Shown one piece after another: positions 1-64,000 of a stretch of DNA of 64,000 bases. Numbering within the stretch: position 1 is the stretch's first letter; the number at the start of each line of letters is the position of its first letter. The DNA is taken from assembly GCA_026417615.1 (NCBI GenBank), contig JAOACY010000032.1, positions 638-64,637 of the forward strand. Direction: 5' to 3'. The notes beneath the pieces are model-generated. The model did no database searches. It was not told the origin of the DNA and was given only the letters and a program-made list of their open reading frames with translations. Both the position numbers and the translations under genes were made by a program. This DNA is from Clostridia bacterium. GTDB lineage: Bacteria > Bacillota > Clostridia > Acetivibrionales > JAFADI01.

Positions 1-14
1 GTTATTGTCATTTT

Positions 15-455
15 CTAATGCAAGCTTTTCAATATTACAACCTTATTCCCCTTTTTATTAAACTTAACTCTATCACACAGCTTGTTTACAATGAGTATAC
101 CTCTTCCTGTTTCCTTCATATCAAAAATATCACATTCTTGATGAGCCGACATGGAAGCCTTCATTGCAAATGTATTATAGTCATGGCCTTCGCCCTCGTC
201 TTCAACGCTAATAAAAACTTTTCCGTCGTTGGTAACACCGGCACGCACCTTGACCTCTTTATTATAATTCTCTCTATTTCCATGCTTTACAGCATTTGAT
301 ATAAGCTCACTTAATATTACCTTAAGTTCAAAAACACTGCTGTCATCAATCAATCCATATATATCTTCAAGATAGCGTATTACTTCTTTAACCGCAGGAC
401 ATATATTGTCAACACCGCTTCGGATGCTGCATTTGAATACTTTTATAGTTCCCAC
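15..455 (-). CDS. RsbW/SpoIIAB-family anti-sigma serine kinase (GHKL ATPase); extra copy downstream of the sigma gene
   Basis: 146-aa ORF (GTG start) with N-box SNAVKHGN, G1 EDEGEGHD and G2 ETGRGILIV. It lies 83 nt downstream of the sigma gene on the same strand. Confidence 0.75.
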   Translation of the reverse strand: MGTIKVFKCSIRSGVDNICPAVKEVIRYLEDIYGLIDDSSVFELKVILSELISNAVKHGNRENYNKEVKVRAGVTNDGKVFISVEDEGEGHDYNTFAMKASMSAHQECDIFDMKETGRGILIVNKLCDRVKFNKKGNKVVILKSLH

Positions 456-538
456 ATCAATTTCCGCCTTATAAAGTATTTATATGAATACAATACCCAC
501 ATAAGCTTTATCGTAAACAACAGAAATCAAAGACGAAT

Positions 539-1303
539 TTATTTTCTTAAAATTGTACGGAACTTCTCCAGTATCTTTCTCTCCAGCCTGGATACGTACA
601 TTTGCGATACACCTAATTTATCCGCAATCTCTTTCTGAGTCCTGTTGCCGAAATATCTAAGCCTGATAAATTCTTTTTCAGCATCGTTGAATTTATCCAG
701 ACTTTTTTCAAGGAAGTCTCTGTTTTCAATACGTTCGAAAGACCCGTCCTCAGATCCTATAGTTTCATGCAGCTCAATGTCATCGTCAGAATAAACATTC
801 TGGTCAAATGACTGAAGATTGTAAGCATTGCCGGATTCAATAATTTCAATTACACTTTCTTCGCTGATATTCAGGTATTTTGCCACCTCATCAATCCTCG
901 GGGCCCTGTGAAGCTCCTGAGAAAGGAATTCCCTTGCATGATTAACCTTCTGGTATATCTCATAAATCCGCCTTGGGATTCTTATAACAGAGCCCTTATC
1001 CCTGAAGAATCTTTTTATTTCTCCAATTATGGTTGGTGTTGCAAAACTGACAAATTTTACTCCCTTATCAAGGCTATATCGTTCAACAGCCTTAATAAGG
1101 GCTATTGAAGCGACCTGATACAAATCTTCAAAATCTATGCCCCTGTTCACAAATTTCTTTGAGATAATGTCAGCAAGATAAAGATACTTGCTGACAATCA
1201 GGTTTCTATTTGCAGCACTTGGATCATTTCGGTAATTTATAAACAACTCATCATTTGAATCATTGGCACTGTAGCTTTCTACTTTTTCCAATTCCCGCCC
1301 CAT
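539..1303 (-). CDS. sigB: RNA polymerase sigma factor, SigB-like (SigB/F/G subfamily)
   Basis: 254 aa. The region 2/3 string FATPTIIGEIKRFFRDKGSVIRIPRRI closely resembles Bacillus SigB as I recall it. Region 4 HTH is KEIADKLGVSQMYVSRLERK. The gene sits directly after STAS and RsbW-like genes. Confidence 0.8.
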   Translation of the reverse strand: MGRELEKVESYSANDSNDELFINYRNDPSAANRNLIVSKYLYLADIISKKFVNRGIDFEDLYQVASIALIKAVERYSLDKGVKFVSFATPTIIGEIKRFFRDKGSVIRIPRRIYEIYQKVNHAREFLSQELHRAPRIDEVAKYLNISEESVIEIIESGNAYNLQSFDQNVYSDDDIELHETIGSEDGSFERIENRDFLEKSLDKFNDAEKEFIRLRYFGNRTQKEIADKLGVSQMYVSRLERKILEKFRTILRK

Positions 1304-1305
1304 AT

Positions 1306-1686
1306 CTAGCTGTCCCCTTTTAGCGCTATAGACATAGACATCAGATAACTGTTATTGCTGCAGAACTCAACCTCATCCATAAGGGCATTAATTATTGAAA
1401 CTCCCAATTTCTCGCCCTCACCCTCAAAAATACACCTTAGTGACTTGTCTTCACAATCGAATACAATATTCAGCTTGTCCACAGAAACATTGAATACTAT
1501 TTTGTAGCTTTGTACAGAATTGCTTCCCTTTTGAACAAGCTTGTTGCAGACTTCAGCAAGAGCTACCTTTATATCTTCTATGGTTTCTATATCAAAGCCC
1601 ATTCTGTTTGCAACGCCCGATACCGCCAATCTGGCCAAGCTTACATACTCTGCCTTCAATGGCAGTAAAAGTTCAATACAATCCAT
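1306..1686 (-). CDS. RsbW-position anti-sigma factor-like protein with degenerate ATP-binding motifs
   Basis: The N-terminus (LPLKAEYVSLARLAVSGVANRMGFDIETIEDIKVALAEVC) aligns to RsbW. The N-box reads CNKLVQKG (no His), and no DxGxG G1 box is present. The likely start is the MDCIELL ATG at 1686 behind GAGGAG; the ORF track extends to 1719. Confidence 0.65.
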   Translation of the reverse strand: MDCIELLLPLKAEYVSLARLAVSGVANRMGFDIETIEDIKVALAEVCNKLVQKGSNSVQSYKIVFNVSVDKLNIVFDCEDKSLRCIFEGEGEKLGVSIINALMDEVEFCSNNSYLMSMSIALKGDS

Positions 1687-1690
1687 ATTT

Positions 1691-2008
1691 TCACTCCTCG
1701 ATAACAAACACCTTGTCAAGGCCGGTAATTACAAATAGCTTCTTGATGTTTTCCTTAAGCTTGGTGATTATTATTCTCTTATTATTCTGCTTTGCCTTTT
1801 TGAGAGCGCCGACAAATATCCCCAGCCCAGTGCTGTCAATATAGTTCAGCTCAGAGCAGTCAAATATTATATCCTTTTCTGAAGAATCAACAATTTCATA
1901 TAGCTTTTCCTTAAGCCCTTGGGATGAATAAATATCAACTTCACCTGATATATAAATGCATGTCCCCTCTTGCTTGTTTTCCTGTCTTAATTTCAACTCA
2001 CCCGACAT
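1691..2008 (-). CDS. STAS-domain anti-sigma-factor antagonist (RsbV/SpoIIAA family)
   Basis: 105 aa with a conserved phospho-serine motif YIDSTGLGIFVG. A GGAGGGGGA RBS precedes the ATG. Confidence 0.85.
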   Translation of the reverse strand: MSGELKLRQENKQEGTCIYISGEVDIYSSQGLKEKLYEIVDSSEKDIIFDCSELNYIDSTGLGIFVGALKKAKQNNKRIIITKLKENIKKLFVITGLDKVFVIEE

Positions 2009-2033
2009 AGTTTCCCCCTCCTGCTATGCACAA

Positions 2034-2888
2034 TTATTTTTGTAAAAGCTTTAAAAACTTTAGTGCATTATTCATATGCTTTGAGTTTACCTTGAGAGCT
2101 GCTATTTTTTTTTCGTCAATACTCTTTATATCCTGCAGCAATTTGCTGTTGCTGGCATCAAAACCATATAAATGCTCTTCCTCGTTCTCGCCCGCTTTCA
2201 ATATGAAATCCTTATTATCATTTTTGTCTATTCCCAGTTCGTTCACCATGGAGTCCAGACTCATAAATGCTCCTGACTTGGCATACTTGTTAAAGTTCTC
2301 TCTGTCAAGTATGAAAACATCAATATCTCCAGCAGCCATAAGTGTTACCAATTTCATCTGCATTGCGTAGGCCTGTTGCCCGTCCAGCTTCTCTGAAAGT
2401 ATAATATGATCCAGGCTGATTTCATTTAATTCAGGCAGCTCTGCTTTGAATTTTTGTCTCAAATCCTCTGTGTCCTGGATATAAAGGTCACCTGCAACAA
2501 CAATGCTTAGCTCAGGCTCAACCCTGTTCACTATGGAATAAACAAAATACCCTGCTAAAAGCACTGATGCCAGCACAGCTATAATGTGAAACTTATAATA
2601 ATAGAGAAAGTTTCTGGCTTTGTATTCGTCTATTCCCATCATTTTGAACAAGTAGCCTGATAAAGTGTTGCTTGGAGGCAGTTCTCTTTCCTCAGGCTCT
2701 CCGGTACTGTATCCCATAAGTGTGTTATAAGCTTTATTTATTTCGTCAATGTTTATCCCGGGATCCTCGCCGTTTGCCTTACTGATCCTTATCTTTTTCA
2801 AAAGAATATCATATCTTTTTATTATTTCATCCTTGTCTGCGCCCTCTTTGACCCCAAGGATTTCGTATGCATTCCTAAGGTCCTGCAT
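2034..2888 (-). CDS. J-domain-like membrane protein lacking the HPD motif
   Basis: N-terminus AYEILGVKEGADKDEIIKRYDILLKK is J-domain helix I/II-like, but no HPD tripeptide follows. One central hydrophobic helix (HIIAVLASVLLAGYFVYSIV) is present. Confidence 0.6.
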   Translation of the reverse strand: MQDLRNAYEILGVKEGADKDEIIKRYDILLKKIRISKANGEDPGINIDEINKAYNTLMGYSTGEPEERELPPSNTLSGYLFKMMGIDEYKARNFLYYYKFHIIAVLASVLLAGYFVYSIVNRVEPELSIVVAGDLYIQDTEDLRQKFKAELPELNEISLDHIILSEKLDGQQAYAMQMKLVTLMAAGDIDVFILDRENFNKYAKSGAFMSLDSMVNELGIDKNDNKDFILKAGENEEEHLYGFDASNSKLLQDIKSIDEKKIAALKVNSKHMNNALKFLKLLQK

Positions 2889-2909
2889 ATCAATCCCCCC
2901 TGTAATTGC

Positions 2910-4403
2910 TTATTTAATAGGTTTCATTGTTGGGAACAGCAGCACGTCCCTGATGGAATATGAATCAGTCAGCAGCATTATAAGCCTGTCAACACCTATG
3001 CCCAGTCCACCCGTTGGAGGCATGCCGTATTCCAGTGAATTAATAAAATCATCGTCCATCATGTTTGCTTCCTCATCGCCTGCTTCCCTCTTCTTCATTT
3101 GACTGACAAATCTCTCCTTCTGATCAATAGGGTCATTCAGTTCAGAGTATGCGTTGCCCATCTCTCTGCCAGTAATGAATATTTCAAACCTCTCAGTGAG
3201 CTCAGGCCTGTCAGGCTTTCTCTTTGTAAGAGGAGAGACTTCAACCGGGTAATCATAAATAAAAGTCGGCTGAATGAGATGCTCCTCAGCAAACTCTTCA
3301 AACATAAGGTTTAAAACCTCACCCTTGGTCGGCTTCCCATCGATATGCACCTTTTTTTCTTTAGCTATGTTTCTGGCCTCTTCATCTCCCGAAACAAGAT
3401 CAAAGTCAATTCCAGAGTATTTCTTGACAGCTTCCGTCATAGTCATTCTGTTCCAAGGAGGAGTCAAATCAATTTCCTGGCCCTGGTAGGTAACCTTTGT
3501 TGTGCCAAGCACCTCCTGTGCTACTGTAGAAACCATGTTCTCAGCAAGCTCCATCATCCCCTTGTAGTCAGTATAAGCCTCATACACTTCCATCATTGTG
3601 AATTCGGGGTTGTGCTTGGGTGACATTCCCTCATTTCTGAACATTCTGCCCAACTCGTAGACTCTCTCAAGGCCGCCTACTATGAGTCTCTTCAAGTACA
3701 GCTCCGGAGCAATTCTTAAAAACAGGTCTATATCCAACGTGTTATGATGCGTAACAAAGGGTCTGGCAGCCGCTCCTCCTGCTATTGTGTTAAGCAGAGG
3801 AGTATCCACCTCCAAGAATCCCCTGTTGTCAAGGTATTTCCTGATTGCGCCAATTATTTTGCTTCTGATAATAAAGGTTTTTCTTACTTCCGGATTTACA
3901 ATAAGATCAACATATCTTTGTCTGTATCTTAGTTCTGTATCCTTCAAACCGTGCCATTTTTCGGGAAGCAGCTGAAGAGACTTTGACAGCAGGGTGATGC
4001 TGCTTGCTTTGATTGATATTTCGCCCTTATGCGTCCTGAATACCTCACCCTTTACTCCTACAATATCCCCTATGTCAAATTTTTTAAAATCTTCATAATT
4101 TTCAGTACCGATTTCATCAATTTTCACATAAAGCTGTATCCTGCCATCTCTGTCCTGAAGGTCGCAAAAGCTTGCTTTGCCCATGCCTCTCTTTGACATG
4201 AGCCTTCCGGCCAGCGATACCTGCTGACCTTCCATACGGTCAAAGTTTTCCAATATATATGCTGTATGATGAGTTACATCATATTTGACAATCTTGAAGG
4301 GATCCTTGCCTTGCTGCTGCAGCTCCAAAAGCTTAAGCCTTCTTACTCTTAAAATTTCATTTAAATCCTGTAACTCCTGGTTGTTTTCCAAATTCTCCGA
4401 CAT
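2910..4403 (-). CDS. lysS: lysine--tRNA ligase (class II)
   Basis: Class II core motifs ([29 protein letters not shown]) plus an N-terminal OB anticodon-binding domain. The likely start is MSENLENN at 4403 behind GGGAGG; the ORF track extends to 4433. Confidence 0.95.
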
Positions 4404-4542
4404 ATCTTTTGTTCCTCCCAAATAAAAAGGCAACTTTTACACCGAAAGTTAAATATCAGTAAAAAACAAGAACTGCTCCAATGACATGCTATCTTCTGTT
4501 CTCTGATATCTGTTCTCTTTGCAGTGTCCTCTTACATAAAAT

Positions 4543-4576
4543 CAACAGTTTACACTATTCTTAGCATAAACTGTTG
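4543..4576 (-). terminator. intrinsic terminator downstream of greA
   Basis: Perfect 10-bp stem CAACAGTTTA/TAAACTGTTG with a 14-nt loop. On the minus strand it is followed by ATTTTAT. Confidence 0.55.
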
Positions 4577-4621
4577 TACTAAAAACAATTATATATTAAT
4601 TCCAAAGCTAATTACAACATA

Positions 4622-5101
4622 TTATTTATGAATCTCCAATATTTTAAACTTAATCACTCCGGCAGGAACGGCTGCCTCAACAATTTCACCGATTTTCTTA
4701 CCCATAAGCGCACTTCCCACCGGTGATTCATTTGATATTTTAAACTTGGTTGGGTCTGCTTCGGTAGAGCCGACAATATAATACTCTACTTCCTCATCAA
4801 ACTCAAGATCAAGAAGCTTAACCTTGGAGCCAAGACTAACAGTGTCAGTCCTTACATCATCTTCATCAATAACCTTTGCGTTTTTCAGCATATTTTCCAA
4901 AACGACAATTCTGCCTTCCATTTGAGCCTGATCGTTTTTTGCTTCGTCATACTCGGAATTTTCAGATATATCGCCAAAGGCAAGAGCCTGCTTGATTCGT
5001 TCGGCTACCTCTCTTCTCTTGACTCCCTTTAAATACTCAAGTTCTTCCTCCAACTTTTTCAAGCCCTCGTAAGTCAATATGACTTCCTTGTTGTTAGTCA
5101 T
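4622..5101 (-). CDS. greA: transcription elongation factor GreA
   Basis: 159 aa with an N-terminal coiled coil carrying [14 protein letters not shown] and a C-terminal FKBP-like domain. Confidence 0.95.
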
Positions 5102-5241
5102 TCGGAGCCTCTCCTTTACAATTTTTTGTGATGATAATTATATGCATTTAAAGCTTTATAATACATACGTCTAATAATTTGTCTCTAAATGTCGAATTAA
5201 GTAGTTTCACGCTTAAAATACTCTATAAGCAATTTTAAATA

Positions 5242-5271
5242 ATTATAGAATACAAAAGTATTCATTGTCAA
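5242..5271 (-). promoter_or_regulatory. SigA-type promoter for greA (TTGACA-N18-TATAAT)
   Basis: On the minus strand: TTGACA (5266-5271), an 18-nt spacer, TATAAT (5242-5247). It lies about 140 nt upstream of the greA ATG. The spacer contains the palindrome GAATAC-TTTT-GTATTC. Confidence 0.6.
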
Positions 5272-5306
5272 GAAGAGTCTAACATACGCAAGTTCCATTT
5301 ATTGCA

Positions 5307-6266
5307 TCATTTGCCAACCATTATGCCTTTTGTTTTAATCAATGTCCTTCTTCCAACAAAACCGGAAATTGCATATCCGTCCTTCCGGAATTCATGAGCA
5401 AGCTTTTTTAGCACGCTGTTTTGTGCTTCGCCGGAAATCTTGTGCATCAAGATTATCTCAGCCAGCTGAAGACTGCCAAAAAATTCTCCCGCAATTTCCT
5501 TGGTCTCTCCTGCTCCCGACTTGGGAAACTTTATCTCTACACTATTTATTATTGTGTTCTCCGCAAAAGCTTTATCGGAATCAACCTGGCAAAAATTTAT
5601 AATTAATGCTTTGGGATTTATCCTGGAATTAATACCCATTCCCCCTAAATTTCCAAGATTTATAATAACATCGGCATTTTTCAGACCGCTTCTGCAATCT
5701 TCCGTTATTCCAACAGAAAGTCCGGTATCGGAATAAATTCTTTCCATTTCTTCTTCCAGTTCTTGTTTTCTGTCAGATATAACAGTTAAATATTTAATAT
5801 CTGAAGCAAGCATACCTACAATTTCAAAGAGCACCCTGTTATTCTGTCCATGGACAACGGCAATATCCAGACCGCCTATTTTTATACCTCTGCCGGAAAA
5901 TATTTCAATCAATATATATACCAAAAGGGCTTGATAAAGTGTCTGTCCGTTGTATTTTTGTCCTTTAAAATCCTTCAGCCAATCTAAATGTTCAAGCTTT
6001 TCAGTCAATATTACATTTTCCAGGCTTTTGTCCCTAACCAGGCTGTCCATATAATTCTTAAACCTCAAAATCTCTCCTTTTCTCAATTCATGAAGCTTTT
6101 CATATCCATAAGGCAATGTGACTAAAAAGCCTTTGCAGTTTTCCGAAAGACTGATTTCCTGCGTATAATCTTCAAATCTCTCCTTTTTAAATGATTCAAG
6201 CACTTTTGAAAGCAAGCTTGGCCGTGCAGACTCCTTCTTATATACAATCAACGAAAAGTTTCCCAT
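5307..6266 (-). CDS. conserved hypothetical protein (possible degenerate Rossmann-like C-terminal half)
   Basis: 319-aa ORF with coding-like composition and no motif I can assign. No GxGxxG is present. Confidence 0.5.
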   Translation of the reverse strand: MGNFSLIVYKKESARPSLLSKVLESFKKERFEDYTQEISLSENCKGFLVTLPYGYEKLHELRKGEILRFKNYMDSLVRDKSLENVILTEKLEHLDWLKDFKGQKYNGQTLYQALLVYILIEIFSGRGIKIGGLDIAVVHGQNNRVLFEIVGMLASDIKYLTVISDRKQELEEEMERIYSDTGLSVGITEDCRSGLKNADVIINLGNLGGMGINSRINPKALIINFCQVDSDKAFAENTIINSVEIKFPKSGAGETKEIAGEFFGSLQLAEIILMHKISGEAQNSVLKKLAHEFRKDGYAISGFVGRRTLIKTKGIMVGK

Positions 6267-6342
6267 CTTGATACCCTTTTACAATATAAATAGTAATATA
6301 TACTATTTAATATGGTTTTAAAATATGCATGCAAAGGGCATA

Positions 6343-6375
6343 TCAAAAGAAAAGACAGGTCTATGAAGACCTGTC
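6343..6375 (-). terminator. intrinsic terminator overlapping the guaB stop codon
   Basis: Perfect 8-bp stem GACAGGTC/GACCTGTC with a 6-nt loop. On the minus strand it is followed by TTTTCTTTTG. Confidence 0.65.
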
Positions 6376-7863
6376 GCTGTCCTTTAGGATAACATCATGA
6401 GCTCCTCCCTCTATGATGCTTGTCGCTGATACAAGTGTAATCCGGGCATTTTCATGTAGCTCCTTAATAGACTTGCTTCCGCAAGTACACATGGTTGCCT
6501 TTATTTTGCTTACGGTTATATCAAGGTTATCCTTTAGCTTTCCGGCGTATGGAACGTATGAATCCACGCCTTCCTCAAACTCAAGCTTCTGTGAGCCCCC
6601 CATATCGTATCTCTGCCAGTTTCTTGCCCTGTTGGAGCCCTCTCCCCAATATTCCTTAACATAATTTGCTCCTATTTTAAGCTTCCTTGTGGGGCTTTCA
6701 TCAAATCTTGCAAAGTATCTGCCAAGCATTACAAAATCTGCTCCCATTGCCAGAGCAAGCGTCATATGGTAATCATGCACAATGCCCCCGTCAGAGCATA
6801 TCGGCACATAAATCCCTGTTTTCTTGTAGTATTCATCTCTGGCGGCTGCAACTTCAATAACCGCAGATGCCTGTCCTCTGCCGATTCCCTTTTGCTCACG
6901 TGTAATACAAATGGAGCCTCCCCCAATTCCAACCTTTACAAAATCTGCTCCTGCTTCTGCCAGATATAAAAAGCCTTCCTTGTCAACTACGTTTCCTGCT
7001 CCGACCTTTACTTCCCCGTTATATTCCTTTTTAATCCATTCAAGAGTTTCTTTCTGCCATTCGCTGTACCCGTCGGACGAGTCTATGCAAAGTATGTCCG
7101 CACCGGCATCCACCAGGGCAGGCACTCTGTCCTTATAGTCTCTGGTATTGATTCCAGCGCCTGTAATCAGCCTTTTATTGGAATCCAGCAGCTCAAGTGG
7201 GTTCTCCTTATGACTGTCGTAGTCCTTTCTGAATACGAGATATACCAGATTCTGATTCTTATCAACAATAGGAAGACAGTTTAGCTTGTGATCCCAAATC
7301 ATGTCATTGGCTTCCTTGAGGGTAATACCTTCCGTGCCGTATATAAGACATGAAAAGGGCGTCATAAACTCACTGACCTTCTTGTCCAGAGGAGTCCTGC
7401 TCAAACGGTAGTCCCTGCTGGTAACAATGCCCAGAAGCTTCCCTGTCGGAGAGCCGTCTTCCGTAACAGCCATGGTAGAGTGACCCCTTCTTGCTTTTAA
7501 TTCGACTACATCTTTTAATGTGGCATCCGGTTTCAAATTTGAGTCACTGACAACAAAGCCGGATTTATACTTTTTTACCCGGCGAACCATCTCTGCCTGG
7601 CTTTCTACCGATTGGGACTGAAATATGAAAGATATGCCTCCGCTTCTTGCAAGCGCTATAGCCATGCCGTCATCAGATACAGCCTGCATAATTGCTGAAG
7701 CAAAAGGCAGATTTATCTCAAGAGAAGGCGTCTCTCCCTTCCTGAATTTGACTATTGGTGTCTTAAGGGACACATTGTCCACGGTACAATCCTTTGTGGT
7801 AAGGTTTGGTATAAGCAGATATTCATTAAATGTTCGTGATGGCTCATTGTAATAGTACGCCAT
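6361..7863 (-). CDS. guaB: IMP dehydrogenase (CBS-pair-containing)
   Basis: TIM-barrel catalytic loop [14 protein letters not shown] with an inserted CBS pair. The likely start is MAYYYNEP at 7863 behind AGGAGG; the ORF track extends to 7896. Confidence 0.88.
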
Positions 7864-7972
7864 ATTTATCCTCCTAGGTACAATATATATCGCCATTTGC
7901 GGTAATATCTGAAATAATTTTAAAATGAATTTTATATCAATATGGATATTCTGTCAATAATAATGGGAGATG

Positions 7973-8034
7973 AAAAAATGGGGGACACTCCTCATTATTA
8001 TGAAAAACTTCCTGCTAAAGTGAAAAGTGTCCCC
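7973..8034 (-). terminator. possible terminator downstream of motB (long-loop hairpin)
   Basis: Perfect 9-bp stem GGGGACACT/AGTGTCCCC followed by a T6 run on the minus strand. The loop is unusually long (about 36 nt). Confidence 0.4.
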
Positions 8035-8043
8035 ACGCCTTAT

Positions 8044-8808
8044 TTACTTCTGGATCAGTATATCAATACGCCTGTTTTTTTGCCTGTTCTGGTCGGAATC
8101 ATTGGGTGCTATTGGTTTAAACTCCCCGTTGCCGGTAGCGGTAAGCTTTGTGGGCTTCAATCCGCAGTTGTTGACCAAAAACAGAACAACGTTGGTTGCC
8201 CTTTTCGTGGATAACTCCCAATTTGTCGGAAATAGATAAGTATTTACGGGAATATTGTCTGTATGACCCTGAACAATTATTTCATTATTAACACTTTTGA
8301 GCACCTCGCTGAGCTTTTGTAAGGCCACCTTCCCGGATTCCTTTATGTCTGCGCTTCCTAGGTCAAACAGAACGACAGAATCAACACGAAGAATGACTTG
8401 CTCATCCTCCTCCAAAACCTTGACCAGGTCATTGAGCTTAAGCTCATCGATGGCCTTTTGGAAGTCCTTTATCATTTTTTCGATTTTTTCTTTGCTATCA
8501 CCGCTTGAAGTATTTTTACTCACGTCATCATTTTTCTGAGAATTTTCATCAGAATCTGCAACATTTACCTGATCCATAACAGAAAATATTTCCTTGCCGG
8601 TATTATCCATAAACATTTCTCCATTACTCTTATGAGTCAGGCTTGATTTCAATGAAAAAGCCACTTCCTGAAACTTTTGCTTGTCAAGTACCGCCATGGA
8701 AAACAAAAGTATAAAGAAGGTAAGCAATAATGTTACAAGGTCGCTATAGGTGGTCATCCACTCGGGAGCTCCGCCTGATTCCTCTGCTTCAATTTTCTTT
8801 CTTGCCAT
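8044..8808 (-). CDS. motB: flagellar motor stator protein MotB (OmpA-like C-terminus)
   Basis: N-terminal TM segment with the conserved Asp (TTYSDLVTLLLTFFILLF) and a C-terminal OmpA/MotB peptidoglycan-binding domain (GHTDN...NRRIDI). Confidence 0.9.
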   Translation of the reverse strand: MARKKIEAEESGGAPEWMTTYSDLVTLLLTFFILLFSMAVLDKQKFQEVAFSLKSSLTHKSNGEMFMDNTGKEIFSVMDQVNVADSDENSQKNDDVSKNTSSGDSKEKIEKMIKDFQKAIDELKLNDLVKVLEEDEQVILRVDSVVLFDLGSADIKESGKVALQKLSEVLKSVNNEIIVQGHTDNIPVNTYLFPTNWELSTKRATNVVLFLVNNCGLKPTKLTATGNGEFKPIAPNDSDQNRQKNRRIDILIQK

Positions 8809-8831
8809 AACACACCTCCAACACTAAGCTT

Positions 8832-9626
8832 CTATGCCTCCGCTTTTTCACCAGCCTGAGCTGCCGCACGATTCCTTCTGTCAGGAGGAAGGAACAGCTT
8901 GAGCTTATGCTCCATAATCCTTGGATTCTCTCCGGCTTGAATAGACACAATACCCTCTATAATCATCTCTTTTATTCTGATTTCCTCATCACTCTTAAGC
9001 TTTAATTTGTTTGCGATAGGTATGCATACAAAGTTGGCAATTACACTTCCGTAAAAGGTGGTTATCAAAGCTACCGCCATGGCGGGACCAATCTTTGAAG
9101 GATCATTTAAAGCCTTTAGCAGGTTTATGAGCCCTATAAGTGTTCCTATCATACCCCAAGCCGGGAACAACGCTCCCATGGTCTTAAATATGGACTGGCC
9201 TTTGCCGTGACGCATCTGAATATTTTGAATTTCCAGATCCATGTACTCTCTTATTACTTCGGTTTCGATACCGTCAACAACCATCTGAAGGGACTGCTTA
9301 ATAAAATTGTCGTCAATTGTCTCAAGGTCTGCTTCCAGCGCAAGCAGCCCCTCTCTTCTAGCCTTGTCCGACATTTTTACGAGCATATTTATTGTAGACT
9401 CCGTATCAGCCTCTTTTGATATGAACGCTTTAATTACAACCTTCATAACCTTTGCAATTTCGCTGATTCTATAGCTGATCAGCACAGAGGCCATGCCGCC
9501 TCCTATAACAATAAATACCGAAGGGGTATCATAAAAATCCAGAAGACTTCCGCCCAGCAGTATTGATACAACCAGGCACACCATTCCCGCAGCAATTCCA
9601 ATAAGTGTCGCTAAATCCATAACCAT
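8832..9626 (-). CDS. motA: flagellar motor stator protein MotA
   Basis: 264-aa MotA/TolQ/ExbB-type channel protein (GPAMAVALITTFYGSVIAN) immediately upstream of motB. Confidence 0.9.
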   Translation of the reverse strand: MVMDLATLIGIAAGMVCLVVSILLGGSLLDFYDTPSVFIVIGGGMASVLISYRISEIAKVMKVVIKAFISKEADTESTINMLVKMSDKARREGLLALEADLETIDDNFIKQSLQMVVDGIETEVIREYMDLEIQNIQMRHGKGQSIFKTMGALFPAWGMIGTLIGLINLLKALNDPSKIGPAMAVALITTFYGSVIANFVCIPIANKLKLKSDEEIRIKEMIIEGIVSIQAGENPRIMEHKLKLFLPPDRRNRAAAQAGEKAEA

Positions 9627-9737
9627 TCACCCAATTTATGATATTTGTCGAAATATATAGTTAAAAAATTAAAACAACAGACAAAACCGATTTATATATC
9701 GGAAGAAATGCTCTCAGGAATAACAGTTTTTCTTTTT

Positions 9738-10241
9738 CTATTCGTAAACTTTTCTGGGATTAAAAGTCTTAAAGGCGTTCAGCATCCTCTGATCCGGTTC
9801 AAAATAAACAACGGTTCTGACACCCTTGTAATTAAGAAGTGCAAAATAAGTGCCCGGTGAGTCGATGGATGACGCAGCATCTATCTTGCCCGCTGTCTGC
9901 TTAATGCTTTCGTTATAATGTTCACTCTGAACCTTTGCCACGATCTCAAAATCCTTGCAGTTTGCACTGAAGATTCTTTTCCTTTTTCTTTGCGCTATGA
10001 TTTTGTCAATGTCCAGTTCTCCATTGGTAACAGCATATTCAAATTCGATATTTCTTGATTTTGAAAGATAAAAAACTCCAAAAATTATTGCCCCTGCAAG
10101 CAAAGGTCCGAGTCCTGCCAGCACAGGTACGGAAAAGACCGCAATAATTGCAGCAAATCCTGCAAGTATCAACCCGCCGACTATCAGGTTATCTTCAAGC
10201 TTTTTCTTCTTCGCAACTATTTTCTCAATAAATACATCCAT
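9738..10241 (-). CDS. hypothetical membrane protein
   Basis: 167 aa with two N-terminal hydrophobic helices (LIVGGLILAGFAAIIAVFSVPVLAGLGPLLAGAIIFGVFYL) and a soluble C-terminus. No recognisable motif. Confidence 0.55.
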   Translation of the reverse strand: MDVFIEKIVAKKKKLEDNLIVGGLILAGFAAIIAVFSVPVLAGLGPLLAGAIIFGVFYLSKSRNIEFEYAVTNGELDIDKIIAQRKRKRIFSANCKDFEIVAKVQSEHYNESIKQTAGKIDAASSIDSPGTYFALLNYKGVRTVVYFEPDQRMLNAFKTFNPRKVYE

Positions 10242-10305
10242 TTTATGCCCTCCGCATTAGTACTTTAATATATTTTATACCTAAAACGGGCAGATTGGAA
10301 GTACC

Positions 10306-10340
10306 AAAAAAAAAGGCTCACAGATATATACCTGTAAGCC
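10306..10340 (-). terminator. intrinsic terminator downstream of groEL
   Basis: On the minus strand: GGCTTACAG-gtatatat-CTGTGAGCC (one G.U pair) followed by a T9 run. Confidence 0.8.
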
Positions 10341-10402
10341 TTTCTTGATTATATTGTCATTTTTAAGCATCCAATCCTAGCTTCTCGCTTCGAGCTTCCG
10401 GC

Positions 10403-12046
<1,644 letters not shown>

Positions 12047-12077
12047 TCAAAAATTTAATTATTGGTTGTTTTGAGAC

Positions 12078-12392
<315 letters not shown>

Positions 12393-12419
12393 TTAGCACT
12401 CACTTGAATCGAGTGCTAA
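12393..12419 (-). promoter_or_regulatory. CIRCE operator (HrcA binding site)
   Basis: Exact consensus TTAGCACTC-N9-GAGTGCTAA between the promoter and the groES start. Confidence 0.95.
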
Positions 12420-12430
12420 TCACATTAATA

Positions 12431-12459
12431 ATATAATATAATTCCCAAAATCATATCAA
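12431..12459 (-). promoter_or_regulatory. SigA-type promoter of groESL
   Basis: On the minus strand: TTGATA (12454-12459), a 17-nt spacer, TTATAT (12431-12436). It lies immediately upstream of CIRCE. Confidence 0.6.
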
Positions 12460-12652
12460 ATATGTGATTTGTGAAAAAAAAATGATTTTTAGTGAAATGG
12501 GACTAAGAGCTTTTAATAGATTTCTACCTCTTCGTTTTTCTCGAAATATCTTCCAATTAAGCCTTCTTTAGCCTTGGAAGAATTACTTTGAACAGATTTT
12601 GAGAGCCAATATTAAGAAATTTCACTTCACCAGCAGTTTGCACTTCTCCATT

Positions 12653-13357
12653 TTATCTTCTTCCCTTAAGCTCCAGTAACAATTCCTCAAGGCTCAATCC
12701 CTGTTCTGCCATCAAGACAAAAAGGTGGTATACAAGGTCGGCTATTTCAGATTTGACAGCGCCGGAATTTCCGCCCTTTGCTGCAATTATGACTTCGGCT
12801 GCTTCTTCACCGACTTTCTTCAAAATTTTGTCTATACCCTTTTCAAATAAATAATTGGTATAAGATCCTTCCTTTGGGTTCACTTTCCTGTCTGCAACAG
12901 TATTGTAAAGCTCCTTCAGCACATCGGACAAATTCCCGTTTTCGGAGGCAGAATTCTCGTTTATCGCAACTGATGCAGATTCATTAACAGACGCGGACTC
13001 GCTTGTATTCTGAATATCCTTTATTCCTTCGGCATCAAGCTTTCTGTAGAAGCAGGAGTGATGACCGGTATGACATGCGGCACCCTTTTGCTCAGCCTTT
13101 ATAAGCAATGTGTCTCCGTCACAATCCAAAGCTATGGATTTAACATGCTGGAAATGTCCCGATGTCTCGCCTTTTAGCCAAAGCTTGCTCCTGCTCCTGC
13201 TCCAGTAGTGTACTTTTCCCGTTTCCAGTGTCTTTTCCACAGCCTCCTTGTTTGCATAGGCCATCATCAGAACCTCATCTGTTCTGGCATCCTGGGTAAT
13301 AACGGGAACCAGCCCTTTATCGTCAAACTTAACTTCCTTCAAAATATTATCAAGCAT
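12653..13357 (-). CDS. hisI: bifunctional phosphoribosyl-AMP cyclohydrolase / phosphoribosyl-ATP pyrophosphatase
   Basis: N-terminal HisI domain (GETSGHFQ...CHTGHHSCF) fused to a C-terminal HisE domain ([11 protein letters not shown]...[13 protein letters not shown]). Confidence 0.93.
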
Positions 13358-14114
13358 GTCGAACCTCCACTCCCCTGCCTCTCAAATAACTCTTAAGATC
13401 GCTTATTTCCATCTCCCTGAAATGGAAGAGTGACGCAGCCAGAACCGCATCTGCCTTCCCTTCGGTAAGCGCATCATAAAAGTGCTCCATTTTTCCGGCT
13501 CCGCCTGAAGCTATGACTGGGATTTTTACACTTTGTGAAACCTTCCTGGTAAGCTCAATATCATAACCGTTCTTGGTTCCGTCGCAATCCATGCTTGTGA
13601 GCAGTATTTCACCAGCCCCCAGCTTCTCGGCTTCTACCGCCCATTGGACGGCATCTTTTCCGGTGTTCACCCTCCCGCCGTTCAGGTATACGTCCCAACC
13701 CGAGCCGTCGTCTCTGCGCTTTGCATCAATAGCAACCACCACGCATTGGCTTCCAAAGCGCCATGCTGCTTCGGAAATAAGCTGCGGACGCTTTAAGGCT
13801 GCCGAATTGACAGAAATTTTATCTGCGCCCGCCTTAAGTATTTCCCTGAAATCATCTACTGTGCGTATTCCTCCCCCGACAGTAAATGGTATGAATACCT
13901 GTTCGGCAACCCTGCTTACAACATCCAGCATAATGTTTCTTGCATCGGATGACGCAGTAATATCCAAAAACGTCAGCTCATCCGCTCCAGCCTTGTCATA
14001 TATTGCTGCGACCTCAACCGGATCACCGGCATCCCGTATATTTACAAAATTAACACCTTTCACAACTCTGCCTGCATGCACATCCAGGCAAGGAATAATT
14101 CTCTTTGTAAGCAT
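13350..14114 (-). CDS. hisF: imidazole glycerol phosphate synthase cyclase subunit HisF
   Basis: [18 protein letters not shown] and [15 protein letters not shown] motifs. It overlaps hisIE by 8 nt. Confidence 0.96.
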
Positions 14115-14187
14115 ATTCTTTACCTCAAATTATTTCGGTACATTTTCTGCTAAATACTCATTCTCTTTAATCAGGTGGAGCATCCCC

Positions 14188-14901
14188 TTACTTTGCCGCC
14201 CTGATCGCCTCAACAAGGTCTATGTCTCCTGTGTAAATTGCCTTTCCGATAATAGCGCCTGCCACCCCTGCGTTCTTCAAATTTATTACATCCTCTGTCT
14301 TGCTGACGCCGCCTGCACATATAATGTCCGCCCCGACCGCCTTCACCATTTCTTCCATTGCCGCAAGATTAGGCCCTTGAAGCATTCCGTCTTTTGCGAT
14401 ATCCGTATATATAATGGTTTTCGCTCCCAGATACTCCATCTTCTTTGCAAATTCCACGGCAGTAAAGTCGCTGGTCTTCTCCCATCCTTCAATTGCAACC
14501 CTTCCGTCTTTTGCGTCTATGCCTATAACGATTTTTTCACCGAAGGTCTTCAAAGCATTTCTAACCAATTCAGGGTTTTTTACCGCCGAAGTGCCTAGTA
14601 TTACTCTTTCAACTCCTTTGCACAGGACTAGCTCAATATTATCAATTGTTCTTATTCCCCCGCCCAGCTGGACTGGTATCCCCAGCTTTACAGCCATTTC
14701 GCTTATTATAGAAAGGTTCTTTGGTTCGCCGCACCTTGCTCCGTCCAGGTCGATAACATGAAGATACTGAGCCCCCATCTGCTCCCATTTCAATGCCATC
14801 TCTACAGGGTTTTCAGCGTATACTGTAACATCATTGAACTTTCCCTGTGACAGCCTGACACATCTGCCATCCTTAACATCCACTGCTGGATAAATTATCA
14901 T
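14188..14901 (-). CDS. hisA: ProFAR isomerase HisA
   Basis: MIIYPAVDVKDGRCVRL start and a (beta/alpha)8 HisA pattern. Confidence 0.95.
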   Translation of the reverse strand: MIIYPAVDVKDGRCVRLSQGKFNDVTVYAENPVEMALKWEQMGAQYLHVIDLDGARCGEPKNLSIISEMAVKLGIPVQLGGGIRTIDNIELVLCKGVERVILGTSAVKNPELVRNALKTFGEKIVIGIDAKDGRVAIEGWEKTSDFTAVEFAKKMEYLGAKTIIYTDIAKDGMLQGPNLAAMEEMVKAVGADIICAGGVSKTEDVINLKNAGVAGAIIGKAIYTGDIDLVEAIRAAK

Positions 14902-15524
14902 TATTTTTTGCCTCCGATTAATCCAACAAAGTTCTTGAGTATTTGAAGACCTGTTTCACCGCTCTTTTCAGGATGAAACTGCGTTGCATAAACATTATTT
15001 TTGCCTACCGCAACATCAAATTCCATGCCATAGCTGGTTGTTGCGGTCACAAGCTCCCTGTCCTCTGCTGTAAGGTAGTAGGAGTGAACAAAATAAAAAT
15101 ATGGAACTTCAGGAAGGTTTGCAAATATCCTGCACTCTTTATTGTATTTTATAGAATTCCAGCCCATATGCGGCACCTTAAGGTTCATATCCAAAGGCAG
15201 CTGCCTTATTGAACCCTTGAATATTCCAAGCCCTTCGACTCTTTCTCCGCCCTCTTCGCTATAGTCAAACAAAAGCTGCATGCCAAGACATATTCCCAGA
15301 AAAGCCTTTCCGCAGGCAGCAGTTTCCTTGACTACATCCACCATCCCTGCCTTTTTCAGGCTGTCCATGGCATCGGCAAAAGCGCCGACTCCAGGGAGAA
15401 CTATTCCATCGGCTCCAAGAATGAACTCCCTGTCCGAAGAAACAACCGCATCTGCTCCAATAAAATGAAAAGCCTTTTCCACACTTCTTAAATTCCCTAC
15501 ACCGTAATCAATTATGGCAATCAT
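14901..15524 (-). CDS. hisH: imidazole glycerol phosphate synthase glutamine amidotransferase subunit HisH
   Basis: GATase-1 triad context GICLGMQLL and FHPEKSG. The likely ATG (MIAIIDYG) is at 15524 behind GGAG; the ORF track uses a TTG at 15536. Confidence 0.94.
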   Translation of the reverse strand: MIAIIDYGVGNLRSVEKAFHFIGADAVVSSDREFILGADGIVLPGVGAFADAMDSLKKAGMVDVVKETAACGKAFLGICLGMQLLFDYSEEGGERVEGLGIFKGSIRQLPLDMNLKVPHMGWNSIKYNKECRIFANLPEVPYFYFVHSYYLTAEDRELVTATTSYGMEFDVAVGKNNVYATQFHPEKSGETGLQILKNFVGLIGGKK

Positions 15525-15536
15525 TTCAGGCTCCAA

Positions 15537-16427
15537 TCAGACAAGCTTCTTTCCCGTTATTCTTTCGTACGCTTCGATATACTTTGCCTCTGTCTTTCTT
15601 ATTACTTCCTCGGGCAATTCAGGCGCCGGGGGCTGCTTATCCCATTTAATTGACTCAAGGTACTCCCTAAGGTATTGCTTGTCAAAGCTCTTCTGCGGGC
15701 GTCCCGGCTCATACTCGTCCATTGCCCAGAACCTGGAAGAATCAGGGGTAAACATCTCGTCGGCAACTACCAGCTCACCGTCTATTAATCCAAATTCAAA
15801 CTTGGTGTCTGCAAGTATAAGGCCGCGGCTCTCTGCGTGCTTGCTGGCCTTCTTGTAAAGAGCTATGCTTGTGTCTCTAAGCTTATTTGCCAAATCCAAG
15901 CCGATCCTGTCTGCTACAGCTTCAAAGGAAACGTTCTCATCATGCCCTTCAGTGGCTTTGGTTGACGGAGTAAATATAGGCTCCGGCAGCTTGTCGCACT
16001 GTCTTAAGCCCTCAGGCAGCTTTATGCCGCAAATTGAGCCCGTCTTCTGGTAATCCTTAAGTCCTGAGCCCTCGAGATAACCCCTTACAATACACTCAGC
16101 CTCTATCATTTTAACCTTTTTGACAAGCATTGACCTGCCCTGCAATTCTTCCGTGAACTCTGACAGCCCCTCGGGATACTGGCTCACATCGGTTGTAACA
16201 ACATGGTTTGCTACAATATCCTTTGTGTAATCAAACCAGAACTCCGATATGCTGTTCAACACCCTTCCCTTGTTTGGAATGAGGTTTGGGAAAACTACGT
16301 CAAAGGCGGAAATTCTGTCCGTGACCACAATAAGCAGCTTGTCCCCCAGATCGTAAACGTTTCTTACCTTGCCCTTGATAAAAAGCGGCAGCTTGATAAA
16401 GCTTGTGTCATTGATCAACTTTGTCAT
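15537..16427 (-). CDS. purC: SAICAR synthetase (long-form PurC) embedded in the his operon
   Basis: 296 aa with GKVRNVYD...VVTDRISAFD, ILADTKFEFG and a C-terminal extension typical of long PurC. Confidence 0.88.
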   Translation of the reverse strand: MTKLINDTSFIKLPLFIKGKVRNVYDLGDKLLIVVTDRISAFDVVFPNLIPNKGRVLNSISEFWFDYTKDIVANHVVTTDVSQYPEGLSEFTEELQGRSMLVKKVKMIEAECIVRGYLEGSGLKDYQKTGSICGIKLPEGLRQCDKLPEPIFTPSTKATEGHDENVSFEAVADRIGLDLANKLRDTSIALYKKASKHAESRGLILADTKFEFGLIDGELVVADEMFTPDSSRFWAMDEYEPGRPQKSFDKQYLREYLESIKWDKQPPAPELPEEVIRKTEAKYIEAYERITGKKLV

Positions 16428-16443
16428 AAATTCATCTCTCCCC

Positions 16444-17034
16444 TTAACTTAAACTTCCTTTTGTTGACATTACTCCTTCAATCCTGTCGTCAATCCTTGT
16501 TGCTTCGTCAAATGCTCTGGCAAATGCTTTAAAAATCGCCTCAGCTATATGATGGTTGTTGGAACCATAGAAAACCTTTATATGCAGGTTCATGCCGGCA
16601 TTAAAGGCAACAGCTCTCATAAATTCCTCCACCAGCTCTGTTTCCATCTCTCCTATCCTGTCTGAGGTAAACCGCGAGTCAAATACCAGATAGGGTCTGC
16701 CGCTAAGGTCAAGGGCAACCATTGCAAGGGCCTCGTCCATTGGAACATATGAAACACCATAGCGTTTAATTGATTTTTTCTCACCAAGAGCTTCTTTTAT
16801 GGCCTGTCCAAGAACAATCCCCACATCCTCCAAGGTATGGTGAGCATCAACCTGAAGATCCCCAACAGCCTCAATATCAAGATCCATAAGGCTGTGTTTT
16901 GTGAAAAGGTCAAGCATATGGTCGAAAAAACCAACTCCTGTGGCTATCCTGCCTTCTCCCTTTCCGTCAATATTTATAGAAAGCTTTATTTCAGTCTCCT
17001 TGGTTTTTCTTTTGACTTCAGAAATCCTTTGCAT
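16444..17034 (-). CDS. hisB: imidazoleglycerol-phosphate dehydratase HisB
   Basis: 196 aa with paired His-rich metal motifs ([31 protein letters not shown]). Confidence 0.95.
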
Positions 17035-17072
17035 GTATTACCTCCTGCAAGCCTTATAAATCAGTCCTCATA

Positions 17073-17081
17073 ATTATATCA
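17073..17081 (-). promoter_or_regulatory. candidate internal promoter (extended -10 TGATATAAT) ahead of hisB
   Basis: An exact TGnTATAAT on the minus strand sits in the 118-nt hisC-hisB gap, about 38 nt upstream of the hisB ATG. The -35 is weak. Confidence 0.35.
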
Positions 17082-17152
17082 AAAATTAAGAATATAATTC
17101 TACATTTATTTTGAAAATTGGTTAAGCCGCACGCCGCTGCCCTGATATCATC

Positions 17153-18235
17153 CTATTTTGCAGAATCTCCCAAATTGCTTTCCAAAAGCAATTTCAAAGC
17201 TTCAACCATACAATCCATCTCTTCGTCGGTTCCAATGGTTATGCGCAGATAATTATCAATTCTCGGCTTATTAAAATATCTGACAAGGATACCCTTCTCT
17301 CTTAATCCCGAAAACAAATCCCTTGCTTTTATTTTGGGATGGCTGGCGAATATGAAATTAGCCTTGGAATCAGTCAGTTTAAACCCCATTTCCTTAAGCA
17401 CTCCCGAAATACGTTCCCTTGTATTCACAACCTTCAGGCATGTTTCCCGGAAATACTCCTCATCCTTGAAGGCTTCTACGGCCGCGCCTATTGCCAGACG
17501 GTCAAGGGTATAGGAATTGAAAGAATTCTTTATCCTGTCCAGAGCCTGAATCAAGTCCTGGTGTCCGAGAGCAAAGCCCAGTCTCATTCCTGCAAGAGAC
17601 CTTGATTTTGAAAGTGTTTGCACCACAAGCAAATTGGGATAGTCATTTATAAGCTGAATAACGGATTCTCCGCCAAAATCCACATATGCCTCATCGATTA
17701 TAACAACCGAATTCAAATTGCTCTCGATAATTTTGATTATAGCCTCTTTATCAATCTGTTTTGCGGTGGGAGCATTAGGATTGGCAATTATAATTCCTCC
17801 GTTTTCTCCGGCATAATCACCCGCAATGATGTCAAAATCATCGCTTAGAGGGACAGTCCTGTGCTTCAGGTTGAAAAGTTCCGCATAAACAGGGTAAAAG
17901 CTGTAAGTTATATCAGGAAAAAGAATGGTTTTATCGGGATCGAAAAATGCCATAAACGCAAAAGCAAGCACTTCGTCAGAGCCGTTCCCCACAAAAACCT
18001 GGCTCCTGTGAAGCCTGTGGTACAACGCTATTGTATCCCTCAAATCGTCGCAATTAGGATCGGGATACAGCCTCAGACTTTCATTCGCCAGCCTGTTTAT
18101 AGCATCGATAACCCTTGGAGAAGGCGGATATGGGTTCTCATTTGTATTCAGCTTGATATATTTCCTGTCCTTTGGCTGTTCCCCCGGAACATACGGTTCA
18201 ATTTTTTTTGCCAGCTCGCTCCAATATTTACTCAT
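17153..18235 (-). CDS. hisC: histidinol-phosphate aminotransferase HisC
   Basis: Class II aminotransferase with PLP-lysine context TLSKSRSLAGMRLG. The likely start is MSKYW at 18235, overlapping the hisD stop as ATGAGTAA. Confidence 0.93.
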   Translation of the reverse strand: MSKYWSELAKKIEPYVPGEQPKDRKYIKLNTNENPYPPSPRVIDAINRLANESLRLYPDPNCDDLRDTIALYHRLHRSQVFVGNGSDEVLAFAFMAFFDPDKTILFPDITYSFYPVYAELFNLKHRTVPLSDDFDIIAGDYAGENGGIIIANPNAPTAKQIDKEAIIKIIESNLNSVVIIDEAYVDFGGESVIQLINDYPNLLVVQTLSKSRSLAGMRLGFALGHQDLIQALDRIKNSFNSYTLDRLAIGAAVEAFKDEEYFRETCLKVVNTRERISGVLKEMGFKLTDSKANFIFASHPKIKARDLFSGLREKGILVRYFNKPRIDNYLRITIGTDEEMDCMVEALKLLLESNLGDSAK

Positions 18236-19535
18236 TCCCCTGCTCCCCTTCAAGCCTTATTCTTATTGCATTGGCATGGGCTGCAAGGCCTTCCGCTTCT
18301 GCAAAAAGCATTACATCCTCACACACAGCTTTCAAGGCTTTTTTTGTATAGGATATCACACTGGATTTCTTTACAAAGTCCCCAACATTAAGAGGCGAAA
18401 AAAACCTCGCCGTGCCGCTTGTCGGAAGTACATGGTTCGGGCCTGCGAGGTAGTCGCCCATAGGCTCTGAAGCATAGTGTCCAAGGAAGATGGCCCCCGC
18501 ATTTTTTATCCCCCCGAGAAGGTTGAACGGCTCATTAACGCACAGCTCAAGATGCTCTGGAGCAATCCTGTTTACTACGTCCAAGGCTTCCTCAATGTTA
18601 TTTACAATCACTACCGCTCCAAAATCATCTATGGATTTTCTTGAAATATCCTTTCTTTCAAGCAAGGCTATTTGTCTCTCAAGCTCTTGAGCCACACCCT
18701 CAGCCAAACTTTCAGAAGTTGTGACAAGAACAGATGAAGCAAGCATATCATGCTCCGCCTGGGATAGAAGATCTGCCGCCACAAACTTTGGATTAGCCGA
18801 TTCATCAGCCACTACAGTTATCTCACTTGGTCCGGCGATGGCATCTATGTCGCAATAGCCGTAAACCATCTTCTTTGCCATGGCAACATATGCATTTCCG
18901 GGGCCTACAATCTTATCGACCCTCGGTACGGAGGCGGTTCCAAAGGCCAGTGCCGCCACAGCCTGGGCTCCCCCTACCCTGTATATCTCATCAACCCCTG
19001 CTTCGCTTGCGGCAACCAGAACAGAAGGATTCACTCCCGTATCCTTCGGCGGTGTAACCATAACAACCCTTTCCACTCCGGCCACCTTTGCAGGCACAAC
19101 ATTCATCAAAACAGAGGATGGGTACGCAGCCGTTCCTCCAGGCACATATACTCCGACTGCCTCAAGGGGCCTGTATAACTGACCAAGGATCACACCGTCC
19201 TTTTCGGCAGAAAACCATGAATTCTCCTTCTGCTTGGAATGGAAGTCCTCTATATTTTTTTTTGCTTTTCTTATTACCTCAACAAGCTTTTTATCGACCT
19301 TCTCATAAGCATTATCTATTTCCTCCCGGCTGACTCTTATCCTTCCGGGCACCAACTCAACCTTGTCAAATGCTCTTGTGTACTCCAGCAGTGCCTTGTC
19401 TCCCTCAAGCTTGATCCTTTTGACAATCTCCTCAACCCTGGCAAATACATCCCCTAGCTCCATCTGACTTCTCTTTGCCAGGATATCAAACAAATGCCCC
19501 AAACTGCCCTTCCTGGCATCAAAAACCTTAATCAT
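18228..19535 (-). CDS. hisD: histidinol dehydrogenase HisD
   Basis: About 435 aa with a HisD pattern ([19 protein letters not shown]). The likely start is [10 protein letters not shown] at 19535, overlapping the hisG stop as ATGATTAA. Confidence 0.94.
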
Positions 19536-20184
19536 TCGACAATCTCCCCTTCTCCAGCTGCTTCCTGATTCCGTCAATAATGCTGTTTATCCTTTCGCTC
19601 TCCATCTTCATGCTTACCCTGTTTACAACCATTCTGGCGCTGATGTCGGCAATAATGTCCAATACGGCGAGGCCGTTTTCCTTAAGGGTCCTTCCGCTCT
19701 CGACCAGATCCACAATTACTTCGGAAAGTCCCACCAGCGGAGCCAGCTCAACTGAGCCGTTCAGCTTAATTACCTCTATTGTCTCTTTTCTCTTATGCTC
19801 AAAATACTCCCTGGCAATTCTCGGGTATTTCGTAGCCACCCTTTTATTGTTAAGCTTATCAAGCTTCCCCTGAAGCTCTGCCGGACCCGCTACCACCATT
19901 CTGCAGGCGGCAAATCCAAGGTTAAGAACCTCATACAAATGACGCCCCTCTTCCAGAAGCGTATCCTTGCCCACTATCCCTATATCCGCCGCCCCATATT
20001 CCACATATGTGGGAACATCGCTGGGCTTGACAAGAAAAAATTTGATTTTGCTTTCTTCATCAGTTAAAATAAGCTTCCTGGAGGAGCCCTTAAGCTCCGT
20101 GCAGTCTATCCCAATAGCTTCAAACAAATCAATTGAAAGCTCTGTAAGCCTGCCCTTTGACAGAGCAATATTCAAATATCTCAT
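19528..20184 (-). CDS. hisG: ATP phosphoribosyltransferase, short form HisG
   Basis: 218 aa, short HisG lacking the C-terminal regulatory domain. It overlaps hisZ by 4 nt. Confidence 0.94.
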
Positions 20185-21446
20185 ATGATCCTCCCTGTCA
20201 ATTCCATTATATTTGTTTTCACGCTCTCCCCGTTGGTGAGGTTGATTACCTCAATGTTTTCTTCATCCAGCACATTGAGTATTCCCCCAATACCCTTGTT
20301 TACTGCATATTCCTTTGACTGCTCAACACCCAGCCCGGTTATATCCATTTCAACGGTAAGGCCTTGCCTTCTAAGCTCATTGCAAATCTTAAAGGCAGTC
20401 TTTCTTCCTCTTTCATTATAACAAACCAAGCTGTCCGTAGTATGCCTTTCAAAATCAATCTTCTGACGGTCAAGCGCTGTCATGATCATATTTACGCCAA
20501 GAGAGAATCCAGTTGCTGGACATTTCTTGCCAAACTTCTCAACCAGGTTGTCATACCTGCCCCCGCTTAGAATAGGGAAGCCTACTCCATAGGTGAAGCC
20601 CCTGAAAATAAGTCCCGTATAGTAATTAAGGCTTTGCACCATTCCAAGGTCAACAGACACATATTTCCCAAGCTCGTACTCATCAAGAATATTCAATATT
20701 TGCCTCAGATTTTCAAGAGCCTTTAAAGAACGCTTGTTAACAGCCATTTTTTCCACCTTGTCTATGACATCGGTTGAGCCGAAAAGACCAGGAAGGCTGA
20801 AAATAAGCTCTTTCAATGCATCTGGAATGTCGTGCTGCTTTACCAGCTCTTCAACTCCCAGGAAATCCTTCCTGTCGATGAGAATCCGCATCTGCTCAAT
20901 TTCCTGTTGCGCAAGACCCGTCTCCTCCATAATCCCTTTAAAGAAATCTACCTGACCTATATCAATCTGAAAATTTTCAAGACCCGCAGCCTTTACTGCG
21001 CTTATGGCTGTTGCGATTATTTCTGCATCGGCCTCAGGTGTGCTTGCCCCTAAGATTTCAACACCTGCCTGCGTAAATTCCTTTTGCTTTCCCCCACCAA
21101 GCTCATTATACTTAAATGTATTTCCAATATAGGAAAGCTTCATGGGGTACCGGGCATCTCTGTACTTTGTGGCTGCGATACGGGCTATGGGTATGGTAAT
21201 GTCAGGCCTTAATACCAGTATCCTCCCCTGCTGGTCAAAGAACTTGAACATAGTCTCCTGGGGCGTAACATCGGAATCTGCAGCAAATACATCATAGAAT
21301 TCAATCGTAGGCGTTTCCACCTCATTATAACCAAATCCTGCAAAAACCCGTCTGAGCTTTGCTTCCAATTTTCTTTTAATATAGCAATCTTCCAAGAGTA
21401 TATCCTGTACACCTTCCGGTGTATATATCTTCCACTTCGGCATCAC
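20181..21446 (-). CDS. hisZ: ATP phosphoribosyltransferase regulatory subunit HisZ (HisRS paralogue)
   Basis: HisRS-like fold with [11 protein letters not shown] rather than the synthetase-type LRPEGT. It is paired with a short hisG. Confidence 0.88.
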
Positions 21447-21502
21447 TGCACCTCGCTTTATCGATTTAGCGTATTAAACTGATAAATTGATGAATTATCA
21501 TT

Positions 21503-21531
21503 ATTATAATAACAAAGTTGCATTTTGTCAA
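21503..21531 (-). promoter_or_regulatory. consensus SigA promoter of the his operon
   Basis: On the minus strand: TTGACA (21526-21531), a 17-nt spacer, TATAAT (21503-21508). It lies about 55 nt upstream of the hisZ ATG. Confidence 0.65.
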
Positions 21532-21547
21532 TTTTAAACCGTTTTTT

Positions 21548-23764
21548 TTATAGCTTTTTCAGATTGGCAAAAGCAGCCATCAGCCTTTTCATCCCTGCAT
21601 TTTTAAACTGTATCTCGAGCTTGAAATCATCACTTTCCTTTTCCACAGAGGTTATAACGCCAACGCCAAACTTTTTGTGCTCCACATTATCCCCTACGCT
21701 GAAGCTGATACAATTCAAAGGCTTTTTAAGCTCAGAGGCTGTTGTTAGCTTCATCCCTGCCGGAAAGCTGACAACCTTTTGCTTTGTAGCTACTCCCCAG
21801 CTAATGCCGGATGTGTCGGAAGTCCTTTTGTTCATCTTCTTTGCAGGACAGTCAAACAGCTCATCCGGTATTTCCTTTAAGAATCTGGAGGTTGTATAGC
21901 ATTCTGTCTTGCCAAAAAGGGTTCTGCAGTTTACATGTGTCATAAAAAGCTTTTCTCTGGCGCGGGTAATGCCTACATAGCAAAGCCTTCTTTCTTCTTC
22001 CAGCTCACTCTCCTCCATCATCGAGCGATATGAAGGAAATATACCCTCCTCCATACCAATCATGAACACAACCGGAAATTCAAGTCCCTTTGCGCTGTGG
22101 AGGGTCATAAGCACAACATTGTCTCTTTCCTCTGAAAGGTTGTCAATATCAGAAACAAGTGAAACATGAGAAAGAAAAGCTTCAAGTCCCTGTTCCTCGC
22201 TCTGCTGCTCAAATTCCATAGCAACGGAAATCAACTCCTGAATGTTTTCTATCCTGGTCTCTGCTTCAACTGTGCCTTCCGCCTGCAATTCCCCCAGAAT
22301 ACCCGTTTGGTTGATAACCTCCTCTATAAGTTCAGCCACACCGGTGCTCTCCTTTTTGGCCCTGAACCTGTTAACAAGCTCAACAAAACCCTCAAGCTTT
22401 GCGGAGGCCCTTGCGAGCTCAGGAATCTCCGAGGATGAGGATATCACGCTGAATATGCTTGCACCCCTTCTAACTGCTATGCTTTCCGCGTTATCTACTG
22501 TAGTATCCCCGATTCCCCTTTTGGGGACATTTATAATCCTTTTCAGGCTCAAATCATCAGAAGGGTTTTGAATAACCCGGAGGTAGGCTATGACATCCTT
22601 TATTTCCTTTCTGTCATAGAACCTTAAGCCTCCAATAATTTTATATGGTATACCCTCCCTAATGAACATTTCTTCAATCACACGGGATTGGGCATTCATT
22701 CTGTAAAGTACTGCAAAGTCTTTGAATTCCCTATTTTCTGCTGCTTTAAGCTTTTTGATTGCATTTGCCGCAAAGGACGCCTCTTCAAGCTCATTGCTGC
22801 CCTCATAATTATGAATCCTGGTTCCGTCTTCATTTTCGGTCCAAAGCTTTTTGCTTTTGCGTCCGAAATTGTTTTTGATTACATGGTTTGCAGCATCAAG
22901 TATTGTCTTGGTGGAACGGTAATTCTGCTCCAGCTTTATTACTTTCGCGTTCTTGAACTCTTTTTCAAAGTCCAGAATATTTCTTATGTTTGCCCCTCTC
23001 CAACCATATATTGACTGGTCATCGTCACCTACCACACACAGGTTCCTGTGAATATGTGCCAGCATGCTGATAAGAAGATACTGGGCAGTGTTTGTATCCT
23101 GATATTCATCTACCATTATGTATTTGAATTTTCTCTGATAAAATGACAATACCTGTGGATTTTCATTGAAAAGCTTTATTGTGTGCATGATTATATCGTC
23201 AAAATCCAAAGCATTATTTTGCTTAAGCTTCTTCTGATACAGCTCGTAAATGGAAGCCACCTTGCTCATTCTGAAATCCGTGGAATATGCTCTTGCAAAT
23301 GCCGCCGGATCCATCAGCTCGTTCTTTGCCTTGCTTATATTTTCAAGCATAGCCCTTGGAGGAAAATTCTTGTCGTTCAGATTCAGCTCCTTGAGGCAGG
23401 ATTTTATTAACGTCTGCTGATCAGCCGTATCAAATATTACAAAGCTTCTTTCAAAGCCTATTTTGTCAATATCCCGTCTGAGGATCTTAACGCAGGCGGA
23501 ATGGAATGTGCTGATCCACATATCCTGGGATATGTCGCCAAGAATTTTTCCCACCCTGTCTTTCATTTCCCTCGCAGCTTTATTGGTAAAAGTAATAGAC
23601 AGAATACTGCCTGGATGAACATCCTTCTCTTTTATCAGGTATGCAATCCTGTGGGTCAGAACCCTTGTTTTCCCGCTTCCCGCACCTGCCAGAATAAGCA
23701 GCGGGCCTTCAATATGCAAAACCGCTTCCTTTTGTTCCTTATTCAAATTCGAAAGTAAAGTCAT
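21548..23764 (-). CDS. pcrA: ATP-dependent DNA helicase PcrA (UvrD family)
   Basis: 738 aa with SF1 motifs AGAGSGKT, VDEYQDTN and TLHSAKGLEF, plus a PcrA-type C-terminal Tudor-like tail. Confidence 0.95.
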   Translation of the reverse strand: MTLLSNLNKEQKEAVLHIEGPLLILAGAGSGKTRVLTHRIAYLIKEKDVHPGSILSITFTNKAAREMKDRVGKILGDISQDMWISTFHSACVKILRRDIDKIGFERSFVIFDTADQQTLIKSCLKELNLNDKNFPPRAMLENISKAKNELMDPAAFARAYSTDFRMSKVASIYELYQKKLKQNNALDFDDIIMHTIKLFNENPQVLSFYQRKFKYIMVDEYQDTNTAQYLLISMLAHIHRNLCVVGDDDQSIYGWRGANIRNILDFEKEFKNAKVIKLEQNYRSTKTILDAANHVIKNNFGRKSKKLWTENEDGTRIHNYEGSNELEEASFAANAIKKLKAAENREFKDFAVLYRMNAQSRVIEEMFIREGIPYKIIGGLRFYDRKEIKDVIAYLRVIQNPSDDLSLKRIINVPKRGIGDTTVDNAESIAVRRGASIFSVISSSSEIPELARASAKLEGFVELVNRFRAKKESTGVAELIEEVINQTGILGELQAEGTVEAETRIENIQELISVAMEFEQQSEEQGLEAFLSHVSLVSDIDNLSEERDNVVLMTLHSAKGLEFPVVFMIGMEEGIFPSYRSMMEESELEEERRLCYVGITRAREKLFMTHVNCRTLFGKTECYTTSRFLKEIPDELFDCPAKKMNKRTSDTSGISWGVATKQKVVSFPAGMKLTTASELKKPLNCISFSVGDNVEHKKFGVGVITSVEKESDDFKLEIQFKNAGMKRLMAAFANLKKL

Positions 23765-23784
23765 CTTTTTTCTCCGTAATAATT

Positions 23785-23817
23785 AAATAATGCCGTGATA
23801 ATAAACCACGGCATTAT
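23785..23817 (-). terminator. intrinsic terminator downstream of hpf
   Basis: Perfect 12-bp stem AATAATGCCGTG/CACGGCATTATT with a 9-nt loop, followed by T-rich sequence on the minus strand. Confidence 0.65.
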
Positions 23818-23847
23818 TATAGAGTATTTTCAAATTAAAAACAATTC

Positions 23848-24378
23848 TTAGAATTCAGGTTCAATTAAGCCATAATTGCCATCTTTCCTCTTGTATACCA
23901 CATTTACTTCCTTTGTTTCAGCATTTGAAAACACGAAAAATTCGTGTCCAAGAAGATTCATCTGAAGAATGGCTTCTTCCAACGTCATTGGTTTGACAGC
24001 AAACCTCTTCATCCTAACCACCTTGAATTCCTGTTCCTCAGGTACATCATAGTCAGGGGTGAAGTTTTCATCCATGAATGCTCCTTCTCGAAGCTTCTTC
24101 TCAAGTCTTGTCTTATTCCTTCTTATCTGTCTTTCAACAATATCTATTACCTTATCAATCGATGTGTACATATCACTATTGGATTCTTCAGCCCTTATGA
24201 CAACACCATTAAAGGGAATTGTAACCTCAATAATATGTCTGTTCTTCTCCACGCTCATGGTAACATGCACTTCAGTTCCCGGATTAAAGAATTTCTCAAG
24301 CTTGCTCAGTTTTTTGACGGCTTTCTCCTTTAGAGCATCCGTCACTTCAAGGTTCTTTCCGCTAACGATAAATTTCAT
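23848..24378 (-). CDS. hpf: ribosome hibernation-promoting factor (long HPF)
   Basis: 176 aa with an N-terminal S30AE/RaiA domain (MKFIVSGKNLEVTDALKE) and a C-terminal dimerisation domain (FVFSNAETKEVNVVYKRKDGNYGLIEP). Confidence 0.93.
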   Translation of the reverse strand: MKFIVSGKNLEVTDALKEKAVKKLSKLEKFFNPGTEVHVTMSVEKNRHIIEVTIPFNGVVIRAEESNSDMYTSIDKVIDIVERQIRRNKTRLEKKLREGAFMDENFTPDYDVPEEQEFKVVRMKRFAVKPMTLEEAILQMNLLGHEFFVFSNAETKEVNVVYKRKDGNYGLIEPEF

Positions 24379-24463
24379 ATACGTCTAACCCCTTTCCTGT
24401 AGCGAATAAATTCTGCAGTTTGCTGTCACGATTGCAGTATTTATTCAAAATTCTTTAATATTT

Positions 24464-24488
24464 TTACCCGAATACACCTTTGGTAAAC
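24464..24488 (-). promoter_or_regulatory. SigB-type promoter candidate upstream of hpf (GTTTAC-N13-GGGTAA)
   Basis: On the minus strand: GTTTAC (24483-24488), a 13-nt spacer, GGGTAA (24464-24469). It lies about 86 nt upstream of the hpf ATG and matches the Bacillus SigB consensus GTTTAA-N12-15-GGGTAT. Confidence 0.5.
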
Positions 24489-24638
24489 AATTTAAATTGT
24501 CAAAAGACATTTAATAATAATTATATTCTACGTCTGCCATGTAATTCCTTCTTAGTTCAGATTTTTTTATAGCTTTATATGAATATCTGCATATTTTTAT
24601 TAATATATTGCTATATTATTGTATTTTTGGTATTTTTT

Positions 24639-24932
24639 ATATTCACATTTCCCCCACAAAACAGTTGTTTTGTGAAAATAACTTCTGTGGATAATGTGTA
24701 TAAATCTGTGAATAACTTATATCAGCAGGTTTTGGCTGTTAATAATTTGATTAAATTTATTTACCATTTTTTATGATTATGTTAACAAAGATAAAATTTT
24801 AGGATTTTTTTGCTGATGCGCTTATTTACTTGATTTCAGGCACTTCAACAAAGCACAGTTCGTCATAAATGTCAATACTTTTTCAAAATAATCTATAATT
24901 TTTTACACAATTTTACATAATACTTATCCACA
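24639..24932. promoter_or_regulatory. DnaA-box cluster in an AT-rich intergenic region
   Basis: Two perfect TTATCCACA boxes (24686-24694 minus, 24924-24932 plus). Two one-mismatch boxes (24695-24703 TTATACACA, 24707-24715 TTATTCACA, both minus and tandem with the perfect one). Two two-mismatch boxes (24639-24647, 24901-24909). Confidence 0.7.
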
Positions 24933-25092
24933 GAAATCAAGCATTTAATTCGTAAACATTCCACATGATTGCTTCCAAAAAAAGCATTAGATCGAGTAGG
25001 AGGTAAGTGATTATTTCACATACCGACCTCTCACACCACCGTACGTACCGTTCGGTATACGGTGGTTCAGATAGAAATTAATGTACTAATAA

Positions 25093-25263
25093 TTACCTTT
25101 CGGTTATTGTCGGAAACCCTTGTTTCCTGAGTTTTTCATTGGTTACGGCTATAGTAATGATGGGACTTTTGGAAATTCTTCAGTAGTTTTTTCTTGTGTT
25201 GGCATATTCCCACGCTTTGTAAGTATCAATTCCTAGCTTGACAAGATTGTCGTGTCTGGGGAA
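25093..25263 (-). pseudogene. C-terminal remnant of a group II intron reverse transcriptase/maturase
   Basis: Translation is FPRHDNLVKLGIDTYKAWEYANTRKNY*RISKSPIITIAVTNEKLRKQGFPTITER*. It resembles the ...RKGYWR-x-x-x-SP... tail of intron-encoded proteins. An in-frame TGA at 25180-25182 sits where Trp is expected. Confidence 0.6.
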
Positions 25264-25309
25264 ACAATCCTGTTACAGGTGAAAAATATCTGAATCAAAC
25301 ACAGGAAGG

Positions 25310-25725
25310 ATGAAAATAATGGACGATATGACCAGAAATGCAATAGGACTGAAGAAGTTCTCTATTATCTGTCCTGCACTAAACGGTCAGGTGTCAAGTA
25401 ATGCAGAGTATTTCAGGCAGCTTGCCGGCAAGCTGATAGAGATGCCTTACTACGGCATGCGCAATTACACTGCTAAAACTTTCGAAACCTGGCTGTACAG
25501 CTACTACAAATACGGGCTTGACGGACTGATAAGAAACTACAGGAATGACAAGGAAAAGCACCGTAAAATATCGGATGAACTGGGTGAGGAAAAATATCAC
25601 GCAGAACAGCAGTTCCCAATGTCCCCGTAACAGTACTTTATGAGAACCTTGTAGCAGATGGTCTGATAGACCATCTTAACATTTCAAAGCTTACTCATTA
25701 CCGCTACACTTTTTTAAAGCCGGGA
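25310..25725 (+). pseudogene. N-terminal fragment of a DDE (rve/Mu-type) transposase, frameshifted and truncated
   Basis: KKFSIICPALNGQV...PYYGMRNYTAKTFETWLYSYYKYGLDGL matches the HTH N-terminus of rve-type transposases from memory. There is a stop at 25628. Homology continues in another frame (VLYENLVADGLIDHLNISKLTHYRY). No catalytic domain follows. Confidence 0.55.
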
Positions 25726-26061
25726 GATGCAAGAATTGGAATCACGCCTCACATTGAGGAGAAAAGTGATTGTTCAAAGGCATTTCAATAGCATCGAAAA
25801 GATGAATTCGTGGGAAATGTCTTTAGGGTTCGAGCATGAATTCACTTTTCTCAGATTTATTCCTTACGGGTCGGTGAAATTGCCTTTGCCCATTAACTTT
25901 TTCCATGTAAGCTATTTATCGTATTTAATATAGTTAATTTGAGAATTGACAATGTACATGCATTGTCTTACTGAAAATATGCACTAGATATTTTGTAGTT
26001 TTCTTGTTAAAAATATATTGAAATATTTCTTTGAGCAGATTACGTTGCTTTACGAAATTCT

Positions 26062-27621
26062 TCAAATCCGGTGTTTTTTTCTGTACTCGCTTGGGCTAAA
26101 ACCGGTGTTTTTTGAAAAAAGACGGGAAAAATAGTGACAATCGTGAATTCCTACCTTATCAGCAATTTCGGTAATATGCAGATCAGTAGCTGTTAGAAAA
26201 TGCTTTGCCATTCTAATTCTGTAGGAGGTAAGATAATCCCAGAAGCTCATCCCCAATTCTGCTTTAAACAGATATGCAAACCAGCTTTGGCTGAGATTTA
26301 CATGCCTTGCAGCATCAGCAAGGCTTATTTCATCGCTGAAATTACTGTTAACATACTCAATTGCCTGCTTTATCTCGCTTCTCATGGATGCACGCTCATG
26401 CTGCAAGCCAAAAGAAAGCCTTAATGCTGCTGATATGGCAGCAGATTTGATTTCAGATATATGGAATGCACTTTCTGCCTTTTCCTTCAGCCATGAATTG
26501 AGAGGCTTAACAAGATTGCTGTCTTGAGTTATTGTAATACTGGAAGGTATGCATGAGGCCAGCATGGCAAGCATCAGCTTAACATCTGACGGGTATATTA
26601 AAAATTCAGTATCAATGCAATCCTTCCATTCTAATAATATCTGAGAGGCGCTGACGCCATTTCCTTCATCAAGCGCTTTTCTTAAGCTGTTTATAATTTT
26701 TTGGAATTTTTCTGAAGGCATGGAGCAGATTTTCCTTTTTATGCCTTCAAAAGTAACAATACTCATATTCTCACTATAGAACCCCAAATCAAAAAGATTC
26801 AGCAATTCTTCCTTTGCATCTCCAAGTCTGTCCAGAGAATAATAAATACTACCTTTAAGAATTCGGCAAAAGTATTGATTTTTGCTAACTTCTGATTTAA
26901 TAGAATCAAACATTGCACTAAAAAATATATTTGATTTTTCATCAAATATTGACTTTGAAGAAGGCTTCATGGAAAATGTAAAAAAAACTATACGTTCTGG
27001 TAAAAGAAGAACAGGAAAATGGCAAAAATCCCCATCCCACCTTTCATTGCACAACTTGGAAGCATCTGCCGAGCTAACAGCCTCAGGCAATGCTTCAAAT
27101 GAAGCAAACCGGAATTGCATAGGATTAAAGCCTGATTCCTTCATTGCATCTATTGCTTCACTTAGATTATGTCCCGATTTTTCAAGAATAAAATTCGATA
27201 GCATTTTTCTTACTGTTCTTCTATATGTTTGTTTTTCCTTATTGATTTCAATCGCTATTTTATTTAATGCATTTATAAAATCTTCCTCCTGAAGCATAAG
27301 TTTTATAATATAATCGCTGGCCCCAAGCTTTACAGCCTTCTGAACCTTTTCAAAATCATCATAGCAGGTCAACAGCACAACCTTTGGCGCAAAATGCATC
27401 TTCTTGATGCTTTTAAGCAGATCAAGACCGTCCATAACAGGCATTACTATGTCAGTAACAACTATATCAGGCCTTAAGCTATCCACCAATTCGAGAGCCT
27501 CAGAACCATTTTCCGCCTCTCCGACAATCTCATACCCGTGCTTTGACAATTGAAAGCTTTTGATTCTTTTTCGCGGAAGCGTCTCGTCATCTACAATTAT
27601 AAGTTTTAACAGCTCGCTCAT
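26062..27621 (-). CDS. response regulator, REC + AraC-type HTH (YesN-like)
   Basis: N-terminal REC (LIIVDDE...DIVVTDIVMPVMDG...K) and a C-terminal AraC HTH (ITEIADKVGIHDCHYFSRLFSKNTGFSPSEYR). The likely start is MSELLK at 27621 behind GGAGG. Confidence 0.9.
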   Translation of the reverse strand: MSELLKLIIVDDETLPRKRIKSFQLSKHGYEIVGEAENGSEALELVDSLRPDIVVTDIVMPVMDGLDLLKSIKKMHFAPKVVLLTCYDDFEKVQKAVKLGASDYIIKLMLQEEDFINALNKIAIEINKEKQTYRRTVRKMLSNFILEKSGHNLSEAIDAMKESGFNPMQFRFASFEALPEAVSSADASKLCNERWDGDFCHFPVLLLPERIVFFTFSMKPSSKSIFDEKSNIFFSAMFDSIKSEVSKNQYFCRILKGSIYYSLDRLGDAKEELLNLFDLGFYSENMSIVTFEGIKRKICSMPSEKFQKIINSLRKALDEGNGVSASQILLEWKDCIDTEFLIYPSDVKLMLAMLASCIPSSITITQDSNLVKPLNSWLKEKAESAFHISEIKSAAISAALRLSFGLQHERASMRSEIKQAIEYVNSNFSDEISLADAARHVNLSQSWFAYLFKAELGMSFWDYLTSYRIRMAKHFLTATDLHITEIADKVGIHDCHYFSRLFSKNTGFSPSEYRKKHRI

Positions 27622-27654
27622 TTTTACCTCCGTTAAAAGCTGCAATGAAAAATT

Positions 27655-29385
27655 TCACAGGTTAACCGGCATTTTTAAAACAACTTCTGTTCCTTCATTT
27701 TGACAGCTTTCTACCTTTATTCCATATTTTTCTCCATAGTACAGACGAATTCTGTCATGAACATTTTTTATTCCTATTCCGGTAGTATCAAGCTTGGAAT
27801 TGGTTGATTCATTTTTGAACAAATTATTCACCATTTCTTGTGACATCCCTATGCCGTTGTCTTTAACAGTTATATATAGAATATCGTCAATCCTTCTGGC
27901 GCAAATTCCCAGTTTTCCCTTTCGTACTTTTAAAGGATGAAGGCCATGAAAAATAGCATTTTCTACAATAGGTTGGAATATAAGCTTTAACACCTTGATT
28001 TCTCCTATTTCGCCTAAAAGATCTTCAACATTGAATTCAAATCTATCCTGATACCGAACTGATTGAATGTATAGATATTTCTTTATATATTCAAATTCCT
28101 CCTTCAACGTGGTAAGGAATCTATTCTTGTCCAAGCCATATTTAAGCAGTTCTGTCAATACCCTCATAACCTTGTGAACATCCTCTTTGGGACTAATGTC
28201 AACCATTACATCTATACAATTTAGAGTATTATATAAAAAATGAGGGTTAAGCTGAGAAATTAGAACATTTAATTCAGCTTGCCGTTTTCTTTCATGCATT
28301 ATATCTATTTCTTCAATCATTTGTTTAGTTAGGTGAGCCATTCGATTGAATTCTGATGCAACCCTTCCGAATTCATCCTGCCTTTTAATCTCTATCCTGT
28401 AATCCAGGTTTCCTTCTCCAATGCTTTTAATACCCCTCGATAATTCAAGAAGAGGCTTGGTAAACCACCATGATACAATAAAAGATATACAAATAAGTCC
28501 GAAAATCCCATAAAGCAGTACAATGAACAATCCGTTTTCCAAAGGCTTAAATCTGCTTTCAAGCTTATTGACATCTCCTATTGTTATTATTTTCCATTCA
28601 GGGTAAAAATTCATAGCACTAACAGAATAAAACACCATTTGCTTTTTTAAAAAATCAATTGCCTTATCATAGTTCTGGAGCTCCTCTTCATGAACACCTT
28701 TAACTTCTTTTCCATGCATATAGCTTACAAAGGTTTCTGCAAGTCTACCCTTGCTGTCATATATCAATGTATTGATTTTATAATTTCCACCATATACTGA
28801 GGATTTGTCAAGCAGAGATTCTACATCCACAACCATAGCAATTATTCCTATTTTTTCGCCATTGCTGGTTATTATTTGCTTGACAATTGCTGAAGAAGGC
28901 TTATATCCGGATTTATCCGAAATATTTGAGTAAAAAAAATGAGACCACAGTATGCCTTCAGCTTTTGAGCCTAAATAATCCGAAATTATTGATAATTCCT
29001 TTTGAGCAAAATGTTCCCAATATATTTCTGGATATCCGCTGACAACTCCGTTTTTTTTGATAAACGCTATTCCTCTTATATATTCCGATCTGTTTCTTCC
29101 AAGTATTTCGGTAATATTCTTTACACTTTCACTATCAGGATTCTGAAGAATTCTTTTCTCAACATCAAGCATTAAAGTGTTAATTTGATTGATTGTTCCT
29201 TTTACAGAATGCATAACCTGCTCTGCAATGCCATCTAACGCTTCATTCTGCGTTTGCCTGAAAAAGTCGGTAAGGTAAAGCTTTGAAAGCTGTATAATAA
29301 ATACATAAAAAACAAGGCTAGAAGCAACAAGAATTGCAATCAGCTTTATCCTGGCACTTGCAAATATGTTCATCAAGCAGGCCAC
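27655..29385 (-). CDS. sensor histidine kinase, YesM/LytS-type (2 TM, HAMP, His_kinase, HATPase)
   Basis: HAMP (FTKPLLELSRGIKSIGEGNLDYRI), QLNPHFLYNTLN H-box of the YesM/LytS class, and a C-terminal HATPase (DNGIGM...TGIGIKNV). Confidence 0.9.
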   Translation of the reverse strand: MACLMNIFASARIKLIAILVASSLVFYVFIIQLSKLYLTDFFRQTQNEALDGIAEQVMHSVKGTINQINTLMLDVEKRILQNPDSESVKNITEILGRNRSEYIRGIAFIKKNGVVSGYPEIYWEHFAQKELSIISDYLGSKAEGILWSHFFYSNISDKSGYKPSSAIVKQIITSNGEKIGIIAMVVDVESLLDKSSVYGGNYKINTLIYDSKGRLAETFVSYMHGKEVKGVHEEELQNYDKAIDFLKKQMVFYSVSAMNFYPEWKIITIGDVNKLESRFKPLENGLFIVLLYGIFGLICISFIVSWWFTKPLLELSRGIKSIGEGNLDYRIEIKRQDEFGRVASEFNRMAHLTKQMIEEIDIMHERKRQAELNVLISQLNPHFLYNTLNCIDVMVDISPKEDVHKVMRVLTELLKYGLDKNRFLTTLKEEFEYIKKYLYIQSVRYQDRFEFNVEDLLGEIGEIKVLKLIFQPIVENAIFHGLHPLKVRKGKLGICARRIDDILYITVKDNGIGMSQEMVNNLFKNESTNSKLDTTGIGIKNVHDRIRLYYGEKYGIKVESCQNEGTEVVLKMPVNL

Positions 29386-29390
29386 CTCAC

Positions 29391-29440
29391 AAAAAATAAA
29401 TACTTAAATTGTCAGAGCCTCAAACTCTGACAATTTAAGT
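29391..29440 (-). terminator. strong intercistronic hairpin/terminator between the SBP gene and the kinase gene
   Basis: Perfect 16-bp stem ACTTAAATTGTCAGAG/CTCTGACAATTTAAGT with a 7-nt loop. On the minus strand it is followed by ATTTATTTTTT, which ends only a few nt before the kinase start at 29385. Confidence 0.75.
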
Positions 29441-29468
29441 TTACCATAAAATATAGTAATGCAATATA

Positions 29469-31172
29469 TTATTTTGAAACCTTCAATTGCTCGGCAGCTT
29501 CATCGAGCATCTTCTGACCTCCTGCATTCTTCCATTCCTCAACATATTTATCCCATTGGTCCATGCTGCGTTTGCCAAGTATAAATTCAAGCTGCTTTTT
29601 AATTTGAAACTCTTTGACTGCTTTAAGATTAGCTGCATCAAGCTTAAGCTTCATTTCATAGTTCTGATATCTTGGTGCAGAATTTACCTCCATGTCGAAC
29701 TTGCTTCCTACAAGGCCTTCAGGAGTATCATAAACCTGATACTGCAATGTATATCCTATCCACTGCCAGTCAGCCAATGCCGCAAGACCTTGATCAGTTT
29801 CCGCAGGATGCTTTTCCCTTACTATATTAAATATATTAGTACCATCATCATTAAACTTAACAGTTGACATTTCTGGGAATATTTCAGGACCGCCGCCCTG
29901 TGAGCAAGCCCAGTAATTTTCATTAGGATATATCATGGTATCAACCAAATGAGCAATTCTCTTTATTTTACCTTCATCCTTTGCAGCCTTTTCGGAGAAA
30001 ACAAACATTCCTCCTGGCAAACCTGCTGCAAACATTTTTCCGCCCTTACCGTCATTTGACTTTAGAGGAGGAAGGGGTACCCATCTTTCAAGCGCTGACT
30101 TGTCCTTCTTTTTAGCATCGTAGTCTTCCTCCACAAGATTTTTCCCGGGATAGAATACCATTCCAAGCTGGTCGTTATTCCTTAATGCCTTCATCTGATC
30201 CCAGTTCATTGTAAACCAGTCGGGAGCAAGCATTTTATTGTCATACAGCTTCTTAACAAATTCTACGTACCTCTTTATAGTTCCGTCAAGCATAGGATGG
30301 TTAATTTTTCCGTCAACCACATTAATTCCGCTGTCTTCAGAGCCCCCTACATGACCATACATTGCCCTTAAAGGATCAAGCATAAAGAAGTTAATTCCGC
30401 CTGCAGCAGTTATTGCTAAATATTCATCTTTTTTGTTGTTTTTATTAGGATCTTTTTCAACTATAGCCTTTGCGTAAGCAAAAAGTTCATCCTCTGTCGT
30501 AGGAACACTCATTCCAAATTCTTTGAGCCAATCAGCTCTTACAAAAAGTCCCCAGTTGTCCATAAAAGTATTATATCTCGGAACACCTGCCATTTTACCG
30601 TCAACTGTAGCCCAGTTTTTATAGTCTTTAGTTACATAAGTAACCGCCTGTGGCATGTATTGAAGTATAGGAGTTGCATCCGCAATCTTTCCCTGCTTGA
30701 AAAGATTAAAGGCGGCTTCACTGTGCTCGTACTTAACAACCATGAAATCAGGTTCGTCCCCTGATGAAAATCTTACCATTGCATTATTAATGAACTGATC
30801 TCCTGGTATGTTTGTGAAGGTTAGATTAGTATTATATTTTTTATCCAGGTACTGCTTGATTTTATCGTCGCTTATAGGCTGATTTTTATGACCGCTTAGC
30901 ATTATCTCAATCTTGTATGCTTTGCTCAAATCATCATAGCCATAGCTGTTTTTGTCGACTGGCTTCGGATTCTTCGGAAGACTGTCCGGAAATACAATTT
31001 CCTTTTTTTGTTCAGCAGCTTTGTCATCTGCTTTTGCAGTGGCAGATGCTTCAACTGTGTTTGCCTGGGATTCGCTTCCTGCATCCTTCTTATTGGTGCA
31101 CCCAGCTGCCCCAATTACCAAAGACACCACTAAAAGCACTGCCAGTAAAAGGTTTAGTTTTTTGATTTTCAT
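29469..31172 (-). CDS. ABC transporter extracellular solute-binding lipoprotein (large family-1 SBP, LplA-like)
   Basis: 567 aa with a signal peptide and lipobox (LVIGAAGC). It sits next to two sugar-type permease genes. Confidence 0.85.
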   Translation of the reverse strand: MKIKKLNLLLAVLLVVSLVIGAAGCTNKKDAGSESQANTVEASATAKADDKAAEQKKEIVFPDSLPKNPKPVDKNSYGYDDLSKAYKIEIMLSGHKNQPISDDKIKQYLDKKYNTNLTFTNIPGDQFINNAMVRFSSGDEPDFMVVKYEHSEAAFNLFKQGKIADATPILQYMPQAVTYVTKDYKNWATVDGKMAGVPRYNTFMDNWGLFVRADWLKEFGMSVPTTEDELFAYAKAIVEKDPNKNNKKDEYLAITAAGGINFFMLDPLRAMYGHVGGSEDSGINVVDGKINHPMLDGTIKRYVEFVKKLYDNKMLAPDWFTMNWDQMKALRNNDQLGMVFYPGKNLVEEDYDAKKKDKSALERWVPLPPLKSNDGKGGKMFAAGLPGGMFVFSEKAAKDEGKIKRIAHLVDTMIYPNENYWACSQGGGPEIFPEMSTVKFNDDGTNIFNIVREKHPAETDQGLAALADWQWIGYTLQYQVYDTPEGLVGSKFDMEVNSAPRYQNYEMKLKLDAANLKAVKEFQIKKQLEFILGKRSMDQWDKYVEEWKNAGGQKMLDEAAEQLKVSK

Positions 31173-31225
31173 TTTAACCTCTCCTCATTTTTTTATTTAG
31201 AACAGAGAATTTAGCTTCTCCGATT

Positions 31226-32104
31226 CTAGCCTTTGATTGAACCTATAAACATACCCTTGGAAAAATGCTTTTGCAAAAATGGATATACACATAATATAGG
31301 AATTATTCCAAATATCACCGCCGCCATTCTTAAAGTCTCCGCACTCACCCTCTGGCTTGCTTTCATGGTAAGGGCAGAATCCAGTGAACTCATGCCAGAG
31401 CTGAACATATTTCTTATAATAAGCTGAAAGGGGTAATATGTTTTATTTGTAATATACAGCATAGCATCAAACCAATTATTCCAGTGTATAACTGCATTAA
31501 ACATACCTATAGCTGCAAGAGAAGGAATAGTCAGAGGAAAAACAATACGTATAAGCAACTGGAAGTCACCTGTTCCATCAATTCTGGCAGCTTCTATTAT
31601 TTCATCCGGCAGATTCTCTATAAAAACCTTTATAGCCAGCAATCCGAAGCTGTCAACCAGCATAGGTATTATGAGAGACCATACGGAATTTGTTAAACCA
31701 AGCTGTTTGACTACAAGATAGGTAGGTATCATTCCTCCATTGAATAATACAGTTACAAGAATGAAAAAGAGAAAAAATTTCCTCCCAGGCAAACTCTTTC
31801 TTGCAAGAACATAAGCACCTGTCATTGTAAGGCACAGGAGGAGTAACGTACCAATAAGGCTTCTGAAAATAGATACCCCCAGAGACCTCCATATATAATC
31901 AGTTATTAAAAGCCTTTTATATGCTTCAATTGTTGGCTCCATTGGTATAATGACAAAAAAGTTCCTTCTTTGCATTTCGCCGAGCGTAGTCAAAGACATT
32001 CCTAAAACATACAATAATGGAAATATTGATGCACATACAATAATGCCTACAGCTATATGTATGAAAATCTGATATGCATTTTCCGATTTTGATTTATTAA
32101 GCAT
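31226..32104 (-). CDS. carbohydrate ABC transporter permease (MalG/LplC-like)
   Basis: 292 aa, 6 TM, with an EAA-type loop (EAARIDGTGDFQLLIRIVFP). Confidence 0.88.
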   Translation of the reverse strand: MLNKSKSENAYQIFIHIAVGIIVCASIFPLLYVLGMSLTTLGEMQRRNFFVIIPMEPTIEAYKRLLITDYIWRSLGVSIFRSLIGTLLLLCLTMTGAYVLARKSLPGRKFFLFFILVTVLFNGGMIPTYLVVKQLGLTNSVWSLIIPMLVDSFGLLAIKVFIENLPDEIIEAARIDGTGDFQLLIRIVFPLTIPSLAAIGMFNAVIHWNNWFDAMLYITNKTYYPFQLIIRNMFSSGMSSLDSALTMKASQRVSAETLRMAAVIFGIIPILCVYPFLQKHFSKGMFIGSIKG

Positions 32105-32114
32105 TTTTTCCTCC

Positions 32115-33032
32115 TTACCAGATCCCGTTGCCTGTTAGTTTTTTTGATGCATGATTTGATGCCAGAATCAGAATCATTCCAAATAATGACTGAAGCAATC
32201 CTACTGCTGCACCCAAACTGAATCTCATATTTCCTATGCCAACACGATATACCCATGTATCAATAATATCAGCAACATCCATAACGGCTTTATTGTAGAA
32301 CAAAAGCACCTGCTCTCCTCCAGCATAAAACATATGCCCTAAATTAATACAAAGAACAAACGTAACAACCGGTAGTATTGATGGTATAGTAATATGAGCA
32401 ATTCGTTTCAAGGGACCTGCGCCGTCCATTATTGCCGCTTCATATAGCTGTGTATCTACTGTAGATAGTGCAGCCATGTAAATTATAGTCCCCCACCCTA
32501 ATTCCTTCCACATAGACATTATAATAAGAATCGGTCTGAACCAATCCGTGCTCATCAAGAACTCCTGCCTTGGAAGGCCCATCATATCAAGCAAATTATT
32601 TACAAACCCGCTTCCTGTTGAAAAGAATGCAAAAGCAATACCGTAAATAATTACCCATGAAAAGAAATATGGAATATAGACCGCAGTCTGAGCATATTTT
32701 TTTAAGGTTTTCGATGTCATGTCATGGAACATTATCGCTAAAAATATAGGTGGCATAAAGCCTACAGCTAATCGGAGCAAGCTTATCTGGACAGTATTCT
32801 TGAAAGCTGTTGCAATTTCAGGGTCTGATACTATAAATTTGAAGTTATCAAAACCAACCCATGGACTCGTACTTACCCCGGAACCCATCTGAAGGTTTTT
32901 GAACGCCACAATCCAAGCCAGTACTATGGGCCAATACCTCAAAAATATATAGTAAAATATTAATGGCAACAATAGTAAATAAAGTGTTTTATGTTGCACA
33001 ATTCTTTTCCATAACAATTGATTTTTGTTCAT
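32115..33032 (-). CDS. carbohydrate ABC transporter permease (MalF/LplB-like)
   Basis: 305 aa, multi-TM, with an EAA loop (YEAAIMDGAGPLKRIAHITIP). Confidence 0.88.
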   Translation of the reverse strand: MNKNQLLWKRIVQHKTLYLLLLPLIFYYIFLRYWPIVLAWIVAFKNLQMGSGVSTSPWVGFDNFKFIVSDPEIATAFKNTVQISLLRLAVGFMPPIFLAIMFHDMTSKTLKKYAQTAVYIPYFFSWVIIYGIAFAFFSTGSGFVNNLLDMMGLPRQEFLMSTDWFRPILIIMSMWKELGWGTIIYMAALSTVDTQLYEAAIMDGAGPLKRIAHITIPSILPVVTFVLCINLGHMFYAGGEQVLLFYNKAVMDVADIIDTWVYRVGIGNMRFSLGAAVGLLQSLFGMILILASNHASKKLTGNGIW

Positions 33033-33154
33033 TGTACGTTATTCCCTTCTTGTCTGGCTTCTTTTGTCTTAATAAATTAATTATAGCAATGGTTAGCGGG
33101 AAAGTATATGTATCGTGCAACTGAAAATGTGTATATAATTACAGTTATAGATTT

Positions 33155-33266
33155 AAACGTCTTTATTGCCGGTGGATGAATTCCCTTAACTCGAAGGAAT
33201 TCCTTATGTGTCGTTGAAATTGCCTTTGCCCAATAGCTTTTCCCATATAACCCATATTCAGCGCAC
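33155..33266 (-). mobile_element. truncated group II intron 5' end (copy B), begins GTGCG
   Basis: The minus strand reads GTGCGCTGAATATGGG...GGGCAAAGGCAATTTCAACGA... It is about 80% identical by eye to 25835-25920. Similarity is lost after about 110 nt. Confidence 0.6.
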
Positions 33267-33433
33267 CCCATGGATCTATAAAATTAATACTGTATGTGGG
33301 GTGTTTACATTTAAGCTTGTCGGAACATCAAGCCCGATTTGCTGTATATGTTTGCATAAATATTTAAGGCTTTGAACATCATGATAAATCCTTCCAGTCC
33401 ACGAGTATAATAATCCTTATTCCTGGACTACAA

Positions 33434-34000
33434 GTGGGCGGACTCCTTGCTTACATATATATTTTCCGGTATCCCACACATATAAAGGAGTTTGCCACAC
33501 ACATACGTAAAGATGAAACCTGCCCAGTTACAGTAGGTGAAGCAACTTATTACGAATACAGATATGAAGGTAAAATCAATGACCTTGAAAATGCCGTAAT
33601 ACTTATGTGCTGGAATAAAAAGGATTTATCCGATAAGCCTGCATTCATAGTAAGTACTGATGTAAGCTTAGCCACCTCCTCTGTTCTAGATTATTATCAG
33701 AATCGCTGGGATATTGAAGTAAGTTGCCGATATCACAAGAACTCATTGGGACTTGATGAATACCAAGTAGAATCACTGACTTCAATTACGCGATTCTGGA
33801 GTATAGTCTTTTTGACTTATACTTTTCTGGAGCTTTTCAGGGTATCTAACAGCAAAACCCTGAAATTTATAACTATTGGAGATACCCTAGGGTATTTCCG
33901 CAAACAATATATGGTCTGTATTGCCAAGTTTGCACACTCTTGTGCTGAAAATGGGGTAAGTCTAGACAGCTTGCTTTCCAAATTAGGTATAGCTGCATAA
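33434..34000 (+). pseudogene. C-terminal fragment of an IS4/IS701-type DDE transposase
   Basis: Only 188 aa, carrying the Y-x2-R-x3-E signature region (DYYQNRWDIEVSCRYHKNSLGLDEYQ). The N-terminal two thirds, with the first catalytic Asp residues, are absent. Confidence 0.6.
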
Positions 34001-34176
34001 ACTTTTACATTTTACTTCACAAGTCTAATAAATGGATTTGAAATACAACCTTGTTGCAAGAGTCGCATTGTAAAGTATTTTTTAAGAAATACACAGCTTT
34101 TGAGACTCTGGCAATAAATAATTGTCAATTTGGAAGACTGTACCGTATAAATGGTTTTTATACCGTCAAGCTTCTA

Positions 34177-34185
34177 TGGTATAAT
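34177..34185 (+). promoter_or_regulatory. extended -10 element (TGGTATAAT) upstream of the dnaD-like gene
   Basis: An exact TGnTATAAT lies about 80 nt upstream of the 34267 start. The -35 is poor (TTATAC). Confidence 0.35.
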
Positions 34186-34266
34186 GCTAATTGACTCACT
34201 AGCCGAGTAACGGGTCATGCTTCTCAGGATGAAACGGCCTATTTTGATTGGAAAGGTAGTAATTAA

Positions 34267-35247
34267 ATGTATTTTGAAAGCTATAAATCAATTTTATACT
34301 CCGACACATTAGTACCGGATATTTTTATAAGCGAGTACATGCCCTCCATGGACGGTAATTGCACCAAGGTTTACCTCTACTGTCTTTTTCTCAGCAAATA
34401 CAACAAGAAGGTATCTGCAGAGGAAATTGCAAAAGCTATCGGCATTGATGCTTCAAAAGTTAGGGACGCTCTTATTTACCTTTCAAACGTCGGTATAATA
34501 AGCTGGAAGGAAGACCATGTACTCATTAACGATATAAAGGAAAAGGAAATCAAAAAGATTTACAGGCTTAAAACGACTTCCAGTCCTGAAGAGGCAGTGC
34601 ACAGCTCTGAGAGAAATAAAAGGCGCAATTGCATTATTACGGCAATAAACAATAACTTCTTTCAGGGTGTCATGGCACCCTCCTGGTATACGGACATTGA
34701 TGCGTGGTTCGACCGTTACAGGTTTGATGAGGATGTAATGTATGCCTTGTTCCAGCATTGCTACAACCATAAGGGTCTGTCAAAGCAGTATATTGTAAAA
34801 GTAGCTGACAGCTGGAGCAGCAAAGGCATCAAAAATTCTTTTGACCTTGATGCATATTCCATAGAATACCAGAAATTCAAGGAGGTAAAGCTTAAAATCG
34901 TAAAAAAGCTCAAGCGGAAAGACTTCCTTACAGAGTATGAGGATGAATATATTGAAAAATGGGTAATGGACTATAAATATGATTTTGATATAATAGATCT
35001 GGCATTAAAAAAGACCACCGCCATTTCACGCCCCAGCTTCGACTACGTGAACAAGATCCTTGCAACCTGGCATGAGAAAGGCTTAAGGACCAAGGAAGAT
35101 ATTATTGCTTATGAAAGGGAGCAAAAGCAGAATTCCCCAAGACAATCAAAGGCGCCTGCTTCGTCAGTGCCTCAGCATGATAACTTCCAGCAAAGAAAAT
35201 ATGATGACGACTTTTACAATAGCTTTTTTGACAACCTTGCAAAGTAA
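34267..35247 (+). CDS. DnaD-domain replication initiation protein (B. subtilis DnaB/DnaD-like helicase-loading cofactor)
   Basis: 326 aa with an N-terminal wHTH-like region and two DnaD/DnaB_2-type C-terminal repeats (...YIVKVADSWSSKGIKN..., ...YVNKILATWHEKGLRTKEDI...). Confidence 0.8.
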   Translation: MYFESYKSILYSDTLVPDIFISEYMPSMDGNCTKVYLYCLFLSKYNKKVSAEEIAKAIGIDASKVRDALIYLSNVGIISWKEDHVLINDIKEKEIKKIYRLKTTSSPEEAVHSSERNKRRNCIITAINNNFFQGVMAPSWYTDIDAWFDRYRFDEDVMYALFQHCYNHKGLSKQYIVKVADSWSSKGIKNSFDLDAYSIEYQKFKEVKLKIVKKLKRKDFLTEYEDEYIEKWVMDYKYDFDIIDLALKKTTAISRPSFDYVNKILATWHEKGLRTKEDIIAYEREQKQNSPRQSKAPASSVPQHDNFQQRKYDDDFYNSFFDNLAK

Positions 35248-35263
35248 TATTATATGAGGTTTT

Positions 35264-36292
35264 ATGATACAGAACATACATAGTGAAATAATGAAGGAAT
35301 ACGATAAAAGAAGAACCTCCTCACAGGAAAAGCTTGATGAAAGAAGAGCTCTGGTTTATTCGAGGGTGCCGCGGATACAGGAAATTGACAGCAGTATCCA
35401 GCTAACCGGCATAAGATATAACAAGCTTATACTTTCCGGGGACAAGTGCGTCTCTGAAGCTCTTTCAATGCTCCAGGACGAAATTGACGCCTTAAAGCGT
35501 GAAAAAGCAGAGCTCCTTGCTCAAAATGGTTTCCCCGCGGACTTCCTGACGCTCTCCTTTTATTGCGGGCTTTGCCACGACTCGGGGTTTATTAATGGTG
35601 AGGCAGGCAGTATAAAGTGTACCTGCTACAAACAGCTGCTGATAGACAAATTATACAGTTACTCAAACCTTCAGCTTACCGATGCTGAGAATTTTTCAAC
35701 CTTTGACGAAACTTTTTATCCCGAAGCAGCCGACGAAGCAAAGTACGGCATTAAAATTTCTCCCAGGGAGAACATTAGGAGAATTAGGGAGCGCTGCCTG
35801 AGCTTCGTGGAAAATTTCAGCTCTCCGGACGAAAAAAACCTTTTCTTTTGCGGCCCAACAGGTGTAGGCAAGACCTTCATGTCAAACTGCATCGCCCTGG
35901 AGGTTCTTAAAAAGGGTTACACAGTACTGTATCAAACTTCGCCTGTATTATTCAACAGAATAAATGAATACAGGACTAAGTCCTTTAAAGATGAGGACTT
36001 TGAAGATATTGGATATAGAAGCATTTTTGATGCGGATCTTCTGATAATTGATGACCTGGGAACCGAACCCCAGAGCGCAGCAAGGTACGCAGAGCTTCTA
36101 AACATTCTCAACACCCGCTATAACACTAATCTTGGCAGGCCTTGCAAGACCATAATCTCCTCAAACCTCAGCGTCAGGAATCTTTATGAATATTACACCG
36201 AACGAGTGGCTTCCAGAATTGTTGGCAATTTTGACATGAATCTGTTCGCAGGTCAGGATATACGTACAGCAAAGAAGCTGGCAGGAAGATAG
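35264..36292 (+). CDS. DnaI/DnaC-like helicase loader ATPase
   Basis: Cys-rich N-terminal segment (CGLCHDSGFI...KCTCYKQ), Walker A GPTGVGKT and Walker B LLIIDDLG. It lies 17 nt after the dnaD-like gene. Confidence 0.85.
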   Translation: MIQNIHSEIMKEYDKRRTSSQEKLDERRALVYSRVPRIQEIDSSIQLTGIRYNKLILSGDKCVSEALSMLQDEIDALKREKAELLAQNGFPADFLTLSFYCGLCHDSGFINGEAGSIKCTCYKQLLIDKLYSYSNLQLTDAENFSTFDETFYPEAADEAKYGIKISPRENIRRIRERCLSFVENFSSPDEKNLFFCGPTGVGKTFMSNCIALEVLKKGYTVLYQTSPVLFNRINEYRTKSFKDEDFEDIGYRSIFDADLLIIDDLGTEPQSAARYAELLNILNTRYNTNLGRPCKTIISSNLSVRNLYEYYTERVASRIVGNFDMNLFAGQDIRTAKKLAGR

Positions 36293-36323
36293 ACACAGAT
36301 AAATTCAAGCTCTGCTAACGCGA

Positions 36324-37394
36324 TTATTTCAGGCCCAGCATGACCAGCAGGCTTTCAATAATAGGTATTGAAATGCCCTTCATTTTCAGCCCCTGAACTA
36401 CATAGATAAAAATCACTGCGGCAGTTCCGGGCGCAAAGCCTATTAAAAGTCTGGCATCAATGTGATTCAATTCTCTTTCAGCCTTTACAACTGTCTTGGA
36501 AGTATTGTTTACAAACAGCACCATAAAAACAGTAAATAAAGCTGCGCACCCTAGAACAACAATGCCCCAGAATACTATTACCGCTACAAGCTGCTCCGGC
36601 GCGAGAGCAGTAATGGCCGAAAAGTCCAAATCCCCCTTGGCTGCAGAGTTATTGCCAAGGCCGGAGGATTCCATAAGCTTTGCCAGCTTGTTGAAAGCAA
36701 ATGCGAGCAAAACGGCAATGGAATTATTGGTGAAATGGGCAAGCATGCCTCCGTAAATTGAATTAGTCCTGTATACTATAAAGCCTATAAGCACACCAAG
36801 GATGAAGGTTCCCAGAAGCTTTTGAAAGTCTACATGCATCAGTCCGAATAAAAAGGCTGTCAATAGTATTGCCCTGACTGCCCCAAGCCTTTCAAGCCCC
36901 CTTTGGATTACTCCTCTAAAGAGGACTTCCTCACAAATTCCTGCGGAGGCGCCTATTACAAGAATGCTTATGAGCAAGCCAGGAAGGTCGTTTGCAGCAG
37001 GAGGCTGATTTATAATTATTTTGCCGAAGATGTTTTTTATGACAAGGAGATTTATTATGTTTAAAACGCCTGCTAACGGCAAAGCAAAACACATTATGCC
37101 TATTATGTAAAACGCATTAACCAGCTTAAGCCTGTTTAGTCTGATTACTTTCCGAAGGTCGTACCGGAACAGGATAAGCAGGATAAGCGCAGGAAGCATA
37201 ATAAGCCCTATTTCCGTAATCAAAATCCCCAAATAGAGATCAGTCCTCTGAAGCCTCGAGCCCACAAGCAGAAGCAGCAGCACTGTGATTGAATAAAGCA
37301 ATCCTATCGAAAAAAGGCCAGGTGTGCGAAACCCAATATTAACACTATAGTTTTTTTGTGTATCCTCGGTGTTGTTTGCAAACACATCTTCCAT
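36324..37394 (-). CDS. CPBP-family intramembrane glutamic endopeptidase (CAAX protease-like)
   Basis: Multi-TM protein with the CEEVLFRG and HFTNNSIAV motifs. Confidence 0.85.
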   Translation of the reverse strand: MEDVFANNTEDTQKNYSVNIGFRTPGLFSIGLLYSITVLLLLLVGSRLQRTDLYLGILITEIGLIMLPALILLILFRYDLRKVIRLNRLKLVNAFYIIGIMCFALPLAGVLNIINLLVIKNIFGKIIINQPPAANDLPGLLISILVIGASAGICEEVLFRGVIQRGLERLGAVRAILLTAFLFGLMHVDFQKLLGTFILGVLIGFIVYRTNSIYGGMLAHFTNNSIAVLLAFAFNKLAKLMESSGLGNNSAAKGDLDFSAITALAPEQLVAVIVFWGIVVLGCAALFTVFMVLFVNNTSKTVVKAERELNHIDARLLIGFAPGTAAVIFIYVVQGLKMKGISIPIIESLLVMLGLK

Positions 37395-37453
37395 TCCTGT
37401 CGCCTCCCAAAATATTGTACCATTATTTTCAATTTTCTAACAGCCCCTTGAAC

Positions 37454-37491
37454 AAAAAACCTGTGTGAAACATATTTGATGCCCACAGAGG
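37454..37491 (-). terminator. intrinsic terminator closing the sleB-ypeB transcript
   Basis: On the minus strand: CCTCTGTG-16 nt-CACACAGG (one mismatch) followed by TTTTTTG. Confidence 0.5.
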
Positions 37492-37506
37492 TTTATTAAA
37501 AATATT

Positions 37507-37709
37507 GATTCTACTGCAAGAACCCATTTTCTGAAACTTCGATGAAATCACTAACGACTAGTCTTGCAATTCCTCGCACGCATCAATATGACATCCTGTC
37601 AGGCGATGCTCAAAATGCCACCCTTGGTATTTTGGCTTCAGAATTGACGCAGCGTCGTCGAGTGATTTATGCATCTCGTTCCAAGAAACGCTGTTCTTGC
37701 AGTAGAATC
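37507..37709. repeat. 203-bp element bounded by perfect 17-bp terminal inverted repeats (MITE-like / long hairpin)
   Basis: GATTCTACTGCAAGAAC (37507-37523) faces GTTCTTGCAGTAGAATC (37693-37709). The arms stay imperfectly complementary for about 45 nt further inwards. An internal 10-bp hairpin lies at 37611-37634. Confidence 0.8.
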
Positions 37710-37720
37710 TAAAATCAATA

Positions 37721-39202
37721 TCACATTGTCAGAATCCCATTGGGTGTGTCAATTATCATCAGTATGTTTTCTTCATTCCCGTTTTCCGCATTGATATACA
37801 CGATGAAATCTCTTTCTCCCAGCCGGCCTTTGAACTCGTAGGTAAAGATCTCCGATTTGTAATCTGTTGGTATCATTGCCAGTCCCGAACTCTTTACCTG
37901 CACCCTGGGATTGATTTTCGACCTGGCTTCCTGCTCTGTGATTTTAGGCTTCGGTATGTTCCTTACAGCATGGGCGGAAATGTATCCCTTGGCTTCAAAG
38001 CCTACAATTTCTCCATTATCCAGCGCAACCTTGAGCTTGATCAAGTCTGAATAAATTGTTACATTGTCTTGCTTATACGCGTAATTTATTATAGCTGTAT
38101 TGTCCTCTTTCAGGTAGTAGGTGTCCACCATATCGGGATAACCTCGCTCCCGAAGGAATTTCCTTCCTGCCTCCTTGGCCTGCTCAATGCTTATTGCTTC
38201 TTGCGCCACAGGCCTGTTGTAAAGCATCCAGAGTATATGACCTCCCTTCTGTGTAACTTCAATTGTTGCAATCTGATTCTCCGGCACATTTTTAAAGGCT
38301 ACCCTGTAGCTGTATGTTTTTATTGGCTCGGCGTCATTTCTTTCCTGATCTGTTATGCTCATTATCCTGTCCGCGCCCAGGAACTTCGCAGCATTCTGCT
38401 TCGCTTGCTCGGAGTTCAGCATGTCTCCTGTCAGCCCTCTAGGCTCTGCGGTTACCAAGTGGTCTGAAAACGGGCCGTCATATATTAGAGTAGGATAATC
38501 CTGAAAAGTTTTGTCTATATCCTTGAACTGCTTTTCCGGAAGTTCGGCTGAAAGCCTTTGAAACATTGGGGTTCCTTTTGATGATAAAGCACCCCATTTT
38601 ATCCTGCCTGAGGCAATCTGATTCTGCAAATCTTCAAGGCCTTCGCTTAGAGCTGTTGCAAAGCCCTGCAGCTGCTCAATGGTTTTGTATTGCTGTTCTG
38701 TCATTGCTTTCCCCTGCATGTTTTGGTTGTTAATGGAATACGCCAGATCTCCAACCTGAGTTAAAAATTTTGAGGTGTTGGCAATTATAGGCTGCGACAC
38801 AGGAAGCTGCCCAAGATTCTCCTGTGCAAGATTCGCCTGCCTCCACGCCTCCTGCAAGACTGATGCCGTCCTTGAAGGTGTTGATGTAAGAAGCGATTTT
38901 GCCAGCAATGTCTCAACGTTATTTACGTATCCCATCATATCATAGAATGACCTGTTGTACTGATTATCCAATTCCTGCCTTAGATTTGCCGCGTGCTTGT
39001 ACTGATACAACCCCCATATTGAAATAGCACCAATAACGGCAAGTACAATACTGTACATTTTTCTGTCAGATAACCTTCTTTTAAAATCCAGCAGCTTTTC
39101 TCTGATACTCAATTTCTTAATCCTCCCTTGCTTGGGGGCACGTCCGCTTATTAACAGGTTCCTGTCTTTTGGAGGAAATGCCCCCTCTTTATTATTTGCC
39201 AA
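37721..39202 (-). CDS. ypeB: germination protein YpeB (PepSY-domain protein)
   Basis: 493 aa with an N-terminal TM anchor and C-terminal PepSY repeats. It overlaps and follows sleB, the canonical arrangement. Confidence 0.85.
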   Translation of the reverse strand: MANNKEGAFPPKDRNLLISGRAPKQGRIKKLSIREKLLDFKRRLSDRKMYSIVLAVIGAISIWGLYQYKHAANLRQELDNQYNRSFYDMMGYVNNVETLLAKSLLTSTPSRTASVLQEAWRQANLAQENLGQLPVSQPIIANTSKFLTQVGDLAYSINNQNMQGKAMTEQQYKTIEQLQGFATALSEGLEDLQNQIASGRIKWGALSSKGTPMFQRLSAELPEKQFKDIDKTFQDYPTLIYDGPFSDHLVTAEPRGLTGDMLNSEQAKQNAAKFLGADRIMSITDQERNDAEPIKTYSYRVAFKNVPENQIATIEVTQKGGHILWMLYNRPVAQEAISIEQAKEAGRKFLRERGYPDMVDTYYLKEDNTAIINYAYKQDNVTIYSDLIKLKVALDNGEIVGFEAKGYISAHAVRNIPKPKITEQEARSKINPRVQVKSSGLAMIPTDYKSEIFTYEFKGRLGERDFIVYINAENGNEENILMIIDTPNGILTM

Positions 39203-39668
39203 AATTGTGTTTGCCTATTTTTTTTACAATTTTTCTGCTCCAAATCCATTTGCTTGTTGCTGTGGCAGGGTTCCAGTAATAAAGGCAGCCCCCTGTCGGA
39301 TCCCATCCGTTCAAAGCATCCCTGGCAGCCTTTACAACCGTTGATTTCGAATCAATCGGCACATTAATCTGACCGTCAGAAACCGCAGTAAATGCGCCAG
39401 GCTGATAAATTACTCCGGCAATTGTTTTTGGAAATTTTGGATCCCGTGTCCTGTTAAGTATAACCGCCCCTACAGCGACCTGACCTTCATAGGGCTCTCC
39501 CCTGGCTTCACCATTAATTGCTCTTGCCAGAAGCTGCTCGTTGCTTGGTTTTCCGCTTTTTGCCGCATATGCGCTGTCTCCTCCACTAAAAAAAGACCCT
39601 TGATTGAATACAGAGAAACCGATTGCAATCATAACGATCAGAAGGATCGCTCTTTTACCACATTTCAA
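39192..39668 (-). CDS. sleB: spore cortex-lytic enzyme SleB-type cell wall hydrolase (catalytic domain only)
   Basis: 158 aa with a signal/TM N-terminus and a Hydrolase_2 pattern (INGEARGEPYEGQVAVGAVILNR...YQPGAFTAV...GCLYYWNP). Confidence 0.85.
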   Translation of the reverse strand: MKCGKRAILLIVMIAIGFSVFNQGSFFSGGDSAYAAKSGKPSNEQLLARAINGEARGEPYEGQVAVGAVILNRTRDPKFPKTIAGVIYQPGAFTAVSDGQINVPIDSKSTVVKAARDALNGWDPTGGCLYYWNPATATSKWIWSRKIVKKIGKHNFGK

Positions 39669-39801
39669 TATTTTCTCCTCCCTTCATATCAAGTTATATT
39701 TTTCGTCTGTTTCAGTAAAAATATTCGGTGTTTATGTATAAAGCGGCAAACAACAAGGCAAAATTCAATTTATTAATATAAATGGTTTCCGAGGTTTGCG
39801 C

Positions 39802-40911
39802 ATGAAGGTTTTGTTTCTTTCAGCATCAACTGGTTCAGGACATATAAGGGCAGCGGAGGCAATAATTGAGACAATATTTGAAGGTTACCCTGATTCCGAG
39901 AGCCTTGTTGTCGATTCACTCAAGTACATAAATCCCTTGGTAGACAAGCTTGTTGTGGGAGGATACCTCACTGCAGTCAGATCCTCTCCTAAGATATACA
40001 AGAAGATATACGAAAAAACCGAAAGCAATGAAATTATTTGCAATATCAGCAAAGCCTTGAATATGGTTTTTTCCTTGAGAATTTACAATCTTGTAAAGGA
40101 AACGAAGCCTTCCGCAATTGTCTGCACGCATCCCTTCCCTCTTCATATGCTTTCAGCTTTTAAAAGGAAAGCGCTGGCCAATATACCAATAATATCTGTA
40201 ATTACCGACTTCGTTTCCCATTCGTTCTGGATAAACAGTCATTCTGATATATATATTGTTGCCAATGAATATTTGCAATATGATTTAAAAGAGCGAGGTA
40301 TCCCGTCCCATAAGGTTTTCCCTTATGGCATACCTGTTTCTCAAGATTTTATTATTCAAAGGAGCAGATGTATGATTTTGAAGGAGCTTGAGCTTGAAGA
40401 CAGGTTTACTGTACTTGTTATGGGAGGAAGTCTTGGCATTGGTGATATTGTTGACACCTTCAAAGCTCTCCTGTGCGTGCAGAGGGATATCCAGATAGTT
40501 GCGGTTTGCGGGCAGAACCACAGGTTGAAGAAGGAGCTGGAAAGCATGTCCACGGACACTGTCAAAAGCGTAAAAATACTGGGCTATACTAATAATATCT
40601 CCGATTTGATGGAAATTTCAGACCTGATAATCACCAAGCCAGGAGGAATGACCGCTGCGGAGGCCCTCGTCAAACAGCTGCCAATGCTTATAATCTCACC
40701 AATACCCGGTCAGGAGGAAGGAAATGCAGATTTTCTTGTGAAATCCGGCGCTGCCCAGAGGCTTGATGGAACAGATAATATCAGCAGCGTAATAGAAAAA
40801 ATGTTTGACAATCCTTTGCTGCTAAAGGGCATGAGGCAGTCCGCGGCAGCGATGTCCAAGCCCAGCGCAAGCAAGGACATCGCTCGTCTTATTTATCAGC
40901 TTTCGGTTTAA
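39802..40911 (+). CDS. diacylglycerol glycosyltransferase (MGDG synthase / UgtP-like, GT28)
   Basis: MKVLFLSASTGSGHIRAAEAI N-terminus and a C-terminal GT28 motif (ITKPGGMTAAEALVKQLPMLI). ATG at 39802; the ORF track uses a TTG at 39796. Confidence 0.85.
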   Translation: MKVLFLSASTGSGHIRAAEAIIETIFEGYPDSESLVVDSLKYINPLVDKLVVGGYLTAVRSSPKIYKKIYEKTESNEIICNISKALNMVFSLRIYNLVKETKPSAIVCTHPFPLHMLSAFKRKALANIPIISVITDFVSHSFWINSHSDIYIVANEYLQYDLKERGIPSHKVFPYGIPVSQDFIIQRSRCMILKELELEDRFTVLVMGGSLGIGDIVDTFKALLCVQRDIQIVAVCGQNHRLKKELESMSTDTVKSVKILGYTNNISDLMEISDLIITKPGGMTAAEALVKQLPMLIISPIPGQEEGNADFLVKSGAAQRLDGTDNISSVIEKMFDNPLLLKGMRQSAAAMSKPSASKDIARLIYQLSV

Positions 40912-40942
40912 TAATGCCATTGCAATGGAAATTCATTTCAAA

Positions 40943-43354
40943 TCAGCAAAGTCCCCTTAGGTCAATCAGGTTCATACTGTCACCGAAAATCTCCCTGCAC
41001 AAGTCTGCTTCCCTGCTCTTGCAGGTGAAAAGAATAATCTGTCTCTTTTGTGACAGCTCCTTGAACAGCCGCAGAGCTTCGGCAGCTCTGAAATCATCAT
41101 ATTGCGCAAAGACTTCGTCCATAATGACAGGCAGTGTCTCACCGTTTGCTGATATAATATCCGAGGACGCAAGCCTTAAGGCAAGATATACCTGATCTAC
41201 GGTGCCCCCGCTCAAAGCCGCTGCAGGAACAACCTCTCCGCTTTCAGGCGACAATATGCGAAGGTTCAATTTGTCATCAGCTCTCAAATCACTGTATCTT
41301 TCGCCTGTAATCAAGCTTATTATTCTGCTCATCCCTGAATTCAATGCGGGCGTGAAGTCTCTTTGAAGCTCAAGGCTTGCCTCAGTCATAATATCCAGAG
41401 CCTTCCTTAATGCAGTGCTTGTGTCCTCAAGCTCCTTCTTCCTGGCTTCAAGCTCATCAATTTCCTCGTTTATTCGCTGAATATTGTTTTCATCAATATC
41501 CATGCTTTTTAACAGAGTCTCCTGCTCCTTTAAAGAAAGAGCACAGCTTGTCAGGTCTTCACAGCAAGCATTGTACGCTGAGCTTATAATGCCCGCCAGC
41601 TCACTAAATTCCATATTTAAAAAGCTGTCTTTCAAATTTTCTCTGCCGTTTATGCTGACAGCGCTTCCCACGCAAAGAGCTTCAACCATTTCCAATTGCT
41701 CCATGATCTCTTTTTGCAATTCCCCGATATTTTGACCAATATCACTGATCGCCTCTTCAATTTGTGCTGAGCTGCTGCATTCCACCCTGAATAAAGAAGC
41801 AGCCTTGCTGAATAGAGCCTCAATCTCTCTGTTCAAATCCTCAACTCTCTTGCACACATAGTTTTCACCGGGTTCAAGGCCATAATAGCTCCTTACTCCG
41901 AGCTTAAAATCCCTTATATATTCCTCTCTAATTTCATCCTGTCCTTCCTCAATGATACCTGCGGCACAAAGCTTGGAGTTTACAGCTTTTTCAAGAGCTG
42001 ACATCTGTTCAGCTACAGCCTTGAGCTCTTTATTTTTTTTGTCTGCTTCCTCATCTATACTCTTGATAAAAGCAGAAGATACCGTCTTTAAGCTCTTCAA
42101 TTCTGCCAGCTTCCTTGATGCCGCAAGCTTTAGCGTAAATGCAATGGCTGCAGGAATAAAGGCGGGAAAAGCCATAAATGATTTAAAAAGGTTCATGAGA
42201 GCTCCTGCTGTAAAAGCAGCAAAAAATAATATGGATAAAATCAGTGCATATGTTGAAAGCTTGTCCTTAAATTCTGCCTCTATTATTTTTTCATTTAAAT
42301 CCTCAATATCACTTCCCTTGACATTTTCCTCATGTTTTTTAAAGCTGATTTCATTAGAAAGCATGCTGAAAGCCTTTTTCAGGCTTTGCAAAGTATAGTA
42401 GTCCTCACTGAGTCTGTCAGCATCTTCGCTTGTATAAACGGAAAACCTGGAAAGCCTTTTTTTCATCTCCTTGTATTCACTTGTCTTACGCTGCAATGCT
42501 GCCAATTCCCGTTCGGCTGTTCTGGCAGCTTCAAGTATTTCCAAGGCCTGCTGCTGCTTTCCTTTGAGCTCCGTCAGCTGTTTTCTCGATTCCAGCAGTT
42601 CTGCTAGCTTTAGCAGAACACCTTTTTTATGCTCAAGGCTTGCTTTCTTTCGTGTCTCGACATCAATGACGTTTTCAATTTTTACAGCTGAAAATGTTCT
42701 TTCAAGCAGCTTTTCCCGCTCGCACCTTAAAGCATTAAGTCTTGAAAGAACTCTGTCAAGCGGACGTGTGGTAGTCTTTCCTGTTCCCACATAATTTCTT
42801 AAGGCCTCCCTTATTGCCTCCTGCGCTTTGACAAGGGATACATCCTCAAAACCTGTCTGGCATACGTTGAGGAGCTTGCTCTGGAGCTCCCTTGCTCCGT
42901 CCCCATCAACCCTGGCTTCCATTTGTCTTATAAAAACTGTCCTCTCAAAGCACGCCTCATTCATCCCCAAATGCTTTTCCGCAAACAAAGGCCCTCTGTC
43001 CCTGCTGGAATCAAAAGCAGCCGTTATATCATTAAAAGAGCCGTCATGTATGGTTACTGTGTTGTTGTTGAAGTTCCTTCCTATCCTATAGAACGCGCCG
43101 TTGTCCAGCCTATACTCCAAAAACCCGTTATAGTCGCTTCCGGTCCATGGCTTAAACCTTTTTAAGGGCGAAGGCGACCCGTCCTTGGCTGCACGCCCGC
43201 TTTTCAAGCCGTACAGCATCGCCTTGACAAAGGCCTGCATGGAGGTTTTTCCTGATTCATTATGCCCATAAACTACATTTATACCTTGAGAAAAGTCTGC
43301 AGTTATATTGTTTAGTTTGCCAAAGCCTTTTATCTCCAGCCTTTCAATCTTCAT
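40943..43354 (-). CDS. Rad50/SbcC-like AAA ATPase (YhaN-like) with a central hydrophobic hairpin
   Basis: Walker A GHNESGKTS, a long coiled coil, C-terminal signature LSGGTVDQVYLALRLA and Walker B PVIMDEVF. Two hydrophobic helices lie at about aa 368-412. Confidence 0.85.
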   Translation of the reverse strand: MKIERLEIKGFGKLNNITADFSQGINVVYGHNESGKTSMQAFVKAMLYGLKSGRAAKDGSPSPLKRFKPWTGSDYNGFLEYRLDNGAFYRIGRNFNNNTVTIHDGSFNDITAAFDSSRDRGPLFAEKHLGMNEACFERTVFIRQMEARVDGDGARELQSKLLNVCQTGFEDVSLVKAQEAIREALRNYVGTGKTTTRPLDRVLSRLNALRCEREKLLERTFSAVKIENVIDVETRKKASLEHKKGVLLKLAELLESRKQLTELKGKQQQALEILEAARTAERELAALQRKTSEYKEMKKRLSRFSVYTSEDADRLSEDYYTLQSLKKAFSMLSNEISFKKHEENVKGSDIEDLNEKIIEAEFKDKLSTYALILSILFFAAFTAGALMNLFKSFMAFPAFIPAAIAFTLKLAASRKLAELKSLKTVSSAFIKSIDEEADKKNKELKAVAEQMSALEKAVNSKLCAAGIIEEGQDEIREEYIRDFKLGVRSYYGLEPGENYVCKRVEDLNREIEALFSKAASLFRVECSSSAQIEEAISDIGQNIGELQKEIMEQLEMVEALCVGSAVSINGRENLKDSFLNMEFSELAGIISSAYNACCEDLTSCALSLKEQETLLKSMDIDENNIQRINEEIDELEARKKELEDTSTALRKALDIMTEASLELQRDFTPALNSGMSRIISLITGERYSDLRADDKLNLRILSPESGEVVPAAALSGGTVDQVYLALRLASSDIISANGETLPVIMDEVFAQYDDFRAAEALRLFKELSQKRQIILFTCKSREADLCREIFGDSMNLIDLRGLC

Positions 43355-44495
43355 TAATGCTTATCCTTCCTTCATCCAAAGCTTCAAGTCCATAATAGAG
43401 GGCTTTCATCAAAAGCCTTTTCTCATATTCATCCCGGCTTTGGCCAAGGGCTTCAAACACTTTTCTCGTAAAAAGGCCTTTAAGTCCGTACTCCTTCATT
43501 ATCTCACCAATATTATAATCCGGAATCAACTCGTCTATGACTCTTACGGAGAAGAATGCTTTTCCCAGGCACTTCCTGAGCTTGTTAATATCCGGCTTTA
43601 AAACAGGGTCGACATGCCCTTTGAGCTTGATTTCCAGAACTACATTCGAAGCATCAGTCATGGATGCAGCATTTTGAATTCTTTCAAAAACCTCCTGCTC
43701 GCTGCAGCAGCCATCCAATTTTACGTCAGTGCTTACATAACTTCTTATTCCGGTTTTATGGAAACGCAAGTCAAGAGCTTTCCCGGAACCCTTTCGCTTT
43801 GTTATTTCACCGATAAACACACCATGCTCTCCCGGCTCGTCAAAGCCCATGGCTTCAGGGCTGCCTGGATTATATATATTGCCGTAACCACCCAGGTTGT
43901 CAATTCTATTGTGAAAGTGGCCCAACGCAATATAGTCCATTCCAAGCTCGTTGAGCTCGCTGCTTTTCATAGGATTATAGGCAAAATTGCCAAACTCCAT
44001 GTCTACCGTGCCATGTACAACCAGAAGATTTATATGCTCGCAGCTTGCCGGTACAAGCTTTGATACCAGAGACCTTCCTTCATAGAAATTTCTGAAGCCC
44101 ACACCATACACACAGGTGTCGATATCCTCAAGAAGAATATAGGGAATGTCTCCTGTCATTATTGTCACATTATCAGGCCATTTGTGATAGTTGTAAAAAG
44201 AGTTGGCAATAAAGGGATCATGATTGCCAGGTGCAATAAAAACCCTTATTTGGGGTATCTCCTTAAAGGAGCTGCAAATGAATTCTATTGTTGCCCTCCT
44301 GACATATTCATGTTCATACAAATCACCGCTGATAATCAGCAGGTCCACTTCTTCAAGAGCTGCCAGTTCTATAATCCTTTTGAAGCACTGCTTAAGCTCC
44401 TGTCGCCTGAGCGATTTCTGTTCTTCTGTAAAGCCCGAGCAGCCAAAGTGCTTGTCAAGGTGCAAATCCGCACAATGCAGGAACTTCAATATCAT
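43344..44495 (-). CDS. metallophosphoesterase DNA repair exonuclease (YhaO/SbcD-like)
   Basis: Calcineurin-like motifs HCADLHLD, GDLYEH, GNHD and GHFH. It overlaps the ATPase gene by 11 nt. The likely start is MILKFLH at 44495. Confidence 0.85.
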   Translation of the reverse strand: MILKFLHCADLHLDKHFGCSGFTEEQKSLRRQELKQCFKRIIELAALEEVDLLIISGDLYEHEYVRRATIEFICSSFKEIPQIRVFIAPGNHDPFIANSFYNYHKWPDNVTIMTGDIPYILLEDIDTCVYGVGFRNFYEGRSLVSKLVPASCEHINLLVVHGTVDMEFGNFAYNPMKSSELNELGMDYIALGHFHNRIDNLGGYGNIYNPGSPEAMGFDEPGEHGVFIGEITKRKGSGKALDLRFHKTGIRSYVSTDVKLDGCCSEQEVFERIQNAASMTDASNVVLEIKLKGHVDPVLKPDINKLRKCLGKAFFSVRVIDELIPDYNIGEIMKEYGLKGLFTRKVFEALGQSRDEYEKRLLMKALYYGLEALDEGRISINED

Positions 44496-44516
44496 CACTC
44501 CCAAACATCCAAGCAA

Positions 44517-44900
44517 CTATTGCTTTTCCATAACAGCGAAGGCTATAGCATGCTGATTACTGTGGGAAAGGCTAAGGGAAATATTCTTTCCGCCTGCAGC
44601 TTCAAAAATTTTTTGTGCCTTTCCATGAAGCACAATGTATGGGCAGCCGTTCTCCCCGTTAAGCACTTCTATGTCCTTCCAGTAAACGCCTTTGCTTATA
44701 CCCGTACCAAGTGCTTTAACAACAGCCTCTTTTGCCGCAAACCTGGCGGCATAGCTATGATATCTCGCAATACGCTTGCTTTCACAATAATCAATTTCCT
44801 TCTGTGTGAAAACCTTCTCCCTGAAGGCATCCCCGTTATTATCCAAAGACTTTTTTATCCTGCTGACCTCTATTATATCAACACCACAGGCAATAGCCAA
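44517..44900 (-). CDS. acpS: holo-[acyl-carrier-protein] synthase
   Basis: 127 aa with GVDIIEVSRI and FAAKEAVVKALG motifs. Confidence 0.92.
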   Translation of the reverse strand: MAIACGVDIIEVSRIKKSLDNNGDAFREKVFTQKEIDYCESKRIARYHSYAARFAAKEAVVKALGTGISKGVYWKDIEVLNGENGCPYIVLHGKAQKIFEAAGGKNISLSLSHSNQHAIAFAVMEKQ

Positions 44901-45000
44901 AGAAGCGCACCTCTCTCTTATGTCAACTGACAGCTTATCACTTTTCTGATATCACTCGATCTTTTTTAATCAATTATACTCCTTATTTCTCCGGCTGAGG

Positions 45001-45795
45001 CTAATATCTTGCTCTGTTCCTGCGCCTTTCCTGCAGAACGCTGTCCAGCGCCGAAGCCTCATTGACTGCCGCTTCAAGCTTATCCAGCATATCCTGCGAT
45101 TCAATGCTGGATAAGACCTGGTGTTTGAACATGCTTACAGTACTCTCCATATACTCAAGCTTGGCATTAATCCTTTCAAGCTCGATTTTTTCTTCCTTAA
45201 GACCTTTTACTATATTTTCATCCATCTCGATAACCTTCTTTATATCTTCGGCTGCATGCAAATCTTTTGCAAAGCTTAGCTTTCTGATATTAAGATTTAT
45301 CCTGTTTACAACCTCGCTTAAATCTGTCTGATTCAATTCCCTTGTCCTTTTTGAGTAGTTGATTAAAAGCTTTATATAGGATGCGACAAGGTTCAGTGTC
45401 TGCTCAACAATTCTCTCCTTCAAATAGCTGGATTCTCCTCTGAAAAACGAGCTTACTATCTCATTCTTGGACTCCATTACTTTTTTAAGCTTCTGGTAAT
45501 GAGCTTGGTTAAGAACCCTTCTCGCTTCATAGCCCAGCTTTTGGCATTCGCGATCCAGCTGACGTATCCGGCTAATCTTCTGCTTGCGGTTGAAATCCTC
45601 ATGGAATTTTTTGCTGGATAGCGTGTAAATTATTGAAGCAGCATATATGCAGGCAGCTGATATTAAGGCCGCAAGTGTTGCATCCCCTCCGAACCCGGTT
45701 TGGGGAATAATTAAATATGATCCTAAAAAGCCTGCGGCAAGCCACAGAATGTTTGAAAATTTAAAAACAGCCTTTAAAACCAGCCTTGTCATCAT
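45001..45795 (-). CDS. membrane-anchored coiled-coil protein (possibly XpaC-like)
   Basis: 264 aa with two N-terminal TM helices followed by long heptad-rich helices. The family assignment is only a guess. Confidence 0.5.
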   Translation of the reverse strand: MMTRLVLKAVFKFSNILWLAAGFLGSYLIIPQTGFGGDATLAALISAACIYAASIIYTLSSKKFHEDFNRKQKISRIRQLDRECQKLGYEARRVLNQAHYQKLKKVMESKNEIVSSFFRGESSYLKERIVEQTLNLVASYIKLLINYSKRTRELNQTDLSEVVNRINLNIRKLSFAKDLHAAEDIKKVIEMDENIVKGLKEEKIELERINAKLEYMESTVSMFKHQVLSSIESQDMLDKLEAAVNEASALDSVLQERRRNRARY

Positions 45796-45823
45796 GAGAA
45801 ATCCCTCTGCTCCATATCATCTT

Positions 45824-46309
45824 TTATAAAATTAATTGGTAAAGCAGTAAGTCCTGCCACTGCTCAAACTTGTATCCAGCGTGCCTTATCCTGCCGCAAA
45901 ATTCAAAGCCCAGTCTTTCATGCATGCCAACACTAATATCGTTGCCTGCGGTAATGCATGCCATTATAACATGGTGTTCCAGGCTCCTTGCTCTTTCTAT
46001 GACTTCCTTCATAAGCGCCTTGCCTGCTCCCCTGCCATGGTAGTCAGGATGTATATACACAGAAAGCTCAACCGTCCGGAAGAAGCCTTCCTTCTCTCTG
46101 AACTTGGAAAGGCTGGTGTACCCGATTATTTTTCCATCCGTTTCAGCAACAAGCAGAGGGTATTTGCCTCCGTAGCCGTTGAACCATTGTCTCCTGCTTT
46201 CAAGCGACTGCACGTTTATATCAAAGCTTGCCGTAGTATTTGCAACAGCCCAGTTATATATGCCTGCAAGTTCTTCAATATCCTCAATAACAGCGTCTCT
46301 TATTATCAT
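45824..46309 (-). CDS. GNAT N-acetyltransferase (phosphinothricin-acetyltransferase-like)
   Basis: MIIRDAVIEDIEE start and an acetyl-CoA motif HPDYHGRGAGKALM. The ORF track extends to 46369. Confidence 0.8.
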   Translation of the reverse strand: MIIRDAVIEDIEELAGIYNWAVANTTASFDINVQSLESRRQWFNGYGGKYPLLVAETDGKIIGYTSLSKFREKEGFFRTVELSVYIHPDYHGRGAGKALMKEVIERARSLEHHVIMACITAGNDISVGMHERLGFEFCGRIRHAGYKFEQWQDLLLYQLIL

Positions 46310-46387
46310 ATTAATGACTCCATAAAACAAATAGGCGATGAGCCACAGGCTTACACGCCCACAACCCAAAGCCTATTGACTTCTTTT

Positions 46388-47116
46388 CTAATTCGTAGCC
46401 TTATTCTCAGTTTTTTCTTTTACCTCAAAGCCCCCATCCCCTGAAAGCATAGCCTCCGCTCTTGCCCTTGCCCTGTCTCTCGCGGAGTTCATATCCAGCC
46501 TCTTAAGCTTCATTTCCATATTGTTGTCATTAAGGGACTCAATTGCATTAGCCCTTGCAGTCTTCTTGTTGACAATCTCTCTTGCCCTGTCCATGCTTTC
46601 ATTTACATTTCCAACCCTGCTGTTCTTTGATGTGTACTGGGCATTTACCGAGTTTATGTTTTCCCTGAGCTGAGCCATTTTTGCCTGTGACTTGAGGGTC
46701 TTGAGCTCATTGAGCTTCCCGTTCATTTCTGATTCGAATATCTTGTAGTCCTCTCTTATCTTTGCCACCTCAGCCATTGCATTGTCATAAGTAGCCTTGT
46801 GGGTTTCGTACACTGTCTGATATTCTTCTTCCTGCATAAGGAGCTCAACCAAAACATCCTTTTCCCCATGCTTTTGAGCAGCCTCTATTCTTGTCTTTAT
46901 TGCATTGAGATTCTTTTCGGCTGTCTTCATTTCGATCTTAATAAGCTCCGCATTCGTCTGAATCTCTATTATCTGCTGCTCCGCTTCTTTTCTCGCTTTA
47001 TCGATCTGCTGCCTGATATCTTCAAATAAAACTTCCGGATTCTTCTCCTCAAGGCCTCCGACAAAAAGTCCAAAAAATCCTCTTATCATGGCTCCAAGCC
47101 TGCTGAACAAACCCAT
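46388..47116 (-). CDS. pspA: PspA/IM30 family protein (bacterial ESCRT-III fold)
   Basis: 242 aa with an N-terminal amphipathic helix MGLFSRLGAMIRGFF, EKNPEVLFEDIRQQIDKA, and a long coiled coil typical of PspA/LiaH/Vipp1. Confidence 0.88.
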   Translation of the reverse strand: MGLFSRLGAMIRGFFGLFVGGLEEKNPEVLFEDIRQQIDKARKEAEQQIIEIQTNAELIKIEMKTAEKNLNAIKTRIEAAQKHGEKDVLVELLMQEEEYQTVYETHKATYDNAMAEVAKIREDYKIFESEMNGKLNELKTLKSQAKMAQLRENINSVNAQYTSKNSRVGNVNESMDRAREIVNKKTARANAIESLNDNNMEMKLKRLDMNSARDRARARAEAMLSGDGGFEVKEKTENKATN

Positions 47117-47213
47117 ATACTATTCCTCCCTTTTATAATTGTGGCTAGATTTCAAAAAGGCAAATTCACTGCGGGCAAGACCTGCCTATTGCACGGCAGG
47201 TATGTCCCTTTAC

Positions 47214-47243
47214 ATTATACCCGCAAATAATTATGCTTGTAAA
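47214..47243 (-). promoter_or_regulatory. promoter candidate for pspA (TTTACA-N18-TATAAT, overlapping GTTTAC-N16-GGGTAT)
   Basis: On the minus strand: TTTACA 47238-47243 and TATAAT 47214-47219. The same DNA also reads GTTTAC...GGGTAT. It sits directly after the AAA+ stop codon. Confidence 0.5.
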
Positions 47244-48884
47244 CTATGTGTTTTGATATATTTCCAGGAGTTTTTCCAGTTCGTCCCTGTTATCCATATA
47301 GCCCCTGTATCTTTCCGGGAGAAGATCATAATCATCACATTCCTTGATTGCCAGAGCCGTCATGAACTGGACCTGGCGAGTACTGGGCCTGCATCTGGAA
47401 ATAGCGTCCCTTAGTATATCACCGGTTATGGTATTGCCTTCACAGTTATCCTCATTGGCAAGTTCATACGCTTTTCTTACAACTGCTTCAAGCTCTGCTC
47501 CGGTGTAATTCTCAGCTGCTTCGGCAAAAGGCGCAAAGTCTTTTATGTCTGTCTCAAAGCCGTATTTCCTGATAATTACTTTGAAAATACCGGCCCTCTC
47601 GTCCTTATCTGGCAAAAGTATAGGTATTTTCTTATCAAACCGCCCCGCCCTTTTCAAAGCTGAGTCTAAAAGGTCAGGCCTGTTTGTGGCTGCTATAAAA
47701 ATAACCTTCCCCCTATTATTTGTATTACTTGTGAACTGTAAAAATTCACTGAAAATATTCCTGCTGACACCACTGTCTCCACTTTCTCCCCTTCTGAAGG
47801 CCGTGTCAATCTCATCCACAAATACAATCACCGGCTGCTGGGATCGAGCTCCTAAAAGGCATTTCTTAAAATTCTTCTCGCTTTCTCCCACATATTGCCC
47901 CAGTATCCTGGACATGTCTATTTTTACGCAGTTGAAGCCGCTTGCTTTCGCCAGGGCATTAACAAGCAGGGTTTTTCCTGTGCCAGAAGGCCCGCAAAGC
48001 AGAATGCCCATTGGCACTCGTCTCAGATCACCTTTTTTTATCGGTTCAACTATGTTTTTCAGCAGGTATTTTTTCGCCCTTTCCATACCGCCTATATCTT
48101 CAAAACCTATTTCCGGGTAAATGAATTCCAGAACATCTCCATATTCCTTAGCAAGGACGGAATGCTTCTTTTCCTTTATAAATTCAAAGCTGATGGGAAC
48201 ACCCTCTGCCTCAGCCTTCAGCTTAATATCCTTTATCGCCTTCTTGCTTAAGCCTGAAGACAGCTTCGCAAATTCGTCAGGGGTAATATCTGATCTTACG
48301 CTGTTGTCTTTCAGCAAATACTCAATATATTCCTTTCGAGCATTTTCGCCGGGCAGCTCGACAAGCACAGGCTCAACCCTGTATGCGGATTTAAGTATTT
48401 CCCTGCTTATATCGGCGATATTATCCGCCAGCATGAAAATAGCGCTGCCCACCGAGGAAATTTTCGGATTCACAGACCACTCGCTTGTCCAGATAAGAGC
48501 CATTCTCTCTTCCAAAGACATGCTCCCCACATCCACCGAGGGGAGAATCTTTTCAAAATGGTCAATAAACAATGCCATCTTAGTGCTTTTTAGAGCTATG
48601 TCTATATAAGGAAATATTTTTGACGGAAGTGCTCGAAGGAGGCTTGCAGCCTCGTTGGAGGTTATCTTGTTGAACTCCTTTTCCATGCCTGCATCCATGA
48701 AGGTAAGTCCTCTGGAAATGTCATAATAAGCCACAATGGCAAATTGCCGCTGCTTTATGAATTCCTCAAAAAGGAACCTGTCAATGAATCTGTTATTGTC
48801 CACAAGATCCCTTACATTAAAATAAAGTAAAAATTCATGTGAAATACCTGATTTGTATTTGCTTAAGAACTCTTCATACCACAT
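47244..48884 (-). CDS. two-lobed AAA+ ATPase (P-loop-less N-terminal lobe, classic-clade AAA C-terminal lobe)
   Basis: 546 aa with Walker A GPSGTGKT, Walker B VIVFVDEID and SRH ATNRPDLLDSALKRAGRFD. The first ~270 aa have no P-loop. Confidence 0.85.
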   Translation of the reverse strand: MWYEEFLSKYKSGISHEFLLYFNVRDLVDNNRFIDRFLFEEFIKQRQFAIVAYYDISRGLTFMDAGMEKEFNKITSNEAASLLRALPSKIFPYIDIALKSTKMALFIDHFEKILPSVDVGSMSLEERMALIWTSEWSVNPKISSVGSAIFMLADNIADISREILKSAYRVEPVLVELPGENARKEYIEYLLKDNSVRSDITPDEFAKLSSGLSKKAIKDIKLKAEAEGVPISFEFIKEKKHSVLAKEYGDVLEFIYPEIGFEDIGGMERAKKYLLKNIVEPIKKGDLRRVPMGILLCGPSGTGKTLLVNALAKASGFNCVKIDMSRILGQYVGESEKNFKKCLLGARSQQPVIVFVDEIDTAFRRGESGDSGVSRNIFSEFLQFTSNTNNRGKVIFIAATNRPDLLDSALKRAGRFDKKIPILLPDKDERAGIFKVIIRKYGFETDIKDFAPFAEAAENYTGAELEAVVRKAYELANEDNCEGNTITGDILRDAISRCRPSTRQVQFMTALAIKECDDYDLLPERYRGYMDNRDELEKLLEIYQNT

Positions 48885-49002
48885 CGCAATTTTATCCCGT
48901 AACTTGCCGGCACCCTTTCCCTTCTTATTGTCATATATGTGTTACGATAATTTTATAGGAAAGTCTAATAAAAAGCAATAAATATGAAAAGCATTAATCT
49001 CA

Positions 49003-49464
49003 TTATACTTCAAGCCCTATATTAATCTGGATTCTTCCGAAAGGCGTCTCCATGTCAACGGCTACCGTCTGAACCGAGCTGATAATGAGCATAATGTCCC
49101 TTCCAATTATTATTGACGGCGGAGTAAGATCGGTTGCGACACCGGCTTGCGACAGAATTGCCGAGGCCCTCCCCCCCATCATATTGGCCATCTCCCCCAG
49201 AGCGCTTCTGGCTATTGAATCCAGGGTTTCAACAGGCATTCCCATCATCATGGCTGAAGCAATTTTTTTGCCCGTTTCCTCTGTCATGCAATAGGCTATA
49301 TTACCTCTTACATCGCCCACTATGCCTATTATCGATGTAATGTCCATATCCGCCAGCATGGTTTCCTTCTTCTGAAGCCCGCCTTTTTTTATATCTGATG
49401 CGCCAAAAGTCTCCAAAACATTTTTAAGTGCCTCAAGAAACGGATTTATATATTTTATGTCCAT
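49003..49464 (-). CDS. cheX: CheX-type CheY-P phosphatase
   Basis: 153 aa with one complete [D/S]-x3-E-x2-N-x22-P motif (SALGEMAN...TPP). Confidence 0.82.
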   Translation of the reverse strand: MDIKYINPFLEALKNVLETFGASDIKKGGLQKKETMLADMDITSIIGIVGDVRGNIAYCMTEETGKKIASAMMMGMPVETLDSIARSALGEMANMMGGRASAILSQAGVATDLTPPSIIIGRDIMLIISSVQTVAVDMETPFGRIQINIGLEV

Positions 49465-49467
49465 AAC

Positions 49468-49941
49468 TCAAAGCCCCCTTTCAAAAGCTGCATTCAGCCT
49501 GAGCTTTCCGTATTCCGAAGTACAGTACATAGAGTACGAATTCAGCTTTGGAATGCATATGGCGGCGCCCTTCCCGGCAAAAACCACAGGAGGGGCTAGT
49601 CTTAAGCTTAAAGAATGCATGTTGTTTAAAGCAGTTATTGCGTCACCTGCAACAATATTGTTCAGTTCAGATATTGCCGCCAGAACCATATATTCCTTTT
49701 CCGAGCTGAATTCCTGCCCCACGATGTTTTTTGCTATTTCCAGAGCCAGGCTCTGCTCAATGTCGAGAAGCAGCCTGCCCTTAATCTTTCCTGAAAAGGA
49801 AATTATGGAGGATACTCCGTAGGATTCTATATCCTCAGTTTCTGGATGAAATACTTCAGTAGTCCTCAATTCTATCCCCGACATTTGCCTGAGAACACCC
49901 GCAATGCTTTTTTTAAATGGATCATAAAGCTGTGCTTGCAT
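49468..49941 (-). CDS. CheX/CheC-family protein (motif lacks the leading D/S)
   Basis: 157 aa. ISELNN...LAP keeps E-x2-N-x22-P, but the residue at -4 from Glu is Ala. Confidence 0.72.
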   Translation of the reverse strand: MQAQLYDPFKKSIAGVLRQMSGIELRTTEVFHPETEDIESYGVSSIISFSGKIKGRLLLDIEQSLALEIAKNIVGQEFSSEKEYMVLAAISELNNIVAGDAITALNNMHSLSLRLAPPVVFAGKGAAICIPKLNSYSMYCTSEYGKLRLNAAFERGL

Positions 49942-49953
49942 AATCTCCCCCCA

Positions 49954-50313
49954 CTAAACCAGTTTTGCTATTGCGCTGATAATCTTATAGTCATCAAAGG
50001 GTTTTTTGAGGAATATATCAATTCCCAAATCCTTTGCTTGAGACATGATTTCCTCGTCTCCCATGGCACTTAGCATAATAATTCTGGCTTGTGGCCTTAA
50101 GGTCTTTATGCTCTTGGCTGCTTCCAAGCCATCCATTATCGGCATGGTAATATCCATGAAAACAAGGTCGGGATTTAGCTGTCCAAAAAGCTCCACACCC
50201 TCCCTGCCGTTTTTTGCATCTCCGCAAACCTCATATCCGTTATTCTCCAGCGTCTTTCTCAGCAGGTTGTGAATAATCGGCGAATCATCTACAATAAGAA
50301 TTCTCTTAATCAT
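49954..50313 (-). CDS. cheY: single-domain response regulator CheY
   Basis: 119-aa REC with ILIVDDS, phospho-acceptor context LVFMDITMP and a conserved Lys (FLKKP). Confidence 0.9.
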   Translation of the reverse strand: MIKRILIVDDSPIIHNLLRKTLENNGYEVCGDAKNGREGVELFGQLNPDLVFMDITMPIMDGLEAAKSIKTLRPQARIIMLSAMGDEEIMSQAKDLGIDIFLKKPFDDYKIISAIAKLV

Positions 50314-50414
50314 AATTATCTATCCTTTCTATTTATATGGTAATTTTTGCGGCAAAACCTTCTCTTTATTTCCTTGTTTGAAAAGCAACTTCCCCTGTGT
50401 TCGGCTTGAAAATC

Positions 50415-50912
50415 TTACATGCAGGCAAGCTCCAAGGTTAGTATGCCCTCTCCAATACGGAATGATTTTTCAAGCTTTTGAATCCTGTTCTTATACAGTA
50501 TGACATAGTTGTCACCCGTTACTATAAAGGGCGAAGTAAGCTGAAAATATTCGTCGGAATCTGCCAGCGCAGCTTTAGCTCTTCCGCAGACCATATTTAC
50601 CAATTCTGCGGTTCCGTCATACAAGTCTTCTTCGTTTGCCTCACTGACAATTATTCCGGTCATATATGACACAATCAACGCAGCGGTGTCTGAATCCATT
50701 CTTATTGAAGCCATTGAGCTCCTCTTGCCCGCCAGCGTCATTGCACCTGTTATATACTTTCCGCCACGGTCGCTGAAATTATTTTCCCCTTGTATTTCCA
50801 CCGGTTCAAGACCAGCCATTGTGCTTAACACATCATAAACAGCCGTTGAAAAAGCTCTTCCAATAAATTCATTTCTATCTAAAAAAGCTCTTTCTTCCAT
50901 TGAATCATTCAC
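50415..50912 (-). CDS. cheX: CheX-type CheY-P phosphatase
   Basis: 165 aa with one complete motif DGTAELVN-x22-P. It overlaps the upstream cheY by 8 nt. Confidence 0.8.
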   Translation of the reverse strand: MNDSMEERAFLDRNEFIGRAFSTAVYDVLSTMAGLEPVEIQGENNFSDRGGKYITGAMTLAGKRSSMASIRMDSDTAALIVSYMTGIIVSEANEEDLYDGTAELVNMVCGRAKAALADSDEYFQLTSPFIVTGDNYVILYKNRIQKLEKSFRIGEGILTLELACM

Positions 50913-51279
50913 CCCTTCCCAGACATTGAAGGATTCGTTTGATCAGCTCTTCAATAGTAAAAGGTTTTGTCATGTAGTGTATCGCTCCGGCCTTGATAGC
51001 CTTGATTATATTCTCCTTCTCGCTTTCTGTGGTAACCATCATAACGGGTATTCCTGCATAATCCCGATGTGCCTTTATTGCTTTTAAAAATTCAAGCCCG
51101 TCCATTCCCGGCATGTTCCAATCGAGCAGCACCAATCCAACATTTTTCCACTCTTTTTCGAGAACATCAAGGGCTTCCTGCCCGTCACCGGCTTCAAGAA
51201 GCCCGAACTCCAAAACCTCGGCGGCACCCCTGACGATTTTTCTGATTACAGCGGAATCATCCACTGATAATATTTTCAT
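50905..51279 (-). CDS. cheY: single-domain response regulator CheY
   Basis: 124-aa REC with ILSVDDS, LVLLDWNMPGMDG and YMTKPF. Confidence 0.9.
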   Translation of the reverse strand: MKILSVDDSAVIRKIVRGAAEVLEFGLLEAGDGQEALDVLEKEWKNVGLVLLDWNMPGMDGLEFLKAIKAHRDYAGIPVMMVTTESEKENIIKAIKAGAIHYMTKPFTIEELIKRILQCLGRGE

Positions 51280-51286
51280 TTATCCC

Positions 51287-52147
51287 TCACCCCTTAACCC
51301 TGTAGTAAACACCATTATTGTATTGCTCCAAGATAAAGTAATCCCTGTAGTCGGGAAACAACTCAGAGCTTCCGATAATTAATTTCCCGTCCGGATTCAG
51401 CGCACCCGCTATTTTCACCATTACCTCCCTTTTGAGCTGCTCCGAGAAGTAAATTATTACATTCCTGCATAAAATCAAATCAAATTTACCCATCAGCACA
51501 AAACTGTTCTGAAGGTTGAATTGCTGAAAATGCACTGAGCTTTTAATTCTTTCATCCAGACACCATACCCGGCCTTCATTTTTAAAATACCTGTCCCGGT
51601 AGCCATTTTCCATTCCCCTCATTATTGAAATGCTGTCATATCTTCCCATTCTGGCTACCTGAAGAACAGTTTTGGATATGTCAGTCGCAAGTATTCTGAA
51701 ATTTGAAAGGTTAATATCGGCAATACCCTTCCTTGCAAGGTGATTATCTATGCACATTGCTATCGAGTATGGCTCCTGACCTGTTGAGCATGCCGCGCTC
51801 CAAATCCTTATAGAGGTTTTCAAGCCCTCTCTAAGCTCTTTAATATATTGCGGCATAAGTACATTGTCAATTATCTCAAAGGGTGTTTTATCCCTGAACC
51901 AGAGGGTTTCATTGGTAGTCAAGGCATCAATCACCTGTTCCGTGATGCCTTGATCGCCCCCGACGGCTATCTTTTGGTAGAGCTCCTCAAAGCTGCTTAA
52001 GTTTGAGTCCACCAGCAGCTTTGAAAGCCTGCTTTCAATCAGGTATGCTTTTTCTTCGCCTATGGCAATGCCGCACTTTTCCTGTATAAATTTCTGAATC
52101 AGTTTAAATTCTTTTGACGTCAAGCTTGGAGCCATATATTCCTCCAC
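51287..52147 (-). CDS. cheR: chemotaxis protein methyltransferase CheR
   Basis: 286 aa with a CheR N-domain, TNETLWFRD, and a SAM-binding region IWSAACSTGQEPYS. Confidence 0.93.
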   Translation of the reverse strand: MEEYMAPSLTSKEFKLIQKFIQEKCGIAIGEEKAYLIESRLSKLLVDSNLSSFEELYQKIAVGGDQGITEQVIDALTTNETLWFRDKTPFEIIDNVLMPQYIKELREGLKTSIRIWSAACSTGQEPYSIAMCIDNHLARKGIADINLSNFRILATDISKTVLQVARMGRYDSISIMRGMENGYRDRYFKNEGRVWCLDERIKSSVHFQQFNLQNSFVLMGKFDLILCRNVIIYFSEQLKREVMVKIAGALNPDGKLIIGSSELFPDYRDYFILEQYNNGVYYRVKG

Positions 52148-53242
52148 TTACACAAGCTGCAGTATTCTAGCGCCCATATCCTTCAAATCCACCGCTTCAT
52201 CTGACAGCCCAGCCTCCGCAACACACCTGGGCATACCATAGACAACACAGGATGCCTCCGTCTGTGTCAGGCAAATGCAATTGCATCTGCGCTTTAGCTC
52301 TGCAACACCCTGTGCGCCATCATTACCCATGCCTGTTAAAATAACCGCCAGTATATTTTTGCCCTCGTAGGCTTTTGCAACTGATGTAAACAGCACATCA
52401 GCCGCAGGCCTTACCCCGTTGACGAATGGCTGACTGTTAAGAGCTATTACTTTTTCATTTCCCCTGCTTACCACTTCCATGTGAAAACCACCTGGTGCAA
52501 TAATAATTTGATTATTGCTGACAAAATCCTCATTTTTGCCTTCAACTGCTTTTATCTGATATTTCCTGTCCAGGGTCTCAGCCAGAATCCTTGTAAATTC
52601 AGGCGGCATATGCTGCACAACCAGAACCGGTTTTTTAAAGCTTGCCGGAAATGCTCCGAAAACAGTCTCCAAGGCCGCCGGCCCTCCCGTAGAGGATGCG
52701 ACGAGTACCAGGTCAGCCCCCGCCCATTTATTTATGATTGGCTTAACAGGAGAGCTTGTAATTGCATGTAATTTAACATCCTTTGAGCTCTGCAGCATAC
52801 TATCAGCATAAGCTTGGACAGGAGATGCGCTGAACCTTTTAATCTTAATCTGGGCGAAAAGGACTTGGAGCTGATTTCTTATTCTGTCCATATTTTTATC
52901 GTATGACGCTTCCGAAGGTTTTAAAATAAAGTCCATCGCCCCCAGCTTCAAAGCTTCAAGCGTTACAGCCGCATTATCCGAACCGCCGCTGCTTATCATT
53001 ATTACAACAATATCAGGATATTCTCTTTTTATAACCTTTAATGCTTCGATTCCATCCACCTCAGGCATGAAGACATCCAAAAGAACAACATCCACCCCGC
53101 CCTGCTTCAGCCATTCAAGAGCTATCGCTCCATTTGAAGCACTCCTTGCGACAACCCCAAGGCCCGTGCCCTCCACAGCCTCTGCCAGGATTTTTCTGTA
53201 AACTATGGTATCATCCGCTATTAGCACCTTAAGCTTGTCCAA
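52148..53242 (-). CDS. cheB: protein-glutamate methylesterase CheB (REC + esterase)
   Basis: 364 aa with an N-terminal REC (VLIADD...VVLLDVFMPEVDG) and an esterase domain (ASSTGGP, QHMP, GMGNDG). Confidence 0.93.
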   Translation of the reverse strand: MDKLKVLIADDTIVYRKILAEAVEGTGLGVVARSASNGAIALEWLKQGGVDVVLLDVFMPEVDGIEALKVIKREYPDIVVIMISSGGSDNAAVTLEALKLGAMDFILKPSEASYDKNMDRIRNQLQVLFAQIKIKRFSASPVQAYADSMLQSSKDVKLHAITSSPVKPIINKWAGADLVLVASSTGGPAALETVFGAFPASFKKPVLVVQHMPPEFTRILAETLDRKYQIKAVEGKNEDFVSNNQIIIAPGGFHMEVVSRGNEKVIALNSQPFVNGVRPAADVLFTSVAKAYEGKNILAVILTGMGNDGAQGVAELKRRCNCICLTQTEASCVVYGMPRCVAEAGLSDEAVDLKDMGARILQLV

Positions 53243-53372
53243 AGAGTCTCTACCTCCGCTAACATAATAAATTGAGCTTTTTCCTGCGCACGATTATTCT
53301 GCAAAAACAGCTTTTCTTTAAAACAAATTGCAAACCACTCACAGTTCCCGAAAATGCGTTTTTGCCGTGGAA

Positions 53373-55727
53373 TCATATTTTAAATTGCCTTACCAACTCT
53401 TCAAGCTTGCGGGCAATATCCGAAAGACCCTTGGCCGAGTTGCTGGTTTCTACGGCACCCGCTGCGGTATCGCCTGCCGCGCTGCTTATCTCCTGGATGT
53501 TTTGAGCTATCTCATTTGCTCCCTTTGAAACCTCGACAGAAGTCATGGCAACCTCACGCACCCTTGCAGTTGCAGTTTCGGTGCTCTTTGCCACTTCATT
53601 GGAGGCAGACGACAGCTCGGTGGCTGACCGCGCTATTTCCCTCACGCCTTTTGCAGACTCCGCTATGCTCTTCGAGACATCTTTTGCATTCGCGGCCACT
53701 TCTCCGATTTCCCTGGAAATTAAGTTTACTTTTTCGGCAGCCCTTACAATTGCATTGGATATATCCCCAGTTGTGGCAGACTGTTCGGTAACAGCCGCAG
53801 CTATTGTGTTGGTTATTGATGTCATCTCCTTTATAACCTCCGTTATAGTCTCAACTGCCTTTACCGCCCCCGACATATTCCCCTGCATAGCCTCTATCTG
53901 CTGTCCTATTTCCTCTGTTGCTTCGGCGGTCTGCTTAGCCAGCTCTTTTACTTCATTTGCCACCACGGCAAAGCCCTTGCCGGCTTCTCCGGCTCCCGCA
54001 GCTTCTATGGCTGCATTTAAAGCAAGCATATTTGTCTGGTCTGCTATATCATTAATTACATTTATTATCTTTCCAATCTGCCTTGAGGATTGGTTGAGCC
54101 TTTCTATTATAGTGTTTGTATCCTTTGCCTTTGCATCTGCATCCGAAGTAATATGAATCGACCGTTCACAGTTTTTGTTGATTTCATTAAGCGAGATGTT
54201 GATTTCCTTGACAGCTGTTGCAACACTATTTACAGAGCTTGAAACCTCCCTGGCCGAATCCGACACATTGGATATGCTTCCGGTAATCTGGCTTACCAGC
54301 TCCGTAGCCTGTGTTACGCCGGCAGACGTCTGTTCCGAGGCAGAAGCCAGATTTCTTATCGTCCCCGACATCTCCTCAACAGCTGAAGCAATAATGCTCA
54401 TGCTGCTGCTTGTGTCGTTCATGGCCGCGGCTGTCTGGTTCATGCTTGCGGATATCTCCTCAACGGCCGCGCTGACCACCGTGGTCTTTGCGCTGGTTTC
54501 CTCGCTGGTTGCAGCCATGGATTCCGCTACATTCAACAAGCCTTCCGACGATTTGTTCACAAGCATTGTTGAATCGTAGATATTTTTAATCATTGCACCG
54601 ATTTTTTCGAACAATGAGTTGAAGGAAGCCGTCAATTCACCGATCTCATCGTGCGACAGCACTTCGCCCCTGATGCTCAAATCCCCCTTCTCCGCCTGAG
54701 ACATCAGAACCTTGAGCCTTACTATTGGATCAGATATTTTTTTGGAAAAAATCAATCCGAACAGGACAATTAGAACTATTGCCACAACACATACTATAAG
54801 CATTATTATTCCTATCATATTGCTCGAGCGGAATGCTTCACTCGAGTCAATTTCAGTTATCAAGCCTGCATAAAGGTCTCCCAGCTTTAAAACGCTGTAT
54901 TTCCCAATTACCTTTTCCCCTCTGTAATCCAAAAACTCCCCGGCAAATTCATATTCGGCATTTTTTTGAGTTATTGGCTCAGAAAGCCTTTTTACCGCAC
55001 TTCCAGAAACTTTGCTCTTAAAAGGTTCAAAATTGCCGAATTTCGGTTTGCTCATGCATATCCCATCGGACCCAACCAGGTATGCATCCGCCGACTCTCC
55101 TACCGCATCCATTCCTTCGACCACCTTGCTGGTTACGTCCTCAGTCTTCAAGACTATAGAAAATACGCCTATAACTTCACCACTCTCCCCGTTTGCATAT
55201 ACCGGGGCTGCGAAGGCGGTAATATAGTCTTTAACAAATTCTGAATAGAAAAATGGGGAATTGTTCACCTGCCCCTGTTTTGCCAGCTTGAAATAATCCC
55301 TGCCGCTGAGATCCTTTCCTATAAGCCCCTTGTCATTTGAAAATATCACCTTGCCGTCAATATCCAGCATATTGACCAGTTCGCTGCGGTAACCCTTTTT
55401 AACCGAATTGATGAAGGTTTCAAGCGCGGGCTCCCTTTGTTTCCACTCAGGCGCGTTCATATCCTTGTTTACTGACATGTAAATATTCATCGCCTGGTAA
55501 ACATCCCTGGTGGATGCAAGCACCTTACAGTCCGTTGCATTCCTTTCAAAAATATTCATAATATAACCTTTTTTCTGTTCTTCAAAAACGTCCAGCTTCT
55601 TTACAGTTTCGGATTTCAACGCATTGGCCGCCATTATGTAAGAAAAACCGCTAATGGCTATAAATGGAACAAGACTTGATATGAGCAGTACTGAAATTAT
55701 TTTTTTGTTTAGCTTCATATTTTTCAT
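53373..55727 (-). CDS. methyl-accepting chemotaxis protein (TM - double-Cache-like sensor - TM - HAMP - very long signalling domain)
   Basis: 784 aa with the hairpin-tip consensus [32 protein letters not shown], a HAMP after TM2, and a ~280-aa periplasmic domain between the two TMs. Confidence 0.92.
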
Positions 55728-55748
55728 TATTTTCCTACCTCCCCATAA

Positions 55749-56180
55749 TTATTGTTCAAAAACTTTTAAAGGATCTATTATTATCAAAAGCTCATCTTCA
55801 AGCTTTACAACACACTCAATGAATTCCCCCTCCATTCCTCCCACATTTGCTGGGGGCGGCTCACACTGCTCATCCTCTATGTCAACAACATCCCCCGGTG
55901 CGTCTATGGGAAAGCCAACCTGGTCTGATGCATCCCCCTGAAGGTTCTTCAGGAAAATGCAGGCTGACTTCTGCTCCCATTTTTTGCCGTCCTTTCCTAT
56001 CATTTTCATCAGATTCAATAATGTTACAACCTGCCCCCTCATGTTAAAAAGACCTACGATATACTCCGGCGCGTCGGGTACAGGTGTAAATTCCACGCTG
56101 CGGCTTATTTCCTTCACCAGCGTTATGTCAATGCCCAAAAGCCCTCCTTCCAGCCGGAAGGTTAGCACCTTTCCCGTCAT
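55749..56180 (-). CDS. cheW: coupling protein CheW
   Basis: 143 aa, a single CheW-like domain. It overlaps the cheA stop by 4 nt. Confidence 0.9.
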   Translation of the reverse strand: MTGKVLTFRLEGGLLGIDITLVKEISRSVEFTPVPDAPEYIVGLFNMRGQVVTLLNLMKMIGKDGKKWEQKSACIFLKNLQGDASDQVGFPIDAPGDVVDIEDEQCEPPPANVGGMEGEFIECVVKLEDELLIIIDPLKVFEQ

Positions 56181-59100
56181 ACGGCACGCCTCCTTTCCTG
56201 CAGCGCTTGTTCTATTCTGTCAAGGAGTACAGCCCTGTCAAGCTTGAATTCGTAAAAGTCAAAGCCGGCCTCAAAGCCTGCCTTCTTTTGCTGTTCTCCC
56301 GTAAGCGAGGTGACCGCGATAACAGGCAGATTACGCAAACGGTCATCCTCACGTATTTTTCTGACCAGCTCCAGTCCGTCCAAAACAGGCATATTAATGT
56401 CACTTACCACTACGTCCACCTTGTTTTCCTGAAGGAATTGCAGAGCTTCCCTGCCGTTTTGCGCCAGCAGCACCTTGTAGCCTGCTCCTTCAAGATAGCT
56501 TCTCTCCATGCGCTGGAAGAACGGTGTGTCCTCAGCCACAAGCACAACCTTTTCCTCTCTTGCCTTTCTTCCTAAGGCAGCGGCATAATGGTGAGGGTCA
56601 GCCAGCTCAAACAATTCATACATGTTTATGAGCAGCACCATGGTCTTGTTTATTATGGCTGAACCCATAAGCCCTTTTGCGGATAAAACTTCCTCGTTGA
56701 GCCTTATGCTCGTCAATACCGTATCATCAATCTTCTCAATGAGAATGCCAATAGGGTGCTTCACCAGCTTTGGAACAATAACATACAGCCTGTCCTGCAT
56801 TGACTCATGCTTTGCAACAGGGAGGTAGTCCTCAGGCCTGATTACCCTTAATGAGCTTCCTCGGAATTTTATAAACTCTTTGTCGCCCACTTTATCAATA
56901 TCTGCACGTTTTATTTCCTCCACCCTGGATACCATCGAAAGATCAATGGCAAAGGTTTCAGGACCAGAGCATTTGAAAAGCAAAAGATTTTGCTGCTCTC
57001 TTAATCTTTCTTCATTTTCTTTTGATTCAATGGTAATTTTATCCTCCCCATCTTCTACAAATCTCAGGTTCGCCTTGGAAATAATGCCGTCGGGATCAAG
57101 AATCATCGCAGTTTTACCGTCCCCCATTATAGTTACCCCTGAATAGCATTTACTGTTCTTAATATATTTGGACAGAGGCTTTACAAGTATCTCCTCACTT
57201 CCGTGAATGGCATCCACCGCCACTCCGAACCTCCTTGAGCCGATTTTCAACACAAGTATCCTTATTATATTATTCAGGTCACTCCTGCGAGATTCAATAG
57301 CATATGAGTCATTTGAAATATCTGTCTCTGCGTTGGCAAAATGCATCCTTCTCCTGTCATACAAGGTCTTTCTCCTGTCTTCTTTTGTTTCCCCTGTCAA
57401 GGGATCCTTGTAGGTTCTGACAAGTCCCAGCACATCTGCAAGGTGAACTATGGGCAGCAGCCTTCCTCTAAGCCTTAACACCTCAGAATTATGTACATAT
57501 TCAATTTTTCTTGCAGCCTCTCCGGGCCGTATCCGGACAATCTCCTGGAGATTTGCCTGCGGAAGCGCAAACTTCTGCTTCTCAACCTCAACAATAAGAG
57601 ACGGAATGATGGCAAGAGTCAAGGGAAGCAAAAGCCTGAAGGTTGTTCCGGCGCCTGCGCTGGTGAATATTTCAATAGTCCCTCCCAGCTTTTCGATATT
57701 GGTTTTCACGACGTCCATGCCAACTCCTCTTCCCGAAACATCCGTAATCCTTTCAGCCGTAGAAAAGCCAGGCTTGAATAGAAGCTGCAAAACCTCCTGG
57801 TCGCTCATTGAAGCCACATCGGATTTTGATGCCAGTTCTTTCTCCAGTGCCTTTTTCTTTATTTTCTCCAGGTTTATGCCCGCTCCATCATCCACTATGT
57901 CAATATTTACATAACCTCCCTCATGGTATGCCTTTAAAACGATCCTCCCGACCCTCGGCTTGCCCTTTTGCTCTCTGATTTCCGGAAGCTCCAGGCCGTG
58001 GTCCGCAGCATTTCTTACAAGGTGTGTCAATGGATCCCCCAGTGCCTCGATAATGGATTTATCCAATTCCACCTCTGTTCCTTCAAGCTGAAGCTCAATT
58101 TCCTTGCCAAGCTTCCTTGACAAATCCCGAATTATCCTCGGAAATTTATTGAATACATTTGATATCGGCTGCATTCTCGTCTGCATTACCTTTTCCTGAA
58201 GCTCTGTTGTTATCCTGTCTATGTTCTGAAGTATGGGCTCAATTCCGGAAATATCCTTCCTGTAGCGTTCCATTGCCCGAAGCAGCTGATTTCTTCCTAA
58301 AACCATTTCACTTGCCAGATTCAAAAGATTATTCAGCAAAGAAACATGGACTCTTACACTGTCTTCAAAAACCACGGGCTGGTTTTTCTTATCAATTGCT
58401 TCTTTTTCCTGTTCTTCTTTTTTGTATTGGTTGTGCAGGCCAGACTTGTGCTGAACGAACGGCTGCGTTTTCCCGGCGTTATTTAACAAGTCCTCTGTTT
58501 TTGTATTTGAGTCAAGCTCCTCAATGCGGCTCTCGGGAATATCAAGGGCCATTGGCAGCAGCCCCTTCTCCAGCACCGTGGTAAACAGGAAAGTGAAGGT
58601 TATTTCTGAGTTGAGACATTTGTCGAGATCTTCGATGCTGCTTAAATCTGTTTTTGAATCCACAATATTTCCAATAGACTGAATTTTGTTGAAAAATTTT
58701 ATGGGAGTTATATTTTTTTTGCCAAGGTCTTCATTGAGCAGGAGCCTTACCCTGTAAAGCTTGTGACCGTGCCTTCTTCCCTCCTCTATAATTATCCTTT
58801 CAGAAGTGCTGTCATTGTCGCTGAGCTTGTCTGTTTGCTTTTCAGCGATAAGTCTTCCTCTTTCAAAAGCAGCCGCAAGCTTAATGGTATATTTGGATAT
58901 GTCACACTCCTCGCTCCTGCCGACTTCCAGTATCATTCCTTTAAGGCAATCGTTAGAAGCCAGAAGCAAGTCAATCAGCTCGCGGTCTATTTTCGTTCTG
59001 TTGTTTCTAAGCTCCCCAAGCACATTTTCCATCGAATGTGAAAGCTCTACAATTTTTTTAAGGCCAAAAAAGCCTGCTGTTCCTTTTATACTATGTATGG

Positions 59101-59233
59101 CGCGGAATATTGTATTTATCTGCTCTAAATCCTCTGATGCGTCATCCAGCTTTAAAAGTCCCGATTCTGCTTTTTCAACATTCGTCATGGCTTCTTCTAC
59201 GAATTCGTGAATGAATTCCTCGTTCTGCAGCAA
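56177..59233 (-). CDS. cheA: hybrid chemosensory histidine kinase CheA (Hpt - dimerisation - HATPase - two CheW-like domains - REC)
   Basis: 1018 aa with an Hpt His in RAIHSIKGTAG, HATPase boxes (HLVRNAADHG, DDGAGI, GRGVGMD) and two CheW-like segments. The C-terminal REC has VLVAEDT and VVVSDINMPVLDG. Confidence 0.92.
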   Translation of the reverse strand: MLQNEEFIHEFVEEAMTNVEKAESGLLKLDDASEDLEQINTIFRAIHSIKGTAGFFGLKKIVELSHSMENVLGELRNNRTKIDRELIDLLLASNDCLKGMILEVGRSEECDISKYTIKLAAAFERGRLIAEKQTDKLSDNDSTSERIIIEEGRRHGHKLYRVRLLLNEDLGKKNITPIKFFNKIQSIGNIVDSKTDLSSIEDLDKCLNSEITFTFLFTTVLEKGLLPMALDIPESRIEELDSNTKTEDLLNNAGKTQPFVQHKSGLHNQYKKEEQEKEAIDKKNQPVVFEDSVRVHVSLLNNLLNLASEMVLGRNQLLRAMERYRKDISGIEPILQNIDRITTELQEKVMQTRMQPISNVFNKFPRIIRDLSRKLGKEIELQLEGTEVELDKSIIEALGDPLTHLVRNAADHGLELPEIREQKGKPRVGRIVLKAYHEGGYVNIDIVDDGAGINLEKIKKKALEKELASKSDVASMSDQEVLQLLFKPGFSTAERITDVSGRGVGMDVVKTNIEKLGGTIEIFTSAGAGTTFRLLLPLTLAIIPSLIVEVEKQKFALPQANLQEIVRIRPGEAARKIEYVHNSEVLRLRGRLLPIVHLADVLGLVRTYKDPLTGETKEDRRKTLYDRRRMHFANAETDISNDSYAIESRRSDLNNIIRILVLKIGSRRFGVAVDAIHGSEEILVKPLSKYIKNSKCYSGVTIMGDGKTAMILDPDGIISKANLRFVEDGEDKITIESKENEERLREQQNLLLFKCSGPETFAIDLSMVSRVEEIKRADIDKVGDKEFIKFRGSSLRVIRPEDYLPVAKHESMQDRLYVIVPKLVKHPIGILIEKIDDTVLTSIRLNEEVLSAKGLMGSAIINKTMVLLINMYELFELADPHHYAAALGRKAREEKVVLVAEDTPFFQRMERSYLEGAGYKVLLAQNGREALQFLQENKVDVVVSDINMPVLDGLELVRKIREDDRLRNLPVIAVTSLTGEQQKKAGFEAGFDFYEFKLDRAVLLDRIEQALQERRRAV

Positions 59234-59251
59234 TACATTTCACCTCTTTTT

Positions 59252-59557
59252 TCAAGCTTCTATGCTCATTACCTCATCCAGCTTCATAATCTTGAACAGG
59301 TTGGAAATTTCATTGTTTATTCTTATTATCTTGAACTTCTTCCCCAAATTAAAAACGCTTTTATACAACCCTACTATAAATGTAACACCCACCGAATCTA
59401 TGCTTTTTACGTTTTCAAGATCCAAAACCACCTGCTCGTAAGCTACTTGCGAATCAATGAAACCCTTCGCGCTGTAAATTAATTCCTTCACTCTGCTAGA
59501 TACAATATCAGATGTAGGTGTTAATCTGATTACATTTTCTTCAATTGACCCCTTCAT
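59252..59557 (-). CDS. STAS-domain anti-sigma-factor antagonist-like protein
   Basis: About 101 aa with the Ser motif VKSIDSVGVTFIVG. The likely start is MKGSIEEN at 59557. It ends 18 nt before cheA. Confidence 0.8.
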   Translation of the reverse strand: MKGSIEENVIRLTPTSDIVSSRVKELIYSAKGFIDSQVAYEQVVLDLENVKSIDSVGVTFIVGLYKSVFNLGKKFKIIRINNEISNLFKIMKLDEVMSIEA

Positions 59558-59981
59558 AAAAATCCCTCCCGTAACCAAGTTTTGAAATATCTGCTTTCAC
59601 TGTAACCTCGCTGCAGTTTACCTTAATGTCAAACCCTAACTTCATTATTAAATACAATCCTCTGTGGCGCAATCCGTCAAGCTCTTTAGAACACTGAGCC
59701 TCTTCAGGTTCTCTTATGCAAAACCCCTCCCCTTCATCAGCAATCCTTGCCTCTATGCTGCCGCAATCAAAAGAAATGAAGCATTTTACTTTTTTTTTGC
59801 GTTCCATTCTGTTTCCGTGTTCAACGGCATTATTCAATAATTCTCTTAAAGCAAAACAAATTATAAAAAGCCTGTTTTTATCAGTAATGCAGCACTCTGT
59901 GGTGAAAAATTCAGAAATAAGGGCCATTGCAAGATCCACATGCTGGAAAGTGGATTCTGTAGCTATTCTGAAAACAGGCAT
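59541..59981 (-). CDS. RsbW/SpoIIAB-family serine kinase-like protein (GHKL), first gene of the chemosensory operon
   Basis: 146 aa with N-box NNAVEHGN, G1 ADEGEGF and a G2-like RHRGLYLIM. It is paralogous to the 15-455 product. Confidence 0.75.
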   Translation of the reverse strand: MPVFRIATESTFQHVDLAMALISEFFTTECCITDKNRLFIICFALRELLNNAVEHGNRMERKKKVKCFISFDCGSIEARIADEGEGFCIREPEEAQCSKELDGLRHRGLYLIMKLGFDIKVNCSEVTVKADISKLGYGRDFYEGVN

Positions 59982-60145
59982 ATAAGCTCCTTTTTAGAGA
60001 AACAGCCAATTATTTGTTTACATAAAGTTTAAGTCGGGCTGTTAGTCTCTCGACAATATTCTTCAAGTTCCGACATCAATTATTATATTTATACCAAGAA
60101 TATTTTGAATCAAACAGAAAAGTTTTGACCCCCTATGTTTAATTA

Positions 60146-60310
60146 TTGCAACTATGTTAGATTGGAAGTGGAAATAAATTTCTGCAGGGTAATTTCTCAC
60201 GACCCAAAAGGAATTCCTCTTAAGAAAAGTGAATTCATGCCCCTCCCTAAAGACATTTCCCTCGAATTCATCTTTTCGATGCTATAGAAATTACCCCGGA
60301 AGAAACTTAT
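60146..60310 (+). mobile_element. group II intron 5' domain-I fragment (copy C), degenerate 5' terminus
   Basis: Plus-strand 60225-60290 (AAAAGTGAATTCATGCCCCTCCCTAAAGACATTTCCCTCGAATTCATCTTTTCGATGCTATAGAAAT) is nearly identical to the minus strand of 25790-25855. The 5' end reads TTGCA instead of GTGCG. There is no domain V and no RT nearby. Confidence 0.55.
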
Positions 60311-60328
60311 TTCCAAATTGCCATAGAG

Positions 60329-61750
60329 CTATTGGTGTAAAACTTTTTTCTCCTCATGATACTCATCATCCGAGTTTATATCCCAAGTGTCATAGTCCCT
60401 GCTCCCCTGAACAATATTTTTTGCTGCAAGAAGGCCCGTCATAATTGAATGATCCATATTGTTATATTTGAAAAGCCCATATCTGCCTACCAGCTGCAGG
60501 TTTGAAAACTTTTTTAAATATTCTCGAATCTTCCCGAGGTATTCTCTGTAACCCATCATATATACAGGGTATGCCTTTGGAACTCTCACCACCAGATAGT
60601 CCTCAACGTCATCAGCTCTGCAGATATTTATCCTCTCAATTTCCGCAGCAGCAAGCCTTACAAGATCTTCATTTTTCATATTCCACAAATCGTCATTTTC
60701 GTTGCAGAAATATTCCAGGCCCAGAGAGGACTTATTTTCATCAGGCACCATATTTTTGCTCCAGTTTTTAAAATTCTGTATTCTACCCAGTCTTACTTCT
60801 GGAGAGTGTATATAAATCCAGTTGTCAGGAAAAAGCTCTTTTCTGTTGACAATAACATCAACAGTTATAACACTCCTGTATTTCAGCTTTCTTGCAGCTT
60901 CTATAATTTCCCTTCCGGGAGGAGGGTTCATTATCTGAACAAGCTCTGTTACAGGAATGCTGGAAATAAACTCCGTGCCGCTCATTTTATTTATGTTAAC
61001 TTTATCGTCAATATACTCTACATTATTAACCCTGAAATCCGAGTGATTGACCCTGGTAATTTTTGACTTTAAAAATACTTTTCCCCCTAAAGACTCAAGA
61101 CGGTTTTTCATATGAGTATACATCATGCCGGGTCCGTATGCCGGATAATCAAATTCCTCAATCAATGTTTTGATATCGCTTTTTTTGGACTTATGCAAAG
61201 CATTAATTATGGCTCTGGAAAGATCCAGGCCTTTAATCCTCTGTGCCGCCCACTCAGCTTGTATTTCACAGCATGGTATTCCCCAAACCTTCTCTGTGTA
61301 AGTCTTGAAAAATATGGAATAGAGTTTTTTCCCGAATCTGTTGGACACCCATTCTTCAAAAGTTTCCTCTTCTTTGCACGGAAAAAGCTTGGCTCTAAAA
61401 TAGCTCGATAAAATAAGCGCGGTGTCCTTTATGCCTACACCCATGAGAGCGTTTAAAGGGGTAAGAGGATAATTGAAGAATTTATTTCTGTAATATATCC
61501 TGGAAAGCCTGGGCGTTTTTTTGAAATTATCCCCCAGCACATCCTTCCACAAATTATTTACCGCGTCAAATTTAGTAAAAAACCTGTGCCCTCCAAGGTC
61601 AAAATAGTACCCCTTGTACTCGACCGTCTTGCTTATTCCGCCAACCATGCTGTCTGCCTCAAATATAGTTACAGGTATTTTGCTTCTTTGCAGCTCGTAG
61701 CCTGCAGAAAGCCCTGCCGGCCCTGCCCCCATTATTACAACTTTTTCCAT
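60329..61750 (-). CDS. FAD/NAD(P)-dependent oxidoreductase (amine-oxidase / UDP-galactopyranose-mutase-like fold)
   Basis: 473 aa with an N-terminal dinucleotide fold VVIMGAGPAGLSAGYEL...FEA. It is adjacent to a GtrA-family gene. Confidence 0.75.
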   Translation of the reverse strand: MEKVVIMGAGPAGLSAGYELQRSKIPVTIFEADSMVGGISKTVEYKGYYFDLGGHRFFTKFDAVNNLWKDVLGDNFKKTPRLSRIYYRNKFFNYPLTPLNALMGVGIKDTALILSSYFRAKLFPCKEEETFEEWVSNRFGKKLYSIFFKTYTEKVWGIPCCEIQAEWAAQRIKGLDLSRAIINALHKSKKSDIKTLIEEFDYPAYGPGMMYTHMKNRLESLGGKVFLKSKITRVNHSDFRVNNVEYIDDKVNINKMSGTEFISSIPVTELVQIMNPPPGREIIEAARKLKYRSVITVDVIVNRKELFPDNWIYIHSPEVRLGRIQNFKNWSKNMVPDENKSSLGLEYFCNENDDLWNMKNEDLVRLAAAEIERINICRADDVEDYLVVRVPKAYPVYMMGYREYLGKIREYLKKFSNLQLVGRYGLFKYNNMDHSIMTGLLAAKNIVQGSRDYDTWDINSDDEYHEEKKVLHQ

Positions 61751-61824
61751 TACCGAACCTCCTGATTCCTGTTTTAGAGCTGAGTATGCAAAATTAATTG
61801 AATTCCAGCCAATTCAATATTTTT

Positions 61825-62259
61825 TCACGAGACTGTTCGAAATACTGCAATCCTCCTTGCGGAGAAGTTCCAAAGCAGCACAACGAAGGCCGAAATGATT
61901 TTGGCAAACAATTTCAATAAATTAGACTCCATAAAGCTAAAAACTGCCCTTAAAGCCCCGGCATCAATCAGAATAAACAAAAGAAGGTTGCTTATTCCCA
62001 GCCCTAAAATTCCGATTAAAGCAAACAAGGTAAAATCCCTGCCGAACTTGTGCTCATAGTGGTTAAACACCCATTCTCTGCTAAGAAAATAGTTTACAAT
62101 CAGTCCGACAGAAAACGAAAGTGTGTTGGCCAGTAAATGATTAAAAGCCAAAATCCCTGTGCCCATGTAATATAGCGATATGTCTGCTGCAGCAGCGACT
62201 CCTCCGACAAGTGAATATCTCACGAATTGCCCGGCGAGGTCTGTAATTGCTTTCCTCAT
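61825..62259 (-). CDS. GtrA-family membrane protein
   Basis: 144 aa, four TM helices, with FVRYSLVGGVAAA and a C-terminal WNFSARRIAVF typical of GtrA-like proteins. Confidence 0.8.
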   Translation of the reverse strand: MRKAITDLAGQFVRYSLVGGVAAAADISLYYMGTGILAFNHLLANTLSFSVGLIVNYFLSREWVFNHYEHKFGRDFTLFALIGILGLGISNLLLFILIDAGALRAVFSFMESNLLKLFAKIISAFVVLLWNFSARRIAVFRTVS

Positions 62260-62388
62260 ATAAACTCCATAAAAGCATCTTAAAAATCAATAGTTATTAT
62301 TAGCCTGTGGCGGAAAAAAATTCAGTGATTTTATAAGCAAAAAAAGAGATACTATGCTTATAAAGCTTTTTTATCTCAGGAGGAAATA

Positions 62389-62598
62389 ATGACTACAACA
62401 ATATTTAATGTGCCTTCAATTTCTTGCAGTGCCTGCTCAAATAAAATCCAGCAGGAATTGAAATCAGTCAATGGAGTTCATGATGTGCAGATAGATATGA
62501 AAACCCAGACCGTGAGGGTTGAATTTGATTCAGCAAAAATTCAGCCTCAGGACATCAGAAAAACTGTATCTTTAATGGGTTATGAAGTGATAAGATGA
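62389..62598 (+). CDS. copZ: heavy-metal-associated domain protein (CopZ-like metallochaperone)
   Basis: 69 aa with a CxxC metal site (ISCSACSNKI), a ferredoxin-like HMA pattern and an AGGAGG RBS. Confidence 0.8.
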   Translation: MTTTIFNVPSISCSACSNKIQQELKSVNGVHDVQIDMKTQTVRVEFDSAKIQPQDIRKTVSLMGYEVIR

Positions 62599-62789
62599 GT
62601 TTCTGGGAACCTATCAATAAATAGCCAAAAAGCAGAAATGGAGTCAGCTAATTGACAAGGAATTAGTGAATTATGCATCTTGTTTCAAGAAAATCTGTTT
62701 TTGCAATACAATCAAACCTATGTCAGAATTAGCTGAATCAAATCATAACAAATATAGCTTATGTCATCTATCATAGTTAGTTGAGGGCT

Positions 62790-63461
62790 TTATATTTTTA
62801 ACACCTTTAATATTGCCTGCTGTTGATTCTTAATGTGCCTTTCCGCTGCATTTTGCGCCAATTGGGGGTCTTTGGCTGTGACTGCTTCAATAATGCTTAA
62901 ATGTTCGTTTACAATGTCTTTAGGGCTATGGTAGTCCTTGAGGTATATTACCCTGAACCTGTGAACCTGTTCTCTCAGATTGCTTATTATCTGAATCAGC
63001 TTGTCATTTCTGGAAGCCCTGTAGATTACCTCATGAAACTCAACATCCTTTTTTATCGAGCCTTGCAGGTTTTCCTTTTCAATATTATTAGCAAACTGGC
63101 CCTGAACATGCTTCAAGGTCTTTATTTCATCTTCTGTAATCCTTTGTGCGGCAAGACTTGTCGCAAGTCCGTCCAAGCAAGCCCTAACCTCCAGAACATC
63201 CATAATATCCTTTACCGAAAGCTGGGCAACATGAGCGCCCTTCCTGGGAAGCATGTTTACCAGGCCTTCAAGCTCCAGCATTCTAATTGCTTCCCTTACA
63301 GGAGTTCTGCTTACTCCCATTTTCTCAGCAAGCTGAACCTCCATAAGCCGCTCTCCGGGCTTAAGCTCTCCAACAATTATGGCTTCCCTTAAAGAAGCGA
63401 ATATTACCTCCCTTAATGGCTTGTAGTCATTTAGATTTATTTTGGATAATTTACCTGCCAA
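62790..63461 (-). CDS. GntR-family transcriptional regulator (FadR/FCD subfamily)
   Basis: N-terminal wHTH (LMEVQLAEKMGVSRTPVREAIRMLELEGLV) and a C-terminal FCD-type helical domain. Confidence 0.88.
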   Translation of the reverse strand: MAGKLSKINLNDYKPLREVIFASLREAIIVGELKPGERLMEVQLAEKMGVSRTPVREAIRMLELEGLVNMLPRKGAHVAQLSVKDIMDVLEVRACLDGLATSLAAQRITEDEIKTLKHVQGQFANNIEKENLQGSIKKDVEFHEVIYRASRNDKLIQIISNLREQVHRFRVIYLKDYHSPKDIVNEHLSIIEAVTAKDPQLAQNAAERHIKNQQQAILKVLKI

Positions 63462-63464
63462 AGT

Positions 63465-64000
63465 CTATCTCTCCTCACATATTGTTTTTGTTTGAATACA
63501 TTCCCATGGTGAATTTTTTAACACACTTAGCGCTTTTTTTGCCGAGGCTTGATCCTCAAATATACCAAAAACCGTCGGGCCACTGCCGCTCATCATGCTT
63601 CCGAGCGCCCCCAGCTCAACAAGCTTTTCCTTAATATCTCTTATAACACTGTACTTTTCCTGTGTAACCGTCTCCAGAACATTTACCATGTTCCTGGCCA
63701 GCAAATCAATCCTTTTTTCCTTCAATGCTGTCAAAAGAAGCTCTGTGTCAGGTCTTCGAACTATTTTTTCAAGGCGCAGGTTATTATATACCCATGATGT
63801 TGCAACCCCTATGCGTGGCTTAACCAATACCAAGTCCACGCCTTCCAGCGGCTCAAGCCTTGTAAGGATGTCGCCTATGCCTTCGGCCAGCATTGTTCCT
63901 CCATTTATGCAGTACGGCACATCTGCGCCGATATTTTTACCAAGTGCCATCATTTCCGCCGCATTCAGCTTTAATGAAAACAAGCTGTTCATTGCCTTTA
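63465..64000 (-). CDS. ispE: 4-diphosphocytidyl-2-C-methyl-D-erythritol kinase (C-terminal part; N-terminus lies beyond the window)
   Basis: GHMP-kinase C-terminal motifs (GADVPYC, MSGSGPTVFGIF). The reading frame is open to the window edge. Confidence 0.85.
   Translation of the reverse strand, partial: KAMNSLFSLKLNAAEMMALGKNIGADVPYCINGGTMLAEGIGDILTRLEPLEGVDLVLVKPRIGVATSWVYNNLRLEKIVRRPDTELLLTALKEKRIDLLARNMVNVLETVTQEKYSVIRDIKEKLVELGALGSMMSGSGPTVFGIFEDQASAKKALSVLKNSPWECIQTKTICEER

Follow-up and report, generated by a model that had tools for sequence, protein, structure and literature searches.

A conserved gene pair of a two-lobed AAA+ ATPase and PspA in Clostridia, with the ATPase as a candidate remodeller of PspA polymers

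Genes of the locus and the PspA protein

The window, i.e., the whole 64-kb stretch of DNA analysed here, encodes on its minus strand a two-lobed AAA+ ATPase of 546 aa (47244..48884) and a PspA/IM30 protein of 242 aa (46388..47116). Both open reading frames were found where the initial annotation had placed them, with the ATPase gene 127 nt 5' of pspA on the same strand. Two genes 3' of pspA lies a minus-strand gene for a 264-aa protein (45001..45795), also noted initially, whose predicted model comprises two N-terminal transmembrane helices and a cytoplasmic helical domain (hereafter the 2-TM protein). The minus-strand gene between them (45824..46369) encodes a GNAT acetyltransferase, ArsN1/phosphinothricin-acetyltransferase-like by Pfam and NCBIfam matches under the equivalog cut-off. 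A GntR-family regulator gene (62790..63461, minus strand; tblastn 73% identity to GntR of locus L007) is split from the ATPase gene by a chemotaxis gene cluster of ~13.9 kb. The G + C content of the locus interval is an unremarkable 0.42–0.44, and no protease partner was found at the locus among the open reading frames and Pfam matches.

The 242-aa protein matches PF04012 (PspA_IM30; E 5.8e-9) with 36.3 bits against a curated cut-off of 33.9, its residues 2–221 covering profile positions 1–215 of 220. A profile built from 11 PspA orthologues matches the Vipp1/PspA chain 6zvr (1–215 vs 1–208, E 2e-5) as well as 8qbr, 8qbw, and sll0617. Together with the alignment, these sequence matches identify it as a member of the PspA/IM30 family and thus of the ESCRT-III superfamily. 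Its N-terminus, MGLFSRLGAMIRGFF, forms a hydrophobic helix, and the motif MGLFSRLGAMIRGFFGLFVGGLEEKNPEVL, by which the alpha0 helix with E-[DE]-x-x-P-E behind it was recognised, is conserved in all three clades in which the pair was sampled. The amphipathic N-terminal helix that the initial annotation had quoted is thus present and would be the part that binds the membrane.

Domain architecture of the ATPase

The active AAA lobe (aa ~256–500; 47385..48119, minus strand) matches Pfam AAA (PF00004) at aa 294–422 with E 8e-38. It carries the sole Walker A of the protein (GPSGTGKT, aa 298–305), an aromatic pore loop (QYVGES, aa 330–335), Walker B (IVFVDE, aa 353–358), ATN at aa 399, and a lid with GAEL at aa 462; ATNRPDLLDSALKRAGRFD holds sensor-1 N401 and the arginine fingers R412 and R415. 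Walker A and B, the sensor-1 asparagine, a second region of homology with two arginine fingers, and an aromatic-hydrophobic-glycine pore loop are the marks of the classic AAA clade, and all of them are present. The assignment of this lobe to the classic clade in the initial annotation, whose quoted motifs were all found, is therefore correct. The C-terminal extension that follows (aa 501–546; 47247..47384, minus strand) bears the family-wide motif M-T-x-L-A-x-x-E-x-x-D-x-x-L-L-P-x-x-Y-R; it is conserved in two family alignments and was predicted by AF2 to form three helices.

The N-lobe (aa 1–250; 48135..48884, minus strand) is an inactive AAA domain. A search of its ~250 aa for a Walker A motif found none; 'FLLYFNVRD' occupies the P-loop position and 'ALFIDHFEKILP' the Walker B position. 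FLLHFNVxD, IDxxExIxP, and W2 are conserved in the family alignments, and the family delimited by this lobe comprises 659 clusters when grouped at 50% identity. The AF2 model of the ATPase (pLDDT 91, pTM 0.84) gives the N-lobe a beta-alpha-beta fold with lid helices. Foldseek aligned this model over 540–585 columns to the D1-D2 tandem of Rix7/Cdc48/NVL/p97 with E ~1e-24 and TM 0.5–0.64. The ATPase, as modelled, is therefore a tandem of Cdc48 type in which D1 is degenerate and D2 complete. The initial annotation had described an N-terminal half that lacks a P-loop and looks like either a degenerate or a substrate-recognition lobe; alignment and fold agree with the former, and the idea of a novel substrate-recognition domain was dropped.

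Among NCBIfam models, the ATPase scored 169.7 bits for CDC48, 159.3 for PAN, 136.7 for FtsH, and 134.7 for CdvC, values that for CDC48 and CdvC lie well under the respective cut-offs of 803 and 650. The CdvC model was matched at positions 97–355 of 370 only. The best PDB sequence matches were the D2 domains of VAT, Cdc48, and p97, with an overall E of 2.5e-81 for VAT D2, and Vps4 was absent among the best 60. Neither an MIT nor a Vps4_C domain was found by Pfam in the ATPase. Membership in the Vps4/CdvC family was accordingly rejected: the protein has two AAA lobes rather than one cassette, lacks both accessory domains, and scores higher for CDC48 and PAN. 'Vps4-like', the label that had been suggested for the pair, thus does not hold as a family name, and from its domain make-up and lower CdvC score the ATPase is an analogue of Vps4, not an orthologue. 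The generic JGI name for its homologues is 'SpoVK/Ycf46/Vps4 family'. Acetivibrio straminisolvens and Clostridium thermosuccinogenes are among the species with annotated homologues.

The resemblance to Vps4/CdvC acting with ESCRT-III (Snf7/CdvB) in eukaryotes and archaea lies in the classic-clade AAA lobe with its aromatic pore loop and two arginine fingers, in a gene adjoining that of an ESCRT-III-superfamily polymer, and in the proposed job, ATP-driven extraction of subunits. Vps4/CdvC differs in having an MIT domain, a Vps4_C/beta-domain, and one AAA lobe. The type II classic-clade proteins, Cdc48/p97/VAT and Rix7/NVL/AFG2, are the best matches in sequence and fold, the fold match extending over both lobes. 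Cdc48/p97/VAT, however, carry an N-terminal double-psi-barrel domain for substrates and adaptors, which is missing here since the protein begins at the D1-like lobe; their D1 binds nucleotide, whereas the D1-like lobe of the ATPase lacks Walker A and B; and the conserved C-terminal LLPxxYR extension sets the ATPase apart from the Cdc48 group.

Conservation of the gene pair and its neighbourhood

Orthologues of the ATPase were scored for a PspA neighbour, a check that the initial annotation had proposed, using loci taken from a full-length alignment scan of genome contigs (L001–L039); the full-length ATPase pattern also drew in archaeal CDC48. A pspA gene comes directly after that of the ATPase in 19/20 close Bacillota genome loci and in all three distant ones (~40% identity). 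Viewed from the PspA side, three divergent clades, with PspA identity down to 24–29%, have the ATPase gene ahead of pspA in 43/43, 9/10, and 3/4 of the metagenome loci that could be assessed. The adjacency is far beyond chance, conserved, and reciprocal across three divergent clades. The ATPase-pspA gap is -1 to 34 nt in the clade of ~40% identity (the mid clade), spacing that implies co-transcription there, and 60–367 nt in the window's clade. The initial annotation had cautioned that the pairing rests on adjacency; because the pair is conserved and reciprocal, with such short gaps in the mid clade, that caveat was lifted. The ATPase and PspA are probably functionally linked, and the pair had already been described in silico.

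A neighbour-joining tree placed the PspA-linked ATPases in at least two separate lineages within their family. Other branches adjoin unrelated genes, namely DUF3150, a ThiF/E1 cluster, or a VWA protein, so the family is not intrinsically a PspA enzyme.

A sigma-70-type promoter-like site for pspA (47214..47243, minus strand; TTTACA-18-TATAAT, 11/12 matches) begins directly after the ATPase stop codon. It is the best such site in the region and was already read as a good promoter of pspA's own in the initial annotation. The related motif TTTAC..TTATAAATT occurs in 30/39 unique orthologous spacers, and a search for terminator-like sites in the ATPase-pspA gap found none. With this putative promoter and the spacer length in the window's clade, expression of the two genes can be uncoupled. 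A 7-bp hairpin read from the sequence of the predicted pspA leader (47180..47201, minus strand; ACCTGCC-gtgcaat-AGGCAGGT) had no aligned counterpart among the orthologous spacers listed; its significance is doubtful and it was given no weight.

The conserved promoter in the window's clade would fit a reading in which the two genes do not work together and are neighbours only through common regulation or an inherited order, as would the fact that most sampled loci belong to one order-level group. This is nevertheless very unlikely, as the pairing is retained between ATPases of 27–40% identity and in a clade that branches separately, even as the flanking genes change.

In most relatives the orthologous GntR gene is directly 5' of the ATPase gene (52 loci), and a neighbourhood of GntR, AcpS, and SbcCD is stable in dozens of genomes whose proteins are ~80% identical. 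Such a housekeeping neighbourhood also bears on whether the locus is a mobile or anti-phage system, with an ATPase that is IetA-like or of the DUF3150-associated branch and PspA as its membrane effector. The ATPase indeed matched IetA of PADLOC with 107 bits and IteA of NCBIfam with 87 bits, and sister clades occur together with DUF3150 in surroundings that resemble phages or plasmids. Both matches, however, span the generic AAA core only, no IetS-like protease partner is present, and the G + C content of the interval is ordinary. We regard this possibility as extremely unlikely. A role as a defence system was rejected, given the confinement of the IetA/IteA matches to the AAA core and the missing partner gene.

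The 2-TM gene comes after pspA in all 18 close genome loci that could be assessed, does so in close metagenome loci as well, and lies 1.6–2.5 kb 3' in five mid-clade loci. It is thus a conserved third member of the locus. The GNAT gene that lies between this gene and pspA is a variable passenger, present in only 7/18 close genome loci and in 10 metagenome loci. In the mid clade, the operons also encode an envelope protein with a TM segment and NMT1-type binding and OmpA domains. The AF2 model of the 2-TM protein (pLDDT 82) has a cytoplasmic helical domain of ~200 aa. The protein matched no Pfam family, and Foldseek with its model returned nothing significant, the best hits (E 0.012) being designed helical repeats and BAR domains. 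One source calls a homologue XpaC-like, an assignment that Pfam did not confirm.

In Bacillus subtilis, LiaI is a small membrane anchor for the PspA homologue LiaH. The comparison is apt in that here, too, the gene of a small membrane protein accompanies that of a PspA homologue, and its product would offer a plausible site of membrane recruitment. No relationship to LiaI was detectable by sequence or Pfam, and the ~200-aa helical domain distinguishes the 2-TM protein from it.

At the C-terminus of PspA, the motif G-x-x-V-K-E-K is invariant in the alignment across clades sharing only ~34% identity. Far-clade PspA has no VKEK tail. The mid-clade PspA of locus L147, a single case, lacks both an adjacent ATPase gene and the VKEK motif.

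The published dyad and the proposed function

A dyad of an inactive-AAA+AAA protein and PspA was reported by Ravi et al. 2024 (mSystems, PMC11237479) in Clostridium sp. BNL1100 (Clo1100_0028; AEY64320.1/AEY64321.1), with the co-occurrence termed 'occasional'. These authors proposed ATP-dependent membrane remodelling comparable to Snf7/Vps4 and cast the AAA+ partners as chaperones for the assembly of membrane-linked complexes (PMC11237479). The dyad and the Vps4 analogy are therefore already published and not a new concept. The locus in the window shares with theirs an ATPase whose N-terminal AAA copy is inactive, with both AAA domains in one polypeptide and the gene beside that of PspA, the order GntR-HTH, AAA, PspA, acetyltransferase, and an origin in Clostridia. 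Both flanks of the Clo1100_0028 type, the GNAT gene and the GntR orthologue, occur in the window, the latter displaced by the che cluster, unlike at Clo1100_0028. BNL1100, now placed in Ruminiclostridium, is a related Clostridium, and since its four genes are arranged identically, we infer that the pair is orthologous to AEY64320.1/AEY64321.1. The idea that the 2-TM protein corresponds to what Ravi et al. call a 'membrane-anchored divergent Snf7' found no support, with an hhalign probability of 0.1% to the PspA profile, no Pfam match, and no fold match. The present analysis adds reciprocal counts, the conserved 2-TM member, the conserved pspA promoter, the C-terminal VKEK motif, and another orthologue.

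The ATPase is a good candidate for a remodeller of PspA polymers, by a plausible mechanism. We lean towards a three-part, membrane-associated PspA system in which the ATPase remodels PspA polymers with ATP. The PspA polymer would bind the cytoplasmic face of the membrane via its hydrophobic N-terminal helix, with the 2-TM helical protein as a putative membrane partner or anchor functionally comparable to LiaI for LiaH. The ATPase would act as a hexameric unfoldase of the Cdc48 type, its D1 ring structural and nucleotide-free and its D2 ring active, engaging PspA and threading it through the D2 pore at the expense of ATP. Threading would pull subunits out of rods, rings, or carpets of PspA, with the C-terminal G-x-x-VKEK tail as a candidate entry point. 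The outcome may be disassembly of the polymer, recycling of subunits, or a remodelled polymer curvature, and the separate pspA promoter would allow PspA in excess over the ATPase. This would be the job of Vps4 for ESCRT-III, done by an independently recruited, non-orthologous classic-clade AAA protein.

Reciprocal synteny, the intact pore loop and hydrolysis motifs, a tandem fold shared with the substrate-threading Cdc48/p97/Rix7, the VKEK motif, and co-conservation of the 2-TM protein count for remodelling of PspA, as do the same inference drawn independently by Ravi et al. 2024 and the open question of PspA disassembly factors in the field. Counted against it are the non-PspA partners of other family branches, uncoupled expression, far-clade PspA lacking VKEK, and an ATPase without MIT or any other known ESCRT-III-binding module. 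Moreover, PspA on its own hydrolyses ATP weakly, and this activity tunes the diameter of the rods (PMC11746142), so a dedicated remodelling enzyme is not strictly required.

The same domain architecture could serve a membrane-protein quality-control unfoldase of the Cdc48/Msp1 kind, acting on membrane proteins that are damaged or mislocalised, or on the 2-TM protein, with PspA merely sealing or stabilising the membrane during extraction. The closest relatives, Cdc48/p97/VAT, are general segregases, mid-clade operons add the envelope protein, and other family branches have non-PspA partners. We consider this unlikely, since the pairing with PspA is near-obligate and reciprocal, the invariant PspA tail fits a specific client, and the locus encodes no protease partner.

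Alternatively, the ATPase might be an assembly chaperone or holdase that keeps PspA soluble or loads it on the 2-TM anchor or the membrane. It would then control how PspA polymerises and would not take polymers apart, loosely in the manner of PspF and PspA. Conservation of the pairing and the chaperone role given to AAA+ partners by Ravi et al. (PMC11237479) agree with this, and PspF offers a precedent: in Proteobacteria it is an AAA+ protein genetically and functionally coupled to PspA, and the PspF-PspA complex holds PspA in a low-order state (PMC7619361). PspF, however, is an NtrC-type enhancer-binding AAA+ protein with an HTH, a transcription activator inhibited by PspA (PMC11237479, PMC7619361). 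The ATPase in the window is of a different clade and two-lobed, and it has no DNA-binding domain, which makes a PspF-type regulatory circuit impossible. A canonical aromatic pore loop with full hydrolysis machinery is typical of threading unfoldases, and a chaperone role therefore seems quite unlikely.

According to recent reviews, bacteria appear to lack a Vps4-like ATPase (PMC7619361), and in the current textbook view only archaea and eukaryotes have a system of ESCRT-III plus ATPase (PMC10936438, PMC7619361). In structural studies of PspA, 'chaperones or PspF' are named without further specification (PMC11746142). The initial annotation stated that no such enzyme has been established by experiment for Firmicute PspA, and these sources agree, for bacteria in general, with regard to an ATPase dedicated to PspA remodelling (PMC7619361, PMC11746142). 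Popp et al. 2022 (PMC9239133) do not mention this ATPase, and no experimental work on the dyad was found in the literature.

The pair addresses the open question of how bacteria take apart or recycle polymers of PspA, Vipp1, and LiaH. Since the ATPase is a complete unfoldase of the classic clade and a near-obligate partner of PspA, this question can be tested directly with two or three purified proteins. Somewhat more tentatively, we put forward a dedicated ATP-driven bacterial ESCRT-III machine, in which a hexamer derived from Cdc48, its D1 ring being structural, would extract PspA by its C-terminal tail with the 2-TM protein as adaptor, an independent counterpart of Vps4. If true, such a machine would contradict the confinement of ESCRT-III plus ATPase to archaea and eukaryotes (PMC10936438, PMC7619361). 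It would also mean that the coupling of an ESCRT-III polymer to a Cdc48-family motor evolved more than once, and it would bear on the origin of archaeal and eukaryotic Vps4 from Cdc48.

Gene layout and conservation of the ATPase-PspA pair

The 546-aa two-lobed AAA+ ATPase (48884-47244, minus strand) is the first gene of the locus in transcription order and is followed on the same strand, after a 127-nt spacer, by genes encoding the 242-aa PspA/IM30 protein (47116-46388), a 181-aa GNAT acetyltransferase (46369-45824) and a 264-aa 2-TM protein (45795-45001). The observation made in the initial annotation, PspA beside a two-lobed AAA+ ATPase, was confirmed as a whole, and all sequence features quoted for it were found in the window.

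An ATPase-side scan with one genome per GTDB species bore out the proposed association. PspA was directly downstream in 19 of the 20 assessable close relatives (69–83% identity; L007 was left out because its contig ends too early) and in 3/3 Bacillota loci with an ATPase ~40% identical, including one Symbiobacteriaceae MAG; reciprocally, in a PspA-side scan of metagenomes, an ATPase with the N-lobe was directly upstream of PspA in 43/43 close, 9/10 mid (31–40% PspA identity) and 3/4 far loci (24–29% identity), these ratios being biased slightly upward as assessable loci take in short-flank ones with a partial ATPase seen. In L018 (2459-5763; 69% identity), the exception among the 20, an N-terminal Arg/Gly-rich repeat is present in the ATPase ORF, and the start of its next gene, from which alone this reading is made, resembles an AAA_15/OLD-type ATPase. 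In the mid clade the two genes are separated by −1 to 34 nt and are therefore operonic; in the window’s clade the spacers measured 60–367 nt. The close and mid PspA-linked ATPases were sisters and the far PspA-linked clade branched apart in an NJ tree, which is indicative only.

The Pfam family PspA_IM30 covers the full length of the 242-aa protein. Since its score was near the threshold (36.3 bits vs. a cut-off of 33.9), a profile of 11 orthologues was built, and its match to solved Vipp1/PspA chains ran from end to end (6zvr, E 2e-5). A C-terminal G-x-x-V-K-E-K motif is invariant among PspA orthologues of clades with only ~34% overall identity and is absent from far-clade PspA. In the mid clade, just one PspA has no ATPase beside it (L147, 4348-5235; none within 4.3 kb upstream). 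Its tail has diverged and the motif is gone (GAAASEKSQN vs. GRVVKEKTQN); this single case fits the idea that the PspA tail is tied to the ATPase.

Domain architecture and affinity of the ATPase

Pfam assigned AAA (PF00004) to aa 294-422 of the ATPase (E 8e-38). The active lobe is complete, with Walker A at 298 (the single copy in the whole protein), the pore loop QYVGES at 330, Walker B at 353, sensor-1 N401 and Arg fingers R412/R415. When just the first 266 aa served as query, 659 clusters at 50% identity were retrieved, 306 of them at E <= 1e-10. Most of the clusters are of 560–620 aa, and the N-lobe therefore defines a broad family. Family alignments showed FLLHFNVxD conserved at the P-loop position of this lobe, IDxxExIxP at its Walker B position, and a conserved LLPxxYR C-terminal extension. 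Together with the modeled D1-like fold, these replacements mark the N-terminal half, described earlier as lacking a P-loop and looking like a degenerate or substrate-recognition lobe, as a degenerate AAA domain.

The AlphaFold2 model built from 21 diverse family members (pLDDT 91, pTM 0.84) aligned over its whole length to the tandem D1-D2 of Rix7, Cdc48, NVL, p97 and AFG2 (Foldseek; 540–585 columns, E ~1e-24, TM 0.5–0.64). The top PDB sequence matches were the D2 lobes of VAT/Cdc48/p97, Vps4 being absent from the best 60, and NCBIfam ranked CDC48 (170 bits) over PAN (159), FtsH (137) and CdvC (135), every score far under its family cut-off. Pfam detected neither an MIT nor a Vps4_C domain. 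The ATPase is therefore a Cdc48-type two-lobed AAA protein with a degenerate D1 and without an N domain; it is not an orthologue of Vps4, and the Vps4-like kinship suggested initially was not upheld. The job proposed for it, ATP-driven action on an ESCRT-III-type polymer, is nevertheless like that of Vps4, of which it would be an analogue, not a family member. The initial interpretation is partly borne out: the functional link in the suggested remodelling pair stands, and its mechanism is inferred.

As the pairing is conserved and reciprocal and the threading machinery intact, we consider it most likely, at slightly better than even odds, that PspA polymers are what the ATPase acts on, the 2-TM protein being its membrane partner. 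Two other readings compete with this one: the ATPase may be a general segregase of membrane proteins that simply requires PspA close by, or it may serve PspA as an assembly chaperone or holdase. Reading the locus as a defence system is the weak alternative. Ravi et al. have suggested ATP-dependent membrane remodelling, comparable to Snf7/Vps4, for the dyad, and their Clostridium sp. locus has the same gene order as the window (mSystems 2024, PMC11237479). The disassembly factor of PspA was left open by structural work (PMC11746142), and literature searches turned up no experimental work on this ATPase. With both the dyad and the hypothesis already in print, novelty is low; interest is moderate, as the hypothesis is directly testable.

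In the family sequence P0162 (family alignment A1, columns ~420-700), the P-loop breaks off after GPMG and unrelated sequence follows (CVSGDTFV...), which suggests a putative intein inserted in Walker A.

The 2-TM protein and the predicted pspA promoter region

In 18/18 assessable close genome loci, and in the close-clade metagenome loci with enough downstream sequence, pspA is followed by the 2-TM protein gene; the GNAT gene stands between them in a minority of loci only. Five mid-clade loci have a 2-TM homologue 1.6–2.5 kb downstream, after a TM + NMT1-type binding + OmpA protein gene, and a related PspA / PBPB+OmpA / AAA arrangement is reported in a Handelsmanbacteria genome (PMC11237479). 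The 2-TM protein was modeled as all-helical (pLDDT 82): two TM helices at its N-terminus and then a ~200-aa domain predicted to be cytoplasmic by the positive-inside rule. It showed no Pfam family, no similarity to the PspA profile and no significant fold match, and these comparisons did not confirm a divergent-Snf7 identity.

The pspA promoter proposed earlier (47243-47214, TTTACA-18-TATAAT) was indeed the best promoter-like site in a 6-kb scan, and remains a prediction; no terminator-like site was detected in the 127-nt spacer. A promoter-like motif TTTAC...TTATAAATT occurs in 30/39 unique spacers of the window’s clade, and 17 of those (among the 39 unique; e.g. L115, L098, L084) hold the perfect palindrome ATTTATnATAAAT, which overlaps the predicted -10 region. 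The palindrome may act as an operator, perhaps recognized by the GntR regulator whose gene is conserved upstream. The window spacer has its own variant of the motif and lacks the palindrome.

Genomic surroundings and other family branches

In 52 loci a GntR gene precedes the ATPase, at 0.1–2 kb in most relatives. In the window, its orthologue (62790-63461) is parted from the ATPase by a ~13.9-kb minus-strand chemotaxis cluster (48885-62789) including MCP, CheB, CheR, two CheY and three CheX/CheC-like genes. Given the short distance in most relatives, and CheX directly upstream of the ATPase in locus L001 too, the cluster appears to reflect an insertion or rearrangement specific to this lineage. 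On the other side, the 264-aa ORF is followed on the minus strand by AcpS and then by SbcD-like (Metallophos) and SbcC-like (803 aa) genes (40943-44516). Synteny of the latter two genes with the PspA locus recurs in many relatives, probably through inherited gene order only; the SbcC-like protein has two predicted internal hydrophobic helices within its coiled-coil region. Farther along, G+C falls to 0.35–0.37 at 24000-34000 (flanks 0.41–0.48), and GC skew is weaker and changes sign near 34–36 kb, with plus-strand ORFs at 34267-36292; the low-G+C segment may be a horizontally acquired piece or a strand switch.

Other branches of the ATPase family have different neighbours: DUF3150 proteins in phage-/plasmid-like contexts, a VWA protein or, in CPR bacteria, a cluster that includes ThiF/E1. 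In the DUF3150 branch of Bacillota and Chloroflexi (L023 8809-10080; L025 8762-10051; L026 8759-10048; L029-L031), the ATPase is followed by a ~425–460-aa DUF3150 protein, small upstream genes are conserved, and the loci look like phage or mobile-element contexts. The CPR loci, from Saccharibacteria and Yanofskybacteria (L034 5116-10304; L037 6992-12461; L038 6971-10259), share an inactive-D1/active-D2 ATPase with ~620-aa, ~190-aa, ThiF/E1-like (Pfam E 1e-10) and ~95-aa proteins; this cluster may be a ubiquitin-like conjugation system beside a Cdc48-type unfoldase.

Follow-up and report, generated by a model that had tools for sequence, protein, structure and literature searches.

This locus raises the question of why a chemosensory operon should begin with genes for a GHKL kinase-like protein (K) and a STAS protein (S). 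We investigated this question in the window, that is, the whole 64-kb stretch of DNA analyzed, which comes from an uncultured Clostridia bacterium. Twelve ORFs, all on the minus strand, were confirmed between positions 59981 and 49003, in the order K, S, CheA, CheW, MCP, CheB, CheR, CheY1, CheX1, CheY2, CheX2, and CheX3, with junctions ranging from -17 to +130 nt. S overlaps K by 17 nt (junction, -17 nt) and ends 18 nt before cheA (+18 nt); the remaining junctions are -4 (cheA/cheW), +21 (cheW/mcp), +130 (mcp/cheB), 0 (cheB/cheR), +7 (cheR/cheY1), -8 (cheY1/cheX1), +101 (cheX1/cheY2), +12 (cheY2/cheX2), and +3 nt (cheX2/cheX3). The ORFs and Pfam matches thus bore out the initial annotation of a 12-gene same-strand operon with short or overlapping junctions, the largest being approximately 130 nt, that starts with a kinase/STAS pair.

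A scan for terminator-like sites on the minus strand found none inside the operon. The 347-nt gap upstream of K, which follows an amine-oxidase gene, contained no SigD-like promoter, as had been claimed; instead, a candidate sigma-70-type promoter (TTCAAA-16-TATAAT; 60082..60109, minus strand), identified by a consensus scan with 10/12 matches and to be read as a consensus match only, sits approximately 100 nt upstream of K. No cheC-, cheD-, or cheV-type genes and no flagellar genes were found in the operon, in agreement with the earlier description. The motA (8832-9626) and motB (8044-8808) genes, previously placed 40 kb away, lie approximately 39 kb from the operon end. AAA-ATPase and pspA genes are located downstream of cheX3 in the lineage of the window.

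The first gene product, K (59541..59981, minus strand), is a 146-aa protein of the GHKL type (Pfam HATPase_c_2, 48 bits). The family-invariant residues comprise the N-box (E47/N51/H55-G56-N57) and the G1 box (D82-G84-G86), and the G2 box is reduced to RxRG (R105-x-R107-G108). In a Foldseek search with its AF2 model (pLDDT 85.5), the top matches were SpoIIAB and RsbW (E 6e-9, TM 0.65-0.71), the best PDB matches being SpoIIAB 1th8, 1tid, and 1l0o and RsbW 6m36. K therefore appears, from its motifs and its predicted SpoIIAB fold, to supply the HATPase_c_2 GHKL component of a partner-switching module. It scored 19.8 bits on the NCBIfam RsbW model NF003144, for which the cut-off is 145, and gave no match to the NCBIfam SpoIIAB model; scores this far from the curated cut-offs led us to reject K as an RsbW/SpoIIAB equivalog or ortholog and to regard it as a divergent relative.

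The second product, S (59252..59557, minus strand), is a 101-aa single-domain STAS protein (Pfam STAS, 36 bits) whose true start, according to homolog alignment, is the ATG at 59557. The serine that had been highlighted in the motif IDSVG is present at D54-S55, and D54, S55, and G57 are invariant among 15 homologs. S thus carries the conserved DS-x-G phospho-acceptor serine of a STAS antagonist. This serine aligns with that of TM1442 and SpoIIAA, the best solved relatives of S, and the best sequence matches on the SpoIIAA/RsbV side were 1auz and 1th8_B. K has its N-box and G1 box, and S its acceptor serine, in common with SpoIIAB/SpoIIAA and RsbW/RsbV; however, K is only approximately 18% identical to SpoIIAB/RsbW, its G2 box is reduced, the gene order is reversed, and no sigma gene is adjacent. 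We consider K the probable serine kinase of S, although its kinase activity is not assured because the G2 box is reduced.

The ten remaining genes encode a complete chemosensory pathway: a CheA, CheW, MCP, and CheY core with CheB and CheR lies in one cluster, all above the Pfam cut-off. CheA (56177..59233, minus strand) is a 1018-aa hybrid protein in which Pfam identified Hpt (H47), H-kinase_dim, HATPase_c, two CheW-like domains, and REC at the C terminus, precisely the architecture initially proposed. The two CheW domains exceeded the cut-off on separate scans (87 and 43 bits), and residues 92-290 have no domain match. More than 5,600 CheA homologs were found at E<=1e-30, and all of the best 120 have the same architecture. 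CheW (55749..56180, minus strand) matched Pfam CheW with 81 bits. The transmembrane MCP (53373..55727, minus strand; MCPsignal and HAMP) has a Cache-type periplasmic sensor of approximately 270 aa between two TM helices and a very long signaling hairpin of approximately 29 heptads per arm (approximately 58H length), with its tip, EAAGAGE, at residue 575 and four methylation-site-like motifs. The sensor had been called a double Cache; a region of fitting size and the dCache_1 match of the ortholog in locus L001 partly support that call, but the only match in the protein itself was a sub-threshold one to sCache_3_2.

CheB (52148..53242; REC and methylesterase) and the CheR methyltransferase (51287..52147), both on the minus strand and identified by Pfam, are followed by single-domain response regulators and CheX proteins, likewise on the minus strand. 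CheY1 (50905..51279; Pfam) has the canonical DD...D...T...K residues, and CheY2 (49954..50313; Pfam) is the second single-domain response regulator and is co-inherited with K-S. CheX1 (50415..50912), a divergent member of the CheX family of CheY-P phosphatases, matched Pfam CheX with 52 bits and has its ExxN motif at residues 103-106; CheX2 (49468..49941) matched both Pfam CheX and CheC, with ExxN at residue 92. CheX3 (49003..49464; Pfam CheX, with ExxN at residue 91) scored 113 bits on NCBIfam CheX_Thtogales and is the nearest of the three to Thermotoga CheX. All three are assigned to the CheX family, with Pfam CheX scores of 52-62 bits and ExxN intact in each.

By the example of CheX in Thermotoga and spirochetes, CheY together with an intact CheX fits a fast CheY-P output, and two CheY and three CheX proteins are not typical of gene-expression-type chemosensory systems. 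The initial annotation had the pathway read from or write to a partner switch rather than the motor; this exclusion of the motor is not supported, because two stand-alone CheY proteins and three CheX proteins with intact ExxN favor a fast CheY-P branch as well. The implied assignment to the ACF (alternative cellular function) class of Wuichet and Zhulin gained no support either; the hybrid CheA-REC and the lack of neighboring flagellar genes are compatible with it.

To determine whether the pair belongs to the Che system, we compared 22 loci sampled by CheA similarity alone. In 15 of them, K lay directly upstream of cheA, with S intact in 13 of those 15; Anoxynatronum, Tindallia, Heliobacillus mobilis, and Pseudobacteroides cellulosolvens are among the organisms. 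The arrangement is thus no peculiarity of the window: in many related genomes, K-S comes immediately before cheA. In an NJ tree of CheA, K-S occurred in the basal and most other lineages, and one clade has lost it. Several lineages encode K and S as one fused protein (P0140, P0174, P0175, P0187, P0195, and P0203); an AF2 model of a natural fusion had confident domains but a pTM of 0.60 and so gives no evidence on docking geometry. The CheY2-CheX2-CheX3 sub-module accompanied K-S in 13/13 K-positive loci whose 3' part was readable, compared with 0/7 K-negative loci. Synteny, fusions, retained residues, and unchanged divergence relative to CheA all indicate that the pair is functionally tied to the Che system.

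A partner-switching pair calls for a phosphatase, and the initial annotation had argued that a remote partner is required. A tblastn search found no PP2C domain encoded in the 64-kb window; the cognate SpoIIE/RsbU-type PP2C is absent there and present in relatives, which identifies the missing partner. At least eight related operons encode a REC-PP2C (SpoIIE-type) response regulator at the end or start of the operon: it is the final gene in L005, L008, L010, L014, L017, L022, and L030, and in L033 it immediately precedes a K-S fusion. Several che-linked loci have no operon PP2C (the window, L003, L012, L028, and L029); K-S is kept without it in Heliobacillus and Pseudobacteroides. L005, which belongs to the same clade as the window, L003, and L012, retains the gene; the lineage of the window has lost it from the operon.

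Outside che operons, members of the K family nearly always belong to K-S-REC-PP2C triads. When metagenomes were scanned with a K profile, approximately 29 such triads, 5 more truncated after REC, and approximately 7 che-linked loci were recovered; stand-alone triads were also found in Fusibacter (L031) and in L032. The order was K-then-S wherever S was found among metagenome loci scoring more than 95 bits, and the loci near 70 bits were canonical RsbV-RsbW-like. Because REC-PP2C occurs both in che-linked operons and in stand-alone triads, K-S represents two-thirds of a three-part switch with a response-regulator phosphatase, which is plausibly fed by CheA. Partner switches driven by REC-PP2C regulators under histidine kinases are exemplified by RsbK-RsbY (PMC4574943) and SypE/SypA (PMC10120452).

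On balance, these findings incline us to regard the locus as belonging to a chemosensory system that is conserved in Clostridia and Heliobacteria and has a three-part serine-phosphorylation switch built into the che operon; most likely, the K-S pair is a protein-phosphorylation switch driven by chemoreceptors. We infer every step of the mechanism, the CheA-to-REC-PP2C link from gene adjacency only. K would phosphorylate S at Ser55 using ATP, and REC-PP2C would strip the phosphate from S~P, its receiver domain being the putative phosphotransfer target of the hybrid CheA. The S/S~P ratio would then be set by the occupancy and methylation state of the chemoreceptor, and would determine whether K, or S itself, can act on a downstream target. 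A conventional fast CheY-P branch (CheY1/CheX1 and CheY2/CheX2/CheX3) would run parallel to this serine branch. One point against a three-part switch is that the window itself lacks the third component, the PP2C; in its lineage, the phosphatase gene would have to lie at another place in the genome.

The missing phosphatase also raises the possibility that K-S in the source genome is a decaying relic, co-transcribed but no longer signaling after the loss of its cognate phosphatase. The operons of the window, L003, and L012 have no REC-PP2C, yet that of L005 in the same clade has one; S has decayed where K remains, being a pseudogene remnant in L012 and shortened in L019, and Heliomicrobium modesticaldum retains only an orphan K. 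The module is thus evolutionarily labile, because the PP2C is missing, S decayed, or K orphaned in several loci. However, both ORFs of the window are intact and hold every family-invariant residue, and Heliobacillus and Pseudobacteroides likewise retain K-S without an operon PP2C. Among pairs with approximately 70% CheA identity, K is 36-37% and S 50-52% identical, with equal divergence with and without an operon PP2C, which argues that the K-S of the window is still constrained. We therefore consider decay very improbable.

If the switch is active, its target must be considered. In a classical anti-sigma switch, K would sequester a remotely encoded sigma factor, unphosphorylated S would free it, and Che would control its regulon. 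One candidate target lies in the window at 539-1303, a SigB/F/G-type factor (248 bits, above the 234 required by TIGR02980) accompanied by a STAS/RsbW-like pair of its own (module, 539-2008), which the initial annotation had not mentioned. Beside this module, at 15-455, is an extra K-like protein, which shares 26% identity with K and matches the K profile at 4e-19; because no DxGxG G1 box is present in the sigma-adjacent RsbW-like protein, a kinase from outside might be required. The SpoIIAB/RsbW fold of K and the control of RpoS by CrsR/CrsA of the Shewanella che1 locus (PMC9855816) are further points in favor. Nevertheless, among the more than 60 K-family loci examined, none has a sigma gene next to K-S, bar two that are low-scoring and have the sigma gene on the opposite strand. 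The K-then-S order is opposite to rsbV-rsbW and spoIIAA-spoIIAB, the RsbW model gives K only 20 bits, S shows no BLAST similarity to the sigma-linked STAS protein, and a separation of 57 kb within one window is no evidence of a link. An anti-sigma role is accordingly unlikely in our estimation. In che-linked and stand-alone cassettes alike, no conserved target, whether a sigma factor or another protein, was found beside the module.

This lack of a conserved neighboring target would also fit a role of K-S in input to, or feedback on, the Che machinery itself. Unphosphorylated S might bind CheA or the CheY2/CheX2/CheX3 branch and alter phosphate flow, with K, and REC-PP2C where present, toggling this binding, so that serine phosphorylation would form a layer controlling gain or adaptation. 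K-S always lies directly 5' of cheA, with short or overlapping junctions, whereas the PP2C may be at the 3' end, at the 5' end, or missing, and K-S is under unchanged constraint in operons without PP2C. The co-occurrence with CheY2-CheX2-CheX3 is perfect, and CheS, a STAS protein, reportedly binds CheA and changes how CheY is handled (PMC12654446). However, the K family is far more common in stand-alone K-S-REC-PP2C triads that have no che gene nearby (within 10 kb), and the basic function of K is therefore independent of CheA. We regard this role, suggested by analogy, as possible but rather doubtful. Similarly tentative, and somewhat less probable, is the proposal that K-S(-REC-PP2C) is the control layer of the array rather than a sigma route, with CheA~P driving REC-PP2C and S/S~P feeding back; that CheA or the co-inherited CheY2-CheX2-CheX3 branch is the target of this feedback is equally unlikely. 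If true, such control would provide a second, slower memory or gain mechanism beside receptor methylation across Clostridia and Heliobacteria.

The initial annotation stated that no characterized Che pathway is wired in this manner, which was overstated: che clusters with STAS and serine phosphatase genes have been described (PMC7184735, PMC9855816), as has CheS (PMC12654446). The gamma-proteobacterial F7 stage 1/2 clusters (V. cholerae cluster III and S. oneidensis Che1) comprise cheY-cheA-cheW(x2)-aer2-cheR-cheD-cheB-mcpA bordered by genes for STAS proteins (anti-sigma-factor antagonists) and a serine phosphatase (PMC7184735), and the Shewanella che1 locus holds CrsR and CrsA, which form a partner switch that controls RpoS; Che1 "could be involved" in this regulation (PMC9855816). 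The logic is alike, from chemoreceptor array through CheA and a REC-containing phosphatase to a STAS switch. In contrast to F7, the Clostridial operon comes from a different phylum and Che class; its hybrid CheA carries two CheW domains and REC, its receptor is of the transmembrane Cache type (approximately 58H) rather than Aer2-like, and it has three CheX proteins and no CheD. Unlike in CrsR, the kinase is a separate small protein, encoded first in the operon and not fused to REC-PP2C, and, unlike for Che1, no sigma target is known. Membership in F7 stage 1/2 was rejected because of the lack of CheD and a soluble Aer2-type receptor and the presence of CheA-REC, CheX, and a separate kinase gene; the Clostridial system works, by analogy, like F7 stage 1/2 but is no member.

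In Vibrio fischeri, SypE joins an RsbW-like serine kinase, REC, and PP2C acting on one STAS protein, SypA, whose unphosphorylated form is active and whose output is not a sigma factor (PMC10120452). The Clostridial module, including the REC-PP2C of relatives, has the same three activities acting on STAS, but SypE combines them in one polypeptide at a polysaccharide locus, whereas the Clostridial kinase and REC-PP2C are separate genes of a che operon. In Bacillus cereus, also a Firmicute, the hybrid histidine kinase RsbK, methylation-regulated via the RsbM methyltransferase, phosphorylates the REC-PP2C RsbY, which dephosphorylates the STAS protein opposed by the RsbW kinase (PMC4574943). The sensor of this RsbK-RsbM-RsbY-RsbV-RsbW-SigB system is a single hybrid kinase instead of an MCP-CheW-CheA array, the order is V-W-sigma with sigB adjacent, and CheY, CheX, and CheB are absent. 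CheS of Sinorhizobium/Agrobacterium is, like S, a single-domain STAS protein encoded in a che operon, and binds CheA (PMC12654446); the likeness is by description only, and CheS belongs to alpha-proteobacterial flagellar systems with no partner serine kinase or PP2C described. Within open-access text, no published description of a Clostridial che operon with K-S was found; switches of this kind are already known from Vibrio and Shewanella.

Signaling from chemosensory arrays into partner switches is still mostly inferred from gene neighborhood, even in the best-studied case, Shewanella Che1. The Clostridial family offers a compact and separable wiring, with a stand-alone kinase, STAS protein, and REC-PP2C, a hybrid CheA, and natural K-S fusions, together with a natural "deletion series" of operons with and without PP2C, decayed S, and orphan K. 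The K-S-REC-PP2C triad family is widespread in Firmicutes and apparently uncharacterized, with approximately 80-100 clusters at 50% identity. Because the Clostridial chemosensory family has cultured representatives (Heliobacillus mobilis, Tindallia, Anoxynatronum, and Pseudobacteroides cellulosolvens), the putative CheA-to-REC-PP2C phosphotransfer and the output of the switch are directly testable.

The chemosensory operon ran on the minus strand from 59981 to 49003 and comprised twelve ORFs with junctions of −17 to +130 nt. Pfam searches assigned the first ORF (K, 59541-59981) to HATPase_c_2 and the second (S, 59252-59557) to STAS; these were followed on the same strand by a 1018-aa CheA with Hpt, dimerisation, HATPase_c, CheW-like, and REC domains, by CheW, by a 784-aa MCP with a HAMP domain, and then by CheB, CheR, CheY1, CheX1, CheY2, CheX2, and CheX3. 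The anatomy in the initial annotation was thus right in essentially every detail. Two CheW domains in CheA were not revealed by a local CheW profile or a BLAST self-comparison, and the question was settled by scanning the two halves of P5 singly against Pfam; both exceeded the CheW cut-off (87 and 43 bits), and we therefore assign two CheW domains to CheA. CheA retained the Hpt histidine H47 (HSIKG). Its receiver, like CheY1 and CheY2, had the acidic pocket, T/S, and K expected of receivers, and ExxN was kept in all three CheX proteins. The MCP had been described as a double-Cache receptor. Its periplasmic domain of approximately 270 aa flanked by two transmembrane helices agrees with that description, whereas the sensor itself gave only a weak single-Cache match; the ortholog in relative L001 is on record as dCache_1. 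At about 29 heptads per arm, the MCP signalling hairpin was of unusual length; its tip, EAAGAGE, is at residue 575.

A gap of 347 nt separated the operon from an upstream amine-oxidase gene. Within this leader, 60109-60082 matched a sigma-70-like site, and no SigD-like promoter was found, in line with the earlier claim that no SigD-type promoter lies upstream. An Rfam scan revealed no riboswitch or other family in the leader or nearby, and regulation by an RNA leader was dropped on this basis. No minus-strand terminator-like site was found within the operon. The genes motA and motB were located at 8044-9626.

K evolves fast, and a single-sequence search with it retrieved only three relatives, so relatives were sampled by CheA instead. 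A CheA scan using one genome per GTDB species yielded 19 informative loci, to which look-ups of CheA homologs added three, and these 22 loci were annotated by profile searches. As the initial annotation had proposed, we tabulated how often the pair precedes cheA: K lay directly 5' of cheA in 15 of the 22 loci, and S was intact in 13 of these 15. In L012, an unannotated decayed remnant of S (9778-10001; 24 bits on the S profile) remained between K and cheA, and this locus also lacked CheY1-CheX1, while its CheA was shorter, at 915 aa; in L019, S (2732-2923) was truncated to its first 49 positions. Both decayed copies may instead be assembly errors in metagenome-assembled genomes (MAGs). The carriers of the pair included Anoxynatronum buryatiense, A. 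sibiricum, Tindallia, Heliobacillus mobilis, Pseudobacteroides cellulosolvens, and several Clostridia and Bacillota MAGs. Flanking genes were also shared by the nearest relatives, in which CheA was 69-71% identical. K and S were fused into one polypeptide in P. cellulosolvens and in five or more further clusters. These findings show that the K-S-che arrangement is a real conserved feature.

In a neighbor-joining tree of CheA, K-S occurred in the basal and most other branches, and one clade without the pair (Syntrophomonas-type loci, L007/L009, L013, and L020) represented a loss. The same clade lacked CheY2-CheX2-CheX3; CheY2 occurred in every one of the 13 K-positive loci whose 3' part could be read and in none of the seven K-negative loci. 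In Heliomicrobium modesticaldum Ice1 (CP000930.2), K (HM1_1673; L114, 10001-10504) stood alone between prfC/VTT and cstA. Because Heliobacillus mobilis holds the whole K-S-che operon at this place, the operon was evidently deleted in H. modesticaldum, leaving an orphan K.

The sampled operons also supplied a third component. A response regulator of 380-406 aa with REC and SpoIIE (PP2C) domains, hereafter REC-PP2C, was encoded directly 3' of cheX3 in seven loci (L005, L008, L010, L014, L017, L022, and L030), and in L033 its gene lay immediately 5' of a K-S fusion that precedes cheA. The REC-PP2C genes of L005 and L030 were located at 20165-21310 and 17730-18875, respectively. Among cultured carriers, Tindallia magadiensis and Anoxynatronum have all three components, and Heliobacillus mobilis and P. 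cellulosolvens have PP2C-less or fused versions. The link to partner switching that had been suggested from the first two cistrons is supported, and REC-PP2C supplies its concrete third part. No PP2C domain was found anywhere in the 64-kb window. Since L005, which belongs to the same CheA clade as the window, retains the phosphatase, REC-PP2C was lost from the operon recently. At approximately 70% CheA identity, K was 36-37% and S 50-52% identical, in PP2C-less and PP2C-containing pairs alike; judged from these identities, K and S of the window lineage evolve no faster than elsewhere.

Directly 3' of cheX3, the window, L003, and L012 carried genes for an AAA-ATPase and PspA; in the window, these encode a 546-aa AAA+ ATPase and a PspA/IM30 protein (46388-48884, minus strand), with no terminator detected between them and cheX3. 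An envelope-stress output was considered on this basis and rejected, because the pair also follows the K-less operon of L013 and is thus lineage synteny rather than a functional clue. In Tindallia (L030), PspC and LiaI/LiaF-like genes took its place. Upstream, a gene for a REC-HD-GYP (HD_5) regulator lay immediately 5' of K on the same strand in L014 (8134-9189), L022 (8150-9205), and L030 (8177-9232), a Tindallia/Clostridiaceae lineage, and in L017 a GGDEF protein with three REC domains was encoded upstream on the opposite strand. There are hints here of a c-di-GMP connection in the Tindallia-type lineage.

The K profile was then compared with 5.8 billion proteins. No fewer than 1,400 clusters matched at E ≤ 1e-5, and about 80 did so at E ≤ 1e-30 when representatives at 50% identity were searched exhaustively. 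Stand-alone K-S-REC-PP2C triads without che genes were found in Fusibacter (L031) and in L032. When metagenomes were scanned with this profile, 80 loci were returned. Above approximately 95 bits, K preceded S wherever S was detected, and these loci included about 29 triads, 5 more truncated after the REC, and approximately 7 that run into cheA; the classical S-then-K order appeared in lower-scoring loci (approximately 70 bits). The stand-alone triads and the K-then-S order indicate that K and S make up a family of their own, with a response-regulator phosphatase as the regular third partner, and that the che-embedded pair is one deployment of this triad. A rival view, by analogy with CheS (PMC12654446), is that K-S would tune CheA or the CheY2/CheX branch; the invariant position of the pair beside cheA and its co-inheritance with CheY2-CheX2-CheX3 favor such tuning, which nevertheless leaves the many che-less triads unexplained. 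In many Clostridia-like contigs (among L031 and L037-L100), the triad occupied a fixed slot between AMIN/Amidase_3 and rph-rdgB (Ham1)-Metallophos_2; these neighbors, the amidase upstream and rph-rdgB downstream, were dropped as a clue to output because they are housekeeping synteny. An MCP gene adjoined the stand-alone triad in a subgroup of four (L060, L061, L063, and L074).

The N-box RELLNNAVEHGN and the G1 box DEGxGF of K were invariant and its G2 box was reduced to RxRG. In S, D54-S55-x-G57 was invariant; from our own reading of the SpoIIAA sequence and an alignment of S to TM1442, we take this to be the position of SpoIIAA Ser58. K fell far below the NCBIfam cut-offs for RsbW and SpoIIAB, and the best matches of its AF2 model (pLDDT 85.5, pTM 0.80) were SpoIIAB and RsbW. 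The AF2 model of a natural K-S fusion (P0140) had well-folded domains (pLDDT 87.8), with a pTM of 0.60 that makes it uninformative on S-K docking.

A second partner-switching locus occupied 15-2008 on the minus strand of the window. It encoded a STAS protein with the canonical DSTGLG (1691-2008), an RsbW-like protein without the DxGxG G1 box (1306-1719), a SigB/F/G-family sigma factor above the TIGR02980 cut-off (539-1303), and an additional 146-aa HATPase_c_2 protein (15-455), a paralog of K (26% identity; 4e-19 on the K profile). The RsbW-like anti-sigma protein could be a pseudokinase that relies on a separate kinase. Neither a sigma factor nor any other conserved gene adjoined the module in che-linked or stand-alone contexts, and the window sigma locus (539-2008) is a candidate partner of K-S, nothing more.

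Elsewhere in the window, YpeB and a SleB-type cell-wall hydrolase, both spore germination genes (37721-39668, minus strand), indicate that the organism is a spore-forming Firmicute. In L001, a SipL/LysM gene lay near the operon. A group II intron catalytic-domain match from Rfam (24991-25067, minus strand; 42.4 bits, gathering score 40) fell in a region without an ORF of at least 110 aa (24378-26062). A sugar-type signalling and transport cluster (26062-33032, minus strand) encoded a His_kinase/HAMP sensor together with an AraC-type response regulator (REC+HTH_18), two BPD_transp_1 permeases, and a 567-aa protein without a Pfam match.

The degree of novelty originally claimed for a Che pathway wired to partner switching was unsupported, because che clusters with STAS proteins and a serine phosphatase have been described: "stage 1/2" F7 clusters include both (PMC7184735), and in Shewanella RpoS is controlled by CrsR/CrsA from the che1 locus (PMC9855816). 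Che classes with a STAS gene have also been noted in Campylobacterota (PMC9239204). In contrast to F7, the present system lacks CheD and an Aer2-like receptor, has a REC-hybrid CheA and CheX proteins, and encodes its kinase separately; the Clostridial system is therefore an analogue of the F7 type and not a member. Our search of open-access text found no description of the arrangement in Clostridia or Firmicutes and no trace of the top sequence match, "SenB"/LvrC (9qih).

Gene content, the fusion, co-inheritance, and conserved residues best support a K-S-REC-PP2C switch under CheA. K would phosphorylate S at Ser55, REC-PP2C would undo this phosphorylation, and the hybrid CheA would serve the receiver of REC-PP2C; receptor state would thereby set the S/S~P ratio, deciding the binding partners of K or S. 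The same logic is established for RsbK-RsbY-RsbV-RsbW of B. cereus (PMC4574943) and for SypE/SypA (PMC10120452).

The initial annotation had directed the pathway to such a cascade rather than to the motor, an exclusion that was unsupported because the operon retains two CheY and three CheX proteins. By comparison with CheX of Thermotoga and spirochetes, this complement fits a rapid CheY-P output, for instance control of the motor. A dual output, through both the serine switch and CheY-P, is more likely.
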